Shown here: positions 1-64,000 of the stretch, piece after piece
How positions within the stretch are numbered: the first letter of the stretch is position 1
Layout: every line of letters begins with the position of its first letter
Source: a virus
Lineage: Duplodnaviria > Heunggongvirae > Uroviricota > Caudoviricetes
Length of the DNA stretch: 64,000 nt
IMG/VR virus record: IMGVR_UViG_2778261352_000001
Location: 1,199 to 65,198 of that record
Direction: 5' to 3' (one strand)
The notes under the pieces: model-generated
What the model saw: only the letters and a program-made list of their open reading frames with translations
Told to the model about the DNA's origin: nothing
Databases searched by the model: none
Made by a program: the position numbers and the translations under genes

Positions 1-8123: not shown

Positions 8124-8712
8124 GTATGCAACGGTCGATTTTGACCAGGTTAATGAAAAGGGGCTGAAATCCCTTATCGCGGCGATCAATAAAACCGGTG
8201 TTACGGTAATTGAGGTTGACTCCAGCAACCGAGCAACAACGAAAGATGGCGTTAAAGTTAAAACCGCAAAGCTGGTTCTTAACGACGGACAAATTCTTGC
8301 CATACAGGTAAACGATACTGGCGATATATCGTCTGTGAAACTGAATGGAAAATCTATTCCTAACGCTCAGTCGCCGGATATCAAGACGCTTGGTACCGTC
8401 ATGGGACAGGCGGCCCGCAAAAACTCCGCAAAATTCCAGAAATCACTGATCGCCAAAGCGAAGCGTGTTGCCAATCCGGTAGACAAGAAACCGGCAGTTA
8501 AATCCAACTTTCAGCGCCTGCAAGAGGCAAAACAGCGGAATGCTCAGGTGGTTGCCGCTTATAAGTCCGCACAGAATTCGGTGTCTTTCAATCAACAGCA
8601 GATCACTGATTTGCGGGCGAAGCTGGATAAGGAGACGGGCCGACTCAATAACGAAAAGGCACGGAATGGCGAACTCAAACGTCGTCTTAAGCAACTGAAA
8701 GCAGGAAATTAA
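8110..8712 (+). CDS. hdf: Hdf-like head-associated protein
   Basis: about 200 aa with coiled-coil C-terminus, immediately upstream of darA-sized gene. Confidence 0.45.
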   Translation: MTKNKYATVDFDQVNEKGLKSLIAAINKTGVTVIEVDSSNRATTKDGVKVKTAKLVLNDGQILAIQVNDTGDISSVKLNGKSIPNAQSPDIKTLGTVMGQAARKNSAKFQKSLIAKAKRVANPVDKKPAVKSNFQRLQEAKQRNAQVVAAYKSAQNSVSFNQQQITDLRAKLDKETGRLNNEKARNGELKRRLKQLKAGN

Positions 8713-8713
8713 C

Positions 8714-10633
8714 ATGGAACAGTTCAATATCAATAAAGGGGTGACGATCAAGCCTGGGCTTGACGTGCTTCCCCCGCCAGTGACTGATGATGAATATCGC
8801 GCATTAATGGCCGGTGAGGACCGCTATCTGATGACGGAATCCAACACCATGGAGGAAATCGAGGCTACGTTCTTCTATGACACGCCGATCCACTGGTGTG
8901 CTACGGATTTACTGGAGGCGATTAGTTCTACTCGTTTGCAGTTACACCGGACCATGCAGGCATTTGTCCGGGCATTGAACCAGAAGCTGAATGGCACCGG
9001 AATCTCTGCGGGGAGTGATAAAACGGGGGATGTGGCCCAGAGCGGCGCGCGCGCGATCGGCGGTGCTGAAATTGGCCGGGCACGGAACGTTAACGGGCTG
9101 CCGGTCCTGCCAGCCATTATTCCGCTCAGTGATGGTCAGACTATCAGCATTCTGTTTCATAGCCCGACAGCGGAAAACCGGATCACCAATAGCGATACGC
9201 TGGTTGCTTTCCAGTTCTTACTGAATAAAAAAGACGTTACTCACACCGTTGCTCCGATGAGTGGACGTGATATGACGCTGGCGCAGGTCACCATGAAACT
9301 TGCCAACCTTGCAGAGAAAAACTCGGCAAAATTCCAGCGTGCGCAGAAGAAGAAAAAAGCCCTGGTTGATGAAATAACCCAACTACAGGCTGACAGTGAC
9401 CAGAAAGAGGATGCCATGAGCGACCTCGCGGATCAGGTGGCAGCGGTAGAAGGGCAGAAGGTAGATCTGGAGCAGAAAATTAACGCGGTTGCTTCGGAAG
9501 CGGATTCTCTTTATCAAGAAAATGAGCGTTTGCAGGCGGAGATTGATCAGCTCAATCGCACTGGTGGGCGCGATACCATTGCTCCTGCGGGGATGACTGG
9601 TGGGCACTCTCGCGCGCTGACGGATCGCCTTGCCAGTATCAAAAATCGTATGCATATGGACGGGGAAGCGACGCTCAGTAATGGTGCATCAATGAAGCAA
9701 TTCATTGGGGATGGCGAAGGGTATATCCAGTTAACCGATCCGGATGGCAGCGTATACATGATCAAGGCTAAATCCATACAGGGTGTGGACATGGCAGAAG
9801 CGATCGGCAAGCTGTTTAAAGCCTATAAAGCGGGTAATGTATCGGAATATCTGGTCCAACCAGAAGAACATAAACCGGAAAACGTCGAACCTGAACCAGC
9901 GGAGGATACCGGTAGCTCTTCGCCTGAACCAGAAGTCTCTGTAGGTGCATATCGATATGCCCTGCAAATGCGTCCGGCGGCCCCTGGCGCAATACCTGAA
10001 GGTAACAAAGCAATTCTGCCGCGCCCTGATGAAGGTGACCCGTATTATGAATATGCACGCTACGGCATTGCTACTTACGATACCCCGCTTTCTGATCAGC
10101 AAATGAGTGAGTACGACCTGAAGTTATTGCCTCGCGAGGATTCTTTCGACTTCCTGGCGAAGACACTTACTAATGGTCCGTTTGGCAAATATGCACAAAA
10201 AGCTCTGGAGCTGGCCACCAGCTCACCAGACGAGTTCCGCGTAATGCTGAAGACTCAGTTTCAAAAAACTTTCCCCAATATTGCGTTTCCGGGGGGCGCT
10301 GGCACCGAGAAAATGGTGCAGAGCATGATCAATGCATTGCAGGCCGAAGTCGGTGAGATTACTCAGCCAGAACCGGCCCCGGCACAGCCTGATGAAACGG
10401 TTAGCGAAGCAGATGCAGAGGCTAATAAAGCCATTGAATATCTCAATAACGTGATGGATATGCAAAGCACTGACATGGCGGAGATCCGTAACGCCCGGGG
10501 CAATGTCCGGGAAGCGATTGCAGCCCTTCAGGCTGCCGGACGTTTTGAGGAAAACGAAGAGCTGGTTAATGGCGCTGCTCGCCACCTGGCTGATCTGCTG
10601 GTAGCAATCCAGAAAGCGGGGGTAGCGGCATGA
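8714..10633 (+). CDS. darA: DarA-like antirestriction / head protein
   Basis: 639 aa; size and operon context (hdf-darA-ddrA-ddrB) as in P1; internal coiled coil. Confidence 0.6.
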   Translation: MEQFNINKGVTIKPGLDVLPPPVTDDEYRALMAGEDRYLMTESNTMEEIEATFFYDTPIHWCATDLLEAISSTRLQLHRTMQAFVRALNQKLNGTGISAGSDKTGDVAQSGARAIGGAEIGRARNVNGLPVLPAIIPLSDGQTISILFHSPTAENRITNSDTLVAFQFLLNKKDVTHTVAPMSGRDMTLAQVTMKLANLAEKNSAKFQRAQKKKKALVDEITQLQADSDQKEDAMSDLADQVAAVEGQKVDLEQKINAVASEADSLYQENERLQAEIDQLNRTGGRDTIAPAGMTGGHSRALTDRLASIKNRMHMDGEATLSNGASMKQFIGDGEGYIQLTDPDGSVYMIKAKSIQGVDMAEAIGKLFKAYKAGNVSEYLVQPEEHKPENVEPEPAEDTGSSSPEPEVSVGAYRYALQMRPAAPGAIPEGNKAILPRPDEGDPYYEYARYGIATYDTPLSDQQMSEYDLKLLPREDSFDFLAKTLTNGPFGKYAQKALELATSSPDEFRVMLKTQFQKTFPNIAFPGGAGTEKMVQSMINALQAEVGEITQPEPAPAQPDETVSEADAEANKAIEYLNNVMDMQSTDMAEIRNARGNVREAIAALQAAGRFEENEELVNGAARHLADLLVAIQKAGVAA

Positions 10634-10995
10634 CACTATCAGCTATTGAGTTAATGGATCTCAGCGATAAGTTGGATGCTCTGATGTCCAAAGCGGCTAC
10701 CGCGAGTGGCATGGAGTTGCTGGATATCAGCGATGAAATTGACCAGATCATGCAACAGATGGGGTACGGCGCGTCCGGCGGCAGTAGTGGCGAGGAAAAA
10801 CAACCTTCGGTACATGATGGTGTGCCAAAACTGGTTGCTGATTTCCTGGCTGATAAATTCGTCGATCAGAGCACAGATGCATTTATCGGTACCTTGCAGG
10901 ACTTGAGTCAATATGTTGGCACATACATCGACCTGGACCAGGTTAAACAGCACACGGCGGCATGGATAGCCGCCAACATTGAAGAGGCAGCATAA
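10630..10995 (+). CDS. ddrA: DdrA-like protein
   Basis: 121 aa acidic protein, ATGA-coupled after darA. Confidence 0.5.
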   Translation: MTLSAIELMDLSDKLDALMSKAATASGMELLDISDEIDQIMQQMGYGASGGSSGEEKQPSVHDGVPKLVADFLADKFVDQSTDAFIGTLQDLSQYVGTYIDLDQVKQHTAAWIAANIEEAA

Positions 10996-11007
10996 GGCGT
11001 AACAGGG

Positions 11008-13995
11008 ATGAGCTTAAGCGATCAGGTGGTAATGGCCACCAGCATAGAAACGCTGATCGAGCTGCTTAAGAACCTGCCCGATTATGGGCGGGTTTCGTAT
11101 GTGGTGACAGCGAAGGGAGACGAGGTAAAAACAGCGTTTGATATCGTCGATGCCTCAGCTCTTTTGGTATCCAATACTCTGGATGGGAAAATTAATCCTG
11201 ACTATCCCCAGGAACTTCAGCCGCGCGACCGGACCCGCGCATCCAGCCTTCTTCAGGTTAACCAGATATCCAAAGATTTGCGGCCTGCTCAGCTTACTGA
11301 TTCCGGTTTATCCAGCCATGGTGCGCCGATAATTGGTGAGGACAATGCCGTTGAGTCAGGTAATGGACGGACCATGGGGATCATCAAAGCCTATCAGGAC
11401 GGCAATGCGGATCGGTATCGTGAGTACCTGATTGATCATGCGACCGAATTCGGCATACGACCTGAAAAGGTCGAATCAATGACGGCTCCGGTACTGGTGC
11501 GCCGCCGGTTAACTAAGGTTGACCGCGTTCAGTTTGCCAAGGACTCAAATATTTCTGATCTTCAGGAAATGGCAGCCAGTGAAAAGGCTTTTGTTGATGC
11601 CGACAGCATAACACCGGCGATGATGGCGCTTTTTAACCCGTCAGAAAGCGGAGATCTGCTTAGCCGCAGTAATGACGCGTTTATTCGCGGATTCATGACG
11701 CAAGTTGGTGCTACACAGGCGGCTGGACTTGTAACTGAAGATGGGCGACCAACACGGCAACTTGTTGACCGGATACAAAACGCGATCTTTGCCAAGGCAT
11801 ATAAGGATGCGCGCTTGGTAAGGATGGTTGCAGAAGAACCTGATCCGGATATGCGTAATGTTCTGACGGCGCTTAATGCGGCGGCCAATGATTTTGTCCA
11901 GATGCAGGCTTTATCAGGAGAAGCGCACAAGCAGGCTGTGACAACCATCGTTGATGGCATTGAAACAGCTGATAGCCTCGATAAAAAGGCGCTGGCGGCA
12001 TTGAAAGATGCGGTAGACCTGGTAAGGCAATCGAAGGAGTCAGGCCAACATATTACCGATGTTATTGCTCAGGGGGATATGTTCAGCGAAACAGCCCCGG
12101 AAGTGAAAGCTCTCGCGTTGTTCATCGTCGCGAATAACCGTAGCGCGAAGCGTATGGCCACCGCCTTTAAATTGATGGCTCAACGTATCAATGATGAGTT
12201 ACAGCACCAGGGCCAGGCGCTGGGGGATATGTTTGGCGGTGGTGATGTGTCGTTACAGGAGATCCTTCGCCAGGTGTCTCAGGAACTGGAAAACGAAGGC
12301 ATGCAAGGGATATCCGGCGGTCTTTTCGAGTCCGTTTCCGGCGGTAGTTACAACGGTGTTGCTCCATATACCAGTTTGCTATTACATCGGGCATCCGGCA
12401 TCAAAGACATTATTCATCTGATCAGGCTGCTATCCCGCACCGATCCCCAGGATGAGCAGCTTGTACAAGTGCTTGCGCATTTTGTCCGAATGCCTGTTGC
12501 CGACGTGAAAAAATGGTGCCGATTATTCGGTATCAGCAATTCGTTACTTCGCGGATTGTTAAATCACGCATCCTCCCTTGGGCGCGATGGCTTTGACGAG
12601 ATAGCGCAGGCGATAAAAAACGGAGATATGCCACCAGCTATTGACTGGTTTTCCATTCGCCCAACCAGGGTGAAAGCATTCCTTAGCGCGGCGCATTCGG
12701 CATCACCATTGGCAGAAATGGTTCAGAGGCTGTCGCTCATATTCACAGACCATACCGCGTTGGGTGATCTGACTCTGGACGAGATGAAAGATGCCTCCAT
12801 TCAGTGGGCCGATCAACAAAATGAGGTTAACTCAGACTTCTTGCCAGCATTCAGGAAGGCCGTTAGTAAAGCGGATGATGCCCGTGGGATTCTGAAGGCA
12901 TTTAAGGCATTGCAAAGTCGTGTTAATAAACATGTCGGTGATATCGATGGGGTAACGGCGGAAGGCCGGGATATCCTTAAAGAGCACGGCATAACGCCAG
13001 AGTTTATTGATGAGATCAGGACTGATATGCAGCGTGAGGTCGTATCGTCCCTGCAAATCGTAGCCAGAGCGTTGGCGGATGCTAATCCGAAGAGTGCGGG
13101 CATTGTTAACCGGGTTATTGGTGATATTGAAGCATCGGAGGGCATGGGGGCACTGAAACTCTTCCTTTCGCGAGCGTTTAATCCTAACGGCAATATTCTC
13201 CCTGGCATTATTGGTGAGGCTAAAAAGCATGTCAGTGAAGAAGAACTTGAGCAGCTTAACCAGCTACTCAATCGATTTTCATATATCCCGCAGAAACGCT
13301 GGCAAATGAATCAGCGTAGTATGGATTCGGTCTACGAGAAAGTGTTATCTGCCATGAACAGTGCGATCGCCAACTCATCCGTATCAGAAGAAAAAGCTCT
13401 TGAGTGGGCCGACTCTTTTATCACGGAAGAAGTGGAAGAAGCCCGCGCTGGACAGAATGGTGGAATAGACCTGCGCAAGGAACTTGCTGATATTTATCGC
13501 CTGACCGGCGGGAAAATATCAACCTTATCAAGGGTAATTCACCACAAGGGTAGGGCGTATGCAAATCTTAATGGTGTTGTTGCTGTCGATTTGCACGATG
13601 AAAATGCAAATGCACTGTGGCACGAGCTGGGTCATCATCTTGAGTACAGTAACCCGGGTTTGTTAGAGAAAGCCAGGTCATTCCTGAAGGCCAATGTTGA
13701 AGGGGATAAGCCATCTTTCGTTAATATCGGTGGGCGTGGCAAGCCTGAATGGTGCTTCAGATCTCGATTGAGTGATATTTATATGGCGAAGGTATACCCG
13801 CCTGTCTCAGTGAGTAATTCTGGTAAATTTCGACACAAATCTCCGACAATTTCCAAAACGTCAGCAACGGAAGTGTTCTCTATGGCTCTTCAGTTGTATC
13901 ATGACAAAGAGGCCGCTGCCGCATCACTGATGAATGGTGACGGATTGCTGGAACTGTTATTAGGTGTGGCAAAGGAGCTAAATAATGCAGATTAA
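11008..13995 (+). CDS. ddrB: DdrB-like large protein
   Basis: 995 aa, size and synteny with P1 ddrB. Confidence 0.55.
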   Translation: MSLSDQVVMATSIETLIELLKNLPDYGRVSYVVTAKGDEVKTAFDIVDASALLVSNTLDGKINPDYPQELQPRDRTRASSLLQVNQISKDLRPAQLTDSGLSSHGAPIIGEDNAVESGNGRTMGIIKAYQDGNADRYREYLIDHATEFGIRPEKVESMTAPVLVRRRLTKVDRVQFAKDSNISDLQEMAASEKAFVDADSITPAMMALFNPSESGDLLSRSNDAFIRGFMTQVGATQAAGLVTEDGRPTRQLVDRIQNAIFAKAYKDARLVRMVAEEPDPDMRNVLTALNAAANDFVQMQALSGEAHKQAVTTIVDGIETADSLDKKALAALKDAVDLVRQSKESGQHITDVIAQGDMFSETAPEVKALALFIVANNRSAKRMATAFKLMAQRINDELQHQGQALGDMFGGGDVSLQEILRQVSQELENEGMQGISGGLFESVSGGSYNGVAPYTSLLLHRASGIKDIIHLIRLLSRTDPQDEQLVQVLAHFVRMPVADVKKWCRLFGISNSLLRGLLNHASSLGRDGFDEIAQAIKNGDMPPAIDWFSIRPTRVKAFLSAAHSASPLAEMVQRLSLIFTDHTALGDLTLDEMKDASIQWADQQNEVNSDFLPAFRKAVSKADDARGILKAFKALQSRVNKHVGDIDGVTAEGRDILKEHGITPEFIDEIRTDMQREVVSSLQIVARALADANPKSAGIVNRVIGDIEASEGMGALKLFLSRAFNPNGNILPGIIGEAKKHVSEEELEQLNQLLNRFSYIPQKRWQMNQRSMDSVYEKVLSAMNSAIANSSVSEEKALEWADSFITEEVEEARAGQNGGIDLRKELADIYRLTGGKISTLSRVIHHKGRAYANLNGVVAVDLHDENANALWHELGHHLEYSNPGLLEKARSFLKANVEGDKPSFVNIGGRGKPEWCFRSRLSDIYMAKVYPPVSVSNSGKFRHKSPTISKTSATEVFSMALQLYHDKEAAAASLMNGDGLLELLLGVAKELNNAD

Positions 13996-14293
13996 AATCG
14001 CAGCGCCATTAGGCGGAGATGCCATTATCGAATTTGATGATAATGAAGAAGTTTCCGGGCGTTTAAGCATTATCTCCGGTGACATTACCGAGGACATGAT
14101 CGCTGAAGCCATAGCTGGAGCAAATCCCAATAGCTATATGGGATTCGTTAACACCCTTGATGCTCCCGCAAGTGATGTTCTCCGAACGCTGCATCTTTAC
14201 GCTGGCTGGTTTGTTGATTGGCCAGCAGTAGATGGTGGCGATGAGGACGACGACGATGATTTTGGTGATCATGTAGACCAGATCGTATATTGA
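13985..14293 (+). CDS. small highly acidic protein (Asp-rich C-terminus)
   Basis: 102 aa, overlaps ddrB stop by 11 bp, DDDDD tract, followed by terminator. Confidence 0.4.
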   Translation: MQIKIAAPLGGDAIIEFDDNEEVSGRLSIISGDITEDMIAEAIAGANPNSYMGFVNTLDAPASDVLRTLHLYAGWFVDWPAVDGGDEDDDDDFGDHVDQIVY

Positions 14294-14295
14294 AG

Positions 14296-14321
14296 AAATC
14301 CCGCCAATCGGCGGGATTTTT
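14296..14321. terminator. bidirectional rho-independent terminator
   Basis: AAATCCCGCC-aatc-GGCGGGATTT hairpin followed by T-run, between convergent genes. Confidence 0.6.
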
Positions 14322-14324
14322 ACC

Positions 14325-15419
14325 TCACGAGAAGCTCTTTTCTGATGTCAGCCAACAGTGCTCGTGCAAATCTCTTGGTGGTTTTTCGACAAATGCCTCT
14401 TCAGCCACATCCTGCCAGGGGATTTGTTTAGCCCATTCAGTTATAGCGTTATGGTTTGCCGAGAATAACGGTATTGTATAGGCCTTCAGCCAGTCTAATG
14501 TGCTGGAGTTGTGTTTTTGAGCGTGATGTTTCGCATGGTGTTTGGCGATCACGATCGTAGGCACTACCCATTTACTACCGTCAGTCATTGTGAAGTGCAT
14601 ATTACGGGGAACAGATGACTTTTCCATCAACTCCCGAATCCCGGGGAATTTCCCCAAGATCAATCGACGATATTCATCGCTATTGCGCCCACCAAACTCT
14701 TTGGCTTTGAATTCAAGATATGCTTCAGAAACGAGAGGTGAATCCTCTGTGCTGAGAGTTATCGCCGTGAAAATACCAGCAGGATTGTTCTCACTATGGG
14801 CCAACCGGTGATGCGAATCATAAAAATACCCTTTCTCTCGTTCCGATGGTTTCGACAGCAACAGCAGGCGCGAATCATAACCGGTCAAATTGCCTGTTAT
14901 CACAGCATGAGCGCGGTCGCTGATTTCTGCCGCGTTAATAACGATGAAAAGATCGTGCGGTCCAGTAAAACCAGCCAGAGACTCTTCGTTATTCAGACAA
15001 TAGGTTATATAGACGCATCCCCATGTTTCACTGATATGCACCAACCCTTTGTCAGGGTGTATTCTGAAATAATTGCCAAGAAAAGGGTGTTTTTGGGTAA
15101 CTCGCTCCCAATAACGGAACATATAGTCAATTATTGTTTTTCGACTATCGTTAATCGCAGGAGAAACAACCACTGTACGGGAACACGAATACAGTATTGT
15201 TTGCAGGATGCTAATCACTGCCACAATAGAGGTTTCCCCAATACCATGTGGTGTGGTGGCAGTGACTTTGGCTCCGGTGTTCTTTATCGCGTTAATAATT
15301 TTTGCTTGATGAGGTGTTAACTCAATATCAAGCAACTCTTTTGCTGCCAGTTCCCAATTGTATTTATACCGTTCTATCAGTGCTAACCAGGCAGATTCAT
15401 TCTGTATACGATTAATCAC
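14325..15419 (-). CDS. terminase large-subunit ATPase-domain paralog with degenerate Walker motifs
   Basis: Aligns with PacB (34139..35623) over the ATPase region (LLLLSKPSEREKGYFYDSHHRLA vs [22 protein letters not shown]); Walker A GTGKS replaced by GIGETS, Walker B IIDEAS replaced by VINAAE; no nuclease domain. Confidence 0.6.
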   Translation of the reverse strand: MINRIQNESAWLALIERYKYNWELAAKELLDIELTPHQAKIINAIKNTGAKVTATTPHGIGETSIVAVISILQTILYSCSRTVVVSPAINDSRKTIIDYMFRYWERVTQKHPFLGNYFRIHPDKGLVHISETWGCVYITYCLNNEESLAGFTGPHDLFIVINAAEISDRAHAVITGNLTGYDSRLLLLSKPSEREKGYFYDSHHRLAHSENNPAGIFTAITLSTEDSPLVSEAYLEFKAKEFGGRNSDEYRRLILGKFPGIRELMEKSSVPRNMHFTMTDGSKWVVPTIVIAKHHAKHHAQKHNSSTLDWLKAYTIPLFSANHNAITEWAKQIPWQDVAEEAFVEKPPRDLHEHCWLTSEKSFS

Positions 15420-16200
15420 TTTCCACCTCTTCCGTGGTGTTTTCTTGCAGTTCTGTTAATGCAGCACGACATAGGTTCCGGGCATTGGCTATAGCCACAC
15501 TTTTGACTTCATCCGTCATCGTGCAGGTAATGTACTGATCGAGTTCTTCAGCGCGGATGATGCTTTTGCCAATCAGAAACTGTATTTGCCATAGCAGATC
15601 GGCATCCATAATCAGAATTTCTGCCGGGCCTTCAGGGCCAGCCGGGAAGGAAACATAAGACTGTTTGCCCAGGCCGACAACTCGACAACTTGCTTCAAGA
15701 ATTGCGCGCTTGAGGTCTGTCTTTATAACGGAAACAGGTTGATTTTCACCAGTGATTACGCCGTTGACATGGAAAGGCATGTAGCTTGAAATACGCTCCA
15801 CTTTCCACACGCCAGCAAGCGATCCTTCATGCAGCACAATGGGGGTAACCGCGAGTTTCATCTCACCATATAACTGCTGGCAGATAGCTGGATTGCTGAA
15901 TACATCTAAAGGCTCACATTCAAACAGCGGCGCAATCTGCATGAGGTCCATCATGGTCATCCCTGGGGTACGAGCAGTAATGAATTTGCGCATACCAGTA
16001 TCCATTGCGATCCAGATTGCTACACCATGCTTTTTGCTCACTTCTTCAGTAAAGCCAAGGTGGCACATGATGGTTTTTTCGATAGCCAGATCAGAGATAG
16101 AAACCTTTTCGCCTGGCACTCCATCATTATTGATGGTCACTTCGACACTCTGGCCATTACGTAGGCGGTATTGAATGGTTTTAGTATTTTGTGCTGTCAT
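15412..16200 (-). CDS. hypothetical protein
   Basis: 262 aa, 8-bp overlap with downstream gene. Confidence 0.45.
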   Translation of the reverse strand: MTAQNTKTIQYRLRNGQSVEVTINNDGVPGEKVSISDLAIEKTIMCHLGFTEEVSKKHGVAIWIAMDTGMRKFITARTPGMTMMDLMQIAPLFECEPLDVFSNPAICQQLYGEMKLAVTPIVLHEGSLAGVWKVERISSYMPFHVNGVITGENQPVSVIKTDLKRAILEASCRVVGLGKQSYVSFPAGPEGPAEILIMDADLLWQIQFLIGKSIIRAEELDQYITCTMTDEVKSVAIANARNLCRAALTELQENTTEEVESD

Positions 16201-16397
16201 AGTCTTTTCTCTGCTTAAAAACTGATGTATTGCGCCTTCAGGTTGGTTAGGAATGTTTTCCCACCAGCGAAAGCAATATCTCGGGGTGTTCTATTCGTTA
16301 AAAGCGCGTGCCATTGCCAACTTTGGCGTTTGTTTGCGAGTTCGTGCTTTTGTCGGCGTCTGGACCACCGCTTTTCTTTCAGTCGTTTTTTACACAT

Positions 16398-16886
16398 TCA
16401 AAACGGAATATCGTCGTCAAAGTCCATTGGAGGTTCGTTATTGGCGTTGCTCTGAGGTTTACCGCCACCACTATATTGCTGGTGGTTTTGAGGTTGGTTT
16501 GATTGCCCCCAGCCATTTGAGGACTGTGAATCGTCACGGCGAGCGCCGATCATTTGCATGGTGCCGCCCTGGCTGACGATAATTTCCGTCGTGTAACGTT
16601 CTACACCGGCGTCATCTGTCCACTTACGGGTTTTAAGTTTCCCTTCGATGTAGACCTGAGAACCTTTTCGTAAATACTCACTCGCAATTTCAGCAAGTTT
16701 TCCGAACAAAACGACTTTATGCCATTCTGTTTGCTCTTTCTGTTGGCCCGTTTGCTTGTCGCGCCATGATTCATTCGTTGCGATGCTGAGTCTTCCGACC
16801 GCGCCGCCATTTGGTATATACCTGATCTCCGGGTCTTGCCCCAGGGTACCAATCAGGATGACTTTGTTTACACCGCGTTGTGCCAC
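16398..16886 (-). CDS. ssb: single-stranded DNA-binding protein
   Basis: OB-fold N-terminus (..[25 protein letters not shown]..), Gly/Gln-rich linker, acidic tail DFDDDIPF. Confidence 0.9.
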
Positions 16887-16905
16887 TTATCTTACCTAAT
16901 AAAAT

Positions 16906-16922
16906 AAATTAATTAGAGCAAT
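16906..16922. promoter_or_regulatory. C1 repressor operator (16/17 to consensus ATTGCTCTAATAAATTT, reverse orientation)
   Basis: AAATTAATTAGAGCAAT immediately upstream of ssb. Confidence 0.7.
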
Positions 16923-17055
16923 AATGTATATCTTTGAAACGTAGCTAACAAGTGATTTGCATTATCCTGTGCCTTCTAAAGGGATCGAGTCAGTCGGTAT
17001 TGGCTGTAAATGGGTGTTTGTCCTGGAGCGTAAAAAATTCGCTTATGAGGTCTTT

Positions 17056-17613
17056 ATGAAGGGAAAAACAGCCGCAGGAGGCGGTGCAATTTGCGCTATC
17101 GCGATGATGATTACCATCGTGATGGATAATGGCAATGTGCGAACCAACCAGGCGGGGCTTGAGCTTATCGGAAACGCTGAAGGTTGCCGACGTGATCCAT
17201 ACAAGTGCCCGGCGGGTGTATGGACCGACGGGATCGGTAATACACACGGGGTAACGCCTGGCGTGCGAAAAACCGACCAGCAAATCGCCGCTGATTGGGA
17301 AAAGAATATCCTGATCGCTGAACGCTGTATTAACCAGCACTTCCGGGGCAAAGACATGCCCGATAATGCCTTCAGCGCAATGACAAGCGCGGCATTCAAT
17401 ATGGGATGCAATAGTTTACGGACCTACTACAGCAAAGCGCGAGGCATGCGAGTCGAAACGTCCATCCACAAGTGGGCGCAGAAAGGGGAATGGGTGAATA
17501 TGTGTAACCATCTCCCTGATTTTGTGAACAGTAACGGCGTCCCCCTGCCCGGGTTAAAGATTCGCCGTGAAGAAGAACGCCAGCTTTGCCTGACGGGGCT
17601 TGTCAATGAATAA
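17056..17613 (+). CDS. lyz: SAR endolysin (lysozyme)
   Basis: MKGKTAAGGGAICAIA.. signal-anchor-release segment then T4-lysozyme-like domain; 185 aa from internal ATG. Confidence 0.85.
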   Translation: MKGKTAAGGGAICAIAMMITIVMDNGNVRTNQAGLELIGNAEGCRRDPYKCPAGVWTDGIGNTHGVTPGVRKTDQQIAADWEKNILIAERCINQHFRGKDMPDNAFSAMTSAAFNMGCNSLRTYYSKARGMRVETSIHKWAQKGEWVNMCNHLPDFVNSNGVPLPGLKIRREEERQLCLTGLVNE

Positions 17614-17860
17614 ACTCCGGCAGCTCCGCCGACTTTCGACAATGAAGTTATCGCTGGCGGCGATAGTTTTTGACTCGATTTTCATGGCGGTATATGTGCT
17701 CAATGAGACGTGGCCACTGGAACCGCTATTATATGCCGGGCTTCGGCTGTGCCTGACATTTTTGAGCATGGCTGCAAGATTGATGCAGCAGAAAGAAACC
17801 GCTTCAGATTGCCCACGTCGCGCGGTGCGCAAATATATGGCACGCAGACGAAGGCGATAA
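17600..17860 (+). CDS. small membrane protein downstream of endolysin
   Basis: 86 aa, hydrophobic core, Arg-rich C-terminus. Confidence 0.3.
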   Translation: MSMNKLRQLRRLSTMKLSLAAIVFDSIFMAVYVLNETWPLEPLLYAGLRLCLTFLSMAARLMQQKETASDCPRRAVRKYMARRRRR

Positions 17861-17904
17861 TAGTTAACGATAACCCCGGCAGCCGCCGGGGTTATTTTTG
17901 GTGG

Positions 17905-20635
<2,731 letters not shown>

Positions 20636-20701
20636 TTAATTAGAATAATTCGCATCGTGTTTGAACGGAATTTAACACTAGTCACTTGTTAAGGATTACC
20701 A

Positions 20702-23700
20702 ATGAACAAGCTATCTATGGGGGTGTTTCGCTGTTCAAGTGTCAGCGAAATATTGAAATATATTAGGGCAATAACATCTCACCGAGCGCCGATTAGATAC
20801 GGCGTGGAAAAGGTGGAAGGCAAAAGCTATGACCGACTGCGCCGGGAGGCGAATCAGAAGGCGATAGATTTGCTTAATTCACTGGTGGACGGCGCGACAC
20901 TGACAGATGAACAGCGCCAGATCCTGGCTGGGTACACCGGTGAAGGCGGCATTGGCGGGTCCGTCTCCGAATATTACACACCAAAGCCTATCGCTGAAGG
21001 CGTCTGGGAGATCATGAAGCTCTATGGCGCGGACGTAGGTAACACTCTGGAACCATCGGCGGGCACCGGCGTTTTTAATGAGACAAAACCGGTTGGTACG
21101 GTGATGACCGCGACTGAGATCAGCAGTGTTTCCGGTCGTATAAACCAGCTGTTACATCCGGAAGACAGCGTACAGATTTCCCCGTTCGAACAGCTGGCTA
21201 TAAGCACACCTAACGATTCATTCGACCATGTTGTGGGTAACGTTCCGTTCGGCGGTCGTGATAACACACGCAACATCGATAAGCCTTACGCAGAAGAAAC
21301 GGATATGGGGTCTTACTTCATGCTCCGCATGCTGGACAAGATAAAGCCAGGCGGATTCATGTGTGTGATTGTGCCGCCGTCCATTGTTTCAGGTTCAAAC
21401 ATGAAGCGGTTGCGCCTGCGCCTATCCCGTAAAGCTGAATTTCTTGGTGCCCACCGCTTGCCTACCGGTACTTTTGACGCAAACGGGACCAGTACGGTCG
21501 TTGACGTGGTGCTGATGCGCAAACATCCGGCGGAGATGGCTGAGAAAATCCCCCTGGTGGATGAAGGCACTCTTGAATCGGCAAATGTGCTTTGGCCAAC
21601 GTTTATTTCTGGCAAGTGGTTTGAAAAGGACGGCCGCCGGTTTGTTCATGGCACCCAGGAGAAGGGATTCCAGGGGCGTATTGAGGTTCGTGCCGACGGG
21701 CAGATTGATAACCAGGCTCTTAAAGCGAAGCTGATTCATCGTTTCGAAAGTCGTATCGACTGGTCTTTGCTCGATATGGCTGAACCGTCACCGACAGCAG
21801 ACGTTGTTGGTGAAGGGGAAATGCGCCTGATTAATGGCGTATGGCAAAAATATGCTGGTGGTCGCTGGATTGAAGCTGATGCCGGGAAGGAACTTAAGAT
21901 CGATGCTGCCAGTTATGGCGCGGATAGCTGGGAGGCTCTTCAGCGTAACCTGACTACAACAGAAGGCCGTCTCGGCATGACATTTACCCAGATGGCAAAT
22001 GTCCGCGATAAGTACACCACATCAATCAGCGACGATATGGTGCAGCTGGTGGACTGGATTAACAGCCAGCCTGAAAAATACCGTGAACGCTTGTATCGCG
22101 GGGCGATGATTGGCCGGATGTTAATTGAATATCAGGATATGAAGGCCGCCGGGCATAGTGCTGAACAAATCGAACAGCAGCGCCTTTCCCTGGTATCCCG
22201 TTTGCAGGCAGAGATTGACCGTTTTGGTAACCCCGGTCGCGGTCCGATAGCGAAATTATCGGGGAGCGGTGCGCGCGCCTGGTTTGCTTTCCGTGGTGCA
22301 ATTAAGCTGGATGGCACTATTTCTGACGAGCTGACAGGAAAGCTGGTTACGCATGATTCCAGCGCCAGTTATGACTCCACCAGCTATCAGGACACCCTGC
22401 GTTATCTCTACAGTGATCTCACTCGCGATCCAATCCAGCTCGATGATTTCCGCCTTGCGTTTACCGGCGAACTGCCAGCCAGTGATGACGAGTTGCTTAA
22501 TTTATTGGCTAGCACCCCTGGCATTGCGGTTTCACCGTATGGCGGGATTGTTCCGTTTGCCCGCGCCACCAGCGGCGACATTAACGAGATAGTGGCTCCA
22601 AAACAGGAATTCCTCGCCACGCTCCCCGACGGTCCAGTAAAGAACAACGTCCTTAATCAGCTGGCAGCGATCGAAGAGAAGCGCATCAAGACGCCAGCAG
22701 AGAATATCCGGTTTAAGCTCAATAGCCGTTGGTTTGACCGTTCCGTCATCCTGGAGTTTTTGCAGGAAAACGGCTATCCGGATCTGCGCTATGTGCAGTC
22801 AGTGCAGCTGGAAGGCGACGAAATGGTTTCTGACACCTATCACGGTGGTGATGGTCTGTTCGTCGGACACCGATACGGTGTCGTCCAGCGCAAGGATAAA
22901 GAAACAGGCGAGATCCGCTACGAGTGGGACCGTAAATCAGGTGAAAACGCGACCGGGTTCCCGGCACAGCTGGAAAAGTATCTCAATGGTGCGCGTATCG
23001 GTGGCAAAGATAGCGCGACGGCGAACGGCTACCGCGAGCAGATGGCACTGCTTGAGGACCAGTTCAATAAGTGGATAAAGACACACGATCGCTACGATGA
23101 GCTGGTTGCCAAATACAACGATGTTTTCAATAGCAATATTCCGTATGAACACTCTGGCGATCCGCTTGGGTTGAAGGGATTAAGCGGTAAGCGCCAGCCA
23201 TTTGATTACCAGAATAGCGAGGTGCGACGACTGTCTGAAGATGGGCGCGGCATCCTGGGCTTCGGCACCGGGCTGGGTAAAACGACGACCGCGCTGGCGC
23301 TTGAGGCGTTCAACTATGAGAACGGTCGCTCCACCCGTACTGCGTATGTAGTGCCTAAATCAGTGCTGGAAAACTGGTATTACGAAGCAAAAGAGTTCCT
23401 GAGTGAAGAGGCATTCAGTAACTACCTGTTCGTCGGTCTTGATGTGCTGATGGATGGCGATCAGATTCGCCAGGTGCCGGTACTCGATGAGAACGGTAAA
23501 CCTGTCCTTGGTACTGATGGCACTCCAGTGATGCGTGATGCTCTTAAACTGGCAGATGAAGCCACTATCACGGCGCGAATGAACTCGATCCCGCACTCAA
23601 ATTACCGTGCAGTCGTGTTTACCAAAGAACAATACGCCCGCATTCCGCTACGTGATGACACCGTGGATGAGCATGCACAGGATATGCTTTATGACTTCGT

Positions 23701-26700
23701 TGCCGCCGGGCGCGTAGCCAGCGCAATGGATTCCGATTCCCATCGCAAAGAGGCGGCGCGTCGCCGGGTATTGTCGGAGTATTCAGATACCGGTACCGAA
23801 AAAGCAGAGAAGTATCCGTACTTTGAAGATATGGGCTTCGACAGCGTGATCGCCGACGAAGGCCACAACTACCGCAATAGCTATAAAAATGGTCGCGAAG
23901 CGTCACAGCTGGCCTATCTGCCCACCAGCGCGGTAGCGCAATCGGCGCGAGATATGGCAATCAAAAACGCGTACCTGATGAAAAAGAATGGCGGGCGCGG
24001 ACCGGTTCTCCTGACTGCAACACCAGTCGTTAACACCCCGATCGATGCATACAACATGCTCTCTCATGTTCTGCCGAAGGAATACTGGCAGAAGATGGGG
24101 ATCTACGGTCCTGATGACTTCGTTAAATTCTTCGGCAAGACCAGGCTGGAAACGGTACAGAAAATCAGCGGTGAAGTTGAAGAAAAAATGGCGCTGGTGG
24201 GCTTTGAAAACCTTGATGCGCTGCGCGGTATATTCCATCGCTGGGTAACGCTTAAAACGGCGGAAGACGTTAAGGATACCGTGGAGATCCCGGAGCTGGA
24301 CGAACACCAGCAGGATGCACCACTTACTGAAGAACAACTGGCGGCGTATGAAGAATTGCGTCAGCAGGCGGAAGCGGCAGCCAAAGCCAACAATGGCGTA
24401 ACGTCCTCGGTCAATGAAGACGGTGTGATTGAGCACGAGAAAGCCCGTCCGATCTTCTCAATAATCAGGGATATGGACCGCGTATGTACTGACATGGACC
24501 TGTACTATCGCCGGATCACCTATCGTTTCCTGCCGGAGTACGCCGATGCGGTGCAGCAGCTGGCGGACAGTTTGCCTAAACAAGCCACCAGCGAAGACGA
24601 CGACAGTGATGATTCTATCACGCAGCAATCGCAATACTCCCTGATAGATAAGGGCGAGTTTATTCAGTTGCAGGTTCCGGAAGCGTTCGAGCAGGAAGTG
24701 AATAAGCGCCTGGCCAGGTTTGGCATTGACGAACAGACCGTTACTCACCCCGTTACGCCCAAATACGCGAAGCTGATCGCCACGCTGAAGGAGTTTTTTC
24801 CGGAAGGTAAGCAAATCATCTTCACCGATGAAAAAACGCAGCACCAGAAGCTCAAGCGCATTATCTGCAATGCTCTTAACCTTGAACCTTCAAAGGTGGG
24901 GATCCTGAATGCTCAGACGGTTGCCGAGGCAGGTAAAACCGGTAAGAAACTGAAAGCGGTTAAACCGCCGAAAGAGTTACCGGATGAACCAACAGATGCA
25001 CAGATAGCGAAATACAACGAGCAAATGGCTCTGTATGACGCCTATATCGCGCAGCAAAATGAAATGTCGCTGGGCGGGCTGGAAAAGATTGCTGCCGACT
25101 TCCAGGAGGGCCGGACTCCGATCATCATCTGCAACAAAAAGGCAGAGGTGGGTATCAACCTGCATCGAGGAACGACTGACATCCATCATCTGACGTTGCC
25201 ATGGACACCAGCCAGTATCGCACAGCGTAACGGTCGCGGTGCCCGAGTTGGCTCCAACCGTGCAAGCGTTCGCGTTCACTACTACTGCGGCAAGGGTTCT
25301 TTCGATGAATATCGACTGAAGACGCTGAAGCGTAAAGCAGGCTGGATCTCCGATATCCTCCGTTCAGATAAGTCAGAAATGGAGAACGCCGACGCCAATG
25401 ATATGATCGAAATGCAGATGTATACCGCGAAGGATGACGGCGAACGTCTGGCAATGATGCAGGTTCAAATGGATAAGGCGAAAGCCGCGCAACGCGCTCG
25501 CCAGAAAGAACAGGCTACTATCGACATTCAGAACTACATCAAGGCGCAGCACGCAGCTGGTGAGGATGTGGAGGTACTTACCGCTGAATTAGAGCGAAGC
25601 AAAGCGGAACTTGAAAAGACCACCGCCGAGGTAGCTAAATTCAAACAGGCGGTAATGGCCAAAGCAGCTGATAACGCAGACTGGAAAGCCCGCTGGGGTA
25701 GCGTCCATCACACAGACCGTACGTTGTTAGCACAGTATCGCGCGTCGTTGAAAAGCGCCATTCAGCGCAAGGCTAATATCTCTCAAGCCATCTCCCGCTA
25801 TGAGAAATTATTGAACCGTACTCAGAAGGCCGCGACGGATATCAAACGCCTGCGCCCGCTGGTGGAGGATGCAATAAATAAAGGCATTCTGGATGTTGAT
25901 CCTGACCTGGTTAACCATGCGAGTGAGTTCCTTGTTATCGGCGATCGCTCATGGCGTGTAGGCCAATACTACGATTGTGCCGGTGATATCGTTCGCATTA
26001 AGTCGCTGGACTTCGACAGCCAGCGCGCAGACGTGGAGATCATCTTTACCTTAAAAGGCACCAAATCGGGTAACTGGGATGTGAAGACGCTGGATAAACA
26101 GGTTGATGTAACTCCCGATGAAGATGCTGTTATACAGAAAATCAGTGGTGGCGTCTCCATCGCCGGGATTAACGACATCATTTCCTGTGACGATTTCTAC
26201 CGTTTCCAGCAGCGCGGCATGATCAAAATCACTGACTCGTACGGCATCCAGACTACAGAGTCAGGCTACAGCATTGATTTTGTTGGTACCTATACTGATC
26301 CACTGAAGCATGCGGTTTATCCGGATCGCCGTGACGGAGCGCTGAAGTCGTCAATTGCAAAATGGGTGCTTGGTATGATGTCGGAAGGGAATAACCGCCA
26401 GGTCCGTTTGGCAGAAGCATTCCTGGTTGAACTGTTTGGTTCCAATTATGGCGATGTAATCGCGTCATACGGAGATACGCTATCCCCTGAAGCAATTCAG
26501 GAGAACATAGCGGATGCGATCGCAAAAATGCCGGAGAAAACAAGCCAGGGGGCTACTCGTAACGGGGATTCAGAACTTGAAGTCACCAATGCCATTTTCG
26601 GTACCAATGAGTTCCGGGCGTCAGATTATGAGATCACCACAGCACAGTTTGGCACCATTGGCATTTACAGTAATAAAGACGAGATCAAGCAGGCAATGGA

Positions 26701-27469
26701 CGCAGCAAGTGCGCGCATTGCAGCAGAACGGAAAGCCAATCTGAATCATGCAGTTGCCGCGCTGACTCAATCGTGGGTAACAGCAATCAGGGAGGCCGCC
26801 ACCACAGGAAAAATCACACCGGCAATTGCGGATGTCGTAAACGACGGCTCTAAATTTATGGATGCCTATAAAATGGATGCGGTGCAGTTGCCATCAGCCT
26901 ATGGCCAACTCAGCTATCGCATGACCTACAACCTGGTATCAATGTTTTCCGACCTTGCCATCCTTGGGCTGGTGGACCTTAACGAGGTTACGCCGGAATT
27001 GCTCAGCATGCGCAAGAACCATGTGGAGATATTGCACAGAATTAACACGGTACTTTCCGGGCGCACCGATGAAGAGAAACAGGCAGACGCTGATCGGATA
27101 AACCTGGCCCTTGGCAACATCACGGAGGAAGAAATTGCCGCCAGAAACGAGAAACAAGAAGAGTTATCATCAATACAGGGTGATGCCACCAGCATAGCTC
27201 AGTCTCTTGGTCTGAATTATCGCGTATCCACCGCCGACCTGAAGATGATGTACGCACCAAAATTCGCCGCTGGCGAGGTATTTGGGCTTCAGGAGGCGTC
27301 CGGCATGAAAGGCATTCTTTTCCGTGCGAAAGACGCAATCAAGGCGAAATTCGGCGCTCGCTGGCTGCCAGCGAAGGCAAAGAACAGCGATTTCCCGGGT
27401 AACTGGTGGATTATCGAGACAAAACACAACGTGGCGGACGTTCTGACCGTCATCCAACAATACGCATAA
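20702..27469 (+). CDS. darB: DarB antirestriction protein (N6-adenine methyltransferase plus helicase domains)
   Basis: 2255 aa; NVPFGG MTase motif, Walker A GFGTGLGKTT, DEGHNY box; size equals P1 DarB. Confidence 0.85.
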   Translation: MNKLSMGVFRCSSVSEILKYIRAITSHRAPIRYGVEKVEGKSYDRLRREANQKAIDLLNSLVDGATLTDEQRQILAGYTGEGGIGGSVSEYYTPKPIAEGVWEIMKLYGADVGNTLEPSAGTGVFNETKPVGTVMTATEISSVSGRINQLLHPEDSVQISPFEQLAISTPNDSFDHVVGNVPFGGRDNTRNIDKPYAEETDMGSYFMLRMLDKIKPGGFMCVIVPPSIVSGSNMKRLRLRLSRKAEFLGAHRLPTGTFDANGTSTVVDVVLMRKHPAEMAEKIPLVDEGTLESANVLWPTFISGKWFEKDGRRFVHGTQEKGFQGRIEVRADGQIDNQALKAKLIHRFESRIDWSLLDMAEPSPTADVVGEGEMRLINGVWQKYAGGRWIEADAGKELKIDAASYGADSWEALQRNLTTTEGRLGMTFTQMANVRDKYTTSISDDMVQLVDWINSQPEKYRERLYRGAMIGRMLIEYQDMKAAGHSAEQIEQQRLSLVSRLQAEIDRFGNPGRGPIAKLSGSGARAWFAFRGAIKLDGTISDELTGKLVTHDSSASYDSTSYQDTLRYLYSDLTRDPIQLDDFRLAFTGELPASDDELLNLLASTPGIAVSPYGGIVPFARATSGDINEIVAPKQEFLATLPDGPVKNNVLNQLAAIEEKRIKTPAENIRFKLNSRWFDRSVILEFLQENGYPDLRYVQSVQLEGDEMVSDTYHGGDGLFVGHRYGVVQRKDKETGEIRYEWDRKSGENATGFPAQLEKYLNGARIGGKDSATANGYREQMALLEDQFNKWIKTHDRYDELVAKYNDVFNSNIPYEHSGDPLGLKGLSGKRQPFDYQNSEVRRLSEDGRGILGFGTGLGKTTTALALEAFNYENGRSTRTAYVVPKSVLENWYYEAKEFLSEEAFSNYLFVGLDVLMDGDQIRQVPVLDENGKPVLGTDGTPVMRDALKLADEATITARMNSIPHSNYRAVVFTKEQYARIPLRDDTVDEHAQDMLYDFVAAGRVASAMDSDSHRKEAARRRVLSEYSDTGTEKAEKYPYFEDMGFDSVIADEGHNYRNSYKNGREASQLAYLPTSAVAQSARDMAIKNAYLMKKNGGRGPVLLTATPVVNTPIDAYNMLSHVLPKEYWQKMGIYGPDDFVKFFGKTRLETVQKISGEVEEKMALVGFENLDALRGIFHRWVTLKTAEDVKDTVEIPELDEHQQDAPLTEEQLAAYEELRQQAEAAAKANNGVTSSVNEDGVIEHEKARPIFSIIRDMDRVCTDMDLYYRRITYRFLPEYADAVQQLADSLPKQATSEDDDSDDSITQQSQYSLIDKGEFIQLQVPEAFEQEVNKRLARFGIDEQTVTHPVTPKYAKLIATLKEFFPEGKQIIFTDEKTQHQKLKRIICNALNLEPSKVGILNAQTVAEAGKTGKKLKAVKPPKELPDEPTDAQIAKYNEQMALYDAYIAQQNEMSLGGLEKIAADFQEGRTPIIICNKKAEVGINLHRGTTDIHHLTLPWTPASIAQRNGRGARVGSNRASVRVHYYCGKGSFDEYRLKTLKRKAGWISDILRSDKSEMENADANDMIEMQMYTAKDDGERLAMMQVQMDKAKAAQRARQKEQATIDIQNYIKAQHAAGEDVEVLTAELERSKAELEKTTAEVAKFKQAVMAKAADNADWKARWGSVHHTDRTLLAQYRASLKSAIQRKANISQAISRYEKLLNRTQKAATDIKRLRPLVEDAINKGILDVDPDLVNHASEFLVIGDRSWRVGQYYDCAGDIVRIKSLDFDSQRADVEIIFTLKGTKSGNWDVKTLDKQVDVTPDEDAVIQKISGGVSIAGINDIISCDDFYRFQQRGMIKITDSYGIQTTESGYSIDFVGTYTDPLKHAVYPDRRDGALKSSIAKWVLGMMSEGNNRQVRLAEAFLVELFGSNYGDVIASYGDTLSPEAIQENIADAIAKMPEKTSQGATRNGDSELEVTNAIFGTNEFRASDYEITTAQFGTIGIYSNKDEIKQAMDAASARIAAERKANLNHAVAALTQSWVTAIREAATTGKITPAIADVVNDGSKFMDAYKMDAVQLPSAYGQLSYRMTYNLVSMFSDLAILGLVDLNEVTPELLSMRKNHVEILHRINTVLSGRTDEEKQADADRINLALGNITEEEIAARNEKQEELSSIQGDATSIAQSLGLNYRVSTADLKMMYAPKFAAGEVFGLQEASGMKGILFRAKDAIKAKFGARWLPAKAKNSDFPGNWWIIETKHNVADVLTVIQQYA

Positions 27470-27502
27470 CAGGAGCGCCCGGTTCGCCGGGCGTCGCATA
27501 AT

Positions 27503-27943
27503 ATGGCCACACTATCTGATACAATAAAACCGAATAAAACATATCTTGAGGCGGTACTGCGTACGGCGTTGTTAGGAAAGACAGAAGACGAATACGTTGA
27601 TTTCTTCCTGTCAGGGCTACGCGGGCGATTACTGAAAAATCCCCGCCTGTACCGCAGCTATGGTCCATACTGGCCGGAAATTAAAAAATTATTACTGGAG
27701 CGCGGTTATGGTAATTTCGGTCGTCTCGTTGACCGTGACGTTCGCAAAATTTACCGTTATGACCGCCCGGCGCTAACACTCATAGCCGCGACGCTCTACA
27801 GCCAGGAGCGTTTTGATAATGGTCAGATATACTCAGCCTGGCACTTACTGCCAGTGCCTGAAGAAGTTGACGACCAGGACTATGAGTTTGAGTCTTACGA
27901 TTTGGAAGTTGAAGCCTTGGCACAGGCTGGAGAGAAAACTTGA
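27503..27943 (+). CDS. ulx: Ulx-like protein
   Basis: 146 aa, directly downstream of darB, ATGA-coupled to next gene. Confidence 0.4.
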   Translation: MATLSDTIKPNKTYLEAVLRTALLGKTEDEYVDFFLSGLRGRLLKNPRLYRSYGPYWPEIKKLLLERGYGNFGRLVDRDVRKIYRYDRPALTLIAATLYSQERFDNGQIYSAWHLLPVPEEVDDQDYEFESYDLEVEALAQAGEKT

Positions 27944-28188
27944 AAAAGCGATACTACACAGTAAAGCATGGGACGCTACGAGCATTACAAGAGTTTGCTG
28001 ACAAGCATAACGTTGAGGTGCGCAGGGAAGGGGGAAGTAAAGCTCTGCGCATGTACCGTCCGGACGGGAAATGGCGTACGGTCGTCGATTTCAAAACTAA
28101 CAGTGTTCCCCAGGGTGTCCGCGATCGGGCATTCGAAGAATGGGAGCAGATCATCATAGATAACGCATTGCTTCTCAATGCTGATTGA
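27940..28188 (+). CDS. lxc: Lxc-like small protein
   Basis: 82 aa, position and size as P1 lxc. Confidence 0.4.
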   Translation: MKKRYYTVKHGTLRALQEFADKHNVEVRREGGSKALRMYRPDGKWRTVVDFKTNSVPQGVRDRAFEEWEQIIIDNALLLNAD

Positions 28189-28270
28189 GTTTTGTTGGCC
28201 CGGTTTGCACCGGGCGTTTCACAAACAATCAACTGGTTTGTAATTCCTGCGGCGAGATGGATTATTTATA

Positions 28271-28879
28271 TTATTGTGGTGCCGATGATGCGATAGCCTG
28301 CATGATGTTATCAATATCGTTATCGTTCAGCATGAATATAGGTACACCATTAGAGTTTGCATTTTTTTCAGTGCTCATCAAACAAAGCCCCTCATACATG
28401 CCGCGCGTTTTTTTGAAATTGGCGACTGATGGAGTGGTGTAATTTCCTTTAAAGTGCATTCCGGCTGATTCATAAAAAGGAACCAAATCAGACTGGCAAA
28501 TCAAAGCAACCTCATTTGGAAATGCAAGTATTTCTGCCAGTATATTACTTCCAAGTCCATTACCACGATATTGCTCATATACATATATTTTGTGACAGTA
28601 CAACGGAAAATTACCCGATGGATGTCCGAAGATTAAGGCGTATCCGAACAAGTTTTCTTCATTAGTAAAGCCCATAATGCGCAAATGACCGGCTCGGTAA
28701 CACTCTTCAAATACGTTAATTATGTAGTTTCTCGCTGCTTTCAGCTCCTCTTCTGTCGCAAACATCATCAACCCCATAAGCGATGGAGTATAGGCCAGAT
28801 CCTGAAGAATCCCATTAGCTTCATTTTCGAAAATAAGCGGTAAGCGCGGTTCAATTTCATTTGCCGAGGTATTAGACAT
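28271..28879 (-). CDS. GNAT-family N-acetyltransferase
   Basis: Motif A QYRGNGLGSNIL; gene and upstream region markedly AT-rich relative to flanks. Confidence 0.7.
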   Translation of the reverse strand: MSNTSANEIEPRLPLIFENEANGILQDLAYTPSLMGLMMFATEEELKAARNYIINVFEECYRAGHLRIMGFTNEENLFGYALIFGHPSGNFPLYCHKIYVYEQYRGNGLGSNILAEILAFPNEVALICQSDLVPFYESAGMHFKGNYTTPSVANFKKTRGMYEGLCLMSTEKNANSNGVPIFMLNDNDIDNIMQAIASSAPQ

Positions 28880-28885
28880 AGTATG

Positions 28886-28913
28886 ATGAGTCCTTTGTTT
28901 TCAAAGGACTCAT
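28886..28913. promoter_or_regulatory. perfect inverted repeat overlapping the predicted SD of the GNAT gene
   Basis: ATGAGTCCTTTG-tttt-CAAAGGACTCAT, 7-34 nt upstream of GNAT start. Confidence 0.4.
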
Positions 28914-29077
28914 GTTATCAGTGATAATCGTTTGTTGTAATACTGTTGATAAAATAATTTTCTATTATGTAAGCAAGCTCATTTTTATGACGGGTAATGC
29001 AAAAAAATAGAATCAAAAAACTAAAAAAATAATAATTCATAGGGTTTTACACCATCAAAAGTCCCCGCCATAAATTA

Positions 29078-29788
29078 TTAGAAATAATTACGCGTGCCTG
29101 TTAATACCCCTTTCGGCACTTTTTTTTGTTCTAGTGTCTGGGTGCCCAGAATTATGTTAATCAGAGGGCTTAGTAACGATGGTTCCTGGCGTGCCTCAAC
29201 TTCTCCAGCCATTGCCCTGATGTAGTCGGCGCTGGCAACGTTGTTGTATTCCGTCGCAAAGCAACATAGTAACGTCAGAACATGCTCTGTCGTTATTTCG
29301 CTCCAGTTGATGTTGAAAAATTCATCGCCTTTTTTATCGTGTTCGGAATCGAAGATGCTTTGGTGGAGGATGTATTTGCCGGATTCCTTGCGCGGTAACT
29401 TGATTGCTTTCTGGCGTTCCAGCTCCTTATAAATCTGCATTGCCTCAATTAGTACCGGCCTGCCGTTCATGAAGGGATCGCGCAACCTTACACGCTGGCC
29501 AACTCGACCAGTAATAAAGCTGTTTTCCTCTTCCACCAGCACGATAAAACCCTTTTCCTCTTTTTCTCGCAATTCGCGCAGCAGCTGGAGTTCCATATCG
29601 CGGCGGCGTTCAGGGTAGCTGGTCCGCTCAGCCATTATCAGCTCGTTATTGATCCATGCAGCAGTCATTGACGCCGGTTTGCCGACGCTCATCGAAACAA
29701 CGCATATTTTCTTATCCATAGCGCCCCTACAAAAAAGAAAAGCCACCAGCGGCGGCTTAGCAATACAACTGAAGGTAGCGCCCGGCAC
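29078..29788 (-). CDS. hypothetical protein (Mat position in P1 order)
   Basis: 236 aa ORF (possible start at internal MDKK, 29719). Confidence 0.4.
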   Translation of the reverse strand: MPGATFSCIAKPPLVAFLFCRGAMDKKICVVSMSVGKPASMTAAWINNELIMAERTSYPERRRDMELQLLRELREKEEKGFIVLVEEENSFITGRVGQRVRLRDPFMNGRPVLIEAMQIYKELERQKAIKLPRKESGKYILHQSIFDSEHDKKGDEFFNINWSEITTEHVLTLLCCFATEYNNVASADYIRAMAGEVEARQEPSLLSPLINIILGTQTLEQKKVPKGVLTGTRNYF

Positions 29789-29907
29789 TCAGACTGTGCC
29801 GTCCATGGAATATTTGAAAAGGGATCCATCCGTACCGGGCGTGTGATGATTCTGACTGAAGTCACTTGTCAGTTGTCAATCATTTATCATTAAAAATAAT
29901 ATATTTA

Positions 29908-30468
29908 TTAGTGCATGATGTTTGCCATCTCATAGGCGTCAGCCAGTAACTCCATCTCTGACTTGTTCAGCAGGGTGAATTCTTTCTTGCCTCCAACCAC
30001 ACCATCGGCATGAACAGGGACCAGCCAGGGGTATTTTGCTCTTACTTCAGCCGGTGCTGCATGCTGGTGGTGCCATCTACAAAGTGGCAATTGCTTTTTA
30101 TGACAACCCGGCGCGGTACGACCGGCGATATGGTGCAGAGACACCTCATTAGATATTACTCCATGCATATAGCAGGCAATGCAGGGGAGAGCGCCAAGAG
30201 CATTGGCGATGCGCCGTTCCTCCGCCGTTGGTGTTCTCCCCTTCAAGCCACGAGATTTTATTTTTACCGCGCTTTTCCGCGTTTTGCTGGCTGGTGGGCG
30301 CTCTTTCTGTTTAGCGATACGGCGGTCGATAGTATCCCGCATTTTCTGATATTGAGATTCTCGCCAGACCGGATCAGCCAACTTTTCCCGTTGCCGAGCG
30401 ATCGCTCGTTCTCTGGCTGCCTTCTGCCACTTGCGGCACTGTTCAATTTTTTGTTCGATTGTTTTCAT
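29908..30468 (-). CDS. ref: Ref HNH endonuclease (recombination enhancement function)
   Basis: 186 aa, basic N-terminus, HNH-like Cys/His cluster (..CIACYMHG..HH..CHKK..C..WHH..). Confidence 0.8.
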   Translation of the reverse strand: MKTIEQKIEQCRKWQKAARERAIARQREKLADPVWRESQYQKMRDTIDRRIAKQKERPPASKTRKSAVKIKSRGLKGRTPTAEERRIANALGALPCIACYMHGVISNEVSLHHIAGRTAPGCHKKQLPLCRWHHQHAAPAEVRAKYPWLVPVHADGVVGGKKEFTLLNKSEMELLADAYEMANIMH

Positions 30469-30566
30469 ATGGTCAAAAAAAAGGCGGCCTAATGGCCGCC
30501 TATGATGTCAAGGAGTTAAGTAATGGCACGTCTTCGTAGTTGACAAAAACTGCGGCTCAATTATAG

Positions 30567-30583
30567 CAATAAATTAGAGCAAT
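30567..30583. promoter_or_regulatory. C1 operator-like site upstream of ref (14/17)
   Basis: CAATAAATTAGAGCAAT. Confidence 0.5.
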
Positions 30584-30715
30584 TGTAGACATTTCATTTA
30601 TCGATAATCACATTTTTTCTCTTCAGTGCCTGTGTGCTATACTCCTTCTTGATTGATTGGATGCGGAATACAAACCCGCTCTTTTGTGCAGCCTGGCTCC
30701 TTGCCAGGCTTTTTT

Positions 30716-31027
30716 TTATTTCATCATGGAAGCTGTTAACGCTTTGGACCTTGCTGAACTGATTGAAAGGGCATTGTTTACCTTACCCAGGAGTTCGCCA
30801 AATTCCCCCATCACTCTAGTAAGCCCGCGCCGCGCTTCCTCCTCCGTTGCATTCATCACAAAATGTTCAGCACTCCGCATGCTTTTAACGGGGAACGCAA
30901 CAGATATCGAGTCGATATCAGGCATCCTATCGCTCAACTTTACGGTGACAATGACAGATGGTGACTGAATTTGAGAGCTTACAGACAGCACCACATATTT
31001 TCCGTCTATTTTGAATTCCTTCCGCAT
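30716..31027 (-). CDS. hypothetical protein downstream of cre (Cra position)
   Basis: 103 aa ORF. Confidence 0.4.
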   Translation of the reverse strand: MRKEFKIDGKYVVLSVSSQIQSPSVIVTVKLSDRMPDIDSISVAFPVKSMRSAEHFVMNATEEEARRGLTRVMGEFGELLGKVNNALSISSARSKALTASMMK

Positions 31028-31043
31028 GTGTCACCATAAATAT

Positions 31044-31060
31044 CAAATAATTAGAGCAAT
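31044..31060. promoter_or_regulatory. C1 operator-like site (14/17)
   Basis: CAAATAATTAGAGCAAT. Confidence 0.5.
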
Positions 31061-31077
31061 CAAGCGCAAATGAACGG

Positions 31078-32109
31078 CTAATCGCCATCTTCCAGCAGGC
31101 GCACCATTGCCCCCGTTTCACTATCCAGATTACGGATATAGTTCATGACAATATTTACGTTGGTCCAGCCACCAGCTTGCATGATCTCCGGTATTGAAAC
31201 TCCGGCGCGGGCCATATCTCGCGCGGCTCCGACACGGGCACTGTGTCCAGACCAAGCCAGGTACCTCTGGCCAGAGTCATCCTTAGCCCCGTAAATCAAT
31301 CGGTGAGTTGCTTCAAAAATCCCTTCCAGGGCGCGAGTTGATAGCTGGCTGGTGGATGATGGCGAGGCAACACCATTTTTTCTGACCCGGCAAAACAAGT
31401 AGTTATTCGGATCATCAGCCACACCAGAGACAGAAATCCATCGCTCGACCAGTTTAGTTACCCCCAGGCTAAGCGCCTTCTCTACACCTGCGGTGCTAAC
31501 CAGCGTTTTCGTTCTGCCAATATGGATTAACATTCTCCCACCGTCAGTACGTGAGATATCTTTAACCCTGATCCTGGCAATTTCGGCTATACGTAACAGG
31601 GTGTTATAAGCAATCCCCAGAAATGCCAGATTACGTATATCCTGGCAGCGATCGCTATTTTCCATGAGTGAACGAACCTGGTCGAAATCAGTGCGTTCGA
31701 ACGCTAGTGCCTGTTTTGCACGTTCACCGGCATCAACGTTTTCTTTTCGGATCCGCCGCATGACCAGTGAAACAGCATTGCTGTCACTTGGTCGTGGCAG
31801 CCCGGACCGACGATGAAGCATGTTTAGCTGGCCCAAATGTTGCTGGATAGTTTTTACTGCCAGACCGCGCGCCTGAAGATATAGAAGATAATCGCGAACA
31901 TCTTCAGGTTCTGCGGGAAACCATTTCCGGTTATTCAACTTGCACCATGCCGCCCATGACCGGCAAACGGACAGAAGCATTTTCCAGGTATGCTCAGAAA
32001 ACGCCTGGCGATCCCTGAACATGTCCATCAGGTTCTTGCGAACCTCATCACTCGTTGCATCGACCGGTAATGCAGGCAAATTTTGGTGTACGGTCAGTAA
32101 ATTGGACAT
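31078..32109 (-). CDS. cre: Cre tyrosine recombinase
   Basis: 343 aa, MSNLLTVHQNLPALPVDATSDEVRKNL.. near-identical to canonical Cre. Confidence 0.98.
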   Translation of the reverse strand: MSNLLTVHQNLPALPVDATSDEVRKNLMDMFRDRQAFSEHTWKMLLSVCRSWAAWCKLNNRKWFPAEPEDVRDYLLYLQARGLAVKTIQQHLGQLNMLHRRSGLPRPSDSNAVSLVMRRIRKENVDAGERAKQALAFERTDFDQVRSLMENSDRCQDIRNLAFLGIAYNTLLRIAEIARIRVKDISRTDGGRMLIHIGRTKTLVSTAGVEKALSLGVTKLVERWISVSGVADDPNNYLFCRVRKNGVASPSSTSQLSTRALEGIFEATHRLIYGAKDDSGQRYLAWSGHSARVGAARDMARAGVSIPEIMQAGGWTNVNIVMNYIRNLDSETGAMVRLLEDGD

Positions 32110-32527
32110 TTAACACTCAGATAATGGTTTTAAGTAAAGTGTACAGGATCGGCTCTGCCTTTACCTGTTTATGATTCTCGTCATAGAAACGCCAGCGACC
32201 GCGCGTGCGTTCTATTTTCTCTTCACCGCGCGATAATGACAGTTGACAACTATCACGATCAAACCCTTTTGCCCGCCAGTAACCACGGTTTTTCTCAAGC
32301 TCAAGATGAGTGGACACTTTAGCAGCTGAATATCCCATTTTTCACCTCTGATTGATTGGTGGTGCTAAGTGCGCTACGCGAAATCTGGAGCACTAACACT
32401 GCCAACATTTCGCAGATTTTACGTAGCGCAACCTTGATCAAATGATCAAGTGATCACTATTTGACCTGATAAGGTATTGAACTGTATGGATTTACAGGTA
32501 AATTGATCATGTTCAATAACCCTTAAG

Positions 32528-32561
32528 ATAACTTCGTATAATGTATGCTATACGAAGTTAT
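32528..32561. other. loxP site
   Basis: Exact ATAACTTCGTATA-ATGTATGC-TATACGAAGTTAT. Confidence 0.98.
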
Positions 32562-32604
32562 TAGGTCCGAAGAGGAGTTTACGTCCAGCTGCGCATAAAA
32601 ATCA

Positions 32605-32621
32605 AGAATTATTAGAGCAAT
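32605..32621. promoter_or_regulatory. C1 operator (15/17, reverse orientation)
   Basis: AGAATTATTAGAGCAAT. Confidence 0.6.
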
Positions 32622-32687
32622 AAATTTTGAGAGAAAAATCCCACTCCACCAGCCAAAAACTGGATTGTTTTTCATAGTTGTTTGACA

Positions 32688-32704
32688 ATTGCTCTAATAA
32701 ATTA
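32688..32704. promoter_or_regulatory. C1 operator (16/17)
   Basis: ATTGCTCTAATAAATTA upstream of coi/c1. Confidence 0.7.
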
Positions 32705-32942
32705 TAGTTTTGCCGCCGTTTCGTAATACGACTTTGGATTCACTATTTAATGTGTCTTCAGCGTTGTAGAGCGGCTCAGAAGGAAATGAGCAAACAGGGA
32801 AACCTTATACAACGGCATTACAGCTATGCATTGCTCATCTTACACACAGCGCAATGTTGTTAGATTACCCCAGCATGGATCATGGGTGAAACAGTAGGTC
32901 AGAGCTTCAGGCTCTGTGTTGTCAATACAGTGAGGCATAATT

Positions 32943-33152
32943 ATGGCTTTCATTCCACCAACCATCGACGACGTTAGACATTGCTCTAACGCTTTATCTG
33001 TAGACCCCGCCGAAACCGACGCTGCCCGCGCCATTGCTGAACACTACTCAAAGATATCCAATCAGGAGTACCGCATCACCCAAGACGACCTGGATGATCT
33101 CACTGACACAATCGAATATCTCATGGCCACTAACCAGCCAGACTCACAATAA
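32943..33152 (+). CDS. coi: Coi, C1 inactivator
   Basis: 69 aa, immediately upstream of c1. Confidence 0.75.
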   Translation: MAFIPPTIDDVRHCSNALSVDPAETDAARAIAEHYSKISNQEYRITQDDLDDLTDTIEYLMATNQPDSQ

Positions 33153-33262
33153 ATGCACTAATAAATCTATTATTTTCGTTGGATCCTTCTATAATGGTGG
33201 CCAACAACTCCCAGTGTAATCCGCTGTGAGTTGTTGGCCATGTCAATTCTGGAGGAGGATCA

Positions 33263-34114
33263 ATGATAAATTATGTCTACGGCGAACAACTGTACCAGGA
33301 GTTCGTCAGCTTCAGGGATCTCTTTCTAAAAAAAGCTGTTGCACGCGCCCAACACGTTGATGCCGCCAGCGACGGTCGTCCTGTACGCCCGGTTGTCGTT
33401 CTGCCGTTTAAAGAAACGGACAGCATTCAGGCTGAAATTGATAAATGGACTTTAATGGCGCGGGAACTGGAACAGTACCCAGACCTCAATATCCCAAAGA
33501 CTATTTTATATCCAGTGCCTAACATCCTTCGCGGTGTGCGTAAGGTTACGACTTATCAGACAGAAGCTGTGAACAGCGTCAACATGACCGCTGGCCGCAT
33601 TATTCATCTGATTGATAAGGACATTCGCATCCAAAAAAGCGCGGGGATCAATGAGCACAGTGCGAAATACATAGAGAACCTGGAAGCAACAAAAGAGCTA
33701 ATGAAGCAGTACCCGGAGGATGAAAAATTCCGTATGCGCGTACACGGCTTTAGCGAAACAATGCTGCGCGTCCATTACATTTCCAGTAGCCCTAACTACA
33801 ATGATGGTAAATCAGTTAGTTACCATGTGCCGCTATGTGGTGTGTTTATCTGCGATGAAACTCTCCGTGATGGAATCATCATCAACGGTGAATTCGAGAA
33901 AGCAAAATTTAGCCTTTATGACTCTATAGAACCGATCATCTGCGACCGCTGGCCGCAGGCAAAAATATATCGCCTGGCAGATATTGAAAATGTAAAAAAA
34001 CAAATTGCCATCACTCGCGAAGAGAAAAAGGTCAAATCAGCCGCATCAGTTACGCGCAGCCGTAAAACTAAGAAGGGGCAGCCAGTAAACGACAACCCCG
34101 AAAGCGCGCAATAG
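33263..34114 (+). CDS. c1: C1 repressor of lysogeny
   Basis: 283 aa, P1 C1 size and context; cognate operators throughout window. Confidence 0.85.
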   Translation: MINYVYGEQLYQEFVSFRDLFLKKAVARAQHVDAASDGRPVRPVVVLPFKETDSIQAEIDKWTLMARELEQYPDLNIPKTILYPVPNILRGVRKVTTYQTEAVNSVNMTAGRIIHLIDKDIRIQKSAGINEHSAKYIENLEATKELMKQYPEDEKFRMRVHGFSETMLRVHYISSSPNYNDGKSVSYHVPLCGVFICDETLRDGIIINGEFEKAKFSLYDSIEPIICDRWPQAKIYRLADIENVKKQIAITREEKKVKSAASVTRSRKTKKGQPVNDNPESAQ

Positions 34115-34138
34115 TTTCTATCCGGCATGGTCAATGAG

Positions 34139-35623
34139 TTATTCATTAAGCCATGCCAGAGCTTCATCAACCTGCGCTTCGTCTTCGACGCTAAGCACTT
34201 CATCCTGGGGAACATAATCCGCCAGCATAGCGAAACAATATGTATCCCAATGGTCTGGTGAGTGCAGGTTGAGTTTTTTCTTCATATCCTCCTTACTCAT
34301 CACCTTCCATTGACCTGCGGAGTTAATCCCTACAGGGATTTTCGACGCTTCCTCAATAGTTTCATTACCCTTATCCAGTCTCATACGACCAGATTTTACG
34401 GCCTCTGCGGCTTGAACGTTGGCATAAGCACGTTTATCAAAGTACAGGCTCTTATCTTCACGGCTATGCATCTTTTTACCCCAGCGTATACGCTGTACGG
34501 TAATACCATAATACTCGTACATCAGATCCGCCGTTGCTTTACCCAGGCCATCGCCGTCTATCGCTATGGTGATATTTGGGAATCGCTCAGGATTACATTC
34601 TGCGAAAATTTTGGCGGCAAGCTGCGTTTCTGTAACGTCTGTGTATTTCAGCATTCGATAGTTGATTACACGGCGTTTATTTCGCTGGCCGGACACCATC
34701 ATGATATTGATAACGGACTTATCCCGTCCCGTACCACCAGCAACGTCCACACATGCAAGCCAGCCCCATCCTTTGGCAATCTTGACTTTCCGCCGCGTTG
34801 CACGTTCAACCTCATCACGTCCAAGAAGGAAGCCATCCTGTGATTTAGGAAATAGGCCGCGTACCTTAATCATGTACATAGGGTTATCACGCCCGCCGTA
34901 CTCCGCCAGCTTCATTTTGATAAATGCTGGCGTTACCAGCGGTGATTCCTCACTGTTAAGCGTGATCGCCGTATAAACGCCATCAGGGTTACCAGGACGC
35001 TTGGCCAGTTTATGGTGAGTATCGTAGAAATACCCGCTTGGGCGTGTAGGCTGTGACAGCAATAAGATGCGGTTATCCAGTCCGGTAAGAGCACCGGTGA
35101 TGATACCGAAAGCTCTATCACTGACACCGGAGGCTTCATCGATAATATACAGAAGATGATCTGCGTGTTCACCTGCGAGAGCTTCTTCACTTCCCAGACG
35201 AAAGCCCTTCGGTACTACAGTCCATACACCTTTACCAGTAACTTCATAAAAAGCGGTTTCTGTCAGAACAAAATAATCAGCAAGCCATGGAAAACGGCTG
35301 GTGGCCGTAGCCCAGTTTATCTTGATGTACTTGAATATACCGGTCATTACCTGCTGAATTTTGTTCGCAACGATAATGGCACGGGCACCGGGATACATGA
35401 TTATGAACAACATGATCATGATAGAAGTCATGTCTGATTTCCCGGTACCGTGACCAGACGAAACAGATGTCTTGCTACCCTGTTCCTGCACAGACTCAAT
35501 AATCAGATCCTGCTGCCAGGTAGGTGTTTTGCCGAACAAAACATCAGCGGCAGCAATCCAGTCATAACGATATAGCGCCACCAGCTCGCGCCAACGTGGA
35601 TCCGTTACGCAACTTCTGGCCAT
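34139..35623 (-). CDS. pacB: terminase large subunit PacB
   Basis: 494 aa, Walker A SGHGTGKS, Walker [11 protein letters not shown]. Confidence 0.85.
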
Positions 35624-36816
35624 TAATCATCATCCCCGTATAGCTTGCGGGTAACTTCTTCGTCTTCCTCCTCGTCTTCGTCCAGGTCTTGTTCCAGCCA
35701 TGGGTCGTTTGATACACCTTCAGTATCAACATCTCCATAACCGCCTGTATCAACGATATCGGCGATTTCTTCCCTACGTTGCTCAATCCACAATGCAGCA
35801 TCGGCGCGGCGGTTGGCGGCCCGTTCTCGCGCAACTTTGTCCAGATCTTCAAGAGAAGGGCCACCGACGGCAGTTTGCCTTTCCTCATCATCGGCATTTG
35901 TCTTAGGAGCACGCAGATCGGCTTTGATTTGCTCCAGCATCAGGGGCGGCACTTTCCCTCCATGCGCCTCGATGAATTCAGCCGCTTCCAGCACTGACCA
36001 GTTATTTTCACGCTTTCGTTCGTATGCCAGCTTAACAATGCCAGCTTGCCCCATAGATAAAGCGTGCTTTTCCGCCTCCCGGCTTTCTTTTCGATAGTTA
36101 TTGCGGATGCTGTAAATGGTGTTGATCAGGCTGCTTATCTGCGCGGAACAGCTGTTTAGCATGCTCGCGATACGGTATTCAGGCGGAGTACCTTCATCAT
36201 CGTCTTTTTGCTGATCGCGCATTTCCTGCACCAAGCGAATACACGTATCCCGGGCGTTCTCCAGCATAAGGAGATGAGAAAGAGACTTTTCCAGAAGAGT
36301 GGTTTCCAGAACATCAGCTCCGGAACGACGCAACATAGCGCGCGCGGCCTTCCGCGCTTCAACGTTATCTATCAGGTAATCGCCCGCTTCGAATTCAAAG
36401 CGTTCACCATCATCATCCAGGGTGTCGCGTTCCAGGCGATCACGTAAGGTCCGGTGGGCGCGGGTGATCACGTCATGATCATCTGAACGATCATTTATGC
36501 GCTTATTTTGGCGCTTCGCATTCCCGACTGCGGCACTGACAACGGCATTAACCCTTTGTTTTTCCGCTATTTCAGCCGCAATGTGATCACATGTATGTTG
36601 ATCATTAGAGTGATCAATGATCATGCTTTTTAGTGGCTTCCTGACTGGCTTATTTGGCTTGCGGCTGTCCGCTGTCCTGGTGTCTTCTTTGAAGGCACGG
36701 AGATAACGACGTGCAGTATTAGGGTTAAGATTAAACTCGGCGGCATACTGTGCGATGGTGTAACCACCATCTCGCGCCAGGCGAGCAAAATTCTTCTTGT
36801 GATCGTCCCAGGTCAC
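35623..36816 (-). CDS. pacA: terminase small subunit PacA
   Basis: 397 aa, contains pac hexamer clusters within coding sequence. Confidence 0.85.
36438..36623. other. pac packaging site (TGATCA/G hexamer clusters, 3 + 4, with GATC Dam sites)
   Basis: TGATCA at 36465, 36476, CGATCA 36489; TGATCA at 36584, 36599, 36611, 36618. Confidence 0.7.
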
Positions 36817-36901
36817 TTATGCTTCCTTTCGTAAAAACTCTTTTTGACGCGAGGGTAACGAAAGTCACATGTCAAAAGGCCCGGAACGGGCAAGCAATCA
36901 A

Positions 36902-37354
36902 TCAGATACGTGCGGATGTGGCATTACCGTAATGACGGTGCTGACGGGCCACCTTATTGAAAAGTTGACGCGCCATTACCCAAGGCTGGTGCTCCCGGCG
37001 TTCCTTTTCGTCCTGCGTCATATAGAGTTCGTTCTGGAGTTTTTCATCAAACCGGCGCGGTGCGCGGCTGCGGCGAAAGAATTCAGGGTTCAGAGAGTGG
37101 ATCTGAAATCTACGTGGGCGTGTACTATCGTCAATCAAAACAGACGAATACTTAGACACAGCGATAGCCTTTAAGCGCAGATAAACGTCGCGCTTATCGA
37201 CATCCAGATGCGGGTATTCCTTTTCAAGGATTGCTGCGAGTTCTTTCGCTGATAGAAGAGATTTAGTGCGGATCATGTAATCCGCAATCTCATACGATGT
37301 TATTCGTGAGTGATTTATTTCCATGAAGTGGCGTCCCTGCCAGTTAAGTAACAT
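36902..37354 (-). CDS. late promoter activator (Lpa-like, by position and size)
   Basis: 150 aa, immediately upstream of pacA. Confidence 0.5.
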   Translation of the reverse strand: MLLNWQGRHFMEINHSRITSYEIADYMIRTKSLLSAKELAAILEKEYPHLDVDKRDVYLRLKAIAVSKYSSVLIDDSTRPRRFQIHSLNPEFFRRSRAPRRFDEKLQNELYMTQDEKERREHQPWVMARQLFNKVARQHRHYGNATSARI

Positions 37355-37424
37355 CCTGTCACCTACTGATTAGCCCATGTCAACTAATCAACGTGGAATA
37401 TAATACCCTCGATTAAAGAAATAG

Positions 37425-37441
37425 CAACACATTAGAGCAAT
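37425..37441. promoter_or_regulatory. weak C1 operator-like site (13/17)
   Basis: CAACACATTAGAGCAAT upstream of lpa-like gene. Confidence 0.3.
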
Positions 37442-37442
37442 T

Positions 37443-38486
37443 TTATCTAACGCTCGACGAATGACTTGTGATAGCGCCGACTCCAAGCGCGTAATCAAAG
37501 AACAATCGTTGATGCATCGCCAGCCTGCCGTGCGTTTTCTCCCAATTATCGCGGTCACGCTCAATATCACGCTGGCATGACTGGCACAGAGGAATTGCGT
37601 AAATGTCATGCGCGCATAATCGACTATGACGAACGATATAAGGCGTAATGTGAGCGCCAGCTCCCGCAGCTCCACACCCACAGCATGGACGGGAAGCAAC
37701 AAAGTCCATGTACTCAGGTAATTTTAGCGATTGCAGTTTTGGTATTTTGAAATGCGCCATGCCAGGGTCGGAGTCAACATCCACAGGGCATACTTTTGCT
37801 CGCATCGGCGCGGCGCGTTCTTCCATCATCTGAACATATGCTGTAGCGCGATCGTCATACGGGCGAATATCCGCCTCTTTCAGAGGCCCGCTATCCTGCG
37901 TTGCAGTCTTAATCTTATTTATTGATATACGGCAGACTTCTTCCGGCATCAGGTGCATCATGTCGCGCATGAAAGCCCACCAGCACAGTTCCTGAATACT
38001 TAAATCATGGCCATCTGAAAGCCCCATTTCCTGACGGGCGACATCCAGTATCCAGTTAACGCGATTATTATGCAGCGTTTCTTTCAGCTCATTAAAACCA
38101 CGCATCCGGTAATGGTTATCGTGATGCCAGCACAACAACACCGCGCTATTGTCTCGTTCTGCGTGGACAATATGGTTGTCACACCAGCTACGATCTGCGG
38201 CCTGGCATTGTCCCTCTTTCCTGCGCAACCACGCCACCAGCGCGTCAATTCCACCAATACGGCGAAACAGTTCATCGCTGTTAAAAAACGGCTGCAACGC
38301 CTCATTTGTTGCCATGGTTTGCTCGGTAACAACGAGGCCGTCTTCCATGTGCTCGATTAACTCACGCGGCACCGGCTCCATAATAAATTTACGGCCAGCC
38401 TCCACCAGCTTTCTGACCTCCTGATCCACTTTGAACGTGGCGAGGCCAAGCTCTTTCTGTACAAAGGGAGTAATTACGGCTTTCAC
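37443..38486 (-). CDS. hypothetical protein (PdcB position)
   Basis: 347 aa Cys-rich ORF downstream of doc. Confidence 0.45.
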
Positions 38487-38513
38487 ATCACACCTTTCAT
38501 CACTGATTGGGCT

Positions 38514-38714
38514 TTATCTGCTGCCCGGCATTCTCTGTTTAAGCACAACCATTTCCTGACGGCATAACACAGCAATAGCGGTCCTGGCACCAATTTGCTT
38601 ACCAACCAGGTATTGCTTTACCTTGCGGCGACTCACGCCATCAAGAAGCATCTTTAACGCTTCACGGGACAATTTGTTGTATTTACGTGCCATTAATCTA
38701 CTCCGCGGAACCAT
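38514..38714 (-). CDS. small basic protein (PdcA position)
   Basis: 66 aa. Confidence 0.3.
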
Positions 38715-39078
38715 ACAATCTACGTAACGTGTCGGCGACAGAAGATACAGATATCTCTCCGGTCGCAGCCCCTACGGTAAGGTCTGCCAGTTCAGGTGAA
38801 TCAAATACCTGCACCCCGTTACGGCGTAGAAATAACAGCGCACTGTTTAGCGCGGTACGCTTATTGGCATCATTGAATATATGCCCTCTCGCTGTAGCCA
38901 CCAGGTAGGTGGCGGAGACTTCGAAAAGGTCGGTGATCTCTTCGTAGGCAACTCTGGCCTGAACTCTCCCGATAATGGCCTCTGCCCTACCCGGATCTGA
39001 CATTCCCGGCAGGCCGCCGTAGCGGTTTATATTCGCATCATGAAGCGCAATAAGTTCTTCCGGTGATATATGCCTCAT
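38698..39078 (-). CDS. doc: Doc toxin (Fic-fold kinase)
   Basis: 126 aa [17 protein letters not shown]..; overlaps phd stop. Confidence 0.95.
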
Positions 39079-39299
39079 TATCGGTTAACCAGTTCCTTGT
39101 TGGTGGAGTCCAGGGTGTCAAACAGGGATGCAAATTCAGCATCCAGCGCCGCTTTTTTGTAGGCTTCGAAAGTAGCCTTGCTGACAATTACTGCTGGCTC
39201 ACGGCCTCTGCGGGTGATTTCAACCTCTTCCCCGGCTTCAACATTGTTGAGCACTTCAGAAAGGTTGCCGCGCGCGGTACGGAAGTTAATGGATTGCAT
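39078..39299 (-). CDS. phd: Phd antitoxin
   Basis: 73 aa [40 protein letters not shown].. Confidence 0.9.
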
Positions 39300-39371
39300 A
39301 AACACCTCGTGTACTCGTTATGTGTACACAATTATAAACCTCACAGGCATAAAGCACCAGCTCTTTGCAGC

Positions 39372-39761
39372 TTAAATAACCGGACAATCATCAAACTCCC
39401 CACTTCGGGCATCATTGATGACATGAGTGATCACACCAAAAACAGCATTACTGCCCGTGCATCCATCGTCATCTACTGGTAATGCCTCTTTCTTCCCGGT
39501 GCTTAAATCCTCCAGGTGCTGGCGCGGATACTTTCGGTATCTCTTTATGCGATATTCACCCTCCATAGCGCACACAAGCAGAGAACCATCAACCGGAGTA
39601 AGCGAGGAATCAACCACCAGCAAAGCACCCTGCAATATTCCCTCACGGTGATGGCTATCAGCTGCCCGCATGAAGTAGGTTGCTGATGGATGCCTGATTA
39701 GTTGCTGATCAAGAGAAATTCGGCTTTCAACATAATCCGCCGCAGGAGAAGGGAAGCCCAT
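39372..39761 (-). CDS. humD: HumD (UmuD'-like)
   Basis: 129 aa, LexA/UmuD C-terminal peptidase-fold similarity; LexA box upstream. Confidence 0.75.
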   Translation of the reverse strand: MGFPSPAADYVESRISLDQQLIRHPSATYFMRAADSHHREGILQGALLVVDSSLTPVDGSLLVCAMEGEYRIKRYRKYPRQHLEDLSTGKKEALPVDDDGCTGSNAVFGVITHVINDARSGEFDDCPVI

Positions 39762-39782
39762 AGCGTTTTCACCTCAACAATA

Positions 39783-39798
39783 CTGTTCATTTATACAG
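39783..39798. promoter_or_regulatory. LexA (SOS) box CTGT-N8-ACAG
   Basis: CTGTTCATTTATACAG between humD and divergent gene. Confidence 0.7.
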
Positions 39799-39935
39799 TA
39801 TACATTAAAGAGACACCTTTGGTGCAAACGCGTTACGTACATCAACCACCGCTGATGATTTTGTGCTCTTTGCTACTATTCATCACCAACGGATCAGCGT
39901 AACCTCGTTGCCAATCAGTTAATAAGGAATTAGCT

Positions 39936-40520
39936 ATGCCTAATCGCATTCCTCTCGATCCTGTATTGCCCAAAAATTTTGACTGCACTCCTAACGAGAA
40001 ACGCTCTAAAACTCAGCTGGACGCCTGGTGGGACCATCCCTATGGGGTTACAGAACATGACGGGAAAATTGTTGTTTATTGTCTGAATGGTGGCGCGTGG
40101 GACCGTCCATCCGTGCTTGGTTTGGCAAATAACTATGATGAAGCCTGTGAACTTGCCGAAAGACAGCAGGCTAGATGGGTGAAAACACGTTCTGAACCGA
40201 CATTCATGTTTTCAAAAGAACCGCCATTTATACTGGCGAGGATGCCGCAGCGACCGGATCATCAACAAGAAATTGTTGCTGAATTTTCCTCAAGGGATGA
40301 GATGAATCTCTTCTCATTAAAGCAGGAAGAAAGGGATCGCGTCGAAGTGTCTCCAACTCTCGACCACAACCAGATGAACCTGGCCCAACTCGCCTGGTAC
40401 AGCAAAGAATTAGAGATGTCTATTGCCCGGCTTGAAAACGAAAAAGCCGCTATCCAAGCCCAGCACGAAGTAGTTCTGAACCGGATTAGAGAAATGCAAA
40501 ACGATAACAGGGGATTTTGA
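39936..40520 (+). CDS. hypothetical protein (SOS-box-proximal)
   Basis: 194 aa, C-terminal coiled coil. Confidence 0.45.
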   Translation: MPNRIPLDPVLPKNFDCTPNEKRSKTQLDAWWDHPYGVTEHDGKIVVYCLNGGAWDRPSVLGLANNYDEACELAERQQARWVKTRSEPTFMFSKEPPFILARMPQRPDHQQEIVAEFSSRDEMNLFSLKQEERDRVEVSPTLDHNQMNLAQLAWYSKELEMSIARLENEKAAIQAQHEVVLNRIREMQNDNRGF

Positions 40521-40883
40521 ATGGCTAAAATCGAGTACCATCGCGATCGCGGTAATTACCTGGAAATATACGATCATGAATCTCTTAACGATATCAACGA
40601 TGCGTTATATGAATACTGTGAAAAAATGAGCATCACAGATACACCTGATGCATTTGTCGAGCTACCGGTATATCTCCGCGACATCTATGCAATACGGACG
40701 CCGCCCGTATCGGTAATTCACATTGGCTATGTCCGCCTGTCCATCGAAGAAGATGAAGATCGTTATATCGTGCGCCACTATACATTGGACAGAAAAGAGC
40801 TTCCCAATGAATGGAACATGAGTAATTTCTACAACGGTGAATATGGCTTAAAACCCGCTAAGAATGGCGCGGGCATTGCGTAA
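40521..40883 (+). CDS. hypothetical protein
   Basis: 120 aa, abuts upstream gene. Confidence 0.45.
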   Translation: MAKIEYHRDRGNYLEIYDHESLNDINDALYEYCEKMSITDTPDAFVELPVYLRDIYAIRTPPVSVIHIGYVRLSIEEDEDRYIVRHYTLDRKELPNEWNMSNFYNGEYGLKPAKNGAGIA

Positions 40884-40894
40884 TAGCCTAACAA

Positions 40895-41134
40895 CTATTC
40901 TGTTTTCTGATATGCCGGATCGCTCCCTTTTGGCAACTGGAGGCTTAACTGCCTGTAGTGCCGTAGCCGTTCCATGAAATAGGCGCGCAGGTTTTCCGGT
41001 TGCTCACGGGCCACCTGCTCTGCAATCACCGGTATATTCAGTCGTTCTTTGTAAGCAACGCCGCTGGCGGCAAGGTCTACGTTCACCTTGTCTCGCTCTT
41101 CCTGGCTTTTAGCTGCAATATTGCAGTTGCTCAT
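40895..41134 (-). CDS. hypothetical protein
   Basis: 79 aa. Confidence 0.35.
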
Positions 41135-41136
41135 GT

Positions 41137-41409
41137 TTAAAGCTCACATTTCCAGATGGTATTCTGAACACCCGAACCGGGAGCGAGATGGGGATTAGCG
41201 TTCGCGCTATGCTGATATACGGCTTTAGACTTCCCATATTGCTGACAGGCTTTATCTGCGGTTTTTTGCAAGCTATCAAGGCCATACCAACCATCTGACT
41301 GTATGCTTACCTTTTCACCGTCGTTGTATTGCACCATTGCACACCCAGATATAGCCAGTATCGCGCCGACAATAACGCTTTTCCATAAAACTCTATACAA
41401 CATAGACAA
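41137..41409 (-). CDS. small lipoprotein
   Basis: Signal peptide with lipobox LAISGC. Confidence 0.5.
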
Positions 41410-41448
41410 AAATCCCCTCTGTGAATTGAGGGGATTTTAGCATGGTGA

Positions 41449-41736
41449 TCAGAGATCAGCTTTATGCAGAATTTTATCCACCAGCGATGTGATTTTTTCT
41501 GCCAGGTCATCATTACTTACCCAATCCTGGCGGGCAGCCAGAACGGGCGACAAAGTTAATATTAACTCTCGCCGTAATGATGCGTTCCGTGGTGCTAGTG
41601 GTGGTTTAAGCCCCTCGCTCCCTTGTATTTCTGGGGTATGCGGCTGATAGCCATTAATCATCCTTTTTTTCTCCATTTTCGGTGGGCGCGGACGCGGGAG
41701 AATCATGATTCCTTTCTCTTCCTGCATACTGGGCAT
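41449..41736 (-). CDS. hypothetical protein
   Basis: 95 aa. Confidence 0.35.
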   Translation of the reverse strand: MPSMQEEKGIMILPRPRPPKMEKKRMINGYQPHTPEIQGSEGLKPPLAPRNASLRRELILTLSPVLAARQDWVSNDDLAEKITSLVDKILHKADL

Positions 41737-42011
41737 GTGTTCTCTGTGAAATATGGGAAACTATTATCCAGCTCATCTACCCACTGTTTATGGTCGAAGC
41801 AGAAAAATATCTCCCACGGCATTCCATATTCTTCCATCCATAGGCGGATCTGCATTTCTATTGGAATCGGCGGTATTGCAGACACCATATCAACAGGATA
41901 ACAGTTCAGACGACGTTCCAGTTCTTCTACTCTCTTCTGGAGATGAAATATCCGATCCAGATGCACACGCCGCTCCCGTGCCATTTTAAAATAAAGCTCG
42001 CCGGTCATCAT
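41703..42011 (-). CDS. hypothetical Cys-motif protein (paralog A)
   Basis: C-terminal ..PWEIFFCFDHKQWVDELDNSFPYF..CPVC. Confidence 0.4.
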   Translation of the reverse strand: MMTGELYFKMARERRVHLDRIFHLQKRVEELERRLNCYPVDMVSAIPPIPIEMQIRLWMEEYGMPWEIFFCFDHKQWVDELDNSFPYFTENTCPVCRKRKES

Positions 42012-42376
42012 TAACTCCTACATTCAGGGCAAGAGTTCCCTTCCGCAAAATAGGGGAAACTGCTATCAAGCTCATCACACCATCTGCGATGGTCGTAGCA
42101 CCAAAACGCCTCCCACGGTGCACGGAAATACTTCATCCACCAGGACACTCGATCAGGTATATCTGCTGGTGGCAGCTCTTCTGGCAATAATTTGCCTGAT
42201 AATTCCCTTTCCGCCCGCGCCAGCATTCCTTTTAGACTCGCATTCTCTTTTTCAAGAATCTCTATGCGCGCCTGTAACTCAGCTTTCGTTGGCATGGTCC
42301 GCCTCATGCTTTTCAGCCACCAGCGGCAATAAAGCCCTGGCCATCTTATGAACCAATAGTGCATCAATAATGCCAA
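42011..42376 (-). CDS. hypothetical Cys-motif protein (paralog B)
   Basis: C-terminal ..PWEAFWCYDHRRWCDELDSSFPYF..CPEC. Confidence 0.4.
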   Translation of the reverse strand: MALLMHYWFIRWPGLYCRWWLKSMRRTMPTKAELQARIEILEKENASLKGMLARAERELSGKLLPEELPPADIPDRVSWWMKYFRAPWEAFWCYDHRRWCDELDSSFPYFAEGNSCPECRS

Positions 42377-42959
42377 GCGTATGCCCCGGCTTAATGTTTA
42401 ATGCCGCCTCAAGGTGACACCTTTCCAAGCCACTTTTCTCGGCTTGTTTATGATGATCTGGCGTAATAACGTCGCCCAAAACTCGGCTAATTCTTTCTCG
42501 TAATTGCTGGGTGCCAGCACACTTGATCGCTGTATCGTGGAGACGGTTAACCAGTTCGCGATAAACATGCGGCTTAATGCGGATACGTTCACCGGTGACG
42601 CCCTTTCCTGGCGCTGGCACCGAACTATCCGGAATATCCGGATAGTTGCCAGCCTCGTAAGCTACCCGCAGCCAGTGCATGAATGTTTCAGTGGACACAC
42701 AACCACAGTCCACATCGATTTTTCCGCGTTGCTGTTCCAGCCACTGCTCAAAATTCAATCTACACGTATTACTTTCATGTTGCTCTTTTTGTCTCAAGGC
42801 CAGTACCTGTTGGGCCAGTTCCAGAACGATACCGGGTGACGCTAACCTCTCAAATTCCAATAAATAGTTTGTGTCAGGATGACAAGTAGCCTCGCCTGCA
42901 AAAAATACCAATTGCTGTAAGTATGCTGTCGTTAGAGTAGTCATTTCTTTTTGCGCCAT
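42279..42959 (-). CDS. hypothetical protein
   Basis: 226 aa. Confidence 0.4.
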   Translation of the reverse strand: MAQKEMTTLTTAYLQQLVFFAGEATCHPDTNYLLEFERLASPGIVLELAQQVLALRQKEQHESNTCRLNFEQWLEQQRGKIDVDCGCVSTETFMHWLRVAYEAGNYPDIPDSSVPAPGKGVTGERIRIKPHVYRELVNRLHDTAIKCAGTQQLRERISRVLGDVITPDHHKQAEKSGLERCHLEAALNIKPGHTLGIIDALLVHKMARALLPLVAEKHEADHANES

Positions 42960-43315
42960 TTCTTTTCACATTCCTTAGTCCATTTTTCAATGTTCATTTT
43001 GGCAATATCAGTCATTCCGTCACCCAAGAAATACTTTTTCCGGTATGTCTTGCACTTAAACCACACTACAACAGCCACCAGCCAGAAAATAAAAGGCCAT
43101 ACAGCAATACCAACGACAGCCGCGATAAAGCCCAATATCCATAAATGAAGCTCTCCAACTTCTGTTTCCGGCAATATTCTTAAAGAATTAAACAGCAGGC
43201 TGAACGAATGGTCGTATGCATTGGCAGTATAAGACATGCAATCCATATAATTAAAGTCATAGCCTGCGGCTGCCGCCCATAATGGGCGGTCAAGAAAATG
43301 TTTTAGTGTCATCAT
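42941..43315 (-). CDS. hypothetical membrane protein
   Basis: 124 aa, two hydrophobic helices, Lys-rich C-terminus. Confidence 0.4.
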   Translation of the reverse strand: MMTLKHFLDRPLWAAAAGYDFNYMDCMSYTANAYDHSFSLLFNSLRILPETEVGELHLWILGFIAAVVGIAVWPFIFWLVAVVVWFKCKTYRKKYFLGDGMTDIAKMNIEKWTKECEKKWRKKK

Positions 43316-43321
43316 ATAAAT

Positions 43322-43711
43322 TTAAGGTTCAGACCAGTTATCTTCAATAGCAATGCTTAATCTTTGTAGCCATTCTGCTAATTTCAGCATTGCTTCTCTT
43401 TCGCTTAAACCACGAGGAAAATCATCAAGCGAAATTGTTGGCTTGAAGCCCCCGTAATTATCCATTTCAACAGTCAGATTTTGCTCCAGCACGGTATTCC
43501 TTACGCGGCTATTGTGCCGAAGCAAATATACTGAACGTGATTTATTGGTTTTATGGTCAAACTGATATTCGGTAAGTATCATCTGGCTTTTGCCATGACT
43601 ATTACCTCTCCACATACTTACCTCACTTAATAAAACAACTCCATACGTAGTTGATGATTTTTTCCCACGTAATATAAATCTGCACTCCGGCAGTAAAACC
43701 AAAGCCAACAA
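43322..43711 (-). CDS. hypothetical protein
   Basis: 129 aa. Confidence 0.35.
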   Translation of the reverse strand: MLALVLLPECRFILRGKKSSTTYGVVLLSEVSMWRGNSHGKSQMILTEYQFDHKTNKSRSVYLLRHNSRVRNTVLEQNLTVEMDNYGGFKPTISLDDFPRGLSEREAMLKLAEWLQRLSIAIEDNWSEP

Positions 43712-43793
43712 TTGCTGAAAAAATCAAAACATTTACTTTTGACATTATAAATTTTCTCTCGGTGTCGTAGGTGATAGCACCATAATTGATAAT

Positions 43794-44045
43794 TTAGTGA
43801 GTTAGCAGCTCCATTTTTTGGATGATTTCCGCATGAGCATCATCGTTATCAACACTTAACTCGTTTAATGCCTCTCGCACCACATCAACTTCTTCTGGTT
43901 GGAAGAAATCATCTCGGTAGTCACCAAATAGAACCGAAACAAGCCTGCCACCAGCAACATCAAGATTGGCGCTAACAGGTGGCTCTTTACCATCCTCAAA
44001 TTCGACTACAAAAGTTATTTTTCCCATCGTTACCACCAGCGACAA
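43794..44045 (-). CDS. hypothetical protein
   Basis: 83 aa. Confidence 0.35.
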   Translation of the reverse strand: MSLVVTMGKITFVVEFEDGKEPPVSANLDVAGGRLVSVLFGDYRDDFFQPEEVDVVREALNELSVDNDDAHAEIIQKMELLTH

Positions 44046-44109
44046 ATTGAATACAAACCCAGTGCTGCCGCCATCACAATTCCTACCGTGGTGAATGCTT
44101 CAGGCCAGC

Positions 44110-45381
44110 TCATTGATTCACCTCCTGCGGCGGTTCTGGTAGCGGCATCCAGTGTGACGGTTTCCACGACGCACCAGGAATTATCCACCCATCATTAGCG
44201 TCAGGATGCCCCGGGATGTAAGTAGCCCATTTCATTCGCCAGTCACCTTTCCTGTCAAACTCCACGGCAACAAGAACGGCTGTTTTGGTATTCGGCATTC
44301 GCTCACTACAGCTTATCCAACCATCCGGAGTTACCGGAGAGTTGCCAGCTAGTCTACGCAAAACAGCCTTAACAGCCTCAATACGGTCATCATCGCAACT
44401 TTCCAGCGTATCTATGCGATCGAGCATGATGATGGCGTTATCAATATCAGGATTGCCGGTCCACTCATTACCGCGATTGGATTCGGCAGCCTGGTTGCCA
44501 GATGCTGGTTGATTGTCGGCATGGCTATAGCTAACAGCACGGCAGGCATCCTCAACGCCTTTAACTGCATCTGCGCAGTAGTTATAGCGATTGCATTCCA
44601 CTAATTTCCGTTTGAGTTTTTCAATTGCCTGCGCGACATCAGCCTGTATTACCGGAACTGGCGGAACGGCTGTTTGCTCTCGAACGTCATTAGTCGCTAT
44701 CGGTTCTGCTGCCAACTGACTGGCATATTTGTTAATGGTAACGATAAGCTCTTGCTCAGCCTCATCCAGACAATCATCGATACCTCGCCTGTCACCGTCA
44801 AAATCATCGAAATCGGCACGAATCTTGGCAACCTTCAGGATTGCGGACAACACCTCACTAGGAATTACCGGATAGTTGGTTGACGTTTCCGCGATTTCCC
44901 GAAAATTATTGGTTGACGAATTCTTGTTTTCCCGAAAGTTTCCGGACTGAAGCATGGCGTCGCTCCGCTCTATACCATCCAGCGCGATTCGCAGTGCCTG
45001 AATTGTGGTAGAGCTATCGTTTGGGGCTATTCCATATCGCTCGAATACAGCTAAATGGTTGCGCATAATCTCAGGCGTAAGCTCTTTGTAAGCATAAGCA
45101 AGAGGCTCTGATGCATTATCCGGCACAACCGACGCAGGCGCGGCAGCATAAACAGGAATAACGTCCGCTTGCTCTTTATTGCTTTCATCCGTTAAAGCCC
45201 AGAATAATTTCCCGGCCGGATGTTTGAAAATATAAGCAACTGGTTCTGCTTCCAGTGATGCCAGCGCAATTTTGTATACTTCCAGATCCATTTGTGCAGT
45301 TACTAAATCAGGATAACGATCCATAACCGTTATATTGCGCTTAATCATCTCTATTAATTGTTCTTTAGTAAAAGTGGTCAT
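44110..45381 (-). CDS. phage protein with DUF551-like C-terminal domain
   Basis: C-terminal ..SHWMPLPEPP motif; N-terminus paralogous to 45814..46200. Confidence 0.5.
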   Translation of the reverse strand: MTTFTKEQLIEMIKRNITVMDRYPDLVTAQMDLEVYKIALASLEAEPVAYIFKHPAGKLFWALTDESNKEQADVIPVYAAAPASVVPDNASEPLAYAYKELTPEIMRNHLAVFERYGIAPNDSSTTIQALRIALDGIERSDAMLQSGNFRENKNSSTNNFREIAETSTNYPVIPSEVLSAILKVAKIRADFDDFDGDRRGIDDCLDEAEQELIVTINKYASQLAAEPIATNDVREQTAVPPVPVIQADVAQAIEKLKRKLVECNRYNYCADAVKGVEDACRAVSYSHADNQPASGNQAAESNRGNEWTGNPDIDNAIIMLDRIDTLESCDDDRIEAVKAVLRRLAGNSPVTPDGWISCSERMPNTKTAVLVAVEFDRKGDWRMKWATYIPGHPDANDGWIIPGASWKPSHWMPLPEPPQEVNQ

Positions 45382-45391
45382 TCGTTATGCC

Positions 45392-45631
45392 TCAATACAC
45401 AAAATCTGTTTTAAATTCATGGTTACATTCTGGACAGCATGTTTCGTAACCTTTTATTTCTTCACATGCCTGTTTTGCTCCAGAAAATTCCCAGAAATCT
45501 GGATCACAAAGCAGATCGAAATTGTGACCGCATTTTGGACATTCGGTATCAAGTGACAGATTCCAGTAAGCAGTGGTGTTTTTATCCATATCAGTCTCCT
45601 TTACCCGCTGCTTTCTCCTGCTCTTTAGCAA
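45392..45631 (-). CDS. zinc-ribbon small protein
   Basis: CPKCG..CCPEC. Confidence 0.4.
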   Translation of the reverse strand: MLKSRRKQRVKETDMDKNTTAYWNLSLDTECPKCGHNFDLLCDPDFWEFSGAKQACEEIKGYETCCPECNHEFKTDFVY

Positions 45632-45854
45632 GCCGCTCCGCTTCTCTGAAATCCCAATCCACTCGATGTGCTATATCAATTGCAGAACGCACGGTCCGTT
45701 CAATTAGCGTGTCCAGATTATCAATTGTCATTGCCATATCTGGATTGCGAGATAAAATCTCCGCCCTCTGAATCTGCCAGTTGTTGCAGGTTTCAAGTAA
45801 TGAGTTAGCCATATCACTTTCCTTTCCCATGAAGCATAGCCGCGCGGCAGGCAT
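45591..45854 (-). CDS. hypothetical protein
   Basis: 87 aa. Confidence 0.3.
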   Translation of the reverse strand: MPAARLCFMGKESDMANSLLETCNNWQIQRAEILSRNPDMAMTIDNLDTLIERTVRSAIDIAHRVDWDFREAERLAKEQEKAAGKGD

Positions 45855-46200
45855 TCCAGCCTCTTACCTCTGCAATAGCGGCAACAGCATCAACCGCGTA
45901 CATGCTAAGAGGATTAGGCATTGGTTTTTCTTCCGGTACTACTGGAACGGGGGGAGCGGCGTAGACCTCAATAATTCCATTATCAATAGGCCACTCCCCA
46001 TCCTTGATGTAGTCACTTGTGCCGTCAACTTGCTGTTCTGCAATGTGGAATGCACCTATTGGTTTTGCTTCCAGCGATGCCAGAGCAATTCGTGCCAGTT
46101 CTTCCGCTTCTTCTGCTGGCAGTACAACGTTGCTACCAGGTCCGTATGTTTCGCGCCACTGCTGGATTGTCAGCAGGCGTTCTTTGGTAATAGTGATCAT
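45814..46200 (-). CDS. hypothetical protein (N-terminal paralog of the DUF551 protein)
   Basis: ALASLEA motif shared with 44110..45381. Confidence 0.4.
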   Translation of the reverse strand: MITITKERLLTIQQWRETYGPGSNVVLPAEEAEELARIALASLEAKPIGAFHIAEQQVDGTSDYIKDGEWPIDNGIIEVYAAPPVPVVPEEKPMPNPLSMYAVDAVAAIAEVRGWNACRAAMLHGKGK

Positions 46201-46325
46201 GCTGCGTTTCCTTCTTTCTTATTAACAATTACACCGTCATATATTTCATTAAGGTGCCCTCTCAACTCCATGCGCCTTAATGCAGATAACATGTAATCGC
46301 ATTCAACCTGCTTATTTCCAGTAAA

Positions 46326-46398
46326 TGGCTTATCGTCAGGATTAACGGACTCGAACCGCTGACATCCTGCTTACAAGGCAGGCGCTCTACCAACTGAG
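46326..46398 (-). tRNA. tRNA-Thr-like (anticodon UGU), acceptor stem not pairing
   Basis: D arm GCTCAGTTGGTAGAGC, anticodon arm CCTGC-CTTGTAA-GCAGG, T arm AGCGG-TTCGAGT-CCGTT; 5' GCCGGTT does not pair with 3' AATCCTG. Confidence 0.45.
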
Positions 46399-46400
46399 CT

Positions 46401-46476
46401 AAACCGGCATTGGCGATGGTGGATGGATTTGAACCATCGACCCGTTGATTAACAGTCAACCGCTCTAACCACTGAG
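46401..46476 (-). tRNA. tRNA-Asn (anticodon GUU)
   Basis: Manual cloverleaf: acceptor GATGGTG/CACCATC, anticodon loop CTGTTAA, T loop TTCAAAT, encoded CCA. Confidence 0.85.
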
Positions 46477-47154
46477 CTACACCATCACTTGCCGGGTACG
46501 TCTCCGGCGAGGGCTTCCACCTCCGTATGCTTTTCGGCGCACCGCGCCCTGACTGCAATTCGGTAACAGGGGATGCATAACCCTGGCTTCCAGCGTGATT
46601 AGCGCCTTCAGCATGACGGGATATACCCGTAAATTCGTGGAACTGTACCCAAAGTGCTGTTAAGCACCGCTGTTACGCTGAAAAGAAGACGCAACAGGAA
46701 AGGACGCTGACCAACAGATGGCCCCTTCTCGTTCATCTGGTTAATCACACCAGCGCCCTTACCTGTTGTGCCTCCCCGTTCCCTAATACACAGACGGGGA
46801 CACTCTGTGGTCGATTTTTTGACGGGGGACGACTCATACCCCGTGGCGTCTGGCTTCTTAGGCCGCTACCATCATCAGATCATCGTTTGCATTTACTTTA
46901 ATGGTCAGTTTCTAAACCGCCGCAAAGTCGCTAACCATGACGAAAACCCTGAAAAAAACGCCCACCCGAAGATGGGCAAACTGGAAGCTCGTAACGCACT
47001 TCGGTGTTGCCACTTAGGCGCATGGTCAACCTGGCAACTCGGCGTCATGAGGGGGAAGGAGTCACTACCCCGCCATACTTGCCGCCGCGCCTGTCGCGGC
47101 TAACAGCTAAATCGCTCTATAAATCACGATTCATTGAGGCGATATTACACTAAT

Positions 47155-47171
47155 AAATTTATTAGAGCAAT
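47155..47171. promoter_or_regulatory. C1 operator, exact 17/17 consensus (reverse orientation)
   Basis: AAATTTATTAGAGCAAT overlapping dmt stop codon. Confidence 0.75.
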
Positions 47172-49426
47172 ATCGCCATAACGTCATGAGCAACACCACG
47201 AGTGTCTCCCTTACAAGACACAGAACGTCTGGCAAAGAGAGGTTCCACTCTGAAGCCTCTGTCCTGATAAAGTTCTCTGATGTTTGGCGCGCCACTGTTA
47301 GTAATGAGTACCTTTGCACCTCGGCGATGAGCATCCGTCAACAGAGACACCAGGCGTTTTTGCTCTTCAAACTTAAAGTCATGACCGGAATAGTTCGTGA
47401 ATCCCTCTGTATTTGGAAGCGGTTCATACGGCGGATCACAGAAGATGACATCTCCTTCTCCGGCAGCTTCAATCACCGCAGCAAAATCACCACATACAAA
47501 CTCAGAACGCCCTTCCGCACCGAGGAAGGCTTCCATCTCCTGTAATGGGAAATACGGAGTTTTATACTTCCCATAACCGACATTGAACTCACCGGCCTGG
47601 TTGTAACGCGTCAATCCGTTAAAACAATGTCGGTTCAGGAACAAAAACGCCGCTGCGCGATGTAAATCATCATAGACTTGTTTGTTAAACGCATTCCGTA
47701 CTGCCAGGTATCCTTCCTGTGTGTTGTAGTCCTGGAAAAACCGATGCGCCAGTGTGATAAGTGAATGCGCCTCGCGTTGCAGAGTCTTGTAAAAGTTAAT
47801 CAGGTCAGCATTCACATCATTTAGCAGATTTTCCTGGTATCCGGCATTCGTGAAGACAGCTCCGCCACCGACAAAAGGTTCGATCAGGCGCTTCCCTTCT
47901 GGCAAATAGCGAAAGATTTGTTCCAGAACACCAAATTTTCCACCAGCCCATTTGAATATGGACCGTTCGAATTCTGCCGCTGGTTTAACTTTTCGCTCTT
48001 TTGTTTCACTTCCTTCTTTCTGCCGACATACGGCCTTAGTAATTCGATCGCCAATCCAGCGCATTACTGGTATTGCCATACTATTGCCGATCGCTTTGTA
48101 ACGCGGTCCGTCAGCTGCAAGCATCGCGGCCTCTTCTTCGCTTAAATCTGGATAGTGATTGTGCAGATATGCCAGTTCATCTGAATTAACTTTTTTACGC
48201 TTTTCCGTAGGGATCAACGTATGCCCATCAGGAAAACCTTGAAGTCTCTCACATTCGACAGGGGTAAGACGGCGGACAGCTACTTCTTCGTTTCTTACTT
48301 CATAGCAAACAGCAGTTGGATTTTGAGCCATTAGAGATGGTGAAGTATTCTTAGTTGCTGCATGTTGTGTACCACTCATACGCTCAGGAAAAGCCAATGT
48401 AACAAGATGCTCATGGCTTTCTTGCTCACGCGCCCGCAATGTACCATGCCCTTCTGACCAAAAACCTGCTCCAGTGCTGCTAAAAACGGCAAGGTCAGTG
48501 GCATCTTTAAAGTCTCTTGCCTTTACTGTCGATGCGGTTTCATCGTCAATATATTCCCCAAATGCCGCCATCCTGAAACCGTTTACGGCTTTCGTCGATT
48601 TCATATCGGGGGACATGCCAGCGTGTAGGCATGGATTTAGGCTTTCGCCACTGATTGCAGCGCCATTTGCAGTAATGGCGGAAGCGATTTCCTTCTTTTT
48701 TCGGCTCGGCGCAATATTCCGGCGCACGCCTTCGAACTCAAAAAGTACCGTTGCGGGATCGAGGTCTGTTCGAGCACTTGCGACAACAAACACGCGTCGG
48801 CGTCGTTGTGCCACTCCGAAGTATTGGGCATCAAGGATTCTCCAGGCCACCTTTCGCTGCGGTCCATAAATACAACCACACTGCGGCCACTTTGGAGCAT
48901 GGCAACCGGTTTTGACATCCCACCGCCAGAACGTGTTACTTTTTCGTGATTCAGGTCGATCACCAGGTTCGAATGGCGCATCTTCTCCAGCCAATCCGGC
49001 AAGGAAACATCCGAACGCGTTGTCTGCTGATGACAGGACTCCTGGGACATTTTCCCAGACGATAACTGTCGGTTTGAGGAAGGACTCAGACCGTTTGTCG
49101 TCAATTGCATTTGCAAGCTCCACATACTTCAAAGTTAGCGCGCCGCGTTCATCATCAAGCCCACCACGTAAGCCCGCGATACTGAATGCCTGACAAGGCG
49201 TACCCCCGACGAGCACATCAGGGGCTTCAATTTCTCCGGCCTGGACTTTTTGGGCGAGTTTTGTCATGTCGCCAAGGTTCGCGACATGGGGCCAGCGGTG
49301 CGCAAGAACGGCAGATGGAAAAGACTCGATTTCAGCAAACCACGCCGGACGCATACCCAACGGTTCCCAGGCAATACTCGCGGCTTCAATTCCACTGCAA
49401 ACAGATCCATAGCACAGCTCTTTCAC
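47162..49426 (-). CDS. dmt: bifunctional DNA methyltransferase (C5-cytosine plus Dam-like N6-adenine)
   Basis: 754 aa; [12 protein letters not shown] and ENV motifs N-terminal, DPPY motif C-terminal. Confidence 0.85.
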
Positions 49427-50328
49427 TGCTTAGCCTCTCCACCAAGGGCATTTACCAGAGCATCAACCAGGCACGAAATTTCACTGGTCAACAGGAAGAA
49501 ATCTGCGTCCAGTCGCTGCGCAACATCTTCACTATCAATATCAGAGTTCTGCTCAAGCAATTCATCCGCAAATTTGACGCTGGTAAGGCTGAAGTTATGG
49601 TCCAGTGTAAATTTAATGCGGTTCTGCCAGTCGAGTGCCAACTTAGTGACGAGCTTGCCAGCTTCCAGGTGTGTGGAAATTTCATCGCTTCCCAAATCCT
49701 GCTTTTTCACTCGGGCAATACCGCCATCCTCAAGCACTGCCTTAAGTTCTGCCGCATCCCCCATTTGAAATCCCTGTGGAGCACTACCATCACGTACCCA
49801 GTCGGTCAGCGTTAATTCAATGGGATTTTCAACACTCAGGGGAACAACAGGAAGAGAACCCAGAGACTTACGCATAAGCGCGAGCATATCCTCAGCCTGC
49901 CGCGCGCTGGCATTGATATAGATACGTTTAGTTGAACCGTCGTAGATCGCCTGGATAACAGAAAACTTTGAAAAAGCCCGTGGCAGAAGAGAATGCAGAA
50001 CTTCGTCTTTCAGGGAGTCCTTCTCTGTTTTCTTCAGTTTACGCGCTTGTTCTTGCTCAAGTTTTTCAATTTTTTCTTGAATAGCTCGCTGGATAACCGG
50101 CGGGGGAAGAATTTTTGTTTCGCGCTTTGCTTCAACAAGGATAAAACCATTTCCATGCATAGCGATAACTTCGGAATTATCACCAAATGGCGATACAAAA
50201 CCGAACTTGGCCATATCCTGACTACCGCATGGCGTGAAAAGGATCATTTTCTTTTTATCTTCTAAGTCGGTCAGATCCGCCTCACGAGAAAGTTTATAAA
50301 TAGTAATGTTTTTCCAGTGCTTAAACAT
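49423..50328 (-). CDS. RdgC-like recombination-associated protein
   Basis: [16 protein letters not shown].. RdgC-like N-terminus; start at internal ATG preferred over track start 50442. Confidence 0.6.
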
Positions 50329-50677
50329 GTTGTAACCCTTGAATATCAACCACAGAAAGCTCGTCTTTGTAGAAAAAGGCCAGGTTGTGGCACCCCCTCG
50401 TTTGAGCGTATGAGCTGGGACCAATTTCGTTCTTCCAGACAAATGGCTTCAAATCCGTACGGCGAAGCATAAAAACGCGATTTGTTCCGCTCTGATTCCC
50501 AATGAGGCAAAAGCCTTCTTTCACCTTGATAGCCTGCAAGTTGTCGAGTTCACCGCTGGTTACACGGCTATCGAACTCCTTGCGGCTTATTAGCTCCATC
50601 TGCATCTGACGACTCCAAACAAATGCCCATTGAAGGGCGATGGCTGAATGGTACCGAAAACACGACATAAAAAACAA
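50321..50677 (-). CDS. hypothetical protein, first gene of C1-controlled operon
   Basis: 118 aa, operator at its start. Confidence 0.4.
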
Positions 50678-50693
50678 TATTTATTAGAGCAAT
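50677..50693. promoter_or_regulatory. C1 operator (16/17)
   Basis: ATATTTATTAGAGCAAT. Confidence 0.7.
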
Positions 50694-50774
50694 TTTATAA
50701 TAAGTAAACGCCATGTAGACCACAAACAACCTAAGTTAAAATAACGAAAATCAGAGCAAATCATTGGTGATAAC

Positions 50775-51059
50775 GTGGCAAGTATTGCAACAAAAGACAG
50801 CATTTGTTCGGGGCACGGAGGATTCCCATCCAGGCCTCCTGTAGAGAGTGAACCACTACTTAAAGTCAACGGAGTAGAAGTGTTAGTTGATGGTAAGCAA
50901 TATGCACAGCATACCGATGGAAACAGTACGCACGGTGGGCAAGCTATATCAACCAGGGCATGGTTTACCGTCAATGGTAAAGGGGTCGTATGCGTTGGTG
51001 ACCCTGTTTCATGCGGCTCTACCGTAGCATCAGGAGACGGCCTAGTTCAGGTAAGTTAG
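50775..51059 (+). CDS. PAAR-like spike-tip protein
   Basis: 94 aa with CSGHGG and VNGKGVVCVGDPVSCGS PAAR-type repeats. Confidence 0.5.
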   Translation: MASIATKDSICSGHGGFPSRPPVESEPLLKVNGVEVLVDGKQYAQHTDGNSTHGGQAISTRAWFTVNGKGVVCVGDPVSCGSTVASGDGLVQVS

Positions 51060-51067
51060 GAGATATC

Positions 51068-51856
51068 ATGCTGGAAAAAGACTACCAGTTATCCGCATAT
51101 AAAAAATTGGCCGCCGCCGGTGGGATGAAAACACCTGGTGCCATAACATCGGCACGAAACAGTGCTAACACGGCAAAACAGCTTGCAGAAGAATTGACCG
51201 GATTAATTTTGGATACAATTGTCTATCCCGACACTATTACCAGCTATGTTTCAACGATCAGAACAACCATAACCGGCTTAACGAACATTGGAGAACTGGC
51301 AACTAAGCACGCGGACCTGTTGGCTGGTTATGCAGATCTGTCAATGCTGCTTCAACTCGATATTGGTTGGGATGTTTACTGCCGTGCTAATGAGCGAGAA
51401 GTATCAGAACTGCCGATCTCTATTGCCATTGGTGATGTGAATATTACTAAATCGCTTGAGGACGCTGTTAACGCGCTTAATACATCAAGTTTAGTCGCTG
51501 CTATGGGGGAGATTAACCAGACCCTTAACACTGGCTCAGGAAGCTCGTCAGACTCTGGTTCAGGCGGCGGAACTGCCACTCCCCCACCAGCATTAACAGA
51601 AGAACAAATTGAATCTCTGAAAGTAGCAACTGAACAGTTTGGGGTTGTTTTCAACCACACAACAGCGCCCACAACTGCGTTACAACAGCAGTATGAACGA
51701 GCGAATGAAAGCGCCAACGTAGCCATAACTGCTTATAACCATGCTATCGGTACCGCGCTTGCTGAAGCATCAGCAAACAAGGCCAGCACAGCCAGCGCAG
51801 TCGCCGCTTTGGTTCCTGATTCTGTTCTTGATGAATTAAACAAAGCGGCACAGTAA
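51068..51856 (+). CDS. hypothetical protein
   Basis: ORF with Gly/Ser-rich central region; track start 51011. Confidence 0.4.
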   Translation: MLEKDYQLSAYKKLAAAGGMKTPGAITSARNSANTAKQLAEELTGLILDTIVYPDTITSYVSTIRTTITGLTNIGELATKHADLLAGYADLSMLLQLDIGWDVYCRANEREVSELPISIAIGDVNITKSLEDAVNALNTSSLVAAMGEINQTLNTGSGSSSDSGSGGGTATPPPALTEEQIESLKVATEQFGVVFNHTTAPTTALQQQYERANESANVAITAYNHAIGTALAEASANKASTASAVAALVPDSVLDELNKAAQ

Positions 51857-51868
51857 CAAAGGACTTCA

Positions 51869-52318
51869 TTGATAATTTTTCTTCAGGAGGAAGACATGTC
51901 ATTCTTTTCTACGTTAAAAACAGCTTTGTCTTTGAAGGAGAAACTTGCTGCTACTGGTGTTCTTGTTCTGATTTGCGCACTTGTTGGTGCTGGGTTTGCA
52001 TGGGAACGTCATCAGCTAAAGCAAGCCATGGAGAAAATTGGCAGTCTTGATCAGGCTGTTAAGGAACGTGATAAGTCAATAATGGATCTTAACCAGACCA
52101 TTGAGACGATGAACAAAGCAGATCAACATTTTCACAGCCAGGAAGTGAAAAATGAATCAGAGCAAGCCAAGTATGCTGACAGGCAAATGGAACGAAAAGC
52201 TGAAGTTCAGAAACAACTGGTTGCGGCGGGTAATGTTCGCCAGCGTATTCCTGCTGACACTCAGCGGTTGCTCCGGGAGTCGATCAGCGAATTTAACGCC
52301 GACGCCGACAAAGGTTAA
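51869..52318 (+). CDS. i-spanin-like protein (N-terminal TM plus coiled coil)
   Basis: TM segment GVLVLICALVGAGFAW then charged coiled coil. Confidence 0.4.
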   Translation: MIIFLQEEDMSFFSTLKTALSLKEKLAATGVLVLICALVGAGFAWERHQLKQAMEKIGSLDQAVKERDKSIMDLNQTIETMNKADQHFHSQEVKNESEQAKYADRQMERKAEVQKQLVAAGNVRQRIPADTQRLLRESISEFNADADKG

Positions 52319-52484
52319 TCACCCTGCCCCAAAAAGTGCATTTATGTGCAGGATGCCAGAGTTTAGCAGTGAATATTTTGATGATCTGCCAGCGTATATC
52401 CTCGATACAGAAACGATGCTGAGGGGGATTAACAGGAAGAATCGCAACGTCAATGATTACAACCGTGCTATCAGCGGTAACTAA
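52233..52484 (+). CDS. o-spanin-like lipoprotein overlapping the i-spanin gene
   Basis: MFASVFLLTLSGC lipobox, Pro-rich mature part, in alternate frame overlapping 3' end of 51869..52318. Confidence 0.4.
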   Translation: MFASVFLLTLSGCSGSRSANLTPTPTKVNHPAPKSAFMCRMPEFSSEYFDDLPAYILDTETMLRGINRKNRNVNDYNRAISGN

Positions 52485-52495
52485 AAGGAAAAACT

Positions 52496-52855
52496 ATGTC
52501 CGATATGGAAATTGAAAAAGAGATTCTGGCCAAAGGCAAAACAGCACCACGCCTGACTCCTGATCACATCGAGAGTGTGATTGCCGAAGAGCATTATTTC
52601 ACAGCTTTTGACGGCATTCGCGCTGCGCATGAAGGCGTTCGTGAGGTGCTGTCTGTTCATCCCTCTACGCGTAGCCTGACCATCTGTGTCTTGGTGCTGT
52701 ACAATGGATTCATTGTTACGGGGGAAAGCGCCTGTGCCAGCCCTGAAAATTTCGACGCGGAGATTGGCCGTAAGATAGCCCGTAAGAACGCCATTGAGAA
52801 AATCTGGCCGCTGGAAGGTTATCTGCTGAAGCAAAAGCTCAGCGAGCAGATTTAA
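52496..52855 (+). CDS. hypothetical protein
   Basis: 119 aa. Confidence 0.4.
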   Translation: MSDMEIEKEILAKGKTAPRLTPDHIESVIAEEHYFTAFDGIRAAHEGVREVLSVHPSTRSLTICVLVLYNGFIVTGESACASPENFDAEIGRKIARKNAIEKIWPLEGYLLKQKLSEQI

Positions 52856-52925
52856 TCAACTATAGAAATCGTAATATCAACACTCATGACTTTACTTTGG
52901 CAGGAAGCCACTAAGGACAAACAAC

Positions 52926-53327
52926 ATGTTTGCGGTTAAACAAGAAATAAACAACGCTACTTCTCTGTTCGAAATTGAGAGTATTACCGTTGGATATCCT
53001 GGTTCAGATCAATTTAAACAGGCGTTCGAGATTGCTGAAGAACTGGGGATCAAAACGCCTGATGCGATTGAATATATCCCTGTTGCGTACGAAGATGAGG
53101 AGATGACAAAGGCAATCGGGGAAGAGCAAACTTTGAGTACAGAGCGTAAGGATGTACAGCGGGATGACTGTATCGCCGTGATTTGCTCTGAGGTTGCTTC
53201 TGAAATGTTCCCTGACCTCCCTGCCATGGGAGGTGTTGGTTATCAATTCCTCTACAAAGGTGATACGTTACGTATCTATACAAGTAGTTTGTTGATCGAA
53301 GAAGTAGGTACGGAAAACGACAACTAA
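52926..53327 (+). CDS. hypothetical protein
   Basis: 133 aa. Confidence 0.4.
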   Translation: MFAVKQEINNATSLFEIESITVGYPGSDQFKQAFEIAEELGIKTPDAIEYIPVAYEDEEMTKAIGEEQTLSTERKDVQRDDCIAVICSEVASEMFPDLPAMGGVGYQFLYKGDTLRIYTSSLLIEEVGTENDN

Positions 53328-53376
53328 TTCGCTTCAACCCTTCACAGAAATCGGTCCTCAGTGGCCGGTTTTTCAC

Positions 53377-53454
53377 TTATCCACATTATCCACTGGATAG
53401 ATCCAATAATTAGGTCCATACAGATCCCAATTAGATCCATATAGATCCCTGATC
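53377..53454. other. plasmid origin core: tandem DnaA boxes plus GATC cluster
   Basis: TTATCCACA TTATCCACT followed by five GATC within about 55 bp. Confidence 0.65.
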
Positions 53455-53493
53455 GTTGCAGGCCGCGCCACGTCTGGCTTAGAAGTATATCGC

Positions 53494-53601
53494 GATGTGT
53501 GCTGGAGGGAAAACGATGTGTGCTGGCGGGATAAAAATGTGTGCTGACGGGTTGCTAATGTGTGCTGGCGGGATATAGGATGTGTGCTGACGGGAAAGCC
53601 T
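53494..53601. repeat. incC iterons (5 direct 19-bp repeats, RepA binding)
   Basis: GATGTGTGCTGGAGGGAAA-like repeat x5 upstream of repA. Confidence 0.85.
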
Positions 53602-53653
53602 GGGTAGTTATCATCACTTATAAAAACTATCCACATAATTCGGAAAAAGTATT

Positions 53654-54514
53654 ATGAATCAATCTTTTATCTCCGATATTCTTTACGCAGACATTGAAAG
53701 TAAGGCAAAAGAACTAACAGTTAATTCAAACAACACTGTGCAGCCTGTAGCGTTGATGCGCTTGGGGGTATTCGTGCCGAAGCCATCAAAGAGCAAAGGA
53801 GAAAGTAAAGAGATTGATGCCACCAAAGCGTTTTCCCAGCTGGAGATAGCTAAAGCAGAAGGTTACGATGACATTAAAATCACCGGTCCTCGACTCGATA
53901 TGGATACTGATTTCAAAACGTGGATCGGTGTTATCTACGCGTTCAGCAAATACGGCTTGTCCTCAAACACCATCCAGTTATCGTTTCAGGAATTCGCTAA
54001 AGCCTGTGGTTTCCCCTCAAAACGTTTGGATGCGAAACTGCGTTTAACCATTCATGAATCACTTGGCCGCTTGCGTAACAAGGGTATCGCTTTTAAGCGT
54101 GGTAAAGATGCTAAAGGTGGCTACCAGACTGGTCTGTTGAAGGTCGGACGTTTCGATGCTGACCTCGATCTGATCGAGCTGGAAGCCGACTCGAAGCTGT
54201 GGGAGCTGTTCCAGCTTGATTATCGCGTCCTGTTGCAGCACCACGCCTTGCGTGCCCTTCCGAAGAAAGAAGCTGCACAAGCCATTTACACTTTTATCGA
54301 AAGCCTTCCGCAGAATCCGTTGCCGCTATCGTTCGCGCGAATCCGTGAGCGCCTGGCTTTGCAGTCAGCTGTTGGCGAGCAAAACCGTATCATTAAGAAA
54401 GCGATAGAACAGCTTAAAACAATCGGCTATCTCGACTGTTCAATTGAGAAGAAAGGCCGGGAAAGTTTTGTAATCGTCCATTCTCGCAATCCAAAGCTGA
54501 AACTCCCCGAATAA
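53654..54514 (+). CDS. repA: replication initiator RepA
   Basis: 286 aa, flanked by iteron arrays. Confidence 0.95.
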   Translation: MNQSFISDILYADIESKAKELTVNSNNTVQPVALMRLGVFVPKPSKSKGESKEIDATKAFSQLEIAKAEGYDDIKITGPRLDMDTDFKTWIGVIYAFSKYGLSSNTIQLSFQEFAKACGFPSKRLDAKLRLTIHESLGRLRNKGIAFKRGKDAKGGYQTGLLKVGRFDADLDLIELEADSKLWELFQLDYRVLLQHHALRALPKKEAAQAIYTFIESLPQNPLPLSFARIRERLALQSAVGEQNRIIKKAIEQLKTIGYLDCSIEKKGRESFVIVHSRNPKLKLPE

Positions 54515-54515
54515 G

Positions 54516-54798
54516 TGTGTGCTGGAGGGCAGCTGCATTCAAAAAATGTGTGCTGCCGGGAAGGCTTGTCCAATTTCCCGTTTTTGATGTGCGCTGGAGG
54601 GGGACGCCCCGCAGTTTGCTCAGACTTTCCCTCCAGCACACATCTGTACATCCGTTTTTCCCTCCAGTGCACATGTAATTCTCTGTCTTTCCCTCCAGCA
54701 CACATATTTGATACCAGTGATCCCTCCACAGCACATAATTCAATGCGACTTCCCTCTATCGCACATCTTAAACTTTTATTCTCCCTCCAGCACACATC
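54516..54798. repeat. incA iterons (9 copies, 3 forward and 6 reverse)
   Basis: Same 19-bp iteron core as incC in both orientations downstream of repA. Confidence 0.85.
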
Positions 54799-55071
54799 GA
54801 AGCTGCCGGGCAAGCCGTTCTCACCAGTTGATAGAGAGTGAAGCCTGGCTGCCCGTTGAAGCAGGAAATCACCAAAATGATTCAGGCTACAACCTGAACG
54901 TAGAAGAAATCCGCGTCCTTTATGCGTGGAGGATGCCAAAGCATGTTGTGAGACACCTTGCAAAGGAGTAAGCATGCAGAGAATGCTATGTACAAGCATC
55001 TACGCATACATTATTATTTTATGCAGCATTTCTAATTAAATTCAAAAATACAGCATAAAGGATGACTTTCG

Positions 55072-56268
55072 ATGAGTGATTCCAGCCAGCTTCACAAGGT
55101 TGCTCAAAGAGCAAACAGAATGCTCAATGTTCTGACTGAACAAGTACAGTTGCAAAAGGATGAGCTACACGCGAACGAGTTTTACCAGGTCTATGCGAAA
55201 GCGGCACTGGCAAAATTGCCTCTACTGACTCGAGCGAACGTTGACTATGCCGTGAGTGAAATGGAAGAAAAGGGTTATGTTTTCGATAAACGCCCTGCTG
55301 GCTCTTCAATGAAATATGCGATGTCAATTCAGAACATCATTGACATATATGAACATCGCGGAGTGCCAAAATACCGGGATCGCTACAGCGAAGCGTATGT
55401 GATTTTCATCTCCAATCTTAAAGGCGGTGTGTCAAAAACTGTATCGACGGTTTCTCTGGCGCATGCAATGCGTGCTCACCCTCATCTTCTGATGGAAGAT
55501 TTAAGGATTCTGGTTATTGACCTTGATCCGCAATCTTCAGCAACGATGTTTTTAAGCCATAAACACTCTATTGGTATCGTAAACGCAACATCTGCACAGG
55601 CTATGTTGCAGAATGTAAGCCGTGAAGAGCTGTTAGAGGAGTTTATTGTTCCTTCTGTTGTACCTGGGGTTGACGTTATGCCTGCGTCGATTGACGATGC
55701 CTTTATTGCATCCGATTGGAGAGAGCTGTGCAATGAGCATCTACCGGGTCAGAACATCCATGCCGTCCTGAAAGAAAATGTGATTGATAAGCTGAAGAGC
55801 GATTATGACTTTATCCTCGTTGATAGTGGTCCTCACCTTGACGCCTTCCTGAAAAATGCTTTGGCCTCGGCCAATATACTGTTTACACCTCTGCCGCCTG
55901 CAACGGTTGATTTCCACTCATCGCTTAAATACGTTGCCCGCCTTCCTGAGTTGGTGAAACTCATTTCGGATGAAGGCTGCGAGTGCCAGCTTGCGACTAA
56001 CATTGGTTTTATGTCCAAGTTGAGTAACAAGGCAGACCATAAGTATTGCCATAGCCTGGCTAAAGAAGTGTTCGGTGGGGATATGCTTGATGTCGTCCTC
56101 CCTCGCCTTGACGGTTTTGAACGCTGCGGCGAGTCTTTTGACACTGTTATTTCAGCTAACCCGGCAACGTATGTTGGTAGTGCTGATGCATTGAAGAACG
56201 CGCGAATTGCCGCGGAAGATTTTGCTAAAGCAGTTTTTGACCGTATTGAATTTATCAGATCTAATTGA
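55072..56268 (+). CDS. parA: partition ATPase ParA
   Basis: 398 aa, deviant Walker A KGGVSKT. Confidence 0.9.
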   Translation: MSDSSQLHKVAQRANRMLNVLTEQVQLQKDELHANEFYQVYAKAALAKLPLLTRANVDYAVSEMEEKGYVFDKRPAGSSMKYAMSIQNIIDIYEHRGVPKYRDRYSEAYVIFISNLKGGVSKTVSTVSLAHAMRAHPHLLMEDLRILVIDLDPQSSATMFLSHKHSIGIVNATSAQAMLQNVSREELLEEFIVPSVVPGVDVMPASIDDAFIASDWRELCNEHLPGQNIHAVLKENVIDKLKSDYDFILVDSGPHLDAFLKNALASANILFTPLPPATVDFHSSLKYVARLPELVKLISDEGCECQLATNIGFMSKLSNKADHKYCHSLAKEVFGGDMLDVVLPRLDGFERCGESFDTVISANPATYVGSADALKNARIAAEDFAKAVFDRIEFIRSN

Positions 56269-56284
56269 GGAGTAAGAAACCCCC

Positions 56285-57286
56285 ATGTCAAAGAAAAACA
56301 GACCAACAATTGGGCGAACCCTTAATCCTTCAATATTAAGCGGATTTGATAGTTCTTCAGCCTCTGGCGATCGAGTCGAGCAGGTATTCAAGTTATCTAC
56401 TGGTCGCCAGGCCACATTTATCGAGGAGGTAATTCCTCCGAACCAGGTAGAAAGCGATACCTTTGTTGATCAGCATAACAACGGGCGTGACCAGGCATCT
56501 CTTACGCCAAAATCATTAAAAAGTATCCGAAGCACTATTAAGCATCAGCAATTTTACCCTGCAATAGGTGTTAGACGGGCTACAGGGAAAATTGAAATTT
56601 TGGATGGTTCCCGGCGTCGAGCTTCTGCCATCTTAGAGAACGTAGGGTTGCGGGTTTTAGTCACGGACCAGGAGATCAGCGTTCAGGAAGCGCAAAATTT
56701 AGCGAAAGACGTTCAGACAGCATTGCAGCACAGCATTCGAGAAATAGGTCTGCGTTTGATGCGAATGAAAAATGATGGGATGAGTCAGAAGGATATTGCA
56801 GCCAAGGAAGGGCTATCTCAGGCGAAGGTCACACGTGCTCTCCAGGCAGCGAGTGCTCCGGAAGAATTAGTCGCCCTTTTCCCTGTGCAGTCGGAATTAA
56901 CCTTTTCGGACTACAAAACGCTTTGTGCTGTTGGCGACGAAATGGGGAACAAGAATTTAGAGTTTGATCAGCTTATTCAAAACATATCCCCGGAAATAAA
57001 CGACATCTTATCCATTGAAGAAATGGCCGAAGATGAAGTTAAAAATAAAATCCTGCGCTTGATAACAAAGGAAGCCTCACTACTCACGGATAAAGGTTCT
57101 AAAGATAAGTCCGTAGTTACTGAATTATGGAAATTTGAGGACAAGGATCGCTTTGCAAGGAAGCGCGTGAAAGGCCGTGCATTTTCTTATGAGTTTAATC
57201 GACTCTCAAAAGAGTTACAGGAAGAACTCGACAGGATGATTGGGCATATCCTTAGAAAGAGCCTCGATAAAAAGCCGAAGCCTTAA
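56285..57286 (+). CDS. parB: partition protein ParB
   Basis: 333 aa, ParB-like HTH region; follows parA. Confidence 0.9.
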   Translation: MSKKNRPTIGRTLNPSILSGFDSSSASGDRVEQVFKLSTGRQATFIEEVIPPNQVESDTFVDQHNNGRDQASLTPKSLKSIRSTIKHQQFYPAIGVRRATGKIEILDGSRRRASAILENVGLRVLVTDQEISVQEAQNLAKDVQTALQHSIREIGLRLMRMKNDGMSQKDIAAKEGLSQAKVTRALQAASAPEELVALFPVQSELTFSDYKTLCAVGDEMGNKNLEFDQLIQNISPEINDILSIEEMAEDEVKNKILRLITKEASLLTDKGSKDKSVVTELWKFEDKDRFARKRVKGRAFSYEFNRLSKELQEELDRMIGHILRKSLDKKPKP

Positions 57287-57289
57287 ACT

Positions 57290-57376
57290 TTCGCCATTCA
57301 AATTTCACCATTAAATTACTGTTTTTAAAGTAAATACTTCTAAAATTTCAAGGTGAAATCGCCACGATTTCACCTT
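57290..57376. other. parS centromere (Box A ATTTCAC / Box B TCGCCA flanking AT-rich IHF region)
   Basis: TCGCCATTCAAATTTCAC .. TGAAATCGCCACGATTTCAC. Confidence 0.8.
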
Positions 57377-57490
57377 GGATTTTACCTTCCTCCCCTCCTC
57401 CCGAAAAAAATAAAAAAATTGCTTGTCACGAGAAAGTCAACAAGTGACTTTCAATAAAATCTCTTCCGAAAAGGGATTCACACAAGTGCC

Positions 57491-59218
57491 TTGTGTTTAA
57501 GGAAGAGTAAATTGAGTAACTTACGCGAATACCAGAATCGTATTGCAGATATCGCAAAACGCTCTAAAGCTGTGCTTGGCTGGGCAAGCACTGCGCAGTT
57601 CGGTACTGATAACCAATTCATTAAAGATGATGCCGCGCGTGCCGCATCTATCCTTGAAGCTGCACGTAAAGACCCGGTTTTTGCGGGTATCTCTGATAAT
57701 GCCACCGCTCAAATCGCTACAGCGTGGGCAAGTGCACTGGCTGACTACGCCGCAGCACATAAATCTATGCCGCGTCCGGAAATTCTGGCCTCCTGCCACC
57801 AGACGCTGGAAAACTGCCTGATTGAGTCCACCCGCAATAGCATGGATGCCACTAATAAAGCGATGCTGGAATCCGTCGCAGCAGAGATGATGAGCGTTTC
57901 TGACGGTGTTATGCGTCTGCCTTTATTCCTCGCGATGATCCTGCCTGTTCAGTTGGGGGCAGCTACCGCTGATGCGTGTACCTTCATTCCGGTTACGCGT
58001 GACCAGTCCGACATCTATGAAGTCTTTAACGTGGCAGGTTCCTCTTTTGGTTCTTATGCTGCTGGTGATGTTCTGGACATGCAATCCGTCGGTGTGTACA
58101 GCCAGTTACGTCGCCGCTATGTGCTGGTGGCAAGCTCCGATGGCACCAGCAAAACCGCAACCTTCAAGATGGAAGACTTCGAAGGCCAGAATGTACCAAT
58201 CCGAAAAGGTCGCACTAACATCTACGTTAACCGTATTAAGTCTGTTGTTGATAACGGTTCCGGCAGCCTACTTCACTCGTTTACTAATGCTGCTGGTGAG
58301 CAAATCACTGTTACCTGCTCTCTGAACTACAACATTGGTCAGATTGCCCTGTCGTTCTCCAAAGCGCCGGATAAAGGCACTGAGATCGCAATTGAGACGG
58401 AAATCAATATTGAAGCCGCTCCTGAGCTGATCCCGCTGATCAACCACGAAATGAAGAAATACACCCTGTTCCCAAGTCAGTTCGTTATCGCGGCTGAGCA
58501 CACGGTACAGGCGGCGTATGAAGCACAGCGTGAATTTGGTCTGGACCTGGGTTCCCTACAGTTCCGCACCCTGAAGGAATACCTGTCTCATGAACAGGAT
58601 ATGCTGCGTCTTCGCATCATGATCTGGCGCACTCTTGCGACCGACACCTTTGACATCGCTCTGCCGGTTAACCAGTCCTTTGATGTATGGGCAACCATCA
58701 TTCGTGGCAAATTCCAGACTGTATATCGCGACATTATTGAGCGCGTTAAATCTTCTGGTGCGATGGGGATGTTTGCTGGTGCTGATGCAGCATCTTTCTT
58801 CAAACAGTTGCCGAAGGATTTCTTCCAGCCAGCCGAAGACTATATCCAGACTCCGTATGTTCACTACATCGGTACCCTGTTCGGTAACGTGAAAGTGTAC
58901 GAAGTACCTGCTGGTATTTGTAAGAACTTAACGACAGAGAACATTCAGTTCAGCTCGATGGATGTGCTGTGCTACGTCCGTGATGAAAATCCGGGTAAAG
59001 CAGGCTTCGTGACTGGTGATGCTGTCCCGGCGATCCCGTTCCAGCATCCGACCACTCCGGCGCTGGTCAACCGTACCACACTGTGGGGTTCGGCTATCAA
59101 CGATATGCACCCACGCAACGGCGCTGATTACTTCACTCGTGTAACGCTGACAATGGCCAAAAAAGGCGGGCTTAACTTCATAAGCGGCGACACGATTGAT
59201 GCCGGTGACTCTGAGTAA
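57491..59218 (+). CDS. hypothetical large protein (possibly virion structural)
   Basis: 575 aa, no motif recognised. Confidence 0.45.
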   Translation: MCLRKSKLSNLREYQNRIADIAKRSKAVLGWASTAQFGTDNQFIKDDAARAASILEAARKDPVFAGISDNATAQIATAWASALADYAAAHKSMPRPEILASCHQTLENCLIESTRNSMDATNKAMLESVAAEMMSVSDGVMRLPLFLAMILPVQLGAATADACTFIPVTRDQSDIYEVFNVAGSSFGSYAAGDVLDMQSVGVYSQLRRRYVLVASSDGTSKTATFKMEDFEGQNVPIRKGRTNIYVNRIKSVVDNGSGSLLHSFTNAAGEQITVTCSLNYNIGQIALSFSKAPDKGTEIAIETEINIEAAPELIPLINHEMKKYTLFPSQFVIAAEHTVQAAYEAQREFGLDLGSLQFRTLKEYLSHEQDMLRLRIMIWRTLATDTFDIALPVNQSFDVWATIIRGKFQTVYRDIIERVKSSGAMGMFAGADAASFFKQLPKDFFQPAEDYIQTPYVHYIGTLFGNVKVYEVPAGICKNLTTENIQFSSMDVLCYVRDENPGKAGFVTGDAVPAIPFQHPTTPALVNRTTLWGSAINDMHPRNGADYFTRVTLTMAKKGGLNFISGDTIDAGDSE

Positions 59219-59278
59219 TCAGGGGAAGTTCTCCGTTTAACATAGCGCCCCCGTGCGGGGCGCATAACAGGGAAAGTT

Positions 59279-60868
59279 ATGTCTCAATATTCAATTCAAC
59301 AGTCATTAGGTAATGCATCCGGCGTCGCGGTTAGCCCGATCAATGCCGATGCGACGTTATCTACCGGTGTTGCATTAAATAGCAGCTTGTGGGCTGGTAT
59401 TGGCGTATTTGCGCGTGGCAAGCCGTTTACTGTTCTCGCTGTTACTGAGTCCAATTACGAAGATGTTCTCGGCGAACCGCTGAAACCGTCTTCCGGCTCA
59501 CAGTTCGAACCAATTCGTCATGTGTACGAAGCTATTCAGCAAACGTCTGGTTATGTTGTTCGTGCTGTTCCGGATGATGCGAAATTCCCGATTATTATGT
59601 TCGATGAATCAGGCGAACCAGCTTACAGTGCGTTGCCATACGGTTCTGAAATTGAACTTGATAGCGGCGAAGCCTTTGCTATCTACGTTGATGATGGTGA
59701 TCCGTGTATTTCACCTACCCGTGAGTTAACCATCGAAACGGCAACAGCGGACAGTGCGGGCAATGAACGCTTCCTCTTAAAACTGACCCAGACGACTTCG
59801 CTCGGTGTGGTAACGACCTTGGAGACACACACTGTGTCTTTGGCGGAAGAAGCGAAAGATGACATGGGCCGCTTGTGTTATCTGCCTACGGCTCTGGAAG
59901 CCCGTTCTAAATATCTGCGCGCGGTTGTTAATGAAGAGCTGATTTCGACAGCGAAAGTAACAAACAAAAAATCGTTGGCGTTCACCGGTGGTACCAACGG
60001 TGATCAATCGAAAATCTCAACTGCTGCGTACCTGCGTGCGGTGAAAGTGCTGAACAATGCCCCGTACATGTACACCGCTGTTCTTGGCCTGGGCTGCTAT
60101 GACAATGCGGCGATCACTGCGTTAGGTAATATCTGTTCTGATCGCCTGATTGATGGCTTCTTTGATGTTAAACCGACATTGACGTACACGGAAGCGCTGT
60201 CTGCTGTTGAAGATACCGGTTTACTTGGTACCGATTATGTAAGCTGTTCTGTCTATCACTACCCGTTCTCCTGCAAAGACAAATGGACCCAATCCCGTGT
60301 GGTCTTTGGTCTGTCTGGCGTGGCGTACGCGGCGAAAGCTCGTGGCGTCAAGAAAAACTCTGATGTCGGCGGTTGGCATTACTCACCGGCTGGTGAAGAA
60401 CGTGCCGTCATTGCTCGTGCGTCAATTCAACCGCTGTATCCGGAAGATACCCCGGACGAAGAAGCAATGGTCAAGGGCCGTCTCAATAAAGTATCTGTTG
60501 GCACCTCTGGCCAGATGATCATCGACGATGCTTTAACTTGCTGCACGCAGGATAACTATCTGCACTTCCAGCACGTCCCATCCCTGATGAATGCAATCAG
60601 CCGTTTTTTTGTCCAGTTAGCCCGCCAGATGAAGCATAGCCCGGACGGTATTACTGCGGCTGGCCTGACTAAAGGGATGACCAAACTTTTAGATCGCTTT
60701 GTCGCCTCCGGCGCTCTGGTGGCTCCTCGTGATCCTGATGCTGACGGTACAGAACCGTATGTGCTGAAAGTTACGCAGGCGGAATTCGATAAATGGGAAG
60801 TAGTCTGGGCCTGCTGCCCGACTGGCGTAGCCCGTCGTATCCAGGGCGTACCGCTGCTTATTAAGTAA
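59279..60868 (+). CDS. hypothetical large protein (possibly virion structural)
   Basis: 529 aa. Confidence 0.45.
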   Translation: MSQYSIQQSLGNASGVAVSPINADATLSTGVALNSSLWAGIGVFARGKPFTVLAVTESNYEDVLGEPLKPSSGSQFEPIRHVYEAIQQTSGYVVRAVPDDAKFPIIMFDESGEPAYSALPYGSEIELDSGEAFAIYVDDGDPCISPTRELTIETATADSAGNERFLLKLTQTTSLGVVTTLETHTVSLAEEAKDDMGRLCYLPTALEARSKYLRAVVNEELISTAKVTNKKSLAFTGGTNGDQSKISTAAYLRAVKVLNNAPYMYTAVLGLGCYDNAAITALGNICSDRLIDGFFDVKPTLTYTEALSAVEDTGLLGTDYVSCSVYHYPFSCKDKWTQSRVVFGLSGVAYAAKARGVKKNSDVGGWHYSPAGEERAVIARASIQPLYPEDTPDEEAMVKGRLNKVSVGTSGQMIIDDALTCCTQDNYLHFQHVPSLMNAISRFFVQLARQMKHSPDGITAAGLTKGMTKLLDRFVASGALVAPRDPDADGTEPYVLKVTQAEFDKWEVVWACCPTGVARRIQGVPLLIK

Positions 60869-60877
60869 GGGAATACA

Positions 60878-61693
60878 ATGAGCAAAAACTTTTTTCAATC
60901 CGGGGCATTTTTGGGGAATGGACTGTCCCGTTTCGCTTTGAACTCTGATCCTGTGCAGCTGATGGAGTCTGCCCGGGCAAGCGCCGAACCGCCAACAGAT
61001 CCGGTTATTAATAATAATCCGGAACCGGCGGCACAGATTAACGAGAACGTTCCACCTGACCAGGCTCCTGGGCAAATCCTGGAAGGGAAAGAAGGTAAAG
61101 AATGGACCGTTGAACAGGCGCACCAGATGATTCTGGAAGCTGCAAATCGAAGTGCTATGCAGAATGCGTTGAGTGATGCGGCCGACGCCGTTTTCGCCTG
61201 GGCTGATAGCGGTGATCTGACTTTCGACTCCCTTGATGGTTTCGTTCAGGCTATCGCTGGTATCTCTGATGACGACGACTCCGAAGTTACAGAAGAACAG
61301 GACGATGCCTATAACGAAGCATGGGCAAATGTTGCTGACTTCCTCGCAGCATGCGGTGTAGATGATGACCTGATCGAAGCACTGGCTGACGATGAAGACG
61401 ACGACGCAGCTGCTGATGTTGGTGCCTCTATCGCTGGTTTAGATAGCGACGACCGTGACGAACTGGAAGCGGCGTTTGTTGTTGCTGGCACTTCTGATGA
61501 AATGCTGACTGAAGCATTTAAGAAGGTTGTTCGTAACGGTGAGATCAAACTCATCCGTAAACGCCTGCGTAAAAAACGTCTGACTGCGGCTCAAAAATCG
61601 GCGCTGAAAAAAGCGCGTCGAAAAGCCCAGACCGGTGCGGCAAAACTTGCCCGCAAAAAGTCAATGAAACTGCGCCGTAAGCGCCTTGGCTAA
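60878..61693 (+). CDS. bipolar protein: acidic body with highly basic C-terminal tail
   Basis: Asp/Glu-rich middle, C-terminal KRLRKKRLTAAQKSALKKARRKAQ..RRKRLG. Confidence 0.45.
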   Translation: MSKNFFQSGAFLGNGLSRFALNSDPVQLMESARASAEPPTDPVINNNPEPAAQINENVPPDQAPGQILEGKEGKEWTVEQAHQMILEAANRSAMQNALSDAADAVFAWADSGDLTFDSLDGFVQAIAGISDDDDSEVTEEQDDAYNEAWANVADFLAACGVDDDLIEALADDEDDDAAADVGASIAGLDSDDRDELEAAFVVAGTSDEMLTEAFKKVVRNGEIKLIRKRLRKKRLTAAQKSALKKARRKAQTGAAKLARKKSMKLRRKRLG

Positions 61694-61700
61694 AGGAGGA

Positions 61701-61727
61701 GGCCGGAGAACTCCGGCCTTTAACTTG
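61701..61727 (+). terminator. hairpin terminator-like element
   Basis: GGCCGGAG-aa-CTCCGGCC followed by TTTAACTT. Confidence 0.5.
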
Positions 61728-61728
61728 A

Positions 61729-62310
61729 ATGGCACCTATACCTTATGGGGTTTACAGCCAGGCTGATGGTGTATCGCCATTTCTGAAAGTTACTTTAACG
61801 AACTCTCAGTACCAGGTTACCGGATATATCAGCCAGGGGGCAGCAATGAACATGGCCCAGAATTGGGAAGCGCCGTTTACCGGTATGTCCATGGGGTCTG
61901 TTGCTGGTGCCTTCAGTGGTTTTGCGCAGGTTGGTACTGAAACAACGTCGGTGGCCCGTTGGAACAGCTTAATGGTTTGGGAGGGGGGAACACCGCCGAC
62001 GTTCACGCTGCCAGTAACTTTCATCGCTTTGTTTGACCCATTCACGGAGGTTTCAGGAGCTATCGCCGCATTGTCAGCGATGATTAGCCCGGAACTTAAA
62101 GATGCCAGTATTGGTGGTCGAATCCCGGAGCGTGTGACGCTAAACATTGGTCGCCGGATCAACATCATTGATGTCGCTATCCAGGACATAAGTTTCGATC
62201 TCGATGCGCCCAGGGACAGCAATGGGCATTTCCTGAAAAACACCGTCAACCTCCAGTTGACCGGTTCTTCGATATATAACAGCTCCGATATTGTTCGGGC
62301 GTTCCAGTAA
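61729..62310 (+). CDS. hypothetical protein
   Basis: 193 aa. Confidence 0.45.
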   Translation: MAPIPYGVYSQADGVSPFLKVTLTNSQYQVTGYISQGAAMNMAQNWEAPFTGMSMGSVAGAFSGFAQVGTETTSVARWNSLMVWEGGTPPTFTLPVTFIALFDPFTEVSGAIAALSAMISPELKDASIGGRIPERVTLNIGRRINIIDVAIQDISFDLDAPRDSNGHFLKNTVNLQLTGSSIYNSSDIVRAFQ

Positions 62311-62321
62311 AAGGATTTTAT

Positions 62322-62831
62322 ATGGGGCACAATAACACTAAGGGAAACCGTAAATTTATTAAGGGCCGCTATACTGCCAACGCGGCCAAAGGCGAACGAC
62401 TGGTATCTTCTGAATTCCAGCTCACTTTTGCAGGCTATGAAGATATCAGTGTACTTGTTCGTACGTCGCAAATCCCTGAAATGACTCGCGAGGATGTGGA
62501 GGACTATGGTCCGAATGGTGTGAAGTTCAACCAGCACGGACCAATTCGAAACTCTGGGGAAATCCAGGTCCAGTGCGTGGAGACTATCGAAGGCGATATT
62601 CTTCAGTTCATTAAGGATCGCATTGCGGCGAAGGACTATGTTGATATCACGATGGCTGCTACCCCTGAATCCAAATCTTCCGGGGTTAACGCTGTGACAA
62701 AAGCTGCTACAACAATTGAAATGTTGGACTGCAAAATCTACAGTGATGCAATCGACTTTAGTACCGAAGATGTGACTGCCGCTGTGCGCCCGTCACTTCG
62801 TATCGTCTACAACTGGATTGAGTGGGATTAA
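62322..62831 (+). CDS. hypothetical protein (possibly tail tube-like)
   Basis: 169 aa. Confidence 0.4.
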   Translation: MGHNNTKGNRKFIKGRYTANAAKGERLVSSEFQLTFAGYEDISVLVRTSQIPEMTREDVEDYGPNGVKFNQHGPIRNSGEIQVQCVETIEGDILQFIKDRIAAKDYVDITMAATPESKSSGVNAVTKAATTIEMLDCKIYSDAIDFSTEDVTAAVRPSLRIVYNWIEWD

Positions 62832-62850
62832 GAGTCATCCCTTGTATTTT

Positions 62851-62877
62851 AAAGCTCCTTCGGGAGCTTTTTTATTT
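62851..62877 (+). terminator. rho-independent terminator
   Basis: AAAGCTCC-ttcg-GGAGCTTT followed by TTTTATTT. Confidence 0.65.
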
Positions 62878-63284
62878 GGAGAGGAAAGGGTGCATTGAGG
62901 ATACCTGACACACGAAGAGTGGCGGGGATCTCTCCCCGCCAGGTCTCTTACCTTTCAGATTCGTAGGCTGTGAAGACAGTGACCTCCGTCTGGCCGGTTC
63001 GGATTCGTACCTCGCAGAGGTCTTTCCTCGTTACCAGTGCCGTCACAATGACGGTTAAACAGATGACGATCAGAGCGATTAACATCGCTTTTTGCTGCTT
63101 CATAGCCTGCTTCTCCTTGACCTTTTGGTCGGTAAGAGGCTAATCTACGTATGCTAAGCATAGATATGGCCTCAGATTAATGTTAAGCGTCTTGCAGGAC
63201 GCGTAATGTTATCTGGGGCTTTCTTCTATCTGCTTTTCGGGTAATGCCTGAAGCAGATAGCCTCAAGCACCCGCAACGATTGTA

Positions 63285-63611
63285 TCAATGTCTGGCTTTT
63301 TTTCTATAGAAATCACCTGGAAGGGTGAATATCCACATCAGAAGAAATGTTGCAGCAAACATGATCCCTAATGGCCAGACCGCGCCAAAGAAAATCCATA
63401 CTAAGATCTCCTCTGCTCGTTCTTTGCGGTCGATATCGACAAGCATTTTTCGGCTGATCATGTATACACAGAAGCCAATACAAACATATCCTGCAAAAGC
63501 GATCGCTAACTGTAAAAAATCAGATTGCATCTCCGACCTCAAACTGAAAACGCCAGGTGACTCCAGATTAGAGCAATCTATCACCCTCTGAATCCTGCCG
63601 GTATACCCCAT
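63285..63611 (-). CDS. hypothetical membrane protein
   Basis: 108 aa with hydrophobic helices. Confidence 0.35.
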   Translation of the reverse strand: MGYTGRIQRVIDCSNLESPGVFSLRSEMQSDFLQLAIAFAGYVCIGFCVYMISRKMLVDIDRKERAEEILVWIFFGAVWPLGIMFAATFLLMWIFTLPGDFYRKKARH

Positions 63612-63934
63612 TGTTCGTTATCTTTATTTTTGGCTAAAACCGCATTAAGAGCTTCGTTCACCGTCATGCAATGCGGCAGATTATCGAAGTTTGATGCCCC
63701 GCCAATATCAGGAGAACGCTTGTTCTTCAGGTAAGCATATTTCCGCGCTGCCGCCTCTACTTTCTGCTTGAACTCATGTTTTTGAGCGCGTTTTTTGGAT
63801 AACCGCAGATTGTCAGCCTTTGCTTTTGCCTCAGCGATCCATGAAGTCAATTTTTTGAGTCGGGTCGTTCCGGCACCGCCGGAAACTGATCTTTTTGTTT
63901 TTTTAATTTGTGACTTCTTATTCTTTATTGCCAC
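63581..63934 (-). CDS. hypothetical basic protein
   Basis: 117 aa, Lys-rich. Confidence 0.35.
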   Translation of the reverse strand: MAIKNKKSQIKKTKRSVSGGAGTTRLKKLTSWIAEAKAKADNLRLSKKRAQKHEFKQKVEAAARKYAYLKNKRSPDIGGASNFDNLPHCMTVNEALNAVLAKNKDNEQWGIPAGFRG

Positions 63935-64000
63935 GTCATCCTGACAGGGGGAGGGGGTATCATTTTGACCTGGGGGGGTGGTTAAAAAATTTAATAAATC

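Follow-up and report, generated by a model that had tools for sequence, protein, structure and literature searches.

A predicted non-catalytic copy of the PacB terminase ATPase domain, fused to an uncharacterised phage domain, in P1-like phage-plasmids

Accessory proteins that interfere with DNA packaging, such as Ppi of SaPIs and Rpp of PICIs, bind the small terminase subunit; they are not catalytic and are not paralogues of the large subunit. Every tailed phage has a large terminase subunit, and these subunits rank among the main triggers of immune sensors in bacteria. The ATPase domain of the terminase alone suffices to trigger Avs2 and Upx, and the ATP bound by the terminase is part of the EcAvs2 interface (PMC13601566, PMC11564622). 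Two terminase-ATPase-like proteins, T4 vs.8 and Ksap2, bind or activate Avs2 and their authors suggested an anti-defence role (PMC13601566, PMC11564622). Here we describe a 364-aa protein of a P1-like phage-plasmid that is related to the large terminase subunit PacB of the same element. Our literature search found no paper on this protein, on a dead terminase paralogue, on a terminase decoy, on a PacB paralogue or on the domain that forms its C-terminus, which we call X.

The window, i.e. the whole stretch of 64,000 nucleotides that was analysed, has the ORF pattern of a P1-like phage-plasmid (a DarB of 2255 aa, Prt/Pro, Lyz, Ssb, DdrB, Hxr, PacA/PacB, C1 and Cre), and the region of the locus has 97-98% DNA identity to Punavirus records. 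According to the ORF list and the sequence the pseudo-terminase gene is complete (14325..15419, minus strand), with a GTG start at 15419-15417 and a TGA stop at 14327-14325, and its orthologues in other P1-like elements share the same start position. A Shine-Dalgarno sequence, GAGGTGG, can be read 3 nt upstream of the GTG (15423..15429, minus) within the 3' end of an isaA-like gene. This directly upstream gene (15412..16200, minus) encodes 262 aa of the family phrog_2326, for which no function is annotated, and its stop is overlapped by the start of the 364-aa ORF by 8 nt. From this arrangement the two genes are predicted to be translationally coupled. The product of the isaA-like gene is 95-98% identical to the IsaA core of P1 and SJ46. 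Scans of the 364-aa protein, IsaA, Hxr and stand-alone X proteins with Pfam, NCBIfam and PADLOC gave no meaningful match, the one exception being DUF1351 at the N-terminus of one X-fusion protein.

The earlier note on this DNA had aligned the 364-aa protein with the ATPase half of PacB, and this relation is borne out. The window's pacB gene (34139..35623, minus, from the ORF list; 494 aa) lies outside the locus and encodes a catalytically intact large subunit, which served as the reference paralogue; it matches phrog_2 (terminase large subunit) with E 2e-40 and carries the SQPTRPS motif, as do all PacB-clade terminases compared. In BLASTP the 364-aa protein is 36% identical to it over 266 aa (E 4e-57; query 11-272, PacB 11-274), a similarity that by this measure is far beyond chance. 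The profile phrog_5902 (function unannotated) spans residues 1-364 of the 364-aa protein at profile positions 1-359 of 359 (E 6.4e-186), and residues 2-360 of PacB match the same family. BLASTP, an AlphaFold2 model and Foldseek together delimit an N-terminal domain of PacB-paralogous terminase ATPase fold (aa 1-262; 14634..15419, minus). The AlphaFold2 model, built from a 78-sequence alignment, has a pLDDT of 92.6 and a pTM of 0.85, and the top Foldseek matches in the PDB are all terminase large subunits: Sf6 gp2 (4idh, E 2e-10), the P74-26 ATPase domain (4znl, TM 0.68, target-normalised), HK97, D6E and T4 gp17 (2o0h). The model and these matches indicate that the 364-aa protein has the ASCE P-loop ATPase fold of the terminase type.

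The catalytic residues of this fold are missing. The earlier note had reported that the Walker A lysine was replaced (GTGKS to GIGETS) and the Walker B acidic pair lost (IIDEAS to VINAAE), and both readings hold. The degenerate P-loop TPHGIGET (aa 56-63; 15231..15254, minus) aligns without gaps to SGHGTGKS of PacB, so that 59-GIGETS stands against 59-GTGKSD and Glu62 occupies the place of Lys62 in GK[ST]. The degenerate Walker B LFIVIN (aa 157-162; 14934..14951, minus) likewise aligns without gaps to LYIIDE, with 160-VINAA against 160-IDEAS, and Ile161-Asn162 replace both the Walker B aspartate and the catalytic glutamate (Asp161-Glu162 of PacB). A sequence search with PacB against PDB chains gave nothing useful and the motif positions were therefore verified via the predicted structure. 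In the model strand 51-55 is joined to helix 62-76 by residues 56-61, a loop in the position of a P-loop, and residues 157-161 form the strand at whose end the Walker B aspartate should stand. No alternative GK[ST] and no strand-terminal DE was seen anywhere in the 364-aa sequence. Since the alignment is ungapped at both motifs and the model places both of them, gaps placed differently cannot restore them. Motif loss as an alignment artefact was ruled out on the same two grounds.

The nuclease half, which had also been described as missing, is indeed absent: similarity to PacB ends around aa 272 and the last 95 aa have no match to the RNase H-like nuclease domain. It has not simply been lost, because a separate conserved domain, X, stands in its place. 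A small terminase subunit is not encoded beside the pseudo-terminase gene either, which has hxr and isaA/ssb as its neighbours and is about 19 kb away from pacA-pacB. Four of the five features that define a large terminase subunit were thus tested and found to be lacking, and the 364-aa protein is not a functional one. GenBank records label the gene as 'hypothetical protein' or, misleadingly, as 'terminase large subunit', and the latter label should not be used for it. Judged from its sequence, the protein probably acts by binding and not by ATP hydrolysis or DNA packaging.

Domain X (aa 270-364; 14328..14612, minus) is predicted to fold as a small beta-hairpin plus helices. The earlier note had overlooked this domain of 95 aa. 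It is uncharacterised and widespread in phages, where it commonly occurs as a stand-alone protein of about 100 aa; neither a Pfam family nor a structural relative among solved structures was found for it. A phmmer search with residues 258-364 gave at least 150 cluster representatives, which were mostly stand-alone proteins of about 100 aa. A profile search with X gave 566 matches, all of them uninformatively named and without a Pfam domain. The family phrog_17928 (function unannotated) has X as its C-terminus, and the window copy matches it at aa 272-353 with E 1.4e-13. Its stand-alone members have the motifs MPDGSxWxVP, TLPLF and DWAxNNMNWSDV in common, and the invariant columns of the family (D, P, A, A, T, F, W, A, W, W) include the window sequence. 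The stand-alone genes follow the replication genes (DnaB, O/P) of lambdoid prophages and belong to the early accessory (nin-type) region, where Ead/Ea22, DUF551 and Lar-type genes are their neighbours. X is furthermore fused to DUF1351-type coiled-coil proteins, a family that we take to come from early replication/recombination modules, and in one relative (P0022) it is fused in the opposite order to another ATPase domain with a dead Walker A.

A word-indexed homologue search gave only three proteins and profile searches were required for the wider family. They recovered two relatives with the ATPase domain followed by X (P0002, P0004), three of 264-266 aa that consist of the ATPase domain only (P0274, P0280, P0284), and P0022, in which X precedes an ATPase domain that is truncated by an insertion and ends before Walker B. 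Six diverged relatives (40-53% identity) fall in one clade beside PacB. The Walker A lysine is missing in all pseudo-ATPase relatives and so is the Asp-Glu pair, except in P0022, which ends before that position; all PacB-type terminases compared keep SGHGTGKS and DEASG. The replacement residues vary among the clade members (GET/GRP/GHK/GRA/GAH/GTH and IN/VD/MD/VN/LQ/LH) whereas motifs such as FYDSHH are invariant, as one would expect if constraint had been relaxed on catalysis alone. In a neighbour-joining analysis, which gave a single distance-based tree without bootstrap values, the six pseudo-ATPases group together as the sister of the PacB clade, inside more distant terminases. This placement suggests a single old duplication followed by inactivation.

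Several observations could fit a non-functional relic, a partial pacB duplicate that decays in a recombination hot spot: the protein has no catalytic residues left, the gene can be dispensed with, as in P1 and SJ46, which lack it, and its GC content (44.5%) is slightly lower than that of the window (48.2%). We consider this reading very improbable, as the gene bears marks of maintenance throughout. Pairwise dN/dS is 0.09-0.32 among close copies and about 0.1-0.25 against a subfamily of about 50% identity, in both domains; between subfamilies the synonymous sites are saturated, yet the ORFs are intact. Both domains are thus under purifying selection. All 101 copies in E. coli are full length, and pseudogenisation was ruled out by these copies together with the dN/dS values. 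The clade is old and diverged with invariant structural motifs, the predicted fold is confident, and the strong ribosome-binding site and the terminator are conserved. Two D6-like copies are mosaic, with a dS of 1.26 in the N-domain and of 0.09 in X, which points to recombination at the domain boundary.

Among 5426 complete E. coli genomes the gene was present in 100, and 99 of its 101 copies were on plasmids. Since pacB occurs in 599 of these genomes, about one in six pacB carriers has the pseudo-terminase. In a scan of one genome per species the family was found in Escherichia only, plus a 97%-identical fragment on a Bacillota MAG contig that is probably mis-binned; the remaining matches were ordinary PacB-type terminases. 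The gene is absent with clean junctions from reference P1 and SJ46. Reference P1 has IS1 plus isaB at its position, and a similarity beside IS1 that might be a remnant of the gene's 5' end was too short to claim. In SJ46 the isaA stop codon is abutted by the same hairpin that lies in the window between the convergent hxr and pseudo-terminase genes (14296..14319, no strand assigned). By folding, this GC-rich hairpin, the hxr terminator, is a probable bidirectional terminator, with -20.7 kcal/mol on the minus and -19.3 kcal/mol on the plus strand (z -4.8 and -5.2; 0 of 200 shuffled sequences fold as well). The isaA-IS1-isaB segment is a known variable region of P1-like elements, named RD-2 (PMC6906374) or region 2 (PMC9603915). 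The gene is accessory and shows a cassette-like presence or absence in this region.

The anatomy given above, and the status of the protein as selected, non-catalytic and accessory, are conclusions that we hold with high confidence. The claim of the earlier note that a 'domesticated terminase fragment with a new role' could be encoded here fits these data: the protein is a PacB paralogue with dead motifs and no nuclease, its dN/dS is 0.1-0.3, and it belongs to a clade of six. From sequence comparison, the gene product is best described as a pseudo-ATPase, in which a copy of PacB's ATPase domain has been domesticated without its catalytic function and is fused to the phage domain X. Three roles were considered for it.

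Firstly, the dead ATPase domain could interfere with packaging by binding PacA, portal or PacB as a poison subunit or competitor, in the manner of the Ppi and Rpp proteins that are the model for this role; the 364-aa protein differs from them in being a paralogue of the large subunit. It could either delay pac cleavage and packaging of its own element or block the terminase of a co-resident P1/D6-like element or of a satellite. The protein is 36% identical to PacB, with conservation of the helices at the N-terminus (aa 7-45) and of many motifs on the surface. Terminase motors are oligomeric and could therefore be poisoned in a dominant-negative way by an inactive subunit, and dead paralogues commonly regulate active ones. 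Synthesis before the late PacAB would also suit a timing role. Nevertheless, nearly identical backbones occur with and without the gene, with no visible change in pacB, and the gene shows no linkage to pacA/pacB; the protein has no nuclease domain, which carries the portal contact in several terminases. If repressed by C1, it would be absent in the lysogen, where the exclusion of incoming phages would help, and self-poisoning has no obvious benefit. Reference P1 has no copy of the gene and packages its DNA normally. Regulation of, or competition with, the element's own packaging, the other possibility raised by the earlier note, seems the less likely because the gene is accessory, lies far from pacA/pacB and follows the early, C1-repressed promoter region of ssb instead of belonging to a late packaging operon. 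We therefore regard packaging interference as doubtful in both variants, though a serious candidate.

The true terminase of P1 is made late. In the window ssb (16398..16886, minus; from the ORF list, and annotated as such in the aligned P1 region) is the first gene of a same-strand array of ssb, isaA and the pseudo-terminase gene. Upstream of it lies a C1 repressor operator, ATTGCTCTAATTAATTT (16906..16922, minus), with one mismatch to the consensus, which is the equivalent of P1 Ossb/Op21. The operator pattern search gave 10 sites in the window, with 0.24 expected by chance. The P1 annotation has Ossb and the promoters P1ssb/P2ssb at the homologous place. From the homology to the annotated P1 promoters and the operator match we infer that the pseudo-terminase is expressed early and repressed by C1.

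Secondly, the protein could act in early DNA metabolism (replication, recombination or end protection) or in host takeover, with X as the functional module and the dead ATPase domain as its scaffold, with or without IsaA. The same-strand array with ssb would fit such a role, as would the stand-alone X genes that follow DnaB and O/P in lambdoid prophages and the fusions of X to DUF1351-type coiled coils, whose replication/recombination context is presumed. The coupling to isaA recurs across diverged elements: IsaA-like genes (43-47% identity) lie directly upstream of the pseudo-terminase in three D6-like or related elements (L004, L005, L013), within an array of int, two hypothetical genes, dut, a Tad2-like gene, the IsaA-like gene and the pseudo-ATPase gene. 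Still, neither X nor IsaA showed a recognisable DNA-binding or enzymatic motif, and P1 CRISPRi found ssb, isaA and isaB to be non-essential (PMC10695390). No stand-alone X gene was found near the clade members without X at L012, L015 and L013, where it was sought as a 'Rosetta stone' link. The X-less members conserve the dead ATPase domain, and this domain is therefore likely to be more than a scaffold for X. We consider a role in early DNA metabolism unlikely.

Thirdly, the protein may be a mimic of the terminase ATPase that acts in phage-host or phage-phage conflict or in counter-defence, and not as a routine regulator of packaging. We favour this role, to which we assign a probability of about 0.3, because of the counter-defence neighbourhood, the inferred early expression and the findings on terminase sensing. 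In the window ddrB/darB, of the Dar/Ddr anti-restriction system, adjoin the locus, and in L004, L005 and L013 the Tad2-like gene is directly upstream of the isaA-like/pseudo-terminase pair. The SJ46 gene beside isaA is annotated as hypothetical only and presumably also encodes a DUF2829/Tad2-like protein. For P1/D6 elements, the main anti-defence systems reported are Tad2 and Dar (bioRxiv 10.1101/2025.09.12.675607). As for the anti-defence link itself, the protein has no homology to annotated families of this kind, and a neighbourhood of Dar/Ddr and Tad2-like genes within a variable region is weak evidence.

As a mimic, the pseudo-terminase would be made early in lytic growth or infection and would show a surface shaped like a terminase ATPase without nucleotide or nuclease. 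This surface may be bound by a factor whose usual target is the terminase ATPase; a host immune sensor of the Avs1-3 or Upx type is the most plausible candidate. The outcome would be a counter-defence or conflict function, in which X might serve as an added effector or adaptor module. A more specific version, which we regard as a long shot, is an inert PAMP-mimic that is made early and fills the terminase pockets of Avs1-3/Upx; without ATP and nuclease, and with X, it would block oligomerisation and activation of the sensor. The known terminase-like binders activate Avs2 and do not block it, and a mimic could thus be a liability for its carrier. Moreover, X is absent from the three relatives with the ATPase domain only (P0274, P0280, P0284), and an IsaA-like neighbour is absent at two loci (L012, L015), which means that neither X nor IsaA is obligatory. 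If true, the PAMP-mimic would represent a class of anti-Avs counter-defence and would give a function to T4 vs.8 and Ksap2.

P1-like phage-plasmids of E. coli and Salmonella are genetically tractable, and nearly identical ones occur in nature with and without the gene, which behaves as a cassette. With natural isogenic carriers and non-carriers in the P1 system its function can therefore be tested directly. The locus further draws attention to an uncharacterised domain of about 95 aa that is common in early accessory regions of temperate phages.

The 364-aa protein is a clear homologue of PacB: the two are 36% identical along the entire ATPase domain, adopt the same fold and have the Q-motif region and the FYDSHH, SPL, YGG and FP motifs in common. 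It differs from PacB in lacking the Walker A lysine, the Walker B aspartate and the catalytic glutamate, in an altered SQPT motif, in having X and no nuclease, and in a gene that is not beside pacA. PacB is essential and late, whereas the pseudo-terminase is accessory and has an early, C1-controlled context. The C-terminal 95 aa keep the invariant Asp, Pro, Ala, Phe and three Trp of phrog_17928 and the stand-alone X proteins. Most members of that family have a single domain and about 100 aa, or else are fused to DUF1351-type coiled coils, and unlike them the window copy is divergent (NNMNW to KQIPW) and fused to a dead ATPase domain.

Among the terminase-like proteins linked to immunity, Ksap1 and Ksap2 are also lineage-restricted and dispensable accessory proteins without an assigned function, for which an anti-defence role was suggested (PMC11564622, PMC13601566). 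They activate KpAvs2 and were described as resembling the terminase ATPase core and filling the terminase pocket of Avs2 (PMC11564622, PMC13601566). They are much smaller (Ksap1 has 74 aa), and their resemblance to terminase is structural and weak, without sequence homology, whereas the 364-aa protein contains a full-size and clearly homologous terminase ATPase domain. T4 vs.8, likened here by description only, is likewise an accessory paralogue of the ATPase domain of its own phage's terminase, without nuclease and without an assigned function (PMC13601566). It belongs to the gp17 lineage, keeps Walker A and B and has no extra domain (PMC13601566), whereas the 364-aa protein is of the PacB lineage, has both Walker motifs degenerate and carries X. 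Compared with T4 vs.8 and Ksap2, the locus is a cleaner case, as its product is clearly homologous to terminase, catalytically dead and selectively maintained. On these likenesses, we propose T4 vs.8 as the closest published analogue of the 364-aa protein.

The gene directly upstream of the pseudo-ATPase gene in the window is an isaA-like gene (15412-16200, minus strand; phrog_2326) without a known domain. Diverged P1/D6-like elements repeatedly carry an isaA-like gene upstream of the pseudo-ATPase (L004, 3229-3993; L005, 3172-3978; L013, 6241-6990), and the two genes are translationally coupled. The isaA-like gene is also present without the pseudo-ATPase in P1 and SJ46.

Pairwise comparison of the pseudo-ATPase genes of the D6-like elements L004 (CP043277, 3983-5077) and L005 (CP088573, 3965-5065) revealed a mosaic structure: the two copies differ strongly over the ATPase-like part (dS 1.26, dN 0.41), whereas the X domain, which takes the place of the nuclease at the C-terminus, is nearly identical (dS 0.09). 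This difference within one gene points to recombination at the domain boundary.

Other relatives differ in architecture. In a Klebsiella michiganensis contig (L014, 7001-7741) the domain order is reversed, with X followed by the PacB-like ATPase domain; the P-loop reads GTGTTT in place of GTGKS and the protein is truncated by a GC-rich insertion. Genes for an AbiH-family protein and a RecA-dependent nuclease are among its neighbours. More distant pseudo-ATPases of 264-266 aa lack X (L015, 6027-7795; L012, 7001-7801) and lie within early-gene arrays in which the isaA-like neighbour is absent. In L015 a radical-SAM gene directly precedes the pseudo-ATPase and a ParE-like gene is found ~3.7 kb further upstream. 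Lastly, a fragment (positions 3-644) on contig JAFAFU010000075.1, which is labelled as a Bacillota metagenome-assembled genome, is 97% identical to the E. coli-type gene and is most likely a binning contaminant in that assembly.

The C1 operator consensus, allowing at most 3 mismatches, has 10 matches in the window against 0.24 expected by chance. These are located at 16906-16922, 20756-20772, 30567-30583, 31044-31060, 32605-32621, 32688-32704, 33152-33168 and 50677-50693, and as an overlapping bivalent pair at 47144-47171. Together, these matches map out the C1 regulon of the window element. The interval from darB to cre spans only ~3.6 kb (27470-31077). In reference P1 this interval contains the type III res-mod genes, which appear to be missing or replaced in the window element.

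The annotated IsaA of P1 (NC_005856, 3607-4569) has 320 aa and consists of the IsaA core preceded by a 56-aa extension. In the window, the counterpart of this region (16200-16398) is a gap of only ~200 nt. A 281-aa protein of SJ46 (2716-3561) begins with the 56-aa extension too, and its C-terminus was judged by eye to be DUF2829/Tad2-like. On this basis, the P1 'IsaA' looks like a deletion fusion in which a Tad2-like gene was lost.

Follow-up and report, generated by a model that had tools for sequence, protein, structure and literature searches.

As judged from its sequence, the window, that is, the whole 64,000-nt stretch of DNA analysed here, is a P1-like phage-plasmid with a GNAT cassette in the place of res/mod between mat and ulx (Table 1). 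The same slot holds EcoPI res/mod in P1 and a gene of the RelA/SpoT family in SJ46, and res-mod has been described as one of eight regions of high variability in P1-like phage-plasmids (PMC9603915). Since the homology to P1 and P7 ends at about 28190 and about 29133, the cassette carries its own AT-rich upstream spacer of 198 nt, which runs from the stop codon of mat to the GNAT ATG; the hairpin with which this study is concerned lies 165 nt beyond the mat stop. The intact mat gene probably starts at an internal ATG (29719) of the listed ORF. In P1, Pmat is repressed by C1 and LPmat is a late promoter, so that RNA entering the cassette from mat would be lytic-phase RNA. A simple scan called no canonical intrinsic terminator in the mat-GNAT spacer of lineage A, the type found in the window, or of lineage B (see below), and Rho-dependent or weak intrinsic termination in this AT-rich and U-rich spacer could have been missed by the scan. 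The RelA/SpoT gene of SJ46, another cargo gene of the slot, has no SD-occluding stem, and in SJ46 a terminator-like hairpin lies directly after mat. We also considered the palindrome as a recombination junction, a possibility rejected because the cassette boundaries are more than 200 nt away.

Table 1. Features of the GNAT locus and its surroundings, in positions of the window
Feature	Position	Strand	Remarks
DarB	20702-27469	+	
Two small ORFs	27503-27943 and 27940-28188	+	named lxc / ulx, order varies among related records
GNAT cassette limits (approximate)	28190-29133	.	homology to P1 and P7 breaks there
GNAT family N-acetyltransferase gene	28271-28879	-	202 aa; cargo of the mat-ulx variable slot; Pfam GNAT domains
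GNAT start codon ATG	28877-28879	-	ATG and N-terminus align in all lineages
Perfect palindrome ATGAGTCCTTTG-tttt-CAAAGGACTCAT (12+4+12)	28886-28913	.	repeat search and hairpin statistics
3' arm in mRNA sense, CAAAGGACUCAU	28886-28897	-	SD inside
Shine-Dalgarno (SD) AAGGA	28891-28895	-	11 nt 5' of ATG; 7-9 nt in relatives
5' arm in mRNA sense, AUGAGUCCUUUG	28902-28913	-	anti-SD arm
Predicted start zone of GNAT's own transcript	28902-28907	-	5-10 nt past the -10, inside the 5' arm
Candidate extended -10, TGATAACAT (TGnTAACAT)	28912-28920	-	conserved in 10 leaders down to 56% protein identity
Alternative promoter-like site TTGATG-18-TATTAT	29029-29058	-	top rough-PWM score in lineage A only
mat (maturation control) ORF	29078-29788	-	co-directional with GNAT, immediately upstream
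Omat (C1 operator), Pmat and late promoter LPmat	29849-29917	-	100% identical to P1, annotated in AF234172
Ref	29908-30468	-	
Cre	31078-32109	-	
loxP	32528-32561		

The GNAT protein matches PDB 9s30_A (E 2e-132), and the structure of this GNAT, PDB 9s30, has recently been crystallised. A literature search found no functional study of this GNAT in P1-like elements or of PDB 9s30. Searches with PADLOC and NCBIfam gave no match, PHROGs returned a family of unknown function only, and no Rfam family matches the GNAT leader. The protein is acidic (pI 4.8), with N- and C-terminal extensions of pI 4.1 and 4.9 and the GNAT domain as its only domain. Its family is small, comprising 23 clusters at 90% identity. 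Lineage A, to which the window belongs, consists of copies that are 97-100% identical and is present on at least 19 plasmids of PLSDB, in viral and metagenome contigs and, plasmid-borne every time, in 12 of the 5426 complete E. coli genomes. Lineage B is found on P1-like plasmids of E. albertii and of E. coli UTME-12 (about 83-84% aa identity), lineage C in Serratia (about 74% aa identity), and further copies occur in Klebsiella (IncFII-plasmid), Enterobacter mori, Serratia marcescens (56%) and Pseudomonas. The leaders of these relatives were retrieved by a protein-guided locus search; a flank-anchored scan of viral contigs with a degenerate DNA pattern yielded about 119 mostly chance matches, which were discarded.

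Two sublineages of lineage A, both bearing the hairpin, differ in their coding sequences by 13-14 nt, of which 6-7 are nonsynonymous (dN/dS 0.23-0.26). In the comparison with a dN/dS of 0.23, there are 6 nonsynonymous and 7 synonymous changes, the neutral expectation being about 10 and 3 (binomial p about 0.02, by approximate arithmetic on small numbers). Similar ratios are obtained within lineage B (0.41), within lineage C (0.25-0.35) and between lineages (0.09-0.17). These substitution patterns show purifying selection on the GNAT gene within the hairpin-bearing lineage, and hence a gene that is presumably still expressed.

The palindrome and its folding

The initial annotation had described a perfect hairpin 7-34 nt upstream of the GNAT start codon, and this description holds. 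The repeat search returned two arms of 12 nt each (28886-28897 and 28902-28913), complementary at 12 of 12 positions (100%) around a 4-nt loop, with the ATG read from 28879 to 28877. The likely SD, AAGGA, had been placed within one arm, where it is indeed found, in the arm that lies 3' in the mRNA; the loop has to be corrected, as it is AAAA, and not UUUU, in the mRNA. In the direction of the gene, the order is thus ...CACTGATAAC-ATGAGTCCTTTG-aaaa-CAAAGGACTCAT-catact-ATG, or, written as RNA, ...CACUGAUAAC-AUGAGUCCUUUG-AAAA-CAAAGGACUCAU-CAUACU-AUG.

The window contains three distinct perfect hairpins with arms of at least 12 bp and loops of 3-10 nt, namely that of loxP, one at about 57350 and the one in the GNAT leader; the expected number is 0.075 (mean per dinucleotide-shuffled window) or 0.03 (analytic expectation). 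When the upstream 75 nt were shuffled 2000 times, a complement to the SD region as long as the real one never arose. The palindrome in the GNAT leader is no chance match. The 66-nt leader RNA folds with -18.6 kcal/mol (z = -5.4), and the hairpin by itself with -18.7 kcal/mol at 30 °C, -16.6 at 37 °C and -15.0 at 42 °C; in silico, it is still the MFE structure at 80 °C. In most lineage A isolates, the last position of the stem is C, not T, which leaves an 11-bp stem of -16.1 kcal/mol. This terminal T/C is the sole polymorphism of the 28 nt within the lineage, and a stem that is invariant but for its terminal pair gives no covariation evidence.

The leader across lineages

Comparison of the orthologous leaders indicates that the palindrome is a recent feature of one lineage. 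The long stem occurs in lineage A only, and the sister lineages (about 84%, 74% and 56% aa identity) are without the palindrome. In lineages B and C the leader is short, rich in A and unremarkable, with its SD at a good distance from the ATG, reading CATCAG--CTCAAAAAACGAAGGAG-7nt-ATG in B and CATCAGGCTTTGAAAAAATAACGAAGGA-8nt-ATG in C. The AAGG/AAGGA block is kept in all the enterobacterial leaders compared, and its distance from the ATG in lineage A, 11 nt, is less favourable than the 7-9 nt of the relatives.

The leader of lineage C contains a 5-bp quasi-palindrome (CTTTG...C(G/A)AAG). Lineage A differs by at least 8 clustered changes, every one of them towards perfect symmetry; they include a pair of insertions, TC in one arm and CTC in the other. 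Clustered symmetric changes with paired indels are the signature of templated (quasi-palindrome) mutation. The perfect symmetry probably arose, as far as can be read from the Serratia-type leaders in which an older quasi-palindrome, CTTTG-A-rich-C(A/G)AAG, is visible, by template-switch correction of this imperfect repeat. Quasi-palindrome template-switch mutagenesis was reportedly described by Ripley in 1982 and by the Lovett laboratory, and the case at hand is like it in that the inverted repeat of the relatives is imperfect, that of the GNAT leader is perfect, and the changes between them are clustered and symmetric. A single template-switch event is nevertheless insufficient, since both arms differ from the outgroups, and template switching would account for the origin of the palindrome but not for a function.

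Candidate promoter and accessibility of the SD

In an alignment of 10 enterobacterial leaders, the non-coding columns that never vary read T, G, n, T, A, n, n, A, T, to which the SD purines are to be added. The first of these blocks corresponds to the candidate extended -10, in which TG at -15/-14, T-12, A-11 and T-7 are kept and variation falls on the weakly constrained -10/-9; the hexamer is TAACAT, with TAATAT in Klebsiella and TACCAT in one metagenome copy as variants. The -35 is poor in every lineage, and the absence of a good -35 is consistent with an extended -10. With a rough sigma70 PWM, TGnTAACAT comes first or second in 7 of the 10 leaders; it takes fourth place in the leader designated L141 and ranks below that in L148. 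In lineage A, it is outscored by TTGATG-18-TATTAT, a site not conserved in the other lineages; an mRNA started there would hold the whole hairpin.

The last two bases of the conserved -10 (AT) are the first two of the 5' arm. Owing to this overlap, GNAT's own transcript should begin within the arm and be without the hairpin; its +1 would lie at about 28905, 7 nt past the hexamer and so inside the 5' arm, and the comparative data make a +1 inside the hairpin the likeliest state. In lineage B the +7 position is occupied by an A, from which an unstructured, A-rich leader runs on, with AAGGAG 7 nt from the ATG. In lineage A the predicted +1 is a pyrimidine, which counts against the fold-back inhibition discussed below.

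We assessed the accessibility of the SD by partition-function folding of RNAs with different 5' ends, taking the probability that the SD is unpaired, P(SD unpaired), as the measure. When the RNA begins upstream and includes both arms, this probability is 0.000-0.001 at 25, 37 and 42 °C alike. Sequestration of the SD in RNA, as the initial annotation had predicted, is thus found for RNAs with both arms, in which the SD is essentially always paired. RNAs begun 1-4 nt past TAACAT retain a stem of 7-10 bp and have a P(SD unpaired) below 0.04, a value that rises to 0.20 for a start at +5, 0.38 at +6 and 0.55-0.70 at +7 to +10. A fold of the 221-nt spacer retains the hairpin and shows no stem followed by a U-tract. 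As accessibility of the SD is set by the 5' end of the RNA, the importance of the hairpin hinges on where transcription starts.

Readings of the hairpin

The best reading of these results, which we put forward tentatively and at somewhat less than even confidence, is an IS10-style fold-back inhibition of read-through transcripts. The full 12-bp hairpin would form only in RNAs begun upstream of the palindrome, which would be mat read-through transcripts made from the C1-repressed Pmat and from LPmat in the lytic phase. In such RNAs the SD would be locked in the stem of -16.6 kcal/mol, and GNAT would go untranslated. The gene's own extended -10 (TGATAACAT) would start its RNA about 7 nt later, within the 5' arm, and the mRNA from this promoter, being without the anti-SD arm, would be translatable. 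What recommends this mechanism is the geometry of the arms, one on the -10/+1 and the other on the SD, the co-directional lytic operon upstream, the apparent lack of a terminator and a gene that appears to be expressed. Both the occurrence of read-through from mat into GNAT and insulation as the selected function of the hairpin are presumed here. The purifying selection on GNAT is of importance in this regard, as it implies that a lock of -16.6 kcal/mol on the SD is not silencing the gene and that some of the mRNA is presumably without the lock.

A passage of PMC13181058, citing Davis, Simons and Kleckner (1985), states that the translation signals of IS10 tnp are sequestered in secondary structure. 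The GNAT leader is comparable to IS10/Tn10 in that the ribosome-binding region of the gene is paired with a segment lying upstream, the gene's own start is predicted inside or after the pairing segment, so that only external RNA would be translationally dead, and the gene is mobile cargo behind a foreign transcription unit. By fold-back inhibition, externally initiated transcripts of IS10/Tn10 are kept from making transposase, and the pIN start is said to lie within the stem, reportedly as described by Davis, Simons and Kleckner in Cell in 1985; similar RBS-occluding structures are reported for IS50 and IS3. The differences lie in the gene, an acetyltransferase in a phage-plasmid slot rather than a transposase behind a terminal inverted repeat, in the stem, which is short, local, perfect and confined to one shallow lineage, and in the start site, which is here a predicted one. 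The cassette also has something of the phage morons, cargo genes that in the classical case come between a promoter and a terminator: GNAT stands alone, has a conserved promoter-like element of its own and is inserted amid phage operons, in a region known to vary. Unlike in morons, a lock on the RBS may insulate it in place of the terminator.

Among the alternatives to fold-back inhibition, the palindrome could be a neutral by-product with no selected role, created by template switching in the ancestor of lineage A and tolerated, either because GNAT's own mRNA starts inside the palindrome or because the level of expression matters little. We regard this as a real possibility, though a rather unlikely one. 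It would fit a feature confined to one shallow lineage, with the imperfect precursor CTTTG-A-rich-C(G/A)AAGG held by sister lineages, in which the clustered changes, paired insertions included, all favour symmetry, the SD-ATG spacing has worsened and the only polymorphism is the terminal pair of the stem. Against it stand the two altered arms, which call for more than one event, the fact that the 5' arm falls on the -10/+1 and the 3' arm on the SD, exactly the fold-back geometry, and the persistence of the palindrome, undecayed over a dS of about 0.06, though only about 1.6 changes would be expected. Should transcription instead start upstream, at TTGATG-18-TATTAT or at the mat promoters, all GNAT mRNA would carry the hairpin and the yield would be constitutively damped to a very low level, unless, as in the regulated unfolding suggested by the initial annotation, the stem is opened by a helicase, an sRNA or RNase processing; even taken jointly, these two variants seem unlikely to us. 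The upstream site scores highest of the sigma70 candidates in lineage A, every long RNA has its SD fully paired, and the spacing of 11 nt would weaken initiation further. In lineages B and C, however, this upstream site is not conserved, whereas TGnTAACAT is; there is no sign of a partner RNA or of a competing structure, the hairpin being kept in the spacer fold; and the gene is under purifying selection despite an expected loss of translation by many orders of magnitude. As in the MS2 coat-gene hairpins, a local stem holds the SD and its stability should set the rate of initiation. Work by de Smit and van Duin in 1990 on that series is said to show that stems this stable cut translation by many orders of magnitude. 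Unlike the MS2 series, the GNAT stem at -16.6 kcal/mol is far beyond the tunable range and would act as an off switch; this is at odds with the purifying selection unless some GNAT mRNAs are without the 5' arm.

The palindrome might also act at the DNA level, as an operator, centred about 6-7 bp past the predicted +1, at which a dimeric repressor of the host or the phage blocks the promoter. A perfect 12-bp dyad overlapping the inferred -10/+1 occupies the classical position of an operator, and lineage B has a different dyad (GCTGAT-AAC-ATCAGC) centred on the same -10. We nonetheless consider an operator improbable. No regulator gene is present in the cassette; a 40-codon spacer ORF (28918-29040), which might have encoded an unrecognised regulator or antitoxin, was rejected as such because poly-T tracts of varying length shift its frame in 7 of 9 isolates. 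The half-site has 17 matches (with up to 2 mismatches) in the 64-kb window, where 16.7 are expected, and no second copy. The dyad sequence is not kept by the orthologous promoters and is unlike the P1 C1 operator and the Lpa -22 box annotated in P1, and comparison by eye revealed no convincing match to Fur, CRP, IHF, C1 or Lpa sites within it. Autoregulation through such an operator, as had been proposed in the initial annotation, is unsupported, since GNAT is acidic and without a DNA-binding domain and the half-site is unrepeated; moreover, the same protein family exists in other lineages without the palindrome. A role as a 3'-end element of the mat transcript, either a terminator or an exonuclease-blocking hairpin, is very improbable. 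It would make sense of the first stable hairpin 3' of mat in a spacer without a canonical terminator, but no U-tract follows the stem on either strand (CAUACUAUG on the minus, GUUAUCAG on the plus), the terminator scan makes no call on the hairpin, which is 165 nt past the mat stop and borders on the GNAT ATG, and SJ46 has its terminator-like hairpin directly after mat. Least credible of all, and scarcely worth entertaining, is an RNA thermometer melting at host temperature, the thermosensor of the initial annotation. In RNA thermometers such as fourU and ROSE, the stem is short and made imperfect by mismatches or G-U pairs, melts at 30-42 °C and is conserved among orthologues. The GNAT leader has the superficially fourU-like trait of a U-rich anti-SD (UCCUUUG) that pairs with AGGA in a hairpin just 5' of the start codon. 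Its 12-bp stem is, by contrast, perfect, non-melting (folded to 80 °C in silico, with SD pairing flat between 25 and 42 °C), absent from the orthologues and without an Rfam match, and hence it is not a thermometer. Coupling to a uORF was likewise rejected: the 13-codon ORF ATGAGTCC...TATGTCTAA that overlaps the GNAT ATG occurs in lineage A only, being absent in B and C, has no SD, and has its ATG within the stem and the -10.

RBS-occluding hairpins and insulation by fold-back are textbook knowledge; their use by a phage-plasmid cargo gene would be new. If fold-back inhibition is the true explanation, an acquired gene is kept translationally apart from phage late transcription without a terminator, a small example of cargo insulation whose principle is already in synthetic-biology use. 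GNAT (PDB 9s30) would then be made in the lysogen and not during lytic growth, which helps to guess its role. If the palindrome is a template-switch scar only, it is a clean natural case of quasi-palindrome correction beside a gene start. Neither outcome alters current understanding. As a more general and doubtful suggestion, phage-plasmid cargo downstream of strong lytic promoters may evolve IS-like RBS locks that restrict translation to mRNA from its own promoter, in the lysogenic, plasmid state, and deny it to late read-through RNA; lineage A, with its perfect local hairpin, and lineage B would then have solved the problem independently in one and the same P1 slot. In lineage B, where the gene likewise follows mat, a distant anti-SD (CUCCUUC) that can pair with GAAGGAG is located upstream of the same -10. 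This anti-SD is barely beyond chance (p about 0.05) and amounts to a hint of convergence, not evidence; in the long RNA of lineage B, P(SD unpaired) is 0.00.

The GNAT protein and its distribution

The GNAT protein encoded in the window is essentially identical to PDB 9s30_A (E 2e-132); no paper on this protein was found in the literature search. It belongs to PHROG 10454, a family of unknown function, and searches of PADLOC and NCBIfam gave no match. The family is small, comprising 23 clusters, and its members occur as solitary cargo genes in several settings: adjoining the IncFII repA in Klebsiella plasmids, in chromosomal islands of Serratia and Enterobacter, where one lies close to a NACHT-like gene, and in Pseudomonas. 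Truncated or frameshifted copies also exist, among them the gene of NZ_CP148287, which carries a 1-nt deletion, and clusters P0012, P0014 and P0015, of 159-182 aa; the gene is thus lost on occasion, despite overall purifying selection.

Reading frames and leaders around the GNAT cassette

Upstream of the GNAT gene, the mat gene of the window shows a 1-nt deletion near codon 35 with respect to the annotated 250-aa Mat of P1, and therefore the P1 start codon (29829) opens a dead-end frame. The intact 213-aa form, starting at the internal ATG, is annotated in the RefSeq entries of relatives. Either the P1 start has been over-extended, or mat is N-terminally shortened in the window. The spacer between mat and GNAT contains three poly-T tracts, whose lengths vary (6-7, 6 and 7-9 T) among isolates that are otherwise 97-100% identical, and as a consequence of this variation a spurious 40-codon hydrophobic ORF is made and broken. 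A promoter-like site on the plus strand starts within the palindrome that covers the GNAT Shine-Dalgarno (SD) sequence and is directed antisense into the 3' end of mat. In lineage B, the P1-like plasmids of E. albertii and E. coli UTME-12, the site is not conserved.

The leader of lineage B (L011, L001 and L002) holds a nested dyad, CTCCTTC-9nt-GCTGAT-AAC-ATCAGC-9nt-GAAGGAG, centred on the same candidate extended -10 that is common to the enterobacterial GNAT leaders compared. In its outer arms, an upstream anti-SD pairs with the SD, with marginal statistical support (p ~0.05). In Salmonella phage SJ46 (L153), the mat-ulx slot is occupied by a RelA/SpoT-family cargo gene, also co-directional with mat. 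No SD-occluding stem was found at this gene; a perfect 9-bp hairpin immediately 3' of mat, followed by a T-rich stretch, is terminator-like.

Coordinates of the features described (window positions unless a locus is named)
Feature	Position	Strand	Detail
GNAT gene	28271-28879	-	
Promoter-like site	28900-28928	+	TTCAAA-17-GATAAT; sequence scan
Poly-T tracts	28990-29035		mat-GNAT spacer
mat ORF	29078-29788	-	intact frame of 213 aa from internal ATG 29719
Dead-end frame from P1 mat start	29689-29865	-	listed as 58-aa ORF
Lineage B nested dyad	L011 2950-3000		
SJ46 hairpin	L153 2300-2345	-	9 bp; ATGGGTATG-tttcatttt-CATACCCAT
Tandem array	2600-6010		seven units of ~480 bp
Inverted repeat near array	1554, 3038, 4517, 5867		CCCGTTGG(T/C)G-27 nt-C(A/G)CCAACGGG
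Overlapping palindrome	47138-47177		GGCGATATTACACTAATAAATT / AATTTATTAGAGCAATATCGCC
Long near-perfect inverted repeat	57343-57383		AAATTTCAAGGTGAAATCG / CGATTTCACCTTGGATTTT; perfect core of 12-13 bp

Other repeats and palindromes in the window

The tandem units have diverged (72-84% identity), and most of them hold an ORF of ~155 aa on the minus strand. A conserved block of 51 nt, with dyad symmetry inside it (GCCCT..ATTAAAT..AGGGC), occurs in every unit; the region looks like a paralogous gene array. The overlapping palindrome carries on one strand a C1-operator-like sequence, ATTGCTCTAATAAATT, and is probably a bivalent C1 operator. The long inverted repeat bears what we take to be a likeness to the ParB box-A repeats of P1 parS.

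Follow-up and report, generated by a model that had tools for sequence, protein, structure and literature searches.

Very probable loss of ban and neighboring tail genes through a 19.3-kb deletion in a P1-like phage-plasmid

Gene content between hot and the tRNA genes

Within the window (the whole 64,000-nucleotide stretch analyzed), positions 40895 to 46200 are packed end to end on the minus strand with ORFs, 13 to 15 in all (Table 1). Public calls on an identical contig (L016) give 13 genes, encoding proteins of 128, 87, 65, 423, 77, 97, 124, 226, 94, 102, 95, 88, and 79 aa, and another two short ORFs, of 40 and 52 aa, may exist. The first-pass annotation had counted thirteen small minus-strand ORFs here, a number that agrees with the public calls, although "small" is wrong for the 423-aa DUF551 protein. 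At the edges of this interval, dmt is the final conserved gene ahead of the junction described below, with Pfam DNA_methylase and MethyltransfD12 domains on a protein identical to Dmt, and humD marks the boundary at which conserved P1 DNA resumes. The 120-aa gene between lxr and hot has no P1 counterpart by BLASTn (40504 to 40903).

Table 1. Features from dmt to humD, in window coordinates
Feature	Position	Strand	Basis
dmt, bifunctional DNA methyltransferase, 754 aa	47162-49426	-	P1 Dmt, 97.2% over 754 aa
Bivalent C1 operator Oban (Op72ab), overlapping ban promoters	47144-47171		Motif matches
tRNA-Asn (GTT), intact	46411-46486	-	ARAGORN; Rfam tRNA, 76.1 bits, model positions 1-71
tRNA-Thr (TGT), without last 7 nt (GGCACCA)	46340-46407	-	Sequence comparison with P1 and sibling
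3' remnant (about 47 codons) of 171-aa ORF	46197-46339	-	Comparison with intact loci
128-aa protein, N terminus paralogous to that of 423-aa protein	45814-46200	-	phrog_60/3323/5117/660
73- to 87-aa protein	45591-45854	-	phrog_10585, E 1.7e-42
65- to 79-aa zinc-ribbon-like protein, two CxxC pairs	45392-45631	-	Sequence; phrog_4173
423-aa mosaic protein, C-terminal DUF551	44110-45381	-	Pfam DUF551, E 4e-21, residues 354-419; phrog_14306/6847/60
77- to 83-aa protein	43794-44045	-	phrog_3876, E 6e-53
40-aa hydrophobic peptide, one predicted membrane helix	43623-43745	-	phrog_5525, E 1.7e-23; hydropathy 1.83
97-aa protein (129 aa from first TTG)	43322-43711	-	phrog_1258, E 3e-49, residues 33-129
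124-aa membrane protein	42941-43315	-	phrog_2638, E 4e-63; hydropathy peak 2.6, residues 66-84
226-aa protein, C-terminal half = P1 PmgU	42279-42959	-	phrog_21459; PmgU residues 1-101 at 95% (tBLASTn)
94-aa protein (121 aa from first TTG), paralog-pair member	42011-42376	-	phrog_3797, E 3e-57
102-aa protein, second phrog_3797 paralog	41703-42011	-	phrog_3797, E 1.6e-36
95-aa ORF	41449-41736	-	Gene call in L008 and L016
88- to 90-aa predicted lipoprotein	41137-41409	-	Lipobox, conserved Cys; phrog_7757
hot, DNA polymerase III theta homolog	40895-41134	-	Pfam DNA_pol3_theta, E 1.4e-33; P1 Hot 89% identical
120-aa gene between lxr and hot	40521-40883	+	phrog_5797, E 3e-76
lxr, LexA-regulated gene	39936-40520	+	P1 Lxr 95.8% identical
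humD, UmuD' homolog	39372-39761	-	P1 HumD 98.5% identical

The lipoprotein, membrane protein, zinc-ribbon protein, and two paralog pairs listed in the first-pass annotation were all recovered. The predicted lipoprotein has a signal peptide and a lipobox fitting [LVI][ASTVI][GAS]C (...LAISG followed by C; hydropathy 1.91, residues 6 to 24), in which G20 and C21 show 90% or higher conservation across 23 homologs; AlphaFold (pLDDT 82.7) models its mature part as two strands, a helix, and two strands. The hydropathy peak of the membrane protein is a Kyte-Doolittle mean over a 19-residue window. The zinc-ribbon-like protein carries CPKCGH...CCPECNH, with only subthreshold profile matches (Zn_ribbon_3, Rad50 hook, and the YnfU family). 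One paralog pair is formed by the two phrog_3797 proteins (52% identity over 54 aa, E = 2e-21), the 94-aa member of which has a conserved C terminus, W...CxDH...CPxCR, and the other by the 128-aa and 423-aa proteins (32% over 95 aa, E = 3e-7). The exact 128-aa protein is indexed in 209 collection blocks, while the 423-aa protein is common to lambdoid and Stx prophages, and Stx-converting phages match here. The region of the 226-aa protein aligns by BLASTn to P1 85182 to 85528, the sole trace of P1 pmgT-pmgV at this locus. The block genes are of the lambdoid early-region type.

Profile searches assigned Pfam DUF551, DNA_pol3_theta (hot; 114.9 bits against a gathering cutoff of 34.6), and PHROG families, all of unknown function, and returned no defense family and no NCBIfam family among the block ORFs. 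The 95-aa ORF had no family match in Pfam, PHROG, NCBIfam, or PADLOC. The earlier suggestion that this is superinfection-exclusion or defense cargo thus found no supporting match in PADLOC, NCBIfam, PHROG, or structure searches. In PADLOC-DB v2 (systems known in 2023), 14 of 15 block ORFs were matchless, and the sole match was of the 128-aa protein to PglZ (14.9 bits, E = 0.0016, 80 of 730 profile positions). A structure search with the lipoprotein model returned no neighbor at E < 0.08.

Upstream of the block, the Oban operator consists of an exact ATTGCTCTAATAAATTT at 47155 to 47171 (minus strand) and an inverted copy with 2 mismatches at 47144 to 47160 (plus strand), a position equal to that of P1 Obanab at the dmt 3' end. 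Ten C1-operator matches were found, against 0.24 expected by chance, and none lies inside the block.

The missing ban segment and its junction

No DnaB-type helicase is encoded in the window, as the first-pass annotation had remarked. tBLASTn with P1 Ban and the Ban of a sibling contig gave at best 22 bits (E about 2), no DnaB homolog was matched at E <= 1e-3 across the whole window, no protein with DnaB and DnaB_C domains was found, and among window ORFs of at least 150 aa PacB alone carries a Walker A motif. The gene is also missing from the start of the source contig. The first-pass annotation rightly placed P1 ban in this general neighborhood (P1 ban at 71295 to 72659, between trnT at 69426 to 69501 and hot at 86567 to 86830). 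Since its P1 site, from the tRNA genes to hot, is the position that the block occupies, ban does not simply lie beyond the window, and its absence is real and meaningful.

In P1 the order is dmt, trnA, trnT, plp, upl, tciABC, trnI, ban, dbn, 5, 6, 24, 7, 25, 26, pmgL-V, upfMNO, hot, lxr, humD. Apart from its reversed orientation, the window runs colinear with P1, with flanking proteins 96 to 100% identical (tBLASTn), and P1 69494 to 86588 is without counterpart except for a pmgU fragment: 25 P1 proteins from plp to pmgV (the PmgT/PmgU fragment excepted) gave no tBLASTn match in the window, nor did UpfM, UpfN, or UpfO.

A closer comparison comes from the sibling contig Logan SRR27130358_25, which matches window 46340 to 57426 with a single mismatch over 11,087 bases and window 36000 to 46344, block included, colinearly at 99.97% over 10,345 bases. 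Between these two matches (99.97 to 99.99%) the sibling has 19,257 extra bp, carrying a Band_7 gene, tRNA-Ile(CAT), ban, dbn, genes 5, 6, and 24, and pmgL-pap. The 454-aa protein at the syntenic site has DnaB and DnaB_C domains. The 2.2 kb between the two sibling pieces (L014 and L008) probably holds the rest of 24, 7, 25, and the start of 26, as read from plasmid pMB4926_2 and L004. The complete P1-like plasmid pMB4926_2 (CP134893.1; L003) has the same gene order with ban present, and against it the window shows a single gap, L003 25882 to 45164, with a 5-bp overlap.

The junction, at 46340 to 46344, is a clean deletion with a 5-bp microhomology, GATTA, common to both parental sequences. Window 45242 to 46344 corresponds to L003 24779 to 25881 and window 46340 to 47042 to L003 45165 to 45867; against the sibling, the L014 match stops at 46340 and the L008 match at 46344. 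An NCBI contig, NOOP01000024.1, has the same junction and is 100% identical to the window over 18,265 bases. Both breakpoints are intragenic. One lies in tRNA-Thr, which ends ...GAGTCCGTTAATCGGCACCA in P1 and the sibling and ...GAGTCCGTTAATC followed by CTGACGA in the window. Rfam aligns only model positions 4 to 67 of 71 (54.8 bits), and AATCGGC-A-CCA has become AATCCTG-A-CGA, with 3 of 7 acceptor pairs lost. Since foreign sequence now supplies the 3' strand of its acceptor stem, this tRNA-Thr is probably nonfunctional. The other breakpoint lies in a 171-aa ORF that in intact relatives sits ahead of, and overlaps, the 128-aa gene. Ten of ten examined loci with the exact 128-aa protein retain the upstream DNA, all ten match the window solely from locus position 9857 onward, and in seven of them the 171-aa gene is called (9489 to 10004).

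We therefore consider it very probable that a P1-like (IncY RepA) phage-plasmid lost about 19.3 kb in a single illegitimate, microhomology-mediated deletion, and that ban is missing because this event fused the block to a truncated tRNA gene. One breakpoint would have fallen within the phage tRNA-Thr gene, 7 nt short of its 3' end, and the other inside the 171-aa ORF at the block's upstream edge, joined at GATTA. Such a deletion would have removed the ban operon downstream of trnT whole (a 78-aa gene, the Band_7 gene, tRNA-Ile2(CAT), ban, and dbn), the baseplate and tail genes 5, 6, 24, 7, 25, and 26, then pmgL through pmgS, ppp, and pap, and finally the upstream third of the accessory region, which carries two Ead/Ea22-like genes and the block's usual controlling C1 operator. 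That operator falls in the deleted DNA (L008 6029 to 6045). The remainder, 41137 to 46200, is the usual, lineage-variable set of small genes ahead of hot. Oban is now the nearest C1-controlled promoter upstream; the C1-repressed ban promoter stands about 950 bp upstream of the block, with two tRNA genes in between, and the block may be cotranscribed from it once C1 repression is lifted. Because Ban is analogous to DnaB, host DnaB should suffice for replication of the plasmid from oriR, making ban dispensable; partition is still by ParAB and stabilization by Phd-Doc.

Alternative explanations and a possible recurrent breakpoint

Could the locus instead be a natural modular variant, in which a cargo module, perhaps for exclusion or defense, replaced ban and its neighbors at module boundaries? 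The region before hot is a recognized hypervariable region of P1-like phage-plasmids (PMC9603915), and the block has a lipoprotein, membrane proteins, paralogs, and a slightly low G+C content (45.7% versus 48.2% for the whole window). However, the breakpoints fall within a tRNA gene and an ORF, not at the edges of genes, the block has no credible PADLOC match and no named family, the lipoprotein model gives no structural clue, and the identical block stands alongside ban in the sibling and in many complete plasmids. Since the two coexist, the block is not a replacement; the 10.3-kb colinear stretch in the ban-positive sibling rules out a substitute for ban, and we regard the modular reading as highly improbable.

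A chimeric short-read misjoin between trnT and the block, the real plasmid being intact, deserves equally little credence. The source is a 65.2-kb draft contig, and it includes a repeat-rich invertible tail-fiber region that is difficult to assemble, but only 5 bp are common to the two sides of the join, too short for a de Bruijn-graph misjoin. Furthermore, the contig is without any gene of the missing segment, an index places NOOP01000024.1 in two samples plus one similar place, and a sister isolate has another deletion of the same kind. That the 19-kb segment of ban and tail genes was relocated to a part of the replicon beyond the contig is scarcely plausible. The contig is indeed open, its ends adjoining a YfjT-family gene beside pmgC and lying in repL, and the DNA between these ends (equivalent to P1 46.6 to 51.2 kb, or anything else) lies beyond it. 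Yet 65 kb hold no reciprocal junction and no segment fragment, no mechanism is apparent for transposing 19 kb without a mobile element at the join, and two other simple tail-gene deletions on the contig favor decay.

The sister plasmid, from the neighboring run accession SRR3975568, has 100% identical flanks and a different deletion, of about 9.4 kb rather than about 19.3 kb. The left ends of the two deletions, ...CCGTTAATC and ...CCGTTAA, lie within 2 nt of each other, and each deletion uses a 3- to 5-bp microhomology of the form G-N-TAA. It is conceivable, if rather doubtful, that the 3' base of the tRNA-Thr T-arm is a site-specific breakpoint in this plasmid lineage. If so, stalled replication at the T-arm hairpin, a nick specific to sequence or structure, or some comparable localized event would cause the adjacent ban-tail segment to be lost again and again and so drive phage-to-plasmid conversion.

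Tail lesions and comparison with P1-like plasmids

By its maintenance and immunity genes, the element classes as a P1-like phage-plasmid (Punavirus, P1 subgroup 1): RepA (IncY), ParB, and Phd are 100% identical to those of P1, ParA 99.7%, C1 99.6%, Cre 99.4%, and Doc 99.2%. Its virion set is incomplete, since tBLASTn finds no 5, 6, 24, 7, 25, 26, 16, R, S, U, tub, or pmgB. Of the missing genes, gp7, gp25, and gp26 belong to the best-conserved P1-like set (PMC9603915); the absent products also include the baseplate hub (gp6), tail terminator (gp24), and needle (gp5), and gp26 serves as a baseplate core protein (PMC9024508). Besides the deletion that took ban, a second one, bplA'-16-R-S', leaves BplA residues 1 to 150 only, fused to a tail-fiber C terminus, and a third, tub-pmgB-sit', joins pmgC to the final 187 codons of sit at a point 28 nt ahead of the window, so that Sit is present only for its last 177 to 187 residues. 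Although tub and pmgB map outside the window, the contig itself runs pmgC straight into the sit remnant. With three tail-gene deletions together, the element is a defective prophage that should be unable to assemble tails and probably survives as a plasmid alone.

Set against P1 (NC_005856), the locus is alike in Dmt (97%), tRNA-Asn, the tRNA-Thr body, Oban, Hot (89%), Lxr (96%), and HumD (98%), with equal gene order and strand relations in the flanks. It differs in that P1 has 17 kb from trnT to hot (plp to upfMNO), whereas the window has 5.2 kb, sharing only the pmgT/pmgU fragment, and in that P1 tRNA-Thr keeps the last 7 nt. The sibling shares the whole block (128-87-65-423-77-97-124-226-94-101-95-88-79 aa), and pMB4926_2 covers about 68% of a 39300 to 47300 query at 96% identity. 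Unlike the window, both keep the 19.3 kb from trnT to the 128-aa gene, with a DnaB-family ban and the tail/baseplate genes, and an intact 76-nt tRNA-Thr.

Most of the block is also present in many ban-positive P1-like plasmids, and pmgT-pmgU-pmgV-upfMNO-hot-lxr-humD constitutes variable region 8 of P1-like phage-plasmids, where in JL22 a cluster of unknown genes stands in for pmgT (PMC9603915). The block likewise lies before hot and consists of small genes without assigned function, a set that varies from plasmid to plasmid, but it is without its upstream part and C1 operator and is fused to the ban promoter/tRNA unit. The interval is the ordinary, lineage-variable accessory set that precedes hot in P1-like plasmids.

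According to Pfeifer and Rocha (2024, PMC10879196), P1-like phage-plasmids become plasmids through gene loss; they report 38 P1-derived plasmids, 9 of which have tail genes of just two kinds. The window element is another member of this already described kind, having kept replication, partition, immunity, and many head genes while losing tail genes. Resistance genes were not noticed on it. It differs from those plasmids in being early and nearly isogenic, with junctions that are legible base by base.

A 19.3-kb deletion beside the tRNA genes

Blastn against P1 (NC_005856) identifies the window as DNA of a P1-like phage-plasmid: long stretches match at 94 to 98% identity, with the orientation reversed, and the maintenance and immunity proteins match their P1 counterparts at 100% (RepA), 100% (ParB), 99.7% (ParA), 99.4% (Cre), 99.6% (C1), 100% (Phd), and 99.2% (Doc) identity.

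The first-pass annotation had reported no DnaB-type helicase in the window and had stated that P1 encodes one, ban, in this neighborhood. Both statements hold: two Ban proteins used as tblastn queries gave at most 22 bits in the window, and ban lies at P1 71295-72659, between trnI and dbn. Gene order in P1 runs dmt, Oban/Pban (the C1 operator and promoters of ban), trnA (Asn), trnT (Thr), plp, upl, tciABC, trnI, ban, dbn, 5, 6, 24, 7, 25, 26, pmgL through pmgV, upfMNO, hot, lxr, and humD, while the window has dmt, tRNA-Asn, tRNA-Thr, 135 nt, the accessory block, hot, lxr, and humD. Since the block follows the tRNAs after 135 nt and leads into hot, P1 69494-86588 is without a counterpart, save for a pmgT/pmgU fragment within a 226-aa ORF. 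Tblastn searches of the window found none of plp, upl, tciABC, ban, dbn, 5, 6, 24, 7, 25, and 26, nor pmgL-S, pap, pmgV, and upfMNO. Synteny with P1 places ban inside the interval now taken up by the block, and not simply beyond the edge of the window.

We considered whether the block replaced ban or whether ban was deleted beside it. Alignment to P1-like relatives, part of a check proposed at the outset, gave one ~19-kb gap at the border between block and tRNAs. In the complete plasmid pMB4926_2 (CP134893.1), the same block adjoins hot and is followed by Ead/Ea22-like genes, pap, pmg genes, and tail genes, beyond which lie dbn, dnaB (ban), TerB-type genes, and tRNAs. Window 45242-46344 corresponds to 24779-25881 of the retrieved pMB4926_2 locus and window 46340-47042 to 45165-45867, which leaves a single 19.3-kb gap with a 5-bp overlap. 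Exact-protein look-ups recovered a sibling much closer to the window than pMB4926_2, Logan contig SRR27130358_25, which shows 1 mismatch in 11,087 bases against window 46340-57426 and 99.97% identity over 10,345 bases against window 36000-46344; in contig coordinates, 19,257 bp separate the two matches. This extra DNA holds a 78-aa gene, a Band_7 gene, tRNA-Met/Ile(CAT), a 454-aa DnaB/DnaB_C protein, dbn, genes 5, 6, and 24, part of gene 26, pmgL-pmgS, ppp, pap, several small ORFs, two Ead/Ea22-like genes, and a 171-aa ORF; judging from pMB4926_2 and a further locus (L004), genes 7 and 25 probably lie in its middle ~2.2 kb. We conclude that ban was lost through deletion and was not replaced by the block, which is a normal variable region present in intact relatives. 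The absence of the helicase is meaningful, but nothing unusual is needed to explain it: a decaying P1-like plasmid has recently lost 19.3 kb through a microhomology-mediated deletion.

Breakpoints in tRNA-Thr

With a slash at the breakpoint, the intact tRNA side reads ...GAGTCCGTTAATC/GGCACCA, the intact block side reads ...GTTGGGGTAATC/CTGACGATAAGCC, and the window reads ...GAGTCCGTTAATC/CTGACGATAAGCC, with 5 bp of microhomology (GATTA) at the join. tRNA-Thr loses its last 7 nt, which breaks 3 of its 7 acceptor pairs, and the Rfam alignment of the truncated gene covers model positions 4-67 only; on the other side, only the last ~47 codons of the 171-aa ORF are left. Because both breakpoints fall within genes and the join carries short microhomology, the signature points to illegitimate recombination and not to an exchange of modules. 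To look for site-specific recombination or a nuclease barrier, the breakpoint was compared by eye with Cre/lox, Cin/cix, XerCD/dif, and Chi; the partner sequences showed no convincing site, and a Chi-like octamer has the wrong orientation.

The junction was located solely through an exact-protein look-up of Dmt, in NOOP01000024.1 (GCA_002519675.1, 65,198 bp). The window is positions 1199-65198 of this contig, which the index reports in 2 samples and which is 100% identical to window 39162-57426, join included. A 200-nt junction probe matched 0 of 5,426 complete E. coli genomes and 0 of 72,556 PLSDB plasmids, and the exact 35-mer of the junction was found in neither GTDB representative genomes nor IMG/VR. 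Among loci encoding the exact 128-aa protein of the block, all 10 examined keep the upstream DNA.

A sister plasmid, Logan contig SRR3975568_83, has flanks 100% identical to the window and different deletions. One, of roughly 9.4 kb, runs from trnT to gene 26, and its junction (11083-11089 of the sister locus, against window 46340-46344) reads ...GAGTCCGTTAA/GCCAGC from tRNA-Thr into gene 26 with microhomology TAA; its left end is only 2 nt from the tRNA-Thr breakpoint of the window. The other two deletions, each with a 5-bp microhomology, affect ppfA-hrdC and the stretch from pap into the middle of the 423-aa ORF. Neither plasmid can be derived from the other, because the sister keeps pmgL-pap and lacks the 128-aa gene through the first half of the 423-aa gene, while the reverse is true of the window.

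Two breaks so close together could point to the trnT 3' end as a general deletion hotspot. We reject this reading, since the 3' end is kept in all 58 IMG/VR P1-like loci in which a motif search found the P1-type trnT (2 with a 1-nt deletion), and since scans of three collections with a pattern for any break at this site were empty of other truncations, with no match in JGI metagenomes or IMG/VR and only an unrelated cyanobacterial tRNA in GTDB. The tRNA cluster itself is mosaic in 22 of 80 IMG/VR loci (3 kb downstream of dmt); the P1-type Asn-Thr pair occurs in 58 of the 80, and other layouts are Asn-Tyr-Thr, Arg-Tyr-Thr(-Ser), Asn only, Asn-Ser, and no tRNA. Several loci have breakpoints inside tRNA genes, including one (L083) that fuses tRNA-Asn to tRNA-Ile2. 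The shared trnT breakpoint thus remains a lineage-specific oddity. We can only guess at its cause, possibly microhomology joining after a stall at the T-arm hairpin.

Content and promoter context of the accessory block

The block had been described as thirteen small minus-strand ORFs. Public gene calls on the identical contig support the count, with sizes of 128, 87, 65, 423, 77, 97, 124, 226, 94, 102, 95, 88, and 79 aa packing the minus strand, although "small" does not fit the ORF of 423 aa. The predicted lipoprotein (its lipobox conserved in homologs), membrane protein, zinc-ribbon-type protein, and two paralog pairs (E values of 2e-21 and 3e-7) were all recovered. Profile searches of all 15 ORFs against Pfam, PHROGs, NCBIfam, and PADLOC returned only Hot, DUF551, and PHROG families of unknown function: 13 of the 15 belong to phage families, with Hot as DNA_pol3_theta, the 423-aa protein bearing a C-terminal DUF551, and the others in PHROGs of unknown function. 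DUF551 and related genes are common to Stx-converting and other lambdoid prophages. Neither PADLOC nor NCBIfam gave a credible match for the 15 ORFs. Lipoprotein homologs form a small unnamed family of 65 clusters, every one "hypothetical" and all from Enterobacterales; its AlphaFold model is confident (pLDDT 82.7), and Foldseek of this model against the PDB found no informative neighbor (best E value, 0.087; TM, ≤0.46). These searches lend no support to superinfection exclusion or defense, the role suggested in the first-pass annotation, which stays a hypothesis.

Oban, a bivalent C1 operator with the ban promoters, is intact in the window, and a search for C1 operators within the block found none. 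The sibling carries a C1 operator (1 mismatch) just after pap and upstream of the accessory region (6029-6045 of locus L008), which is deleted in the window. Retention of Oban and deletion of the native operator suggest that the block swapped one C1-controlled promoter for another, such that it would now follow the tRNAs within what is left of the ban operon. A strong terminator-like hairpin is found between Pban and the tRNAs. This hairpin ends a stretch annotated "dicF-like" in P1; an Rfam scan of 40800-47300 returned two tRNAs only, with the DicF-like region below the gathering score.

Elsewhere, the window lacks the EcoP1 res-mod restriction-modification genes known from P1, and a 202-aa ORF occupies their site; in pMB4926_2 the corresponding ORF carries a GNAT-family N-acetyltransferase annotation. 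A 364-aa ORF lies in the IS1/isaB variable region. Its product shares 36% identity with residues 11-274 of PacB (terminase subunit), so we take it to be a PacB-like paralog lying outside the pac operon.

Coordinates of features in the window and in its parent contig
Feature	Position	Strand	Remark
pmgC / sit remnant	L102 540-1171 / 1169-2500 (L102, stretch of NOOP01000024.1)		pmgC = P1 46628-45997; sit from P1 41551 onward
BplA fusion	window 887-1522		junction near 1331-1525
Collar-domain segment and tail-fiber assembly gene	window 1563-2602	+ (Collar segment)	
Seven Collar-type C-terminal cassettes	window 2608-5934	-	share ~200-nt repeats
Cin-like serine recombinase	window 5997-6578		74% identical to P1 Cin
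364-aa ORF	window 14325-15419	-	
202-aa ORF	window 28271-28879	-	
Accessory block	window 40895-46200	-	
Lipoprotein	window 41137-41409		lipobox AISG/C
Membrane protein	window 42941-43315		hydropathy peak 2.6
Zinc-ribbon-type protein	window 45392-45631		CxxC...CxxC
Microhomology at the join	window 46340-46344	+	
dicF-like stretch	window 46950-47045	-	
Terminator-like hairpin	window 46959-46978		
Oban	window 47144-47171		
dmt	window 47162-49426		

Decay of the tail genes

Decay extends well beyond the ban region. BplA ends at residue 150, where it runs in frame into a tail-fiber C-terminal (Collar-type) segment; relative to pZ0117EC0062-2, about 4 kb is missing, and the window has no homolog of genes 16, R, and U or of the N-terminal, constant part of S. 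Only two contigs are known to encode the 211-aa fusion protein, NOOP01000024.1 and Logan SRR3975563_369; the run number of the latter neighbors SRR3975568, so the isolates are probably from one study. A third deletion has its junction 28 nt before the window begins, where pmgC and the final 187 codons of sit meet and overlap by 3 nt; tub, pmgB, and most of the tape-measure gene sit are gone, and upstream of pmgC the parent contig carries a YfjT-family gene. Window 1563-6578 is a multi-cassette tail-fiber region whose layout resembles the Min multiple-inversion system of p15B, here without a constant S gene to fuse to. The roles of the affected products are baseplate hub (gp6), baseplate core protein (gp26), wedge proteins (BplA and R), needle (gp5), tail terminator (gp24), and tape measure (Sit), as described in Viruses 2022 (PMC9024508). 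From this gene content, tail assembly is predicted to be impossible for the element.

Ban is an analogue of DnaB and is dispensable in dnaB+ hosts, so P1 genetics predicts that its loss should not affect plasmid replication. Absence of ban should be read as a mark of decay and not of new cargo, and the case raises no new biological question, save perhaps the repeated tRNA-Thr breakpoint. The nearly isogenic intact sibling makes the deletion readable to the base, as a 5-bp microhomology join cutting a tRNA gene. For annotators, genes for replication, immunity, and the head can be enough to label an element a "P1-like prophage" even if it is incapable of forming virions or transducing, and a tRNA called by ARAGORN can be a truncated relic. 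The element is a cleanly resolved case of a P1-type phage-plasmid becoming a plain plasmid, and it is consistent with the described class of plasmids that derive from P1 through gene loss (Nat Commun 2024, PMC10879196).

Follow-up and report, generated by a model that had tools for sequence, protein, structure and literature searches.

A 3'-truncated P1 tRNA-Thr gene at a probable microhomology-mediated deletion junction in a probably defective P1-type phage-plasmid

Two tRNA elements lie side by side on the minus strand of the window, as we term the whole 64,000-nt stretch of viral DNA analyzed here, and ARAGORN calls them as tRNA-Asn(gtt) at 46411..46486 and tRNA-Thr(tgt) at 46335..46407 (Table 1). 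Read directly from the sequence, the Thr element begins with G1 at 46408 and reaches its position-73 equivalent at 46336; the preliminary description had placed it at 46326 to 46398, exactly 10 nt too low, and had not stated the strand. Its account of the element as tRNA-Thr-like, with a UGU anticodon, is borne out by both ARAGORN and Rfam, and the canonical tRNA-Asn that it reported 2 nt away is separated from G1 by the dinucleotide AU (46410-46409), which follows the CCA of the tRNA-Asn. The tRNA-Asn carries a single C-to-U change in the D loop relative to P1 and P7 (window position 46457; AGUGGUU versus AGCGGUU) and is otherwise intact.

Table 1. Features at and around the truncated tRNA-Thr gene
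Feature	Coordinates	Strand	Evidence
C1-controlled operator Oban and promoter P1ban	47142..47171	-	30/30 identity to P1 68667-68696; Obanab / P1ban of NC_005856
P1 "dicF-like region"	46942-47042	-	98% conserved; between Pban and the tRNAs
tRNA-Asn(GUU), intact, with encoded CCA; P1 trnA ortholog	46411..46486	-	ARAGORN; Rfam 76.1 bits, model positions 1-71; 98.7% identical to P1 trnA
2-nt spacer AU, tRNA-Asn CCA to tRNA-Thr G1	46409..46410	-	Sequence reading; identical spacer in P1 and P7
Retained trnT nt 1-69 of tRNA-Thr(UGU)	46340..46408	-	69/69 identical to P1; Rfam local match, 4-67
Putative deletion junction, 5-bp microhomology TAATC (tRNA nt 65-69)	46340..46344	-	Three-way alignment with both CP099080.1 sites; BLAST segments overlap
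Non-tRNA bases CUGA at tRNA positions 70-73	46336..46339	-	Pair table; sequence from the ea-side parent
Final 48 codons (NPDDKPFTG...NAA), left over from the 3' part of a hypothetical ORF of 171 codons	46200..46343	-	Translation equals the C terminus of the intact NZ_CP071390.1 ORF
First intact gene past the scar, 128 aa	45814..46200	- (same as tRNAs)	ORF list; ~140 nt behind the truncated tRNA
423-aa protein with C-terminal DUF551	44110..45381	-	Pfam PF04448, E value of 4.2e-21; lambdoid "ea"-like variable block

Against Rfam family RF00005, the Thr element scores 54.8 bits (E value of 4.6e-9), far above chance, in a local match restricted to model positions 4 to 67; model positions 1 to 3 and 68 to 71 are missing from the alignment, and the terminal acceptor pairs are unaligned. 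On the minus strand, the element reads GCCGGUU-UA-GCUC...GAGC-G-CCUGC-CUUGUAA-GCAGG-AUGUC-AGCGG-UUCGAGU-CCGUU-AAUCCUG-A-CGA. The D arm, the Thr-anticodon arm, and the T arm with its GTTCGA-type loop are all present (Rfam positions 4 to 67, PP of ~1.0; ARAGORN tgt), as had been described. Four acceptor pairs form (G4-C69, G5.U68, U6-A67, and U7-A66), and three positions are mismatched (G1/G72, C2/U71, and C3/C70), in place of a stem of seven bp. The preliminary description gave the two strands correctly as GCCGGTT and AATCCTG and overstated the case in saying that they cannot pair, which holds for pairs 1 to 3 and not for pairs 4 to 7. It was right that CCA is missing: the tail of the element is ACGA, not ACCA, whereas all relatives encode CCA.

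The preliminary description had named one result that would count against its reading, namely, a covariance model that pairs the acceptor stem at boundaries other than those of the manual fold. This result was not obtained: RF00005 gives no call of the Thr element with a paired terminal stem and aligns positions 4 to 67 only. Moving the boundaries to the ARAGORN frame (46407..46335) makes the stem no better, with 4/7 pairs when counted by hand. Nor did the 400 nt downstream supply a cryptic 3' strand for GCCGGUU, yielding only wobble-rich, chance-level 7-mers at least 31 nt away.

The determinants of bacterial tRNA-Thr are G1-C72, C2-G71, G4-C69, and G5-C68 together with the anticodon (PMC9976931, Table 1). 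Among these threonyl identity elements (ThrRS), the pairs G1-C72 and C2-G71 are gone from the remnant, and G4-C69, G5.U68, and G35 U36 are kept. Folding predictions place the minimum free energy (MFE) of the P1 and P7 tRNA-Thr in the cloverleaf, at -26.1 and -28.7 kcal/mol, respectively. For the window copy, the predicted MFE structure, at -22.7 kcal/mol, is not a cloverleaf: the newly joined AUCCUG forms pairs with CAGGAU, which belongs to the 3' side of the anticodon stem and to the variable loop, and this predicted misfold destroys the anticodon stem. The cloverleaf with a 4-bp acceptor stem is predicted at -16.4 kcal/mol, with an ensemble probability of ~4e-6.

Comparison with the tRNA-Thr gene of P1, which had been proposed as a check, proved decisive. 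Window 46408-46340 is identical to nt 1 to 69 of P1 trnT at 69 of 69 positions, and homology is absent past nt 69. In the alignment, the window equals P1 and P7 through ...GAGTCCGTTAATC, after which P1 continues with GGCACCA, P7 with ...AACCGGCACCA, and the window with CTGACGATAAGCC...; past trnT nt 69, the window thus reads CTGACGA against GGCACCA in P1, and its 3' end is CCTGACGA. What remains of the gene runs from the 5' acceptor strand through the D arm, the anticodon arm, the variable loop, and the T arm to AAUC, the four bases that open the 3' acceptor strand. The setting is also that of P1 trnT (NC_005856 69426-69501; P1 feature names for tRNAs and operators are those of this GenBank annotation) and its P7 ortholog, namely, Oban/P1ban, the dicF-like region, trnA, 2 nt, and trnT. 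By identity and position, then, the element is orthologous to P1 trnT, with homology stopping at nt 69 of a gene whose full length is 76 nt: the last 7 nt of P1 trnT (G70 G71 C72 A73 C74 C75 A76) have given way to unrelated sequence, and the Rfam score falls from 72.9 to 54.8 bits. Intact trnT aligns over model positions 1 to 71 (72.9 bits in P1 and 74.9 bits in P7), and in both phages all 7 bp of its stem are paired, the discriminator is A73, and CCA is encoded. A megablast search with the surrounding 2 kb gives the same picture: homology to P1 and P7 spans window ~46340-47300 and breaks off within the tRNA, and window 45830-46344 aligns at 94 to 95% identity with the ea22/eaA/DUF551 region of lambdoid and Stx phages.

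Three tRNAs (Asn, Thr, and Met/Ile2) have been published as a conserved feature of P1/P7-like plasmids (PMC5786510, PMC9037040). Scanning IMG/VR for the T-arm core of trnT produced 98 complete copies on viral contigs, all of which retain ACCA; 96 of them end in (T/C)CGGCACCA and the other 2 in CCGCACCAA, with a 1-nt deletion, and the 3' end found in the window occurs in none (0/98). Pair 5-68 varies among these copies (G.U, G-C, and, once, A-U) and yet is always paired, which argues that the trnT acceptor stem is under selection in the family. Two IMG/VR trnT loci have a 3' acceptor strand lacking one G (AACCGCACCAA), either a damaged copy or a sequencing error.

In P1, Oban/P1ban is the upstream promoter driving the tRNA cluster. 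The dicF-like region downstream of it contains a terminator-like hairpin at 46978-46959 with a run of T residues, and DicF is not called there at the Rfam gathering score. On the other side of the tRNAs, the 128-aa protein (45814..46200) matches no Pfam family; the homologous region of its gene adjoins DUF551 genes in relatives. Eight ORFs tested in 42279-46200 yielded no integrase or recombinase domain, only DUF551 and subthreshold zinc-motif hits. Both the ORF remnant at the end of the tRNA and the genes of the DUF551 block share the strand of the tRNAs, and transcription from Pban would now run into both.

Local BLAST alignment of the whole window to the complete P1 genome gave a map that is antiparallel and otherwise collinear. 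The window proceeds from P1 94,800-86,842 through hot and a fragment of pmgU (P1 85,528-85,182) into a 3.7-kb non-P1 block (window 42,660-46,340), past which it jumps to P1 69,494-63,333 (trnT, trnA, dmt, hrdC, and onward); sequence from P1 69,496-85,181, which includes trnI, ban, and baseplate and tail genes, is found nowhere in the 64-kb window. The non-P1 block is contiguous in many P1-type plasmids of 93 to 99 kb, within the variable pap-hot region, and in hundreds of P1-type plasmids trnT is intact and lies ~18 to 20 kb from the ea/DUF551 block. We read this block as native to the P1 lineage in question, not foreign.

As stand-ins for the undeleted parent, we used CP099080.1 and pSBF45b (NZ_CP067234.1). 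CP099080.1 contains a trnT-side site, GTTAATC/GGCACCA, and an ea-side site, GGGTAATC/CTGACGATAAG, 19,503 bp apart, and a three-way alignment resolves the window into the left part of the former and the right part of the latter with TAATC common to both; the pentamer occupies positions 6461-6465 and 25964-25968 of the CP099080.1 piece (L008) and is present as a single copy in the window (46344-46340). The sequence spanning the window junction is GTCCGTTAATCCTGACGATAAG, and the BLAST segments on its two sides overlap at 46340-46344 for CP099080.1 and at 46342-46344 for pSBF45b. In pSBF45b, the segments matching window 29,097-46,344 and 46,342-48,173 are collinear on either side of 18,168 bp that are absent from the window and that encode pap-like, PmgS, metallophosphoesterase, VRR-NUC, tail, and baseplate proteins, a dbn homolog, a DnaB/Ban helicase, and an SPFH protein; the equivalent P1 interval is annotated as additionally carrying plp, upl, tciABC, and trnI. 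At the ea-side endpoint, the remnant of 48 codons corresponds to an ORF of 171 codons found whole in NZ_CP071390.1 (piece L005 8058-8573; WP_001229203.1) and adjoins the DUF551 gene in undeleted plasmids. The A at position 73 of the Thr element comes from this ea-side sequence, and its agreement with the discriminator base is a coincidence.

These comparisons make it very probable that P1 trnT was truncated after nt 69 by an illegitimate deletion of ~18 to 20 kb and that the element is a tRNA pseudogene in a decaying P1-type phage-plasmid. The flanks are collinear and co-oriented with those of relatives, and the short repeat is kept once, as at a deletion junction. A single illegitimate recombination event would have joined two 5-bp TAATC sites, one in the 3' acceptor strand of trnT and the other in the 171-codon ORF of the ea/DUF551 block upstream of hot. 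It would have removed the last 7 nt of trnT (GGC-A-CCA), the genes between trnT and ban, tRNA-Ile2/Met(CAU), the ban helicase gene, and dbn, together with baseplate and tail genes 5, 6, 24, 7, 25, and 26, pmgL-S, ppp, and pap. Since both endpoints cut genes and share just 5 bp, we favor a microhomology-mediated deletion over site-specific recombination. The suggestions of a pseudogene and of a recombination scar, offered separately in the preliminary description, turn out to be right jointly, homology to P1 trnT ending after nt 69. In principle, the missing segment could sit in the ~10-kb-equivalent region beyond the 64-kb window.

The 401-bp junction is found in one piece in none of 72,556 plasmids, 50,697 phage records, and 5,426 complete Escherichia coli genomes, and the exact junction 22-mer has no match in 185,579 species-representative genomes, IMG/VR, or JGI metagenome contigs. 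Because none of the collections searched contains the junction, it has no second isolate to corroborate it, and this absence would also fit an artifact of assembly or sequencing, in which two real parts of an intact ~95-kb P1-type plasmid with a complete trnT were wrongly joined. Chimeras formed in vitro likewise favor short microhomologies. However, an overlap of 5 bp is far too short for repeat-driven misassembly, the order and orientation of the flanks are those of relatives and have the geometry of a simple deletion, and the ~16 to 19 kb between the two sites is wholly missing from the rest of the 64-kb window; P1-like elements that have lost tail genes by deletion are, moreover, documented (PMC10879196). 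We give the artifact a small chance. The idea that the scar reflects the use of a tRNA gene as an integration target, at which the preliminary description hinted, fares worse. The 3' ends of tRNA genes are classical integration sites, and the DNA to the left of the junction does resemble the lambdoid/Stx-phage ea22/eaA/DUF551 region, so that one could picture an integrase-mediated insertion of a lambdoid element into the trnT 3' end as attB, with the non-P1 DNA as an island. But the tRNA 3' end is not regenerated, the eight ORFs tested are without an integrase or recombinase domain, and the window has neither a second junction with P1 sequence downstream of trnT nor any further trnT-like sequence; the ea-side breakpoint lies inside an ORF, and the block ordinarily occupies the variable stretch from pap to hot in the hundreds of P1-type plasmids whose trnT is intact. 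The probability of such an insertion is negligible, and the reading is effectively refuted: the scar is better taken as one end of the 18- to 20-kb deletion.

Whether the product is a functional, noncanonical RNA, its acceptor stem repaired or edited or the whole serving as a tRNA-like processing signal, decoy, or regulator, can be judged from its form and its origin. We know of no acceptor-stem repair activity in E. coli. In favor of a working RNA are the perfect D, anticodon, and T arms, the four remaining acceptor pairs, and, from gene order, cotranscription with tRNA-Asn from Pban; in a normal dicistronic tRNA transcript, the upstream tRNA is freed with the help of the RNase P cut that forms the 5' end of the second tRNA. 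Against this, the form is unconserved, being absent from all 98 related copies and from every database searched, and the tRNA-like regulatory RNA envisaged in the preliminary description is accordingly unsupported. The element arose as a by-product of a large deletion, its predicted favored fold disrupts the anticodon stem, the downstream 7-mers that might pair with GCCGGUU do not exceed chance, and it is without the CCA end and two of the ThrRS determinants (determinants in PMC9976931). We regard a functional role of this kind as highly improbable. There is likewise only a slender chance that the truncated tRNA-Thr is not inert and that its intact anticodon and T arms, on an acceptor stub of 4 bp, give a stable tRNA-like fragment, an accidental and newly born tRNA-derived RNA; if they did, the fragment could direct RNase P cleavage and hence the 3' maturation of tRNA-Asn, or it could titrate a factor that binds tRNA, such as ThrRS, a modification enzyme, or an anticodon nuclease.

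Returning to the truncated pseudogene, we think that the trnT remnant is most likely dead, because the ThrRS determinants G1-C72 and C2-G71 and the 3' acceptor end are lost and the favored fold is predicted not to be a cloverleaf. Since Oban/P1ban (47171-47142) and the intact tRNA-Asn lie upstream, transcription from the C1-controlled ban promoter probably still covers the remnant along with the tRNA-Asn. From what is generally known of tRNA maturation and quality control in E. coli, the remnant would not gain an aminoacylatable 3' end and would then be degraded. RNase P may still recognize the remnant, or a stable fragment of it may persist, since four acceptor pairs and all other arms survive; a possible side effect is that RNase P would cut the 5' end of the remnant less efficiently, with altered 3' trimming of the tRNA-Asn as a consequence. 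The appropriate label is a 3'-truncated trnT pseudogene, not a tRNA gene, even though ARAGORN calls a normal tRNA-Thr.

For the element as a whole, the scar marks a deletion derivative of a P1-type phage-plasmid that is without trnI, ban, and essential baseplate and tail genes. The window keeps the repA-par (repA and parAB), phd-doc, and c1 regions, and because baseplate and tail genes and ban are lost and these plasmid regions kept, the plasmid is probably unable to form phage particles; given the loss of trnI, ban, and the baseplate and tail genes, the element probably persists solely in plasmid form. A full-length sok antitoxin RNA of a hok/sok-type module (114.9 bits, Rfam) lies on the minus strand at window 63098-63272, in a ~0.7-kb non-P1 insert between the equivalents of P1 53.4 kb and 51.6 kb, so the element carries hok/sok besides phd-doc. 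In two other places, the window also departs from P1. At 28186-29078, ~0.9 kb replaces P1 3,468-9,752 (the EcoP1 res/mod type III restriction-modification genes and IS5), the equivalent place in pSBF45b holding a SIR2-family gene. At 1331-6710, ~5.4 kb of divergent sequence replaces the tail fibre and invertible C-segment region (P1 ~31.8 to 40.2 kb) and includes a cin-like recombinase gene that is only ~70% identical to P1 cin and has the opposite orientation relative to its flanks.

P1-like phage-plasmids are known to become defective plasmids by gene loss (Pfeifer and Rocha 2024; PMC10879196), and like those defective plasmids, the window has a P1-type backbone that keeps plasmid functions and is without the tail/baseplate block; what sets it apart is its particular junction, for which PLSDB, INPHARED, and the RefSeq E. 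coli genomes gave no match. The case would be a clean, single-event example of this known decay, resolved to a 5-bp microhomology. The junction itself is previously unseen, whereas the kind of event, a gene remnant at a deletion junction, is ordinary and will not surprise specialists. Partial tRNA copies also occur at the att sites of prophages or islands. With these the window shares a cut in the 3' acceptor strand and a cloverleaf core that is still called, but its tRNA is unduplicated, there is no integrase, and the partner is the interior of an ORF joined through a 5-bp microhomology deletion. In mitochondria of amoeboid protists and centipedes, tRNAs are mismatched in the first three acceptor pairs and are fixed by 5' or 3' editing. 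The likeness to such edited organellar tRNAs, with mismatches confined to pairs 1 to 3 as in the window, is superficial: organellar mismatches are conserved and repaired by enzymes, whereas that of the window is a one-off product of truncation in which CCA and the information of positions 70 to 72 are absent.

The tRNA clusters of relatives showed several further features. Phage vB_EcoM-Ro157c2YLVW has an Asn-Tyr-Thr array instead of Asn-Thr (piece L110 3829-4075, minus strand), so that the content of the tRNA cluster varies among punaviruses. Homology is lost in this phage right after tRNA-Asn, and it was considered as a case of recurrent breakage at the tRNA cluster and rejected, as it has the extra tRNA-Tyr and an intact trnT and not a deletion. 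In phage P7, an unannotated long-arm tRNA-like gene lies between trnT and terB (piece L002 1959-2046, minus strand), which ARAGORN calls as tRNA-Ser(tga) and which scores 46.6 bits as Rfam tRNA-Sec, against a gathering score of 47. In P1, a sequence shortly downstream of trnT that overlaps plp on the other strand (piece L001 ~2400-2480, minus strand) has the look of a degenerate tRNA: its ends, GGTAAGGG...CCCTTACC, are complementary, and AGGGTTCGAATCCCT resembles a T arm. A tRNA is called there by neither ARAGORN nor Rfam (E value of <=0.01). Finally, the trnT-ban interval, which is deleted in the window, contains subthreshold matches to the sRNA STnc100 (Rfam, 33 to 43 bits against a gathering score of 47) on the minus strand of P1 (L001 1796-1915), P7 (L002 1734-1849), and Ro157c2YLVW (L110 3002-3121).

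Follow-up and report, generated by a model that had tools for sequence, protein, structure and literature searches.

What is carried in the roughly 680 nt that separate a C1 operator from the tRNA genes of a P1/P7-type phage, a plain leader or an RNA in its own right? The question concerns positions 46477-47154 of a 64,000-nt stretch of phage DNA (the window, meaning the whole stretch analyzed), which belongs to a P1/P7-type phage. An original prediction, made from the letters of the window, had proposed an untranslated leader or discrete non-coding RNA for this interval.

Organization of the ban-operon leader

The interval is bounded upstream by the C1 operator Op72a/Oban-a, a 17-mer (ATTGCTCTAATAAATTT; 47155-47171, minus strand) that is annotated homologously in P1 (NC_005856) and P7 (AF503408); the exact operator claimed in the original prediction was confirmed at 47171-47155. 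This operator shares sequence with the stop codon of dmt and with the P1ban -35 box, and by homology to the Oban-ab annotation of P1 and P7 it is itself overlapped by a second half-site and by the P1ban/P2ban promoters. The second half-site, Oban-b (ATTACACTAATAAATTT; 47144-47160, plus strand), takes its position from the P1/P7 annotation, and its sequence was read in the window. The sigma-70 promoter P1ban (47142-47170, minus strand) has the -35 box TTGCTC at 47170-47165 and the -10 box TAATAT at 47147-47142, with a predicted transcript start at about 47135; it was mapped via the P1 annotation, a simple consensus promoter scan having missed it. Operator and promoter agree with the P1/P7 annotation, which bears out the C1 control that had been proposed, and by this homology the interval corresponds to the leader of the ban operon, already known to be under C1 control (Op72/Oban). 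Downstream lie tRNA-Asn(GTT) (46411-46486) and tRNA-Thr(TGT) (46335-46407), both on the minus strand and both identified by tRNA search and Rfam.

The P1 annotation already describes this interval as the leader of the ban operon and marks a 'dicF-like region' in it; that a long leader exists is therefore prior knowledge, and what is new is its content. Analysis of this content points to a mosaic of three independently conserved RNA modules, A, B, and C, separated by two hairpins, a terminator-like one and a long 3' one. Of the two possibilities first offered, a discrete structured RNA is indeed present, but the single leader of about 680 nt is replaced by the three-module mosaic.

Modules A and C and the terminator-like hairpin

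Module A (47002-47099, minus strand; the 'dicF-like region' of P1) is a conserved two-stem-loop element homologous to the ~100 nt just 5' of dicF in the Qin prophage, and it is present in 4396 of 5426 E. coli genomes. Comparison of the window with Qin revealed a compensatory change in a module A stem (GUUGCCA/UGGCAAC versus GUUGUCA/UGACAAC). The homology of the window is confined to the 100 nt 5' of dicF, with DicF itself absent, and identity of module A with DicF was ruled out by the lack of any RF00039 match in the window at E<=10, the K-12 control scoring 76.7 bits. For a second candidate identity, an antiterminator like HK022 put, no HK022 record occurs among the 40 listed of the 61 phage matches to module A.

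A predicted intrinsic-terminator-like hairpin (GCCCAUCUUCGGGUGGGC followed by U7; 46952-46977, minus strand, with the stem-loop placed at 46959-46978), with an 8-bp stem and a UUCG loop, abuts module B and is retained in P1-type relatives with a different upstream context. Because this hairpin lies immediately 5' of module B, the module B RNA would require read-through or processing of the ban transcript. At the opposite end of the interval, module C (46487-46682, minus strand) is conserved in the P1 group only and reads as a spacer or pre-tRNA leader. A hidden structured domain in module C was rejected, the last 214 nt having a folding z of -1.44 against shuffles, which is not significant; the P1 3' spacer gave no match in a blastn-short comparison with the other family members.

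The description of the interval as holding GC-rich self-complementary segments stands in part. The terminator hairpin is there, and the 270-nt core of module B folds with z = -3.2 against dinucleotide shuffles, but GC content, at 51-55% compared with 44-50% on either side, is raised only modestly, and the final 214 nt add no significant structure.

Module B resembles the message-like half of tmRNA

Module B (~46683-46952, minus strand) is a conserved core of about 270 nt that forms a structured, tmRNA-like RNA. A conserved single-stranded linker (GAAACUGACCAUUAAAGUAAAU; 46891-46912, minus strand) leads into the frame, with GUAA at -6 to -3 of the resume codon, and the resume context in the window is GUAAAU followed by GCA. 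The tmRNA-type tag frame (46858-46890, minus strand) reads GCA AAC GAU GAU CUG AUG AUG GUA GCG GCC UAA and would specify ANDDLMMVAA. Its stop codon is contained in the hairpin GGC-CUAAGAA-GCC (46852-46864, minus strand), the counterpart of tmRNA helix 5, in which GC/AU/CG covariation is seen across the family (helix 4). Two downstream H-type pseudoknots supported by covariation follow on the minus strand: pseudoknot A (46809-46845), with the stem ACGGGG/CCCCGU and a GUCG loop joined with downstream CGAC, and pseudoknot B (46773-46809), with CACAGA joined with UCUGUG within the loop of the hairpin CCCCG/CGGGG. Two-sided changes occur in helices 5 and 6 of the former and in helices 7 and 8 of the latter. 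No pseudoknot 1 was seen, and an antisense arm stands in its place. A predicted long 3' hairpin (CACAACAGGUAAGGGCGCUGG ... UCAGCGUCCUUUCCUGUUG; 46680-46770, minus strand), variable at its tip and with a U-rich tract after it, is probably the 3' end of the RNA or a processing site. This hairpin also draws spurious miRNA-precursor matches in the Rfam scan.

Comparison of the family members revealed that exactly 10 codons precede a stop codon (UAA or UAG) in 117 of 117 loci, as against 0 of 7 chance matches to the same search pattern and 0 of 32 chance genome matches. The sequence (G/A)UAAAU directly before GCA AAC is found in 115 of the 117 loci, with AUAA or GUAA at -6 to -3; the resume codon in the family loci is GCA, and the second base of the +2 codon is A. 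At -6 to -3, tmRNAs prefer AUAA or AUAG, and the tetramer, the resume codon, and the A of the +2 codon are all features known to set the tmRNA frame (PMC4236655). Substitutions among the 26 distinct tag sequences are biased over the three codon positions (18/9/28) and comprise 14 synonymous and 27 non-synonymous codon changes, a moderate coding signal in which the third-position variation of the last two codons is due in part to hairpin covariation. The host ending LAA occurs in none of the 26 variants.

Conserved structure in relatives, for which the original prediction had suggested looking, was found: 91.2% of cells pair in the family consensus structure, against 37-46% in slid controls, and the covariation score of 0.206 compares with at most 0.087 in controls, none of 500 shuffles reaching it. 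Module B keeps the message-like half of tmRNA, with the resume context, the 10-codon tag frame, the stop-codon hairpin, and the two pseudoknots, and we read it as a phage RNA derived from tmRNA. The generic GC-rich structure first envisaged gives way to a specific and widespread tmRNA-derived RNA with a 10-codon frame and a 5' antisense arm.

tmRNA models and the search for a tRNA-like domain

The Rfam covariance search that had been advised was not decisive alone. At gathering thresholds no tmRNA was detected in the window; the sub-threshold scores there were 24.1 bits against a gathering score of 47 (RF04321) and 14.1 against 84 (RF01850), and relatives scored 21.6-32.7 against 47. These sub-threshold tmRNA matches fell at one homologous position in five independent phages. 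ARAGORN at default settings called no tmRNA, either in the window or in any of 6 related loci, and at a relaxed threshold it reported its own resume consensus together with the tag ANDDLMMVAA.

The tRNA-like domains offered by ARAGORN at 90/80/70% thresholds were rejected as arbitrary assignments. In a T-loop pattern search of the whole window, the only T-loops near the leader were those of tRNA-Asn and tRNA-Thr. The RNA of the window has no acceptor stem with G3:U70, T-arm, or 3' CCA, and no such element is conserved family-wide. A cis partner (a helix-2-like strand) for the 5' region was likewise rejected, a duplex search from +125 to +600 in 54 representatives giving z values centered on 0. 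An 11-bp match seen by eye between the RNA 5' region and the odd tRNA-like genes of PD205 and Kevin proved no better than shuffles, and a 5' copy of CAGUGCUCUUUCC, considered as a target-site duplication or helix-2 strand, belongs instead to a separate hairpin cassette upstream, of which it forms the 3' arm.

Complementarity of the 5' arm to host tmRNA

The 5' antisense domain of module B (46913-46947, minus strand) consists of the blocks GUUUUCGUC, GUUAGCGAC, UUUGCGGC, and UUUA. In reverse complement it corresponds to nts 68-104 of E. coli tmRNA, which run from the 3' strand of pseudoknot 1 through the single-stranded linker to the resume codon and the first five tag codons. The window arm matches E. 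coli tmRNA at 29 of 32 aligned positions, with a computed duplex energy of -38.6 kcal/mol (shuffles, -18.8 +/- 3.6; 0 of 1000 as good). The P1-type duplex is imperfect: the arm bulges by 3 nt and the host strand by 5 nt, and three mismatches (one A.A, two G.A) interrupt it. For about 50 of the 54 representatives, nts 68-106 of tmRNA are the best antisense match (28-32 bases matched; median z, 6.35), and perfect 11-mers and 14-mers lie against tag codons 3-6 and nts 68-81. Of the target, nts 79-106 are predicted to be 71% unpaired. These comparisons were made against E. coli tmRNA alone; to our knowledge, the ANDEN coding start is common to the tmRNAs of all likely hosts.

The arm also pairs weakly with the tag start of its own RNA, and this pairing may compete with pairing to host tmRNA, which is the stronger in 54 of 54 representatives (median -36.2 versus -19.3 kcal/mol). 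In two lineages, a sigma-70 promoter matching 10 of 12 positions puts the 5' end of the RNA 3-5 nt away from the arm. Judged by these computed pairings, the complementarity of the arm is extended, conserved, and significant, and is directed at an accessible target.

Distribution and genomic context

The leader is matched by 301 GenBank phage records, outside the P1 group mostly on module B, and by more than 119 stretches in IMG/VR. Module B is carried by Ackermannviridae, Schitoviridae, Drexlerviridae, Roufvirus, and the P1 group, and its core retains 70-88% identity across phage families that are otherwise unlike nearby. The RNA is present in 660 of 5426 complete E. coli genomes (~12%). Only 6 of 185,579 species-representative genomes carry it, on enterobacterial phage-like contigs with the exception of one contig of a Bacillota MAG, a match that we take for contamination. 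At all 64 loci having tRNA genes nearby, the RNA is co-oriented with them, and in a lambdoid prophage it lies downstream of Q/PR'/tR'. Module B is unannotated as RNA in the matching records, where 'hypothetical proteins' are sometimes called across it. A full-text literature search, with subscription literature outside its reach, turned up neither the tag strings nor any account of a tmRNA-like RNA in P1 or of an RNA antisense to tmRNA.

Proposed mechanism and alternative explanations

The reading that we favor, to which we give a slightly less than even chance, is that the leader belongs to a C1-repressed non-coding RNA operon whose tmRNA-derived anti-tmRNA binds host tmRNA and probably puts its own tag template in place of the host's. 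Once C1 repression is lifted, the RNA would be co-produced with the tRNAs. Its 5' arm would then pair with the linker and tag region of host tmRNA, most of which is single-stranded, and invade the 3' strand of pseudoknot 1; the host tag template would thereby be masked, and the phage resume codon and tag template would be tethered beside the host tRNA-like domain and SmpB. Stalled ribosomes would be rescued on a phage-specified tag, in effect by a two-piece tmRNA with pieces from two genomes. Pseudoknot 1 can be replaced by a hairpin or single-stranded RNA with tagging kept (PMC4236655), a tolerance that speaks for the proposal. The ~30-bp imperfect duplex of arm and tmRNA could instead be an RNase III substrate. 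On a wider scale, and with somewhat less than even confidence, we suggest that at least five unrelated enterobacterial phage lineages (P1-like, lambdoid, T1-like, N4-like, and Vi1-like) carry a parasitic 'coding piece' that pairs with host tmRNA, silences the host tag template, and has stalled ribosomes append a phage tag. Phages may in this way block or re-programme host protein tagging.

It is rather unlikely, though the best of the alternatives, that the RNA is a pure inhibitor, an antisense sponge that ties up tmRNA or causes it to be cleaved, thereby switching off tagging and rescue in the host, with the tag frame and pseudoknots being an untranslated inherited scaffold or a lid for the arm. 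The antisense complementarity is the strongest single signal in the data, the partial pairing of the arm to its own tag start is as expected of a protective lid, and the fragment of phage DS6A, a tRNA-like domain alone, is a precedent for phage interference with tmRNA (PMC4131195; PMC11915505). Such an inhibitor, however, leaves unexplained the invariant 10 codons, the in-frame stop in the helix-5-like hairpin, the AUAA/GUAA tetramer, the Ala-Ala or Val-Ala ends, the synonymous GUU/GUA, GAA/GAG, and CUG/UUG exchanges, and a pair of pseudoknots maintained by covariation. Trans-translation is also needed by some phages (a lambda-P22 hybrid phage and phage Mu), so a pure block of tmRNA is not obviously advantageous.

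More doubtful is the possibility that the RNA is the coding piece of a genuine phage two-piece tmRNA, with an acceptor elsewhere in the phage or in an adjacent tRNA-like cassette and with the host complementarity secondary. Two-piece tmRNAs exist in three bacterial lineages (PMC11915505), and several family members have suggestive neighbors: odd tRNA-like genes ~120 nt upstream in PD205 and Kevin, T-arm-containing cassettes flanking the core of certain T1-like members, and, in L052, a tRNA-Asn immediately 3' of pseudoknot B. The family nevertheless has no universal tRNA-like element, the window holds only two normal tRNAs, and the tRNA-like pieces that were found are without G3:U70 and encoded CCA. 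The RNA also lacks a 5' acceptor strand, because the promoters put its 5' end at the antisense arm, and complementarity to downstream sequence or to neighboring tRNA-like genes was not significant.

Close to the earlier minimal reading, the idea that the interval is just the leader of a tRNA operon or a spacer for its processing, or else a decaying relic of captured ssrA DNA, and in each case functionless in itself, has a slim chance of being correct. The position between promoter and tRNA genes, the possible RNase III or RNase E sites in the long hairpins, and the P1 annotation as a leader would all suit it, but the core is 70-88% identical across phage families that share nothing else nearby, and drift is incompatible with the invariant blocks, the covariation, and the fixed frame length. 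Conservation is missing precisely in the spacer-like parts, module C and the hairpin tips.

A conventional small protein translated from the interval is scarcely credible: the operator-to-tRNA ORFs, 30-47 aa (at most 47 aa) on the transcribed strand and a single 111-aa GTG ORF on the opposite strand, in a region where some GenBank records call 'hypothetical proteins', have no Pfam or PHROGs match at E<=0.1, span module boundaries, and are broken in relatives by indels and variable cassettes, just as the original prediction of no credible ORF would have it, while the sole conserved frame has no start codon, since UAAAU precedes GCA and Kevin is without even an overlapping AUG. The conserved small protein named there as a refutation has a counterpart in the 10-codon frame, but that frame is of the tmRNA type.

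The tmRNA-SmpB system is a drug target and, in bacteria, the principal means of ribosome rescue and quality control. We know of no natural regulators acting on the tmRNA message itself, and none were found in the searchable literature. If the favored reading of an anti-tmRNA with its own tag template is true, the RNA would be an inter-genomic two-piece tmRNA and the first case of a virus re-programming trans-translation, not merely carrying or lacking a tmRNA. An RNA that joins antisense action to a stand-in tag template would demonstrate manipulation of ribosome rescue by phages, and would provide a natural design to block or re-programme trans-translation. It would also explain a conserved unannotated RNA of P1, a textbook phage and transduction tool, of ~12% of complete E. 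coli genomes, and of many candidates for therapeutic phages (Ackermannviridae, Drexlerviridae, and N4-like phages). For annotation, the RNA is overlooked by tmRNA and tRNA finders and has 'hypothetical proteins' called across it. All of these predictions lend themselves to direct tests with P1 and E. coli.

Comparison with known systems

Like the one-piece tmRNA of Enterobacterales (SsrA, RF00023), the phage RNA has a GCA resume codon after (A/G)UAA at -6 to -3, a 10-codon tag (ANDx at its start, two small residues at its end), a helix-5-like hairpin that holds the stop codon and precedes H-type pseudoknots, and a linkage to translation-related RNA genes. Unlike it, the phage RNA lacks the acceptor stem, T-arm, CCA end, G3:U70, helix 2, and pseudoknot 1, measures ~270 nt rather than 363 nt, stays under every Rfam gathering score, and leaves ARAGORN silent at default settings. 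Its 5' end is an antisense copy of tmRNA nts 68-104, and it is encoded by the phage rather than the host.

With the two-piece (permuted) tmRNAs of Alpha- and Betaproteobacteria and Cyanobacteria (RF01849-51, RF04321), whose models give its best sub-threshold Rfam matches, the phage RNA shares a separate coding piece that would need pairing to an RNA with a tRNA-like domain. Both pieces of those tmRNAs come from one gene, with the 5' acceptor strand supplied by the coding piece, whereas the phage RNA has no acceptor strand and its only strong partner found is the message region of the host one-piece tmRNA.

The tmRNA fragment of mycobacteriophage DS6A is, in the same way, a partial tmRNA carried by a phage, and a molecule similar to it inhibited host tmRNA, perhaps by titration of SmpB (PMC4131195; PMC11915505). 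It represents the opposite half, a tRNA-like domain with no tag frame, whereas the P1-type RNA has a tag frame with no tRNA-like domain and, unlike the DS6A fragment, sequence-specific antisense pairing. The prophage base-pairing RNA DicF (Qin) resembles the phage RNA in its seed complementary to a target RNA and its origin from a longer transcript, and a dicF-linked element adjoins the RNA in P1. The C4 antisense RNA of P1 is another phage base-pairing RNA. In contrast to DicF and C4, the target here would be a stable non-coding RNA of the translation apparatus rather than an mRNA, the pairing extends over ~30 bp compared with 7-20, and the phage RNA includes a complete tmRNA-type message module.

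The ban operon leader is a mosaic

In a comparison with phage genomes, the region shared 98.6% identity with P7 and 96.4% with P1. The leader starts on the minus strand at the stop codon of dmt, which encodes a 754-aa bifunctional methyltransferase (gene end at 47162), and extends to tRNA-Asn (46486-46411), which is followed by tRNA-Thr (46407-46335). The exact C1 operator named in the original prediction, the 17-mer ATTGCTCTAATAAATTT at 47171-47155 (minus strand), is the annotated operator Op72a/Oban-a, which in the P1 and P7 records is overlapped by a second half-site and by the promoters P1ban and P2ban. Since operator and promoters match the P1/P7 annotation, the interval is the leader of the C1-controlled ban operon, and the existence of a long leader here was already known. 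The sole feature annotated in P1 between the promoter and the tRNAs is a 'dicF-like region'.

The leader contains no credible protein gene, as had been proposed: ORFs on the transcribed strand do not exceed 47 aa, the opposite strand holds one 111-aa GTG ORF, and searches of Pfam and PHROGs gave zero matches for any of them. The proposed GC richness held in direction but not in degree, with 51-55% GC in the leader versus 44-50% in the flanks, a moderate rise only. The observation behind the original prediction thus holds. A distant blastn search of 50,697 phage records indicated that the whole interval occurs only in P1-like phages, while two internal pieces recur in many unrelated phages. The leader is thus a mosaic, which we divided into modules A, B, and C.

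Module C (46682-46487, minus strand) is confined to the P1 group and folds no better than shuffled sequences. The 140 nt preceding tRNA-Asn (46487-46628, minus strand) are near-invariant across all P1-type relatives, despite different upstream contexts or a different first tRNA (Arg); this segment has no significant fold and no homologue outside the P1 group. The match to P1 and P7 ends right after tRNA-Thr, and in 44110-46334 (minus strand) plp/upl/tciABC are replaced by small same-strand genes. Two of the encoded proteins, one of 423 aa with DUF551 at its C-terminus and the other of 128 aa, have the N-terminal motif IALASLEA in common. Elsewhere in the window, a sok antitoxin RNA of the hok/sok type is located at 63098-63272 (minus strand; Rfam, 114.9 bits).

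Module A corresponds to an element upstream of dicF

Module A (47002-47099, minus strand) forms two stem-loops of about 100 nt in all. It matches lambdoid and Stx phages (61 phage records) and occurs in 4396 of 5426 complete E. coli genomes at ~80% identity, and is annotated nowhere among these genomes and phage records. The K-12 copy lies between ydfC and dicB in the Qin prophage, directly upstream of DicF (2501-2597 of L126, the Qin sequence). Relative to the window, a stem of the Qin copy carries a compensatory change. DicF scores 76.7 bits in K-12, and Rfam detected no DicF counterpart in the window, where its place is occupied by the hairpin GCCCAUCUUCGGGUGGGC followed by U7, fitting the intrinsic-terminator consensus. 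As module A lies upstream of dicF and DicF is absent from the window, the P1 'dicF-like' label denotes the element upstream of dicF. Module A could be a DicF processing site or an antitermination-type RNA ahead of the terminator.

Module B is a tmRNA-like message module without a tRNA-like domain

Besides the tRNAs, the Rfam covariance search of the leader returned only a sub-threshold permuted tmRNA match (24.1 bits vs the gathering score of 47), which spans GCAAACGAUGAUCUGAUGAUGGUAGCGGCCUAA and lies in module B (~46952-46683, minus strand). Weak tmRNA matches were found at the homologous place in four unrelated phages, PD205 (N4-like), CS01 (T1-like), Kevin (Vi1-like), and Aeromonas phage pIS4-A. 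The window and these phages carry the 10-codon frames ANDDLMMVAA, ANDDVVLMAA, ANDDLMLMAA, ANDNAFLMAA, and ANEEMYLAVA. A pattern scan of IMG/VR detected at least 119 stretches; together with previously collected loci there are 124 places, 117 with exactly 10 codons plus a stop, the remaining seven being chance matches inside genes. Among 185,579 species genomes the same pattern matched 38 times. Six of these matches are real and come from phage-like enterobacterial contigs, one of which is assigned to a Bacillota MAG, probably through contamination. The other 32, which lack a 10-codon frame, are chance matches and act as a negative control.

Positions -6 to -3 are AUAA or GUAA in 115 of the 117 loci, the resume codon is GCA, and A occupies the middle position of the +2 codon, all in keeping with known tmRNA rules (PMC4236655). 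The 26 distinct tag sequences differ by 18/9/28 substitutions at the three codon positions, with synonymous changes that include GUU/GUA, GAA/GAG, and CUG/UUG. They end in MAA, VAA, AVA, AAA, or IAA, plus one VAP, and are more hydrophobic at positions 5-8 than the host tag ANDENYALAA. The host-type LAA end occurs in none, which may alter the fate of tagged proteins.

Analysis of a 51-sequence alignment supported a stop-codon hairpin, two H-type pseudoknots, and a 5' helix. Paired cells reached 91.2%, vs 37-46% with slid partners, and the covariation score was 0.206 vs at most 0.087, the observed score being attained by 0 of 500 shuffles; 14 pairs changed on both sides, and folding of the window RNA gave z = -3.2. 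Searches of module B for a tRNA-like domain were all negative (ARAGORN with default and relaxed settings, Rfam, and a T-loop pattern search), and no tRNA-like element is kept across the family; module B therefore cannot be classified as a tmRNA. The proposal of a non-coding RNA under C1 control was right in spirit, such an RNA being present, but it missed what the RNA is.

Distribution and neighborhood of module B

Module B is co-oriented with the tRNA genes in all 64 loci with tRNAs within 750 nt. It is present in 660 of 5426 complete E. coli genomes, at 582 places on plasmids (P1-like phage-plasmids) and 140 on chromosomes, none bearing a RefSeq annotation. In a lambdoid prophage of the E. 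coli EC6622 chromosome (L167 2641-3704; tag ANDDVVLMAA), the element follows Q, PR', and tR' and precedes the holin gene, occupying the late-operon leader, which in Stx phages is the location of tRNAs and stx. In two lineages, a sigma-70 promoter matching at 10 of 12 positions precedes the conserved UAGUUUUCG, its end 10-12 nt away, so the RNA is predicted to start 3-5 nt before UAGUUUUCG, leaving no room for an acceptor strand.

Several neighboring elements were also observed. In T1-like contigs (L013, L033, L023, L049, L114) and in the EC6622 locus (L167 2925-3010 and 3170-3380), long hairpin cassettes with conserved stems (GGUAAGrGCAUUG / CAGUGCUCUUUCC) and hypervariable loops flank the tmRNA-like core. 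The cassette loop in L013 and L033 contains a canonical T-arm, GGGUUCGAAUCCC, and one and the same tRNA-like insert precedes the core in one phage and follows it in another. In T1-like and related loci (e.g. L049, L023, L012, L107), a further conserved module at +190 to +600 nt past the resume codon has the order GUGGUGA-hairpin-variable insert-GCCGGAGnUCAGCACCGGC-CACCACA. This module, missing from the P1 group, is tRNA-shaped with a large insert, lacks CCA and G3:U70, and shows a compensatory change from CCGG/CCGG to CAGG/CCUG in locus L015. Odd tRNA-like genes, sharing the strand of the element and lying ~120 nt ahead of it, occur in PD205 (L003 1311-1382; 8-bp acceptor stem, degenerate anticodon arm) and Kevin (L005 1281-1370; 90 nt, anticodon ACA), and their complementarity to the element is not significant.

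The 5' arm is complementary to host tmRNA

Using E. coli tmRNA as the reference, with the resume codon confirmed at G90, we found that the universally conserved 5' blocks of module B are its reverse complement. UAGUUUUCGUC pairs with nts 96-106 (GAC GAA AAC UA, tag codons 3-6), GCGACU with nts 86-91, covering the resume codon as well as A86, which sets the frame, and UUUGCGG(C)UUUUUA with nts 68-81, a stretch made up of the linker and the pseudoknot-1 3' strand. In the window this arm (46947-46913, minus strand) agrees with reverse-complemented nts 68-104 at 29 of 32 aligned positions, the alignment having two gaps; it scores 27 in local alignment, compared with 15.9 ± 2.4 for dinucleotide shuffles (5 of 2000 reached 27) and with 14 in the sense orientation. 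Nts 68-106 are the best antisense target in about 50 of 54 representatives (28-32 matches, median z 6.35). The predicted window duplex is -38.6 kcal/mol vs -18.8 ± 3.6 for shuffles, none of 1000 being as good, and tmRNA nts 79-106 are predicted to be mostly single-stranded. Pairing with host tmRNA far exceeds pairing with the RNA's own linker and tag in 54 of 54 representatives (median -36.2 vs -19.3 kcal/mol). The arm matches the host tag codons GAC GAA AAC UAC, which are absent from phage tags, and stays constant while phage tags vary, which argues for host tmRNA rather than module B's own tag region as the target.

A possible message swap and comparison with known tmRNAs

Module B combines a complete tmRNA-type message module that follows the frame-setting rules of tmRNA, the lack of a tRNA-like domain, and a docking arm; neither half by itself readily accounts for this combination. 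Judged from complementarity, docking on host tmRNA would begin exactly where the pseudoknot-1 hairpin ends and reach as far as tag codon 6. Once annealed, the arm would hide the resume codon and tag of the host, and the phage strand would emerge beside the leftover pseudoknot-1 hairpin. Next would come a 22-nt linker and then the resume codon of the phage, in a near-native topology. Tagging persists when a hairpin or single-stranded RNA takes the place of pseudoknot 1, and when the segment from helix 5 to pseudoknot 4 is exchanged between species (PMC4236655). This replaceability leads us to favor, tentatively, a 'message swap' that would couple the phage template to the tRNA-like domain and SmpB of the host. 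In P1-type phages the RNA lies downstream of the C1-repressed promoters and of a hairpin resembling a terminator, so it would be expected only after derepression, by read-through or processing.

The main rival, in which the arm makes module B a pure antisense inhibitor of host tmRNA, is possible but rather doubtful, as it leaves the coding-type constraints on the tag unexplained. Completion by a phage-encoded acceptor piece is improbable, finding no support within the window. The conservation pattern contradicts both a passive leader, which is very improbable, and a small protein, which is scarcely credible.

Censuses of tmRNAs list phage tmRNAs only with a tRNA-like domain (PMC4131195; PMC11915505). 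The tag strings occur nowhere in the searchable literature, and we found no published description of a tmRNA-derived RNA with an antisense arm and no tRNA-like domain. Sequence comparison gives good support for module B as an unannotated, tmRNA-derived RNA that dispenses with the tRNA-like domain, has a 5' arm antisense to the tmRNA of the host, and is broadly distributed among phages.
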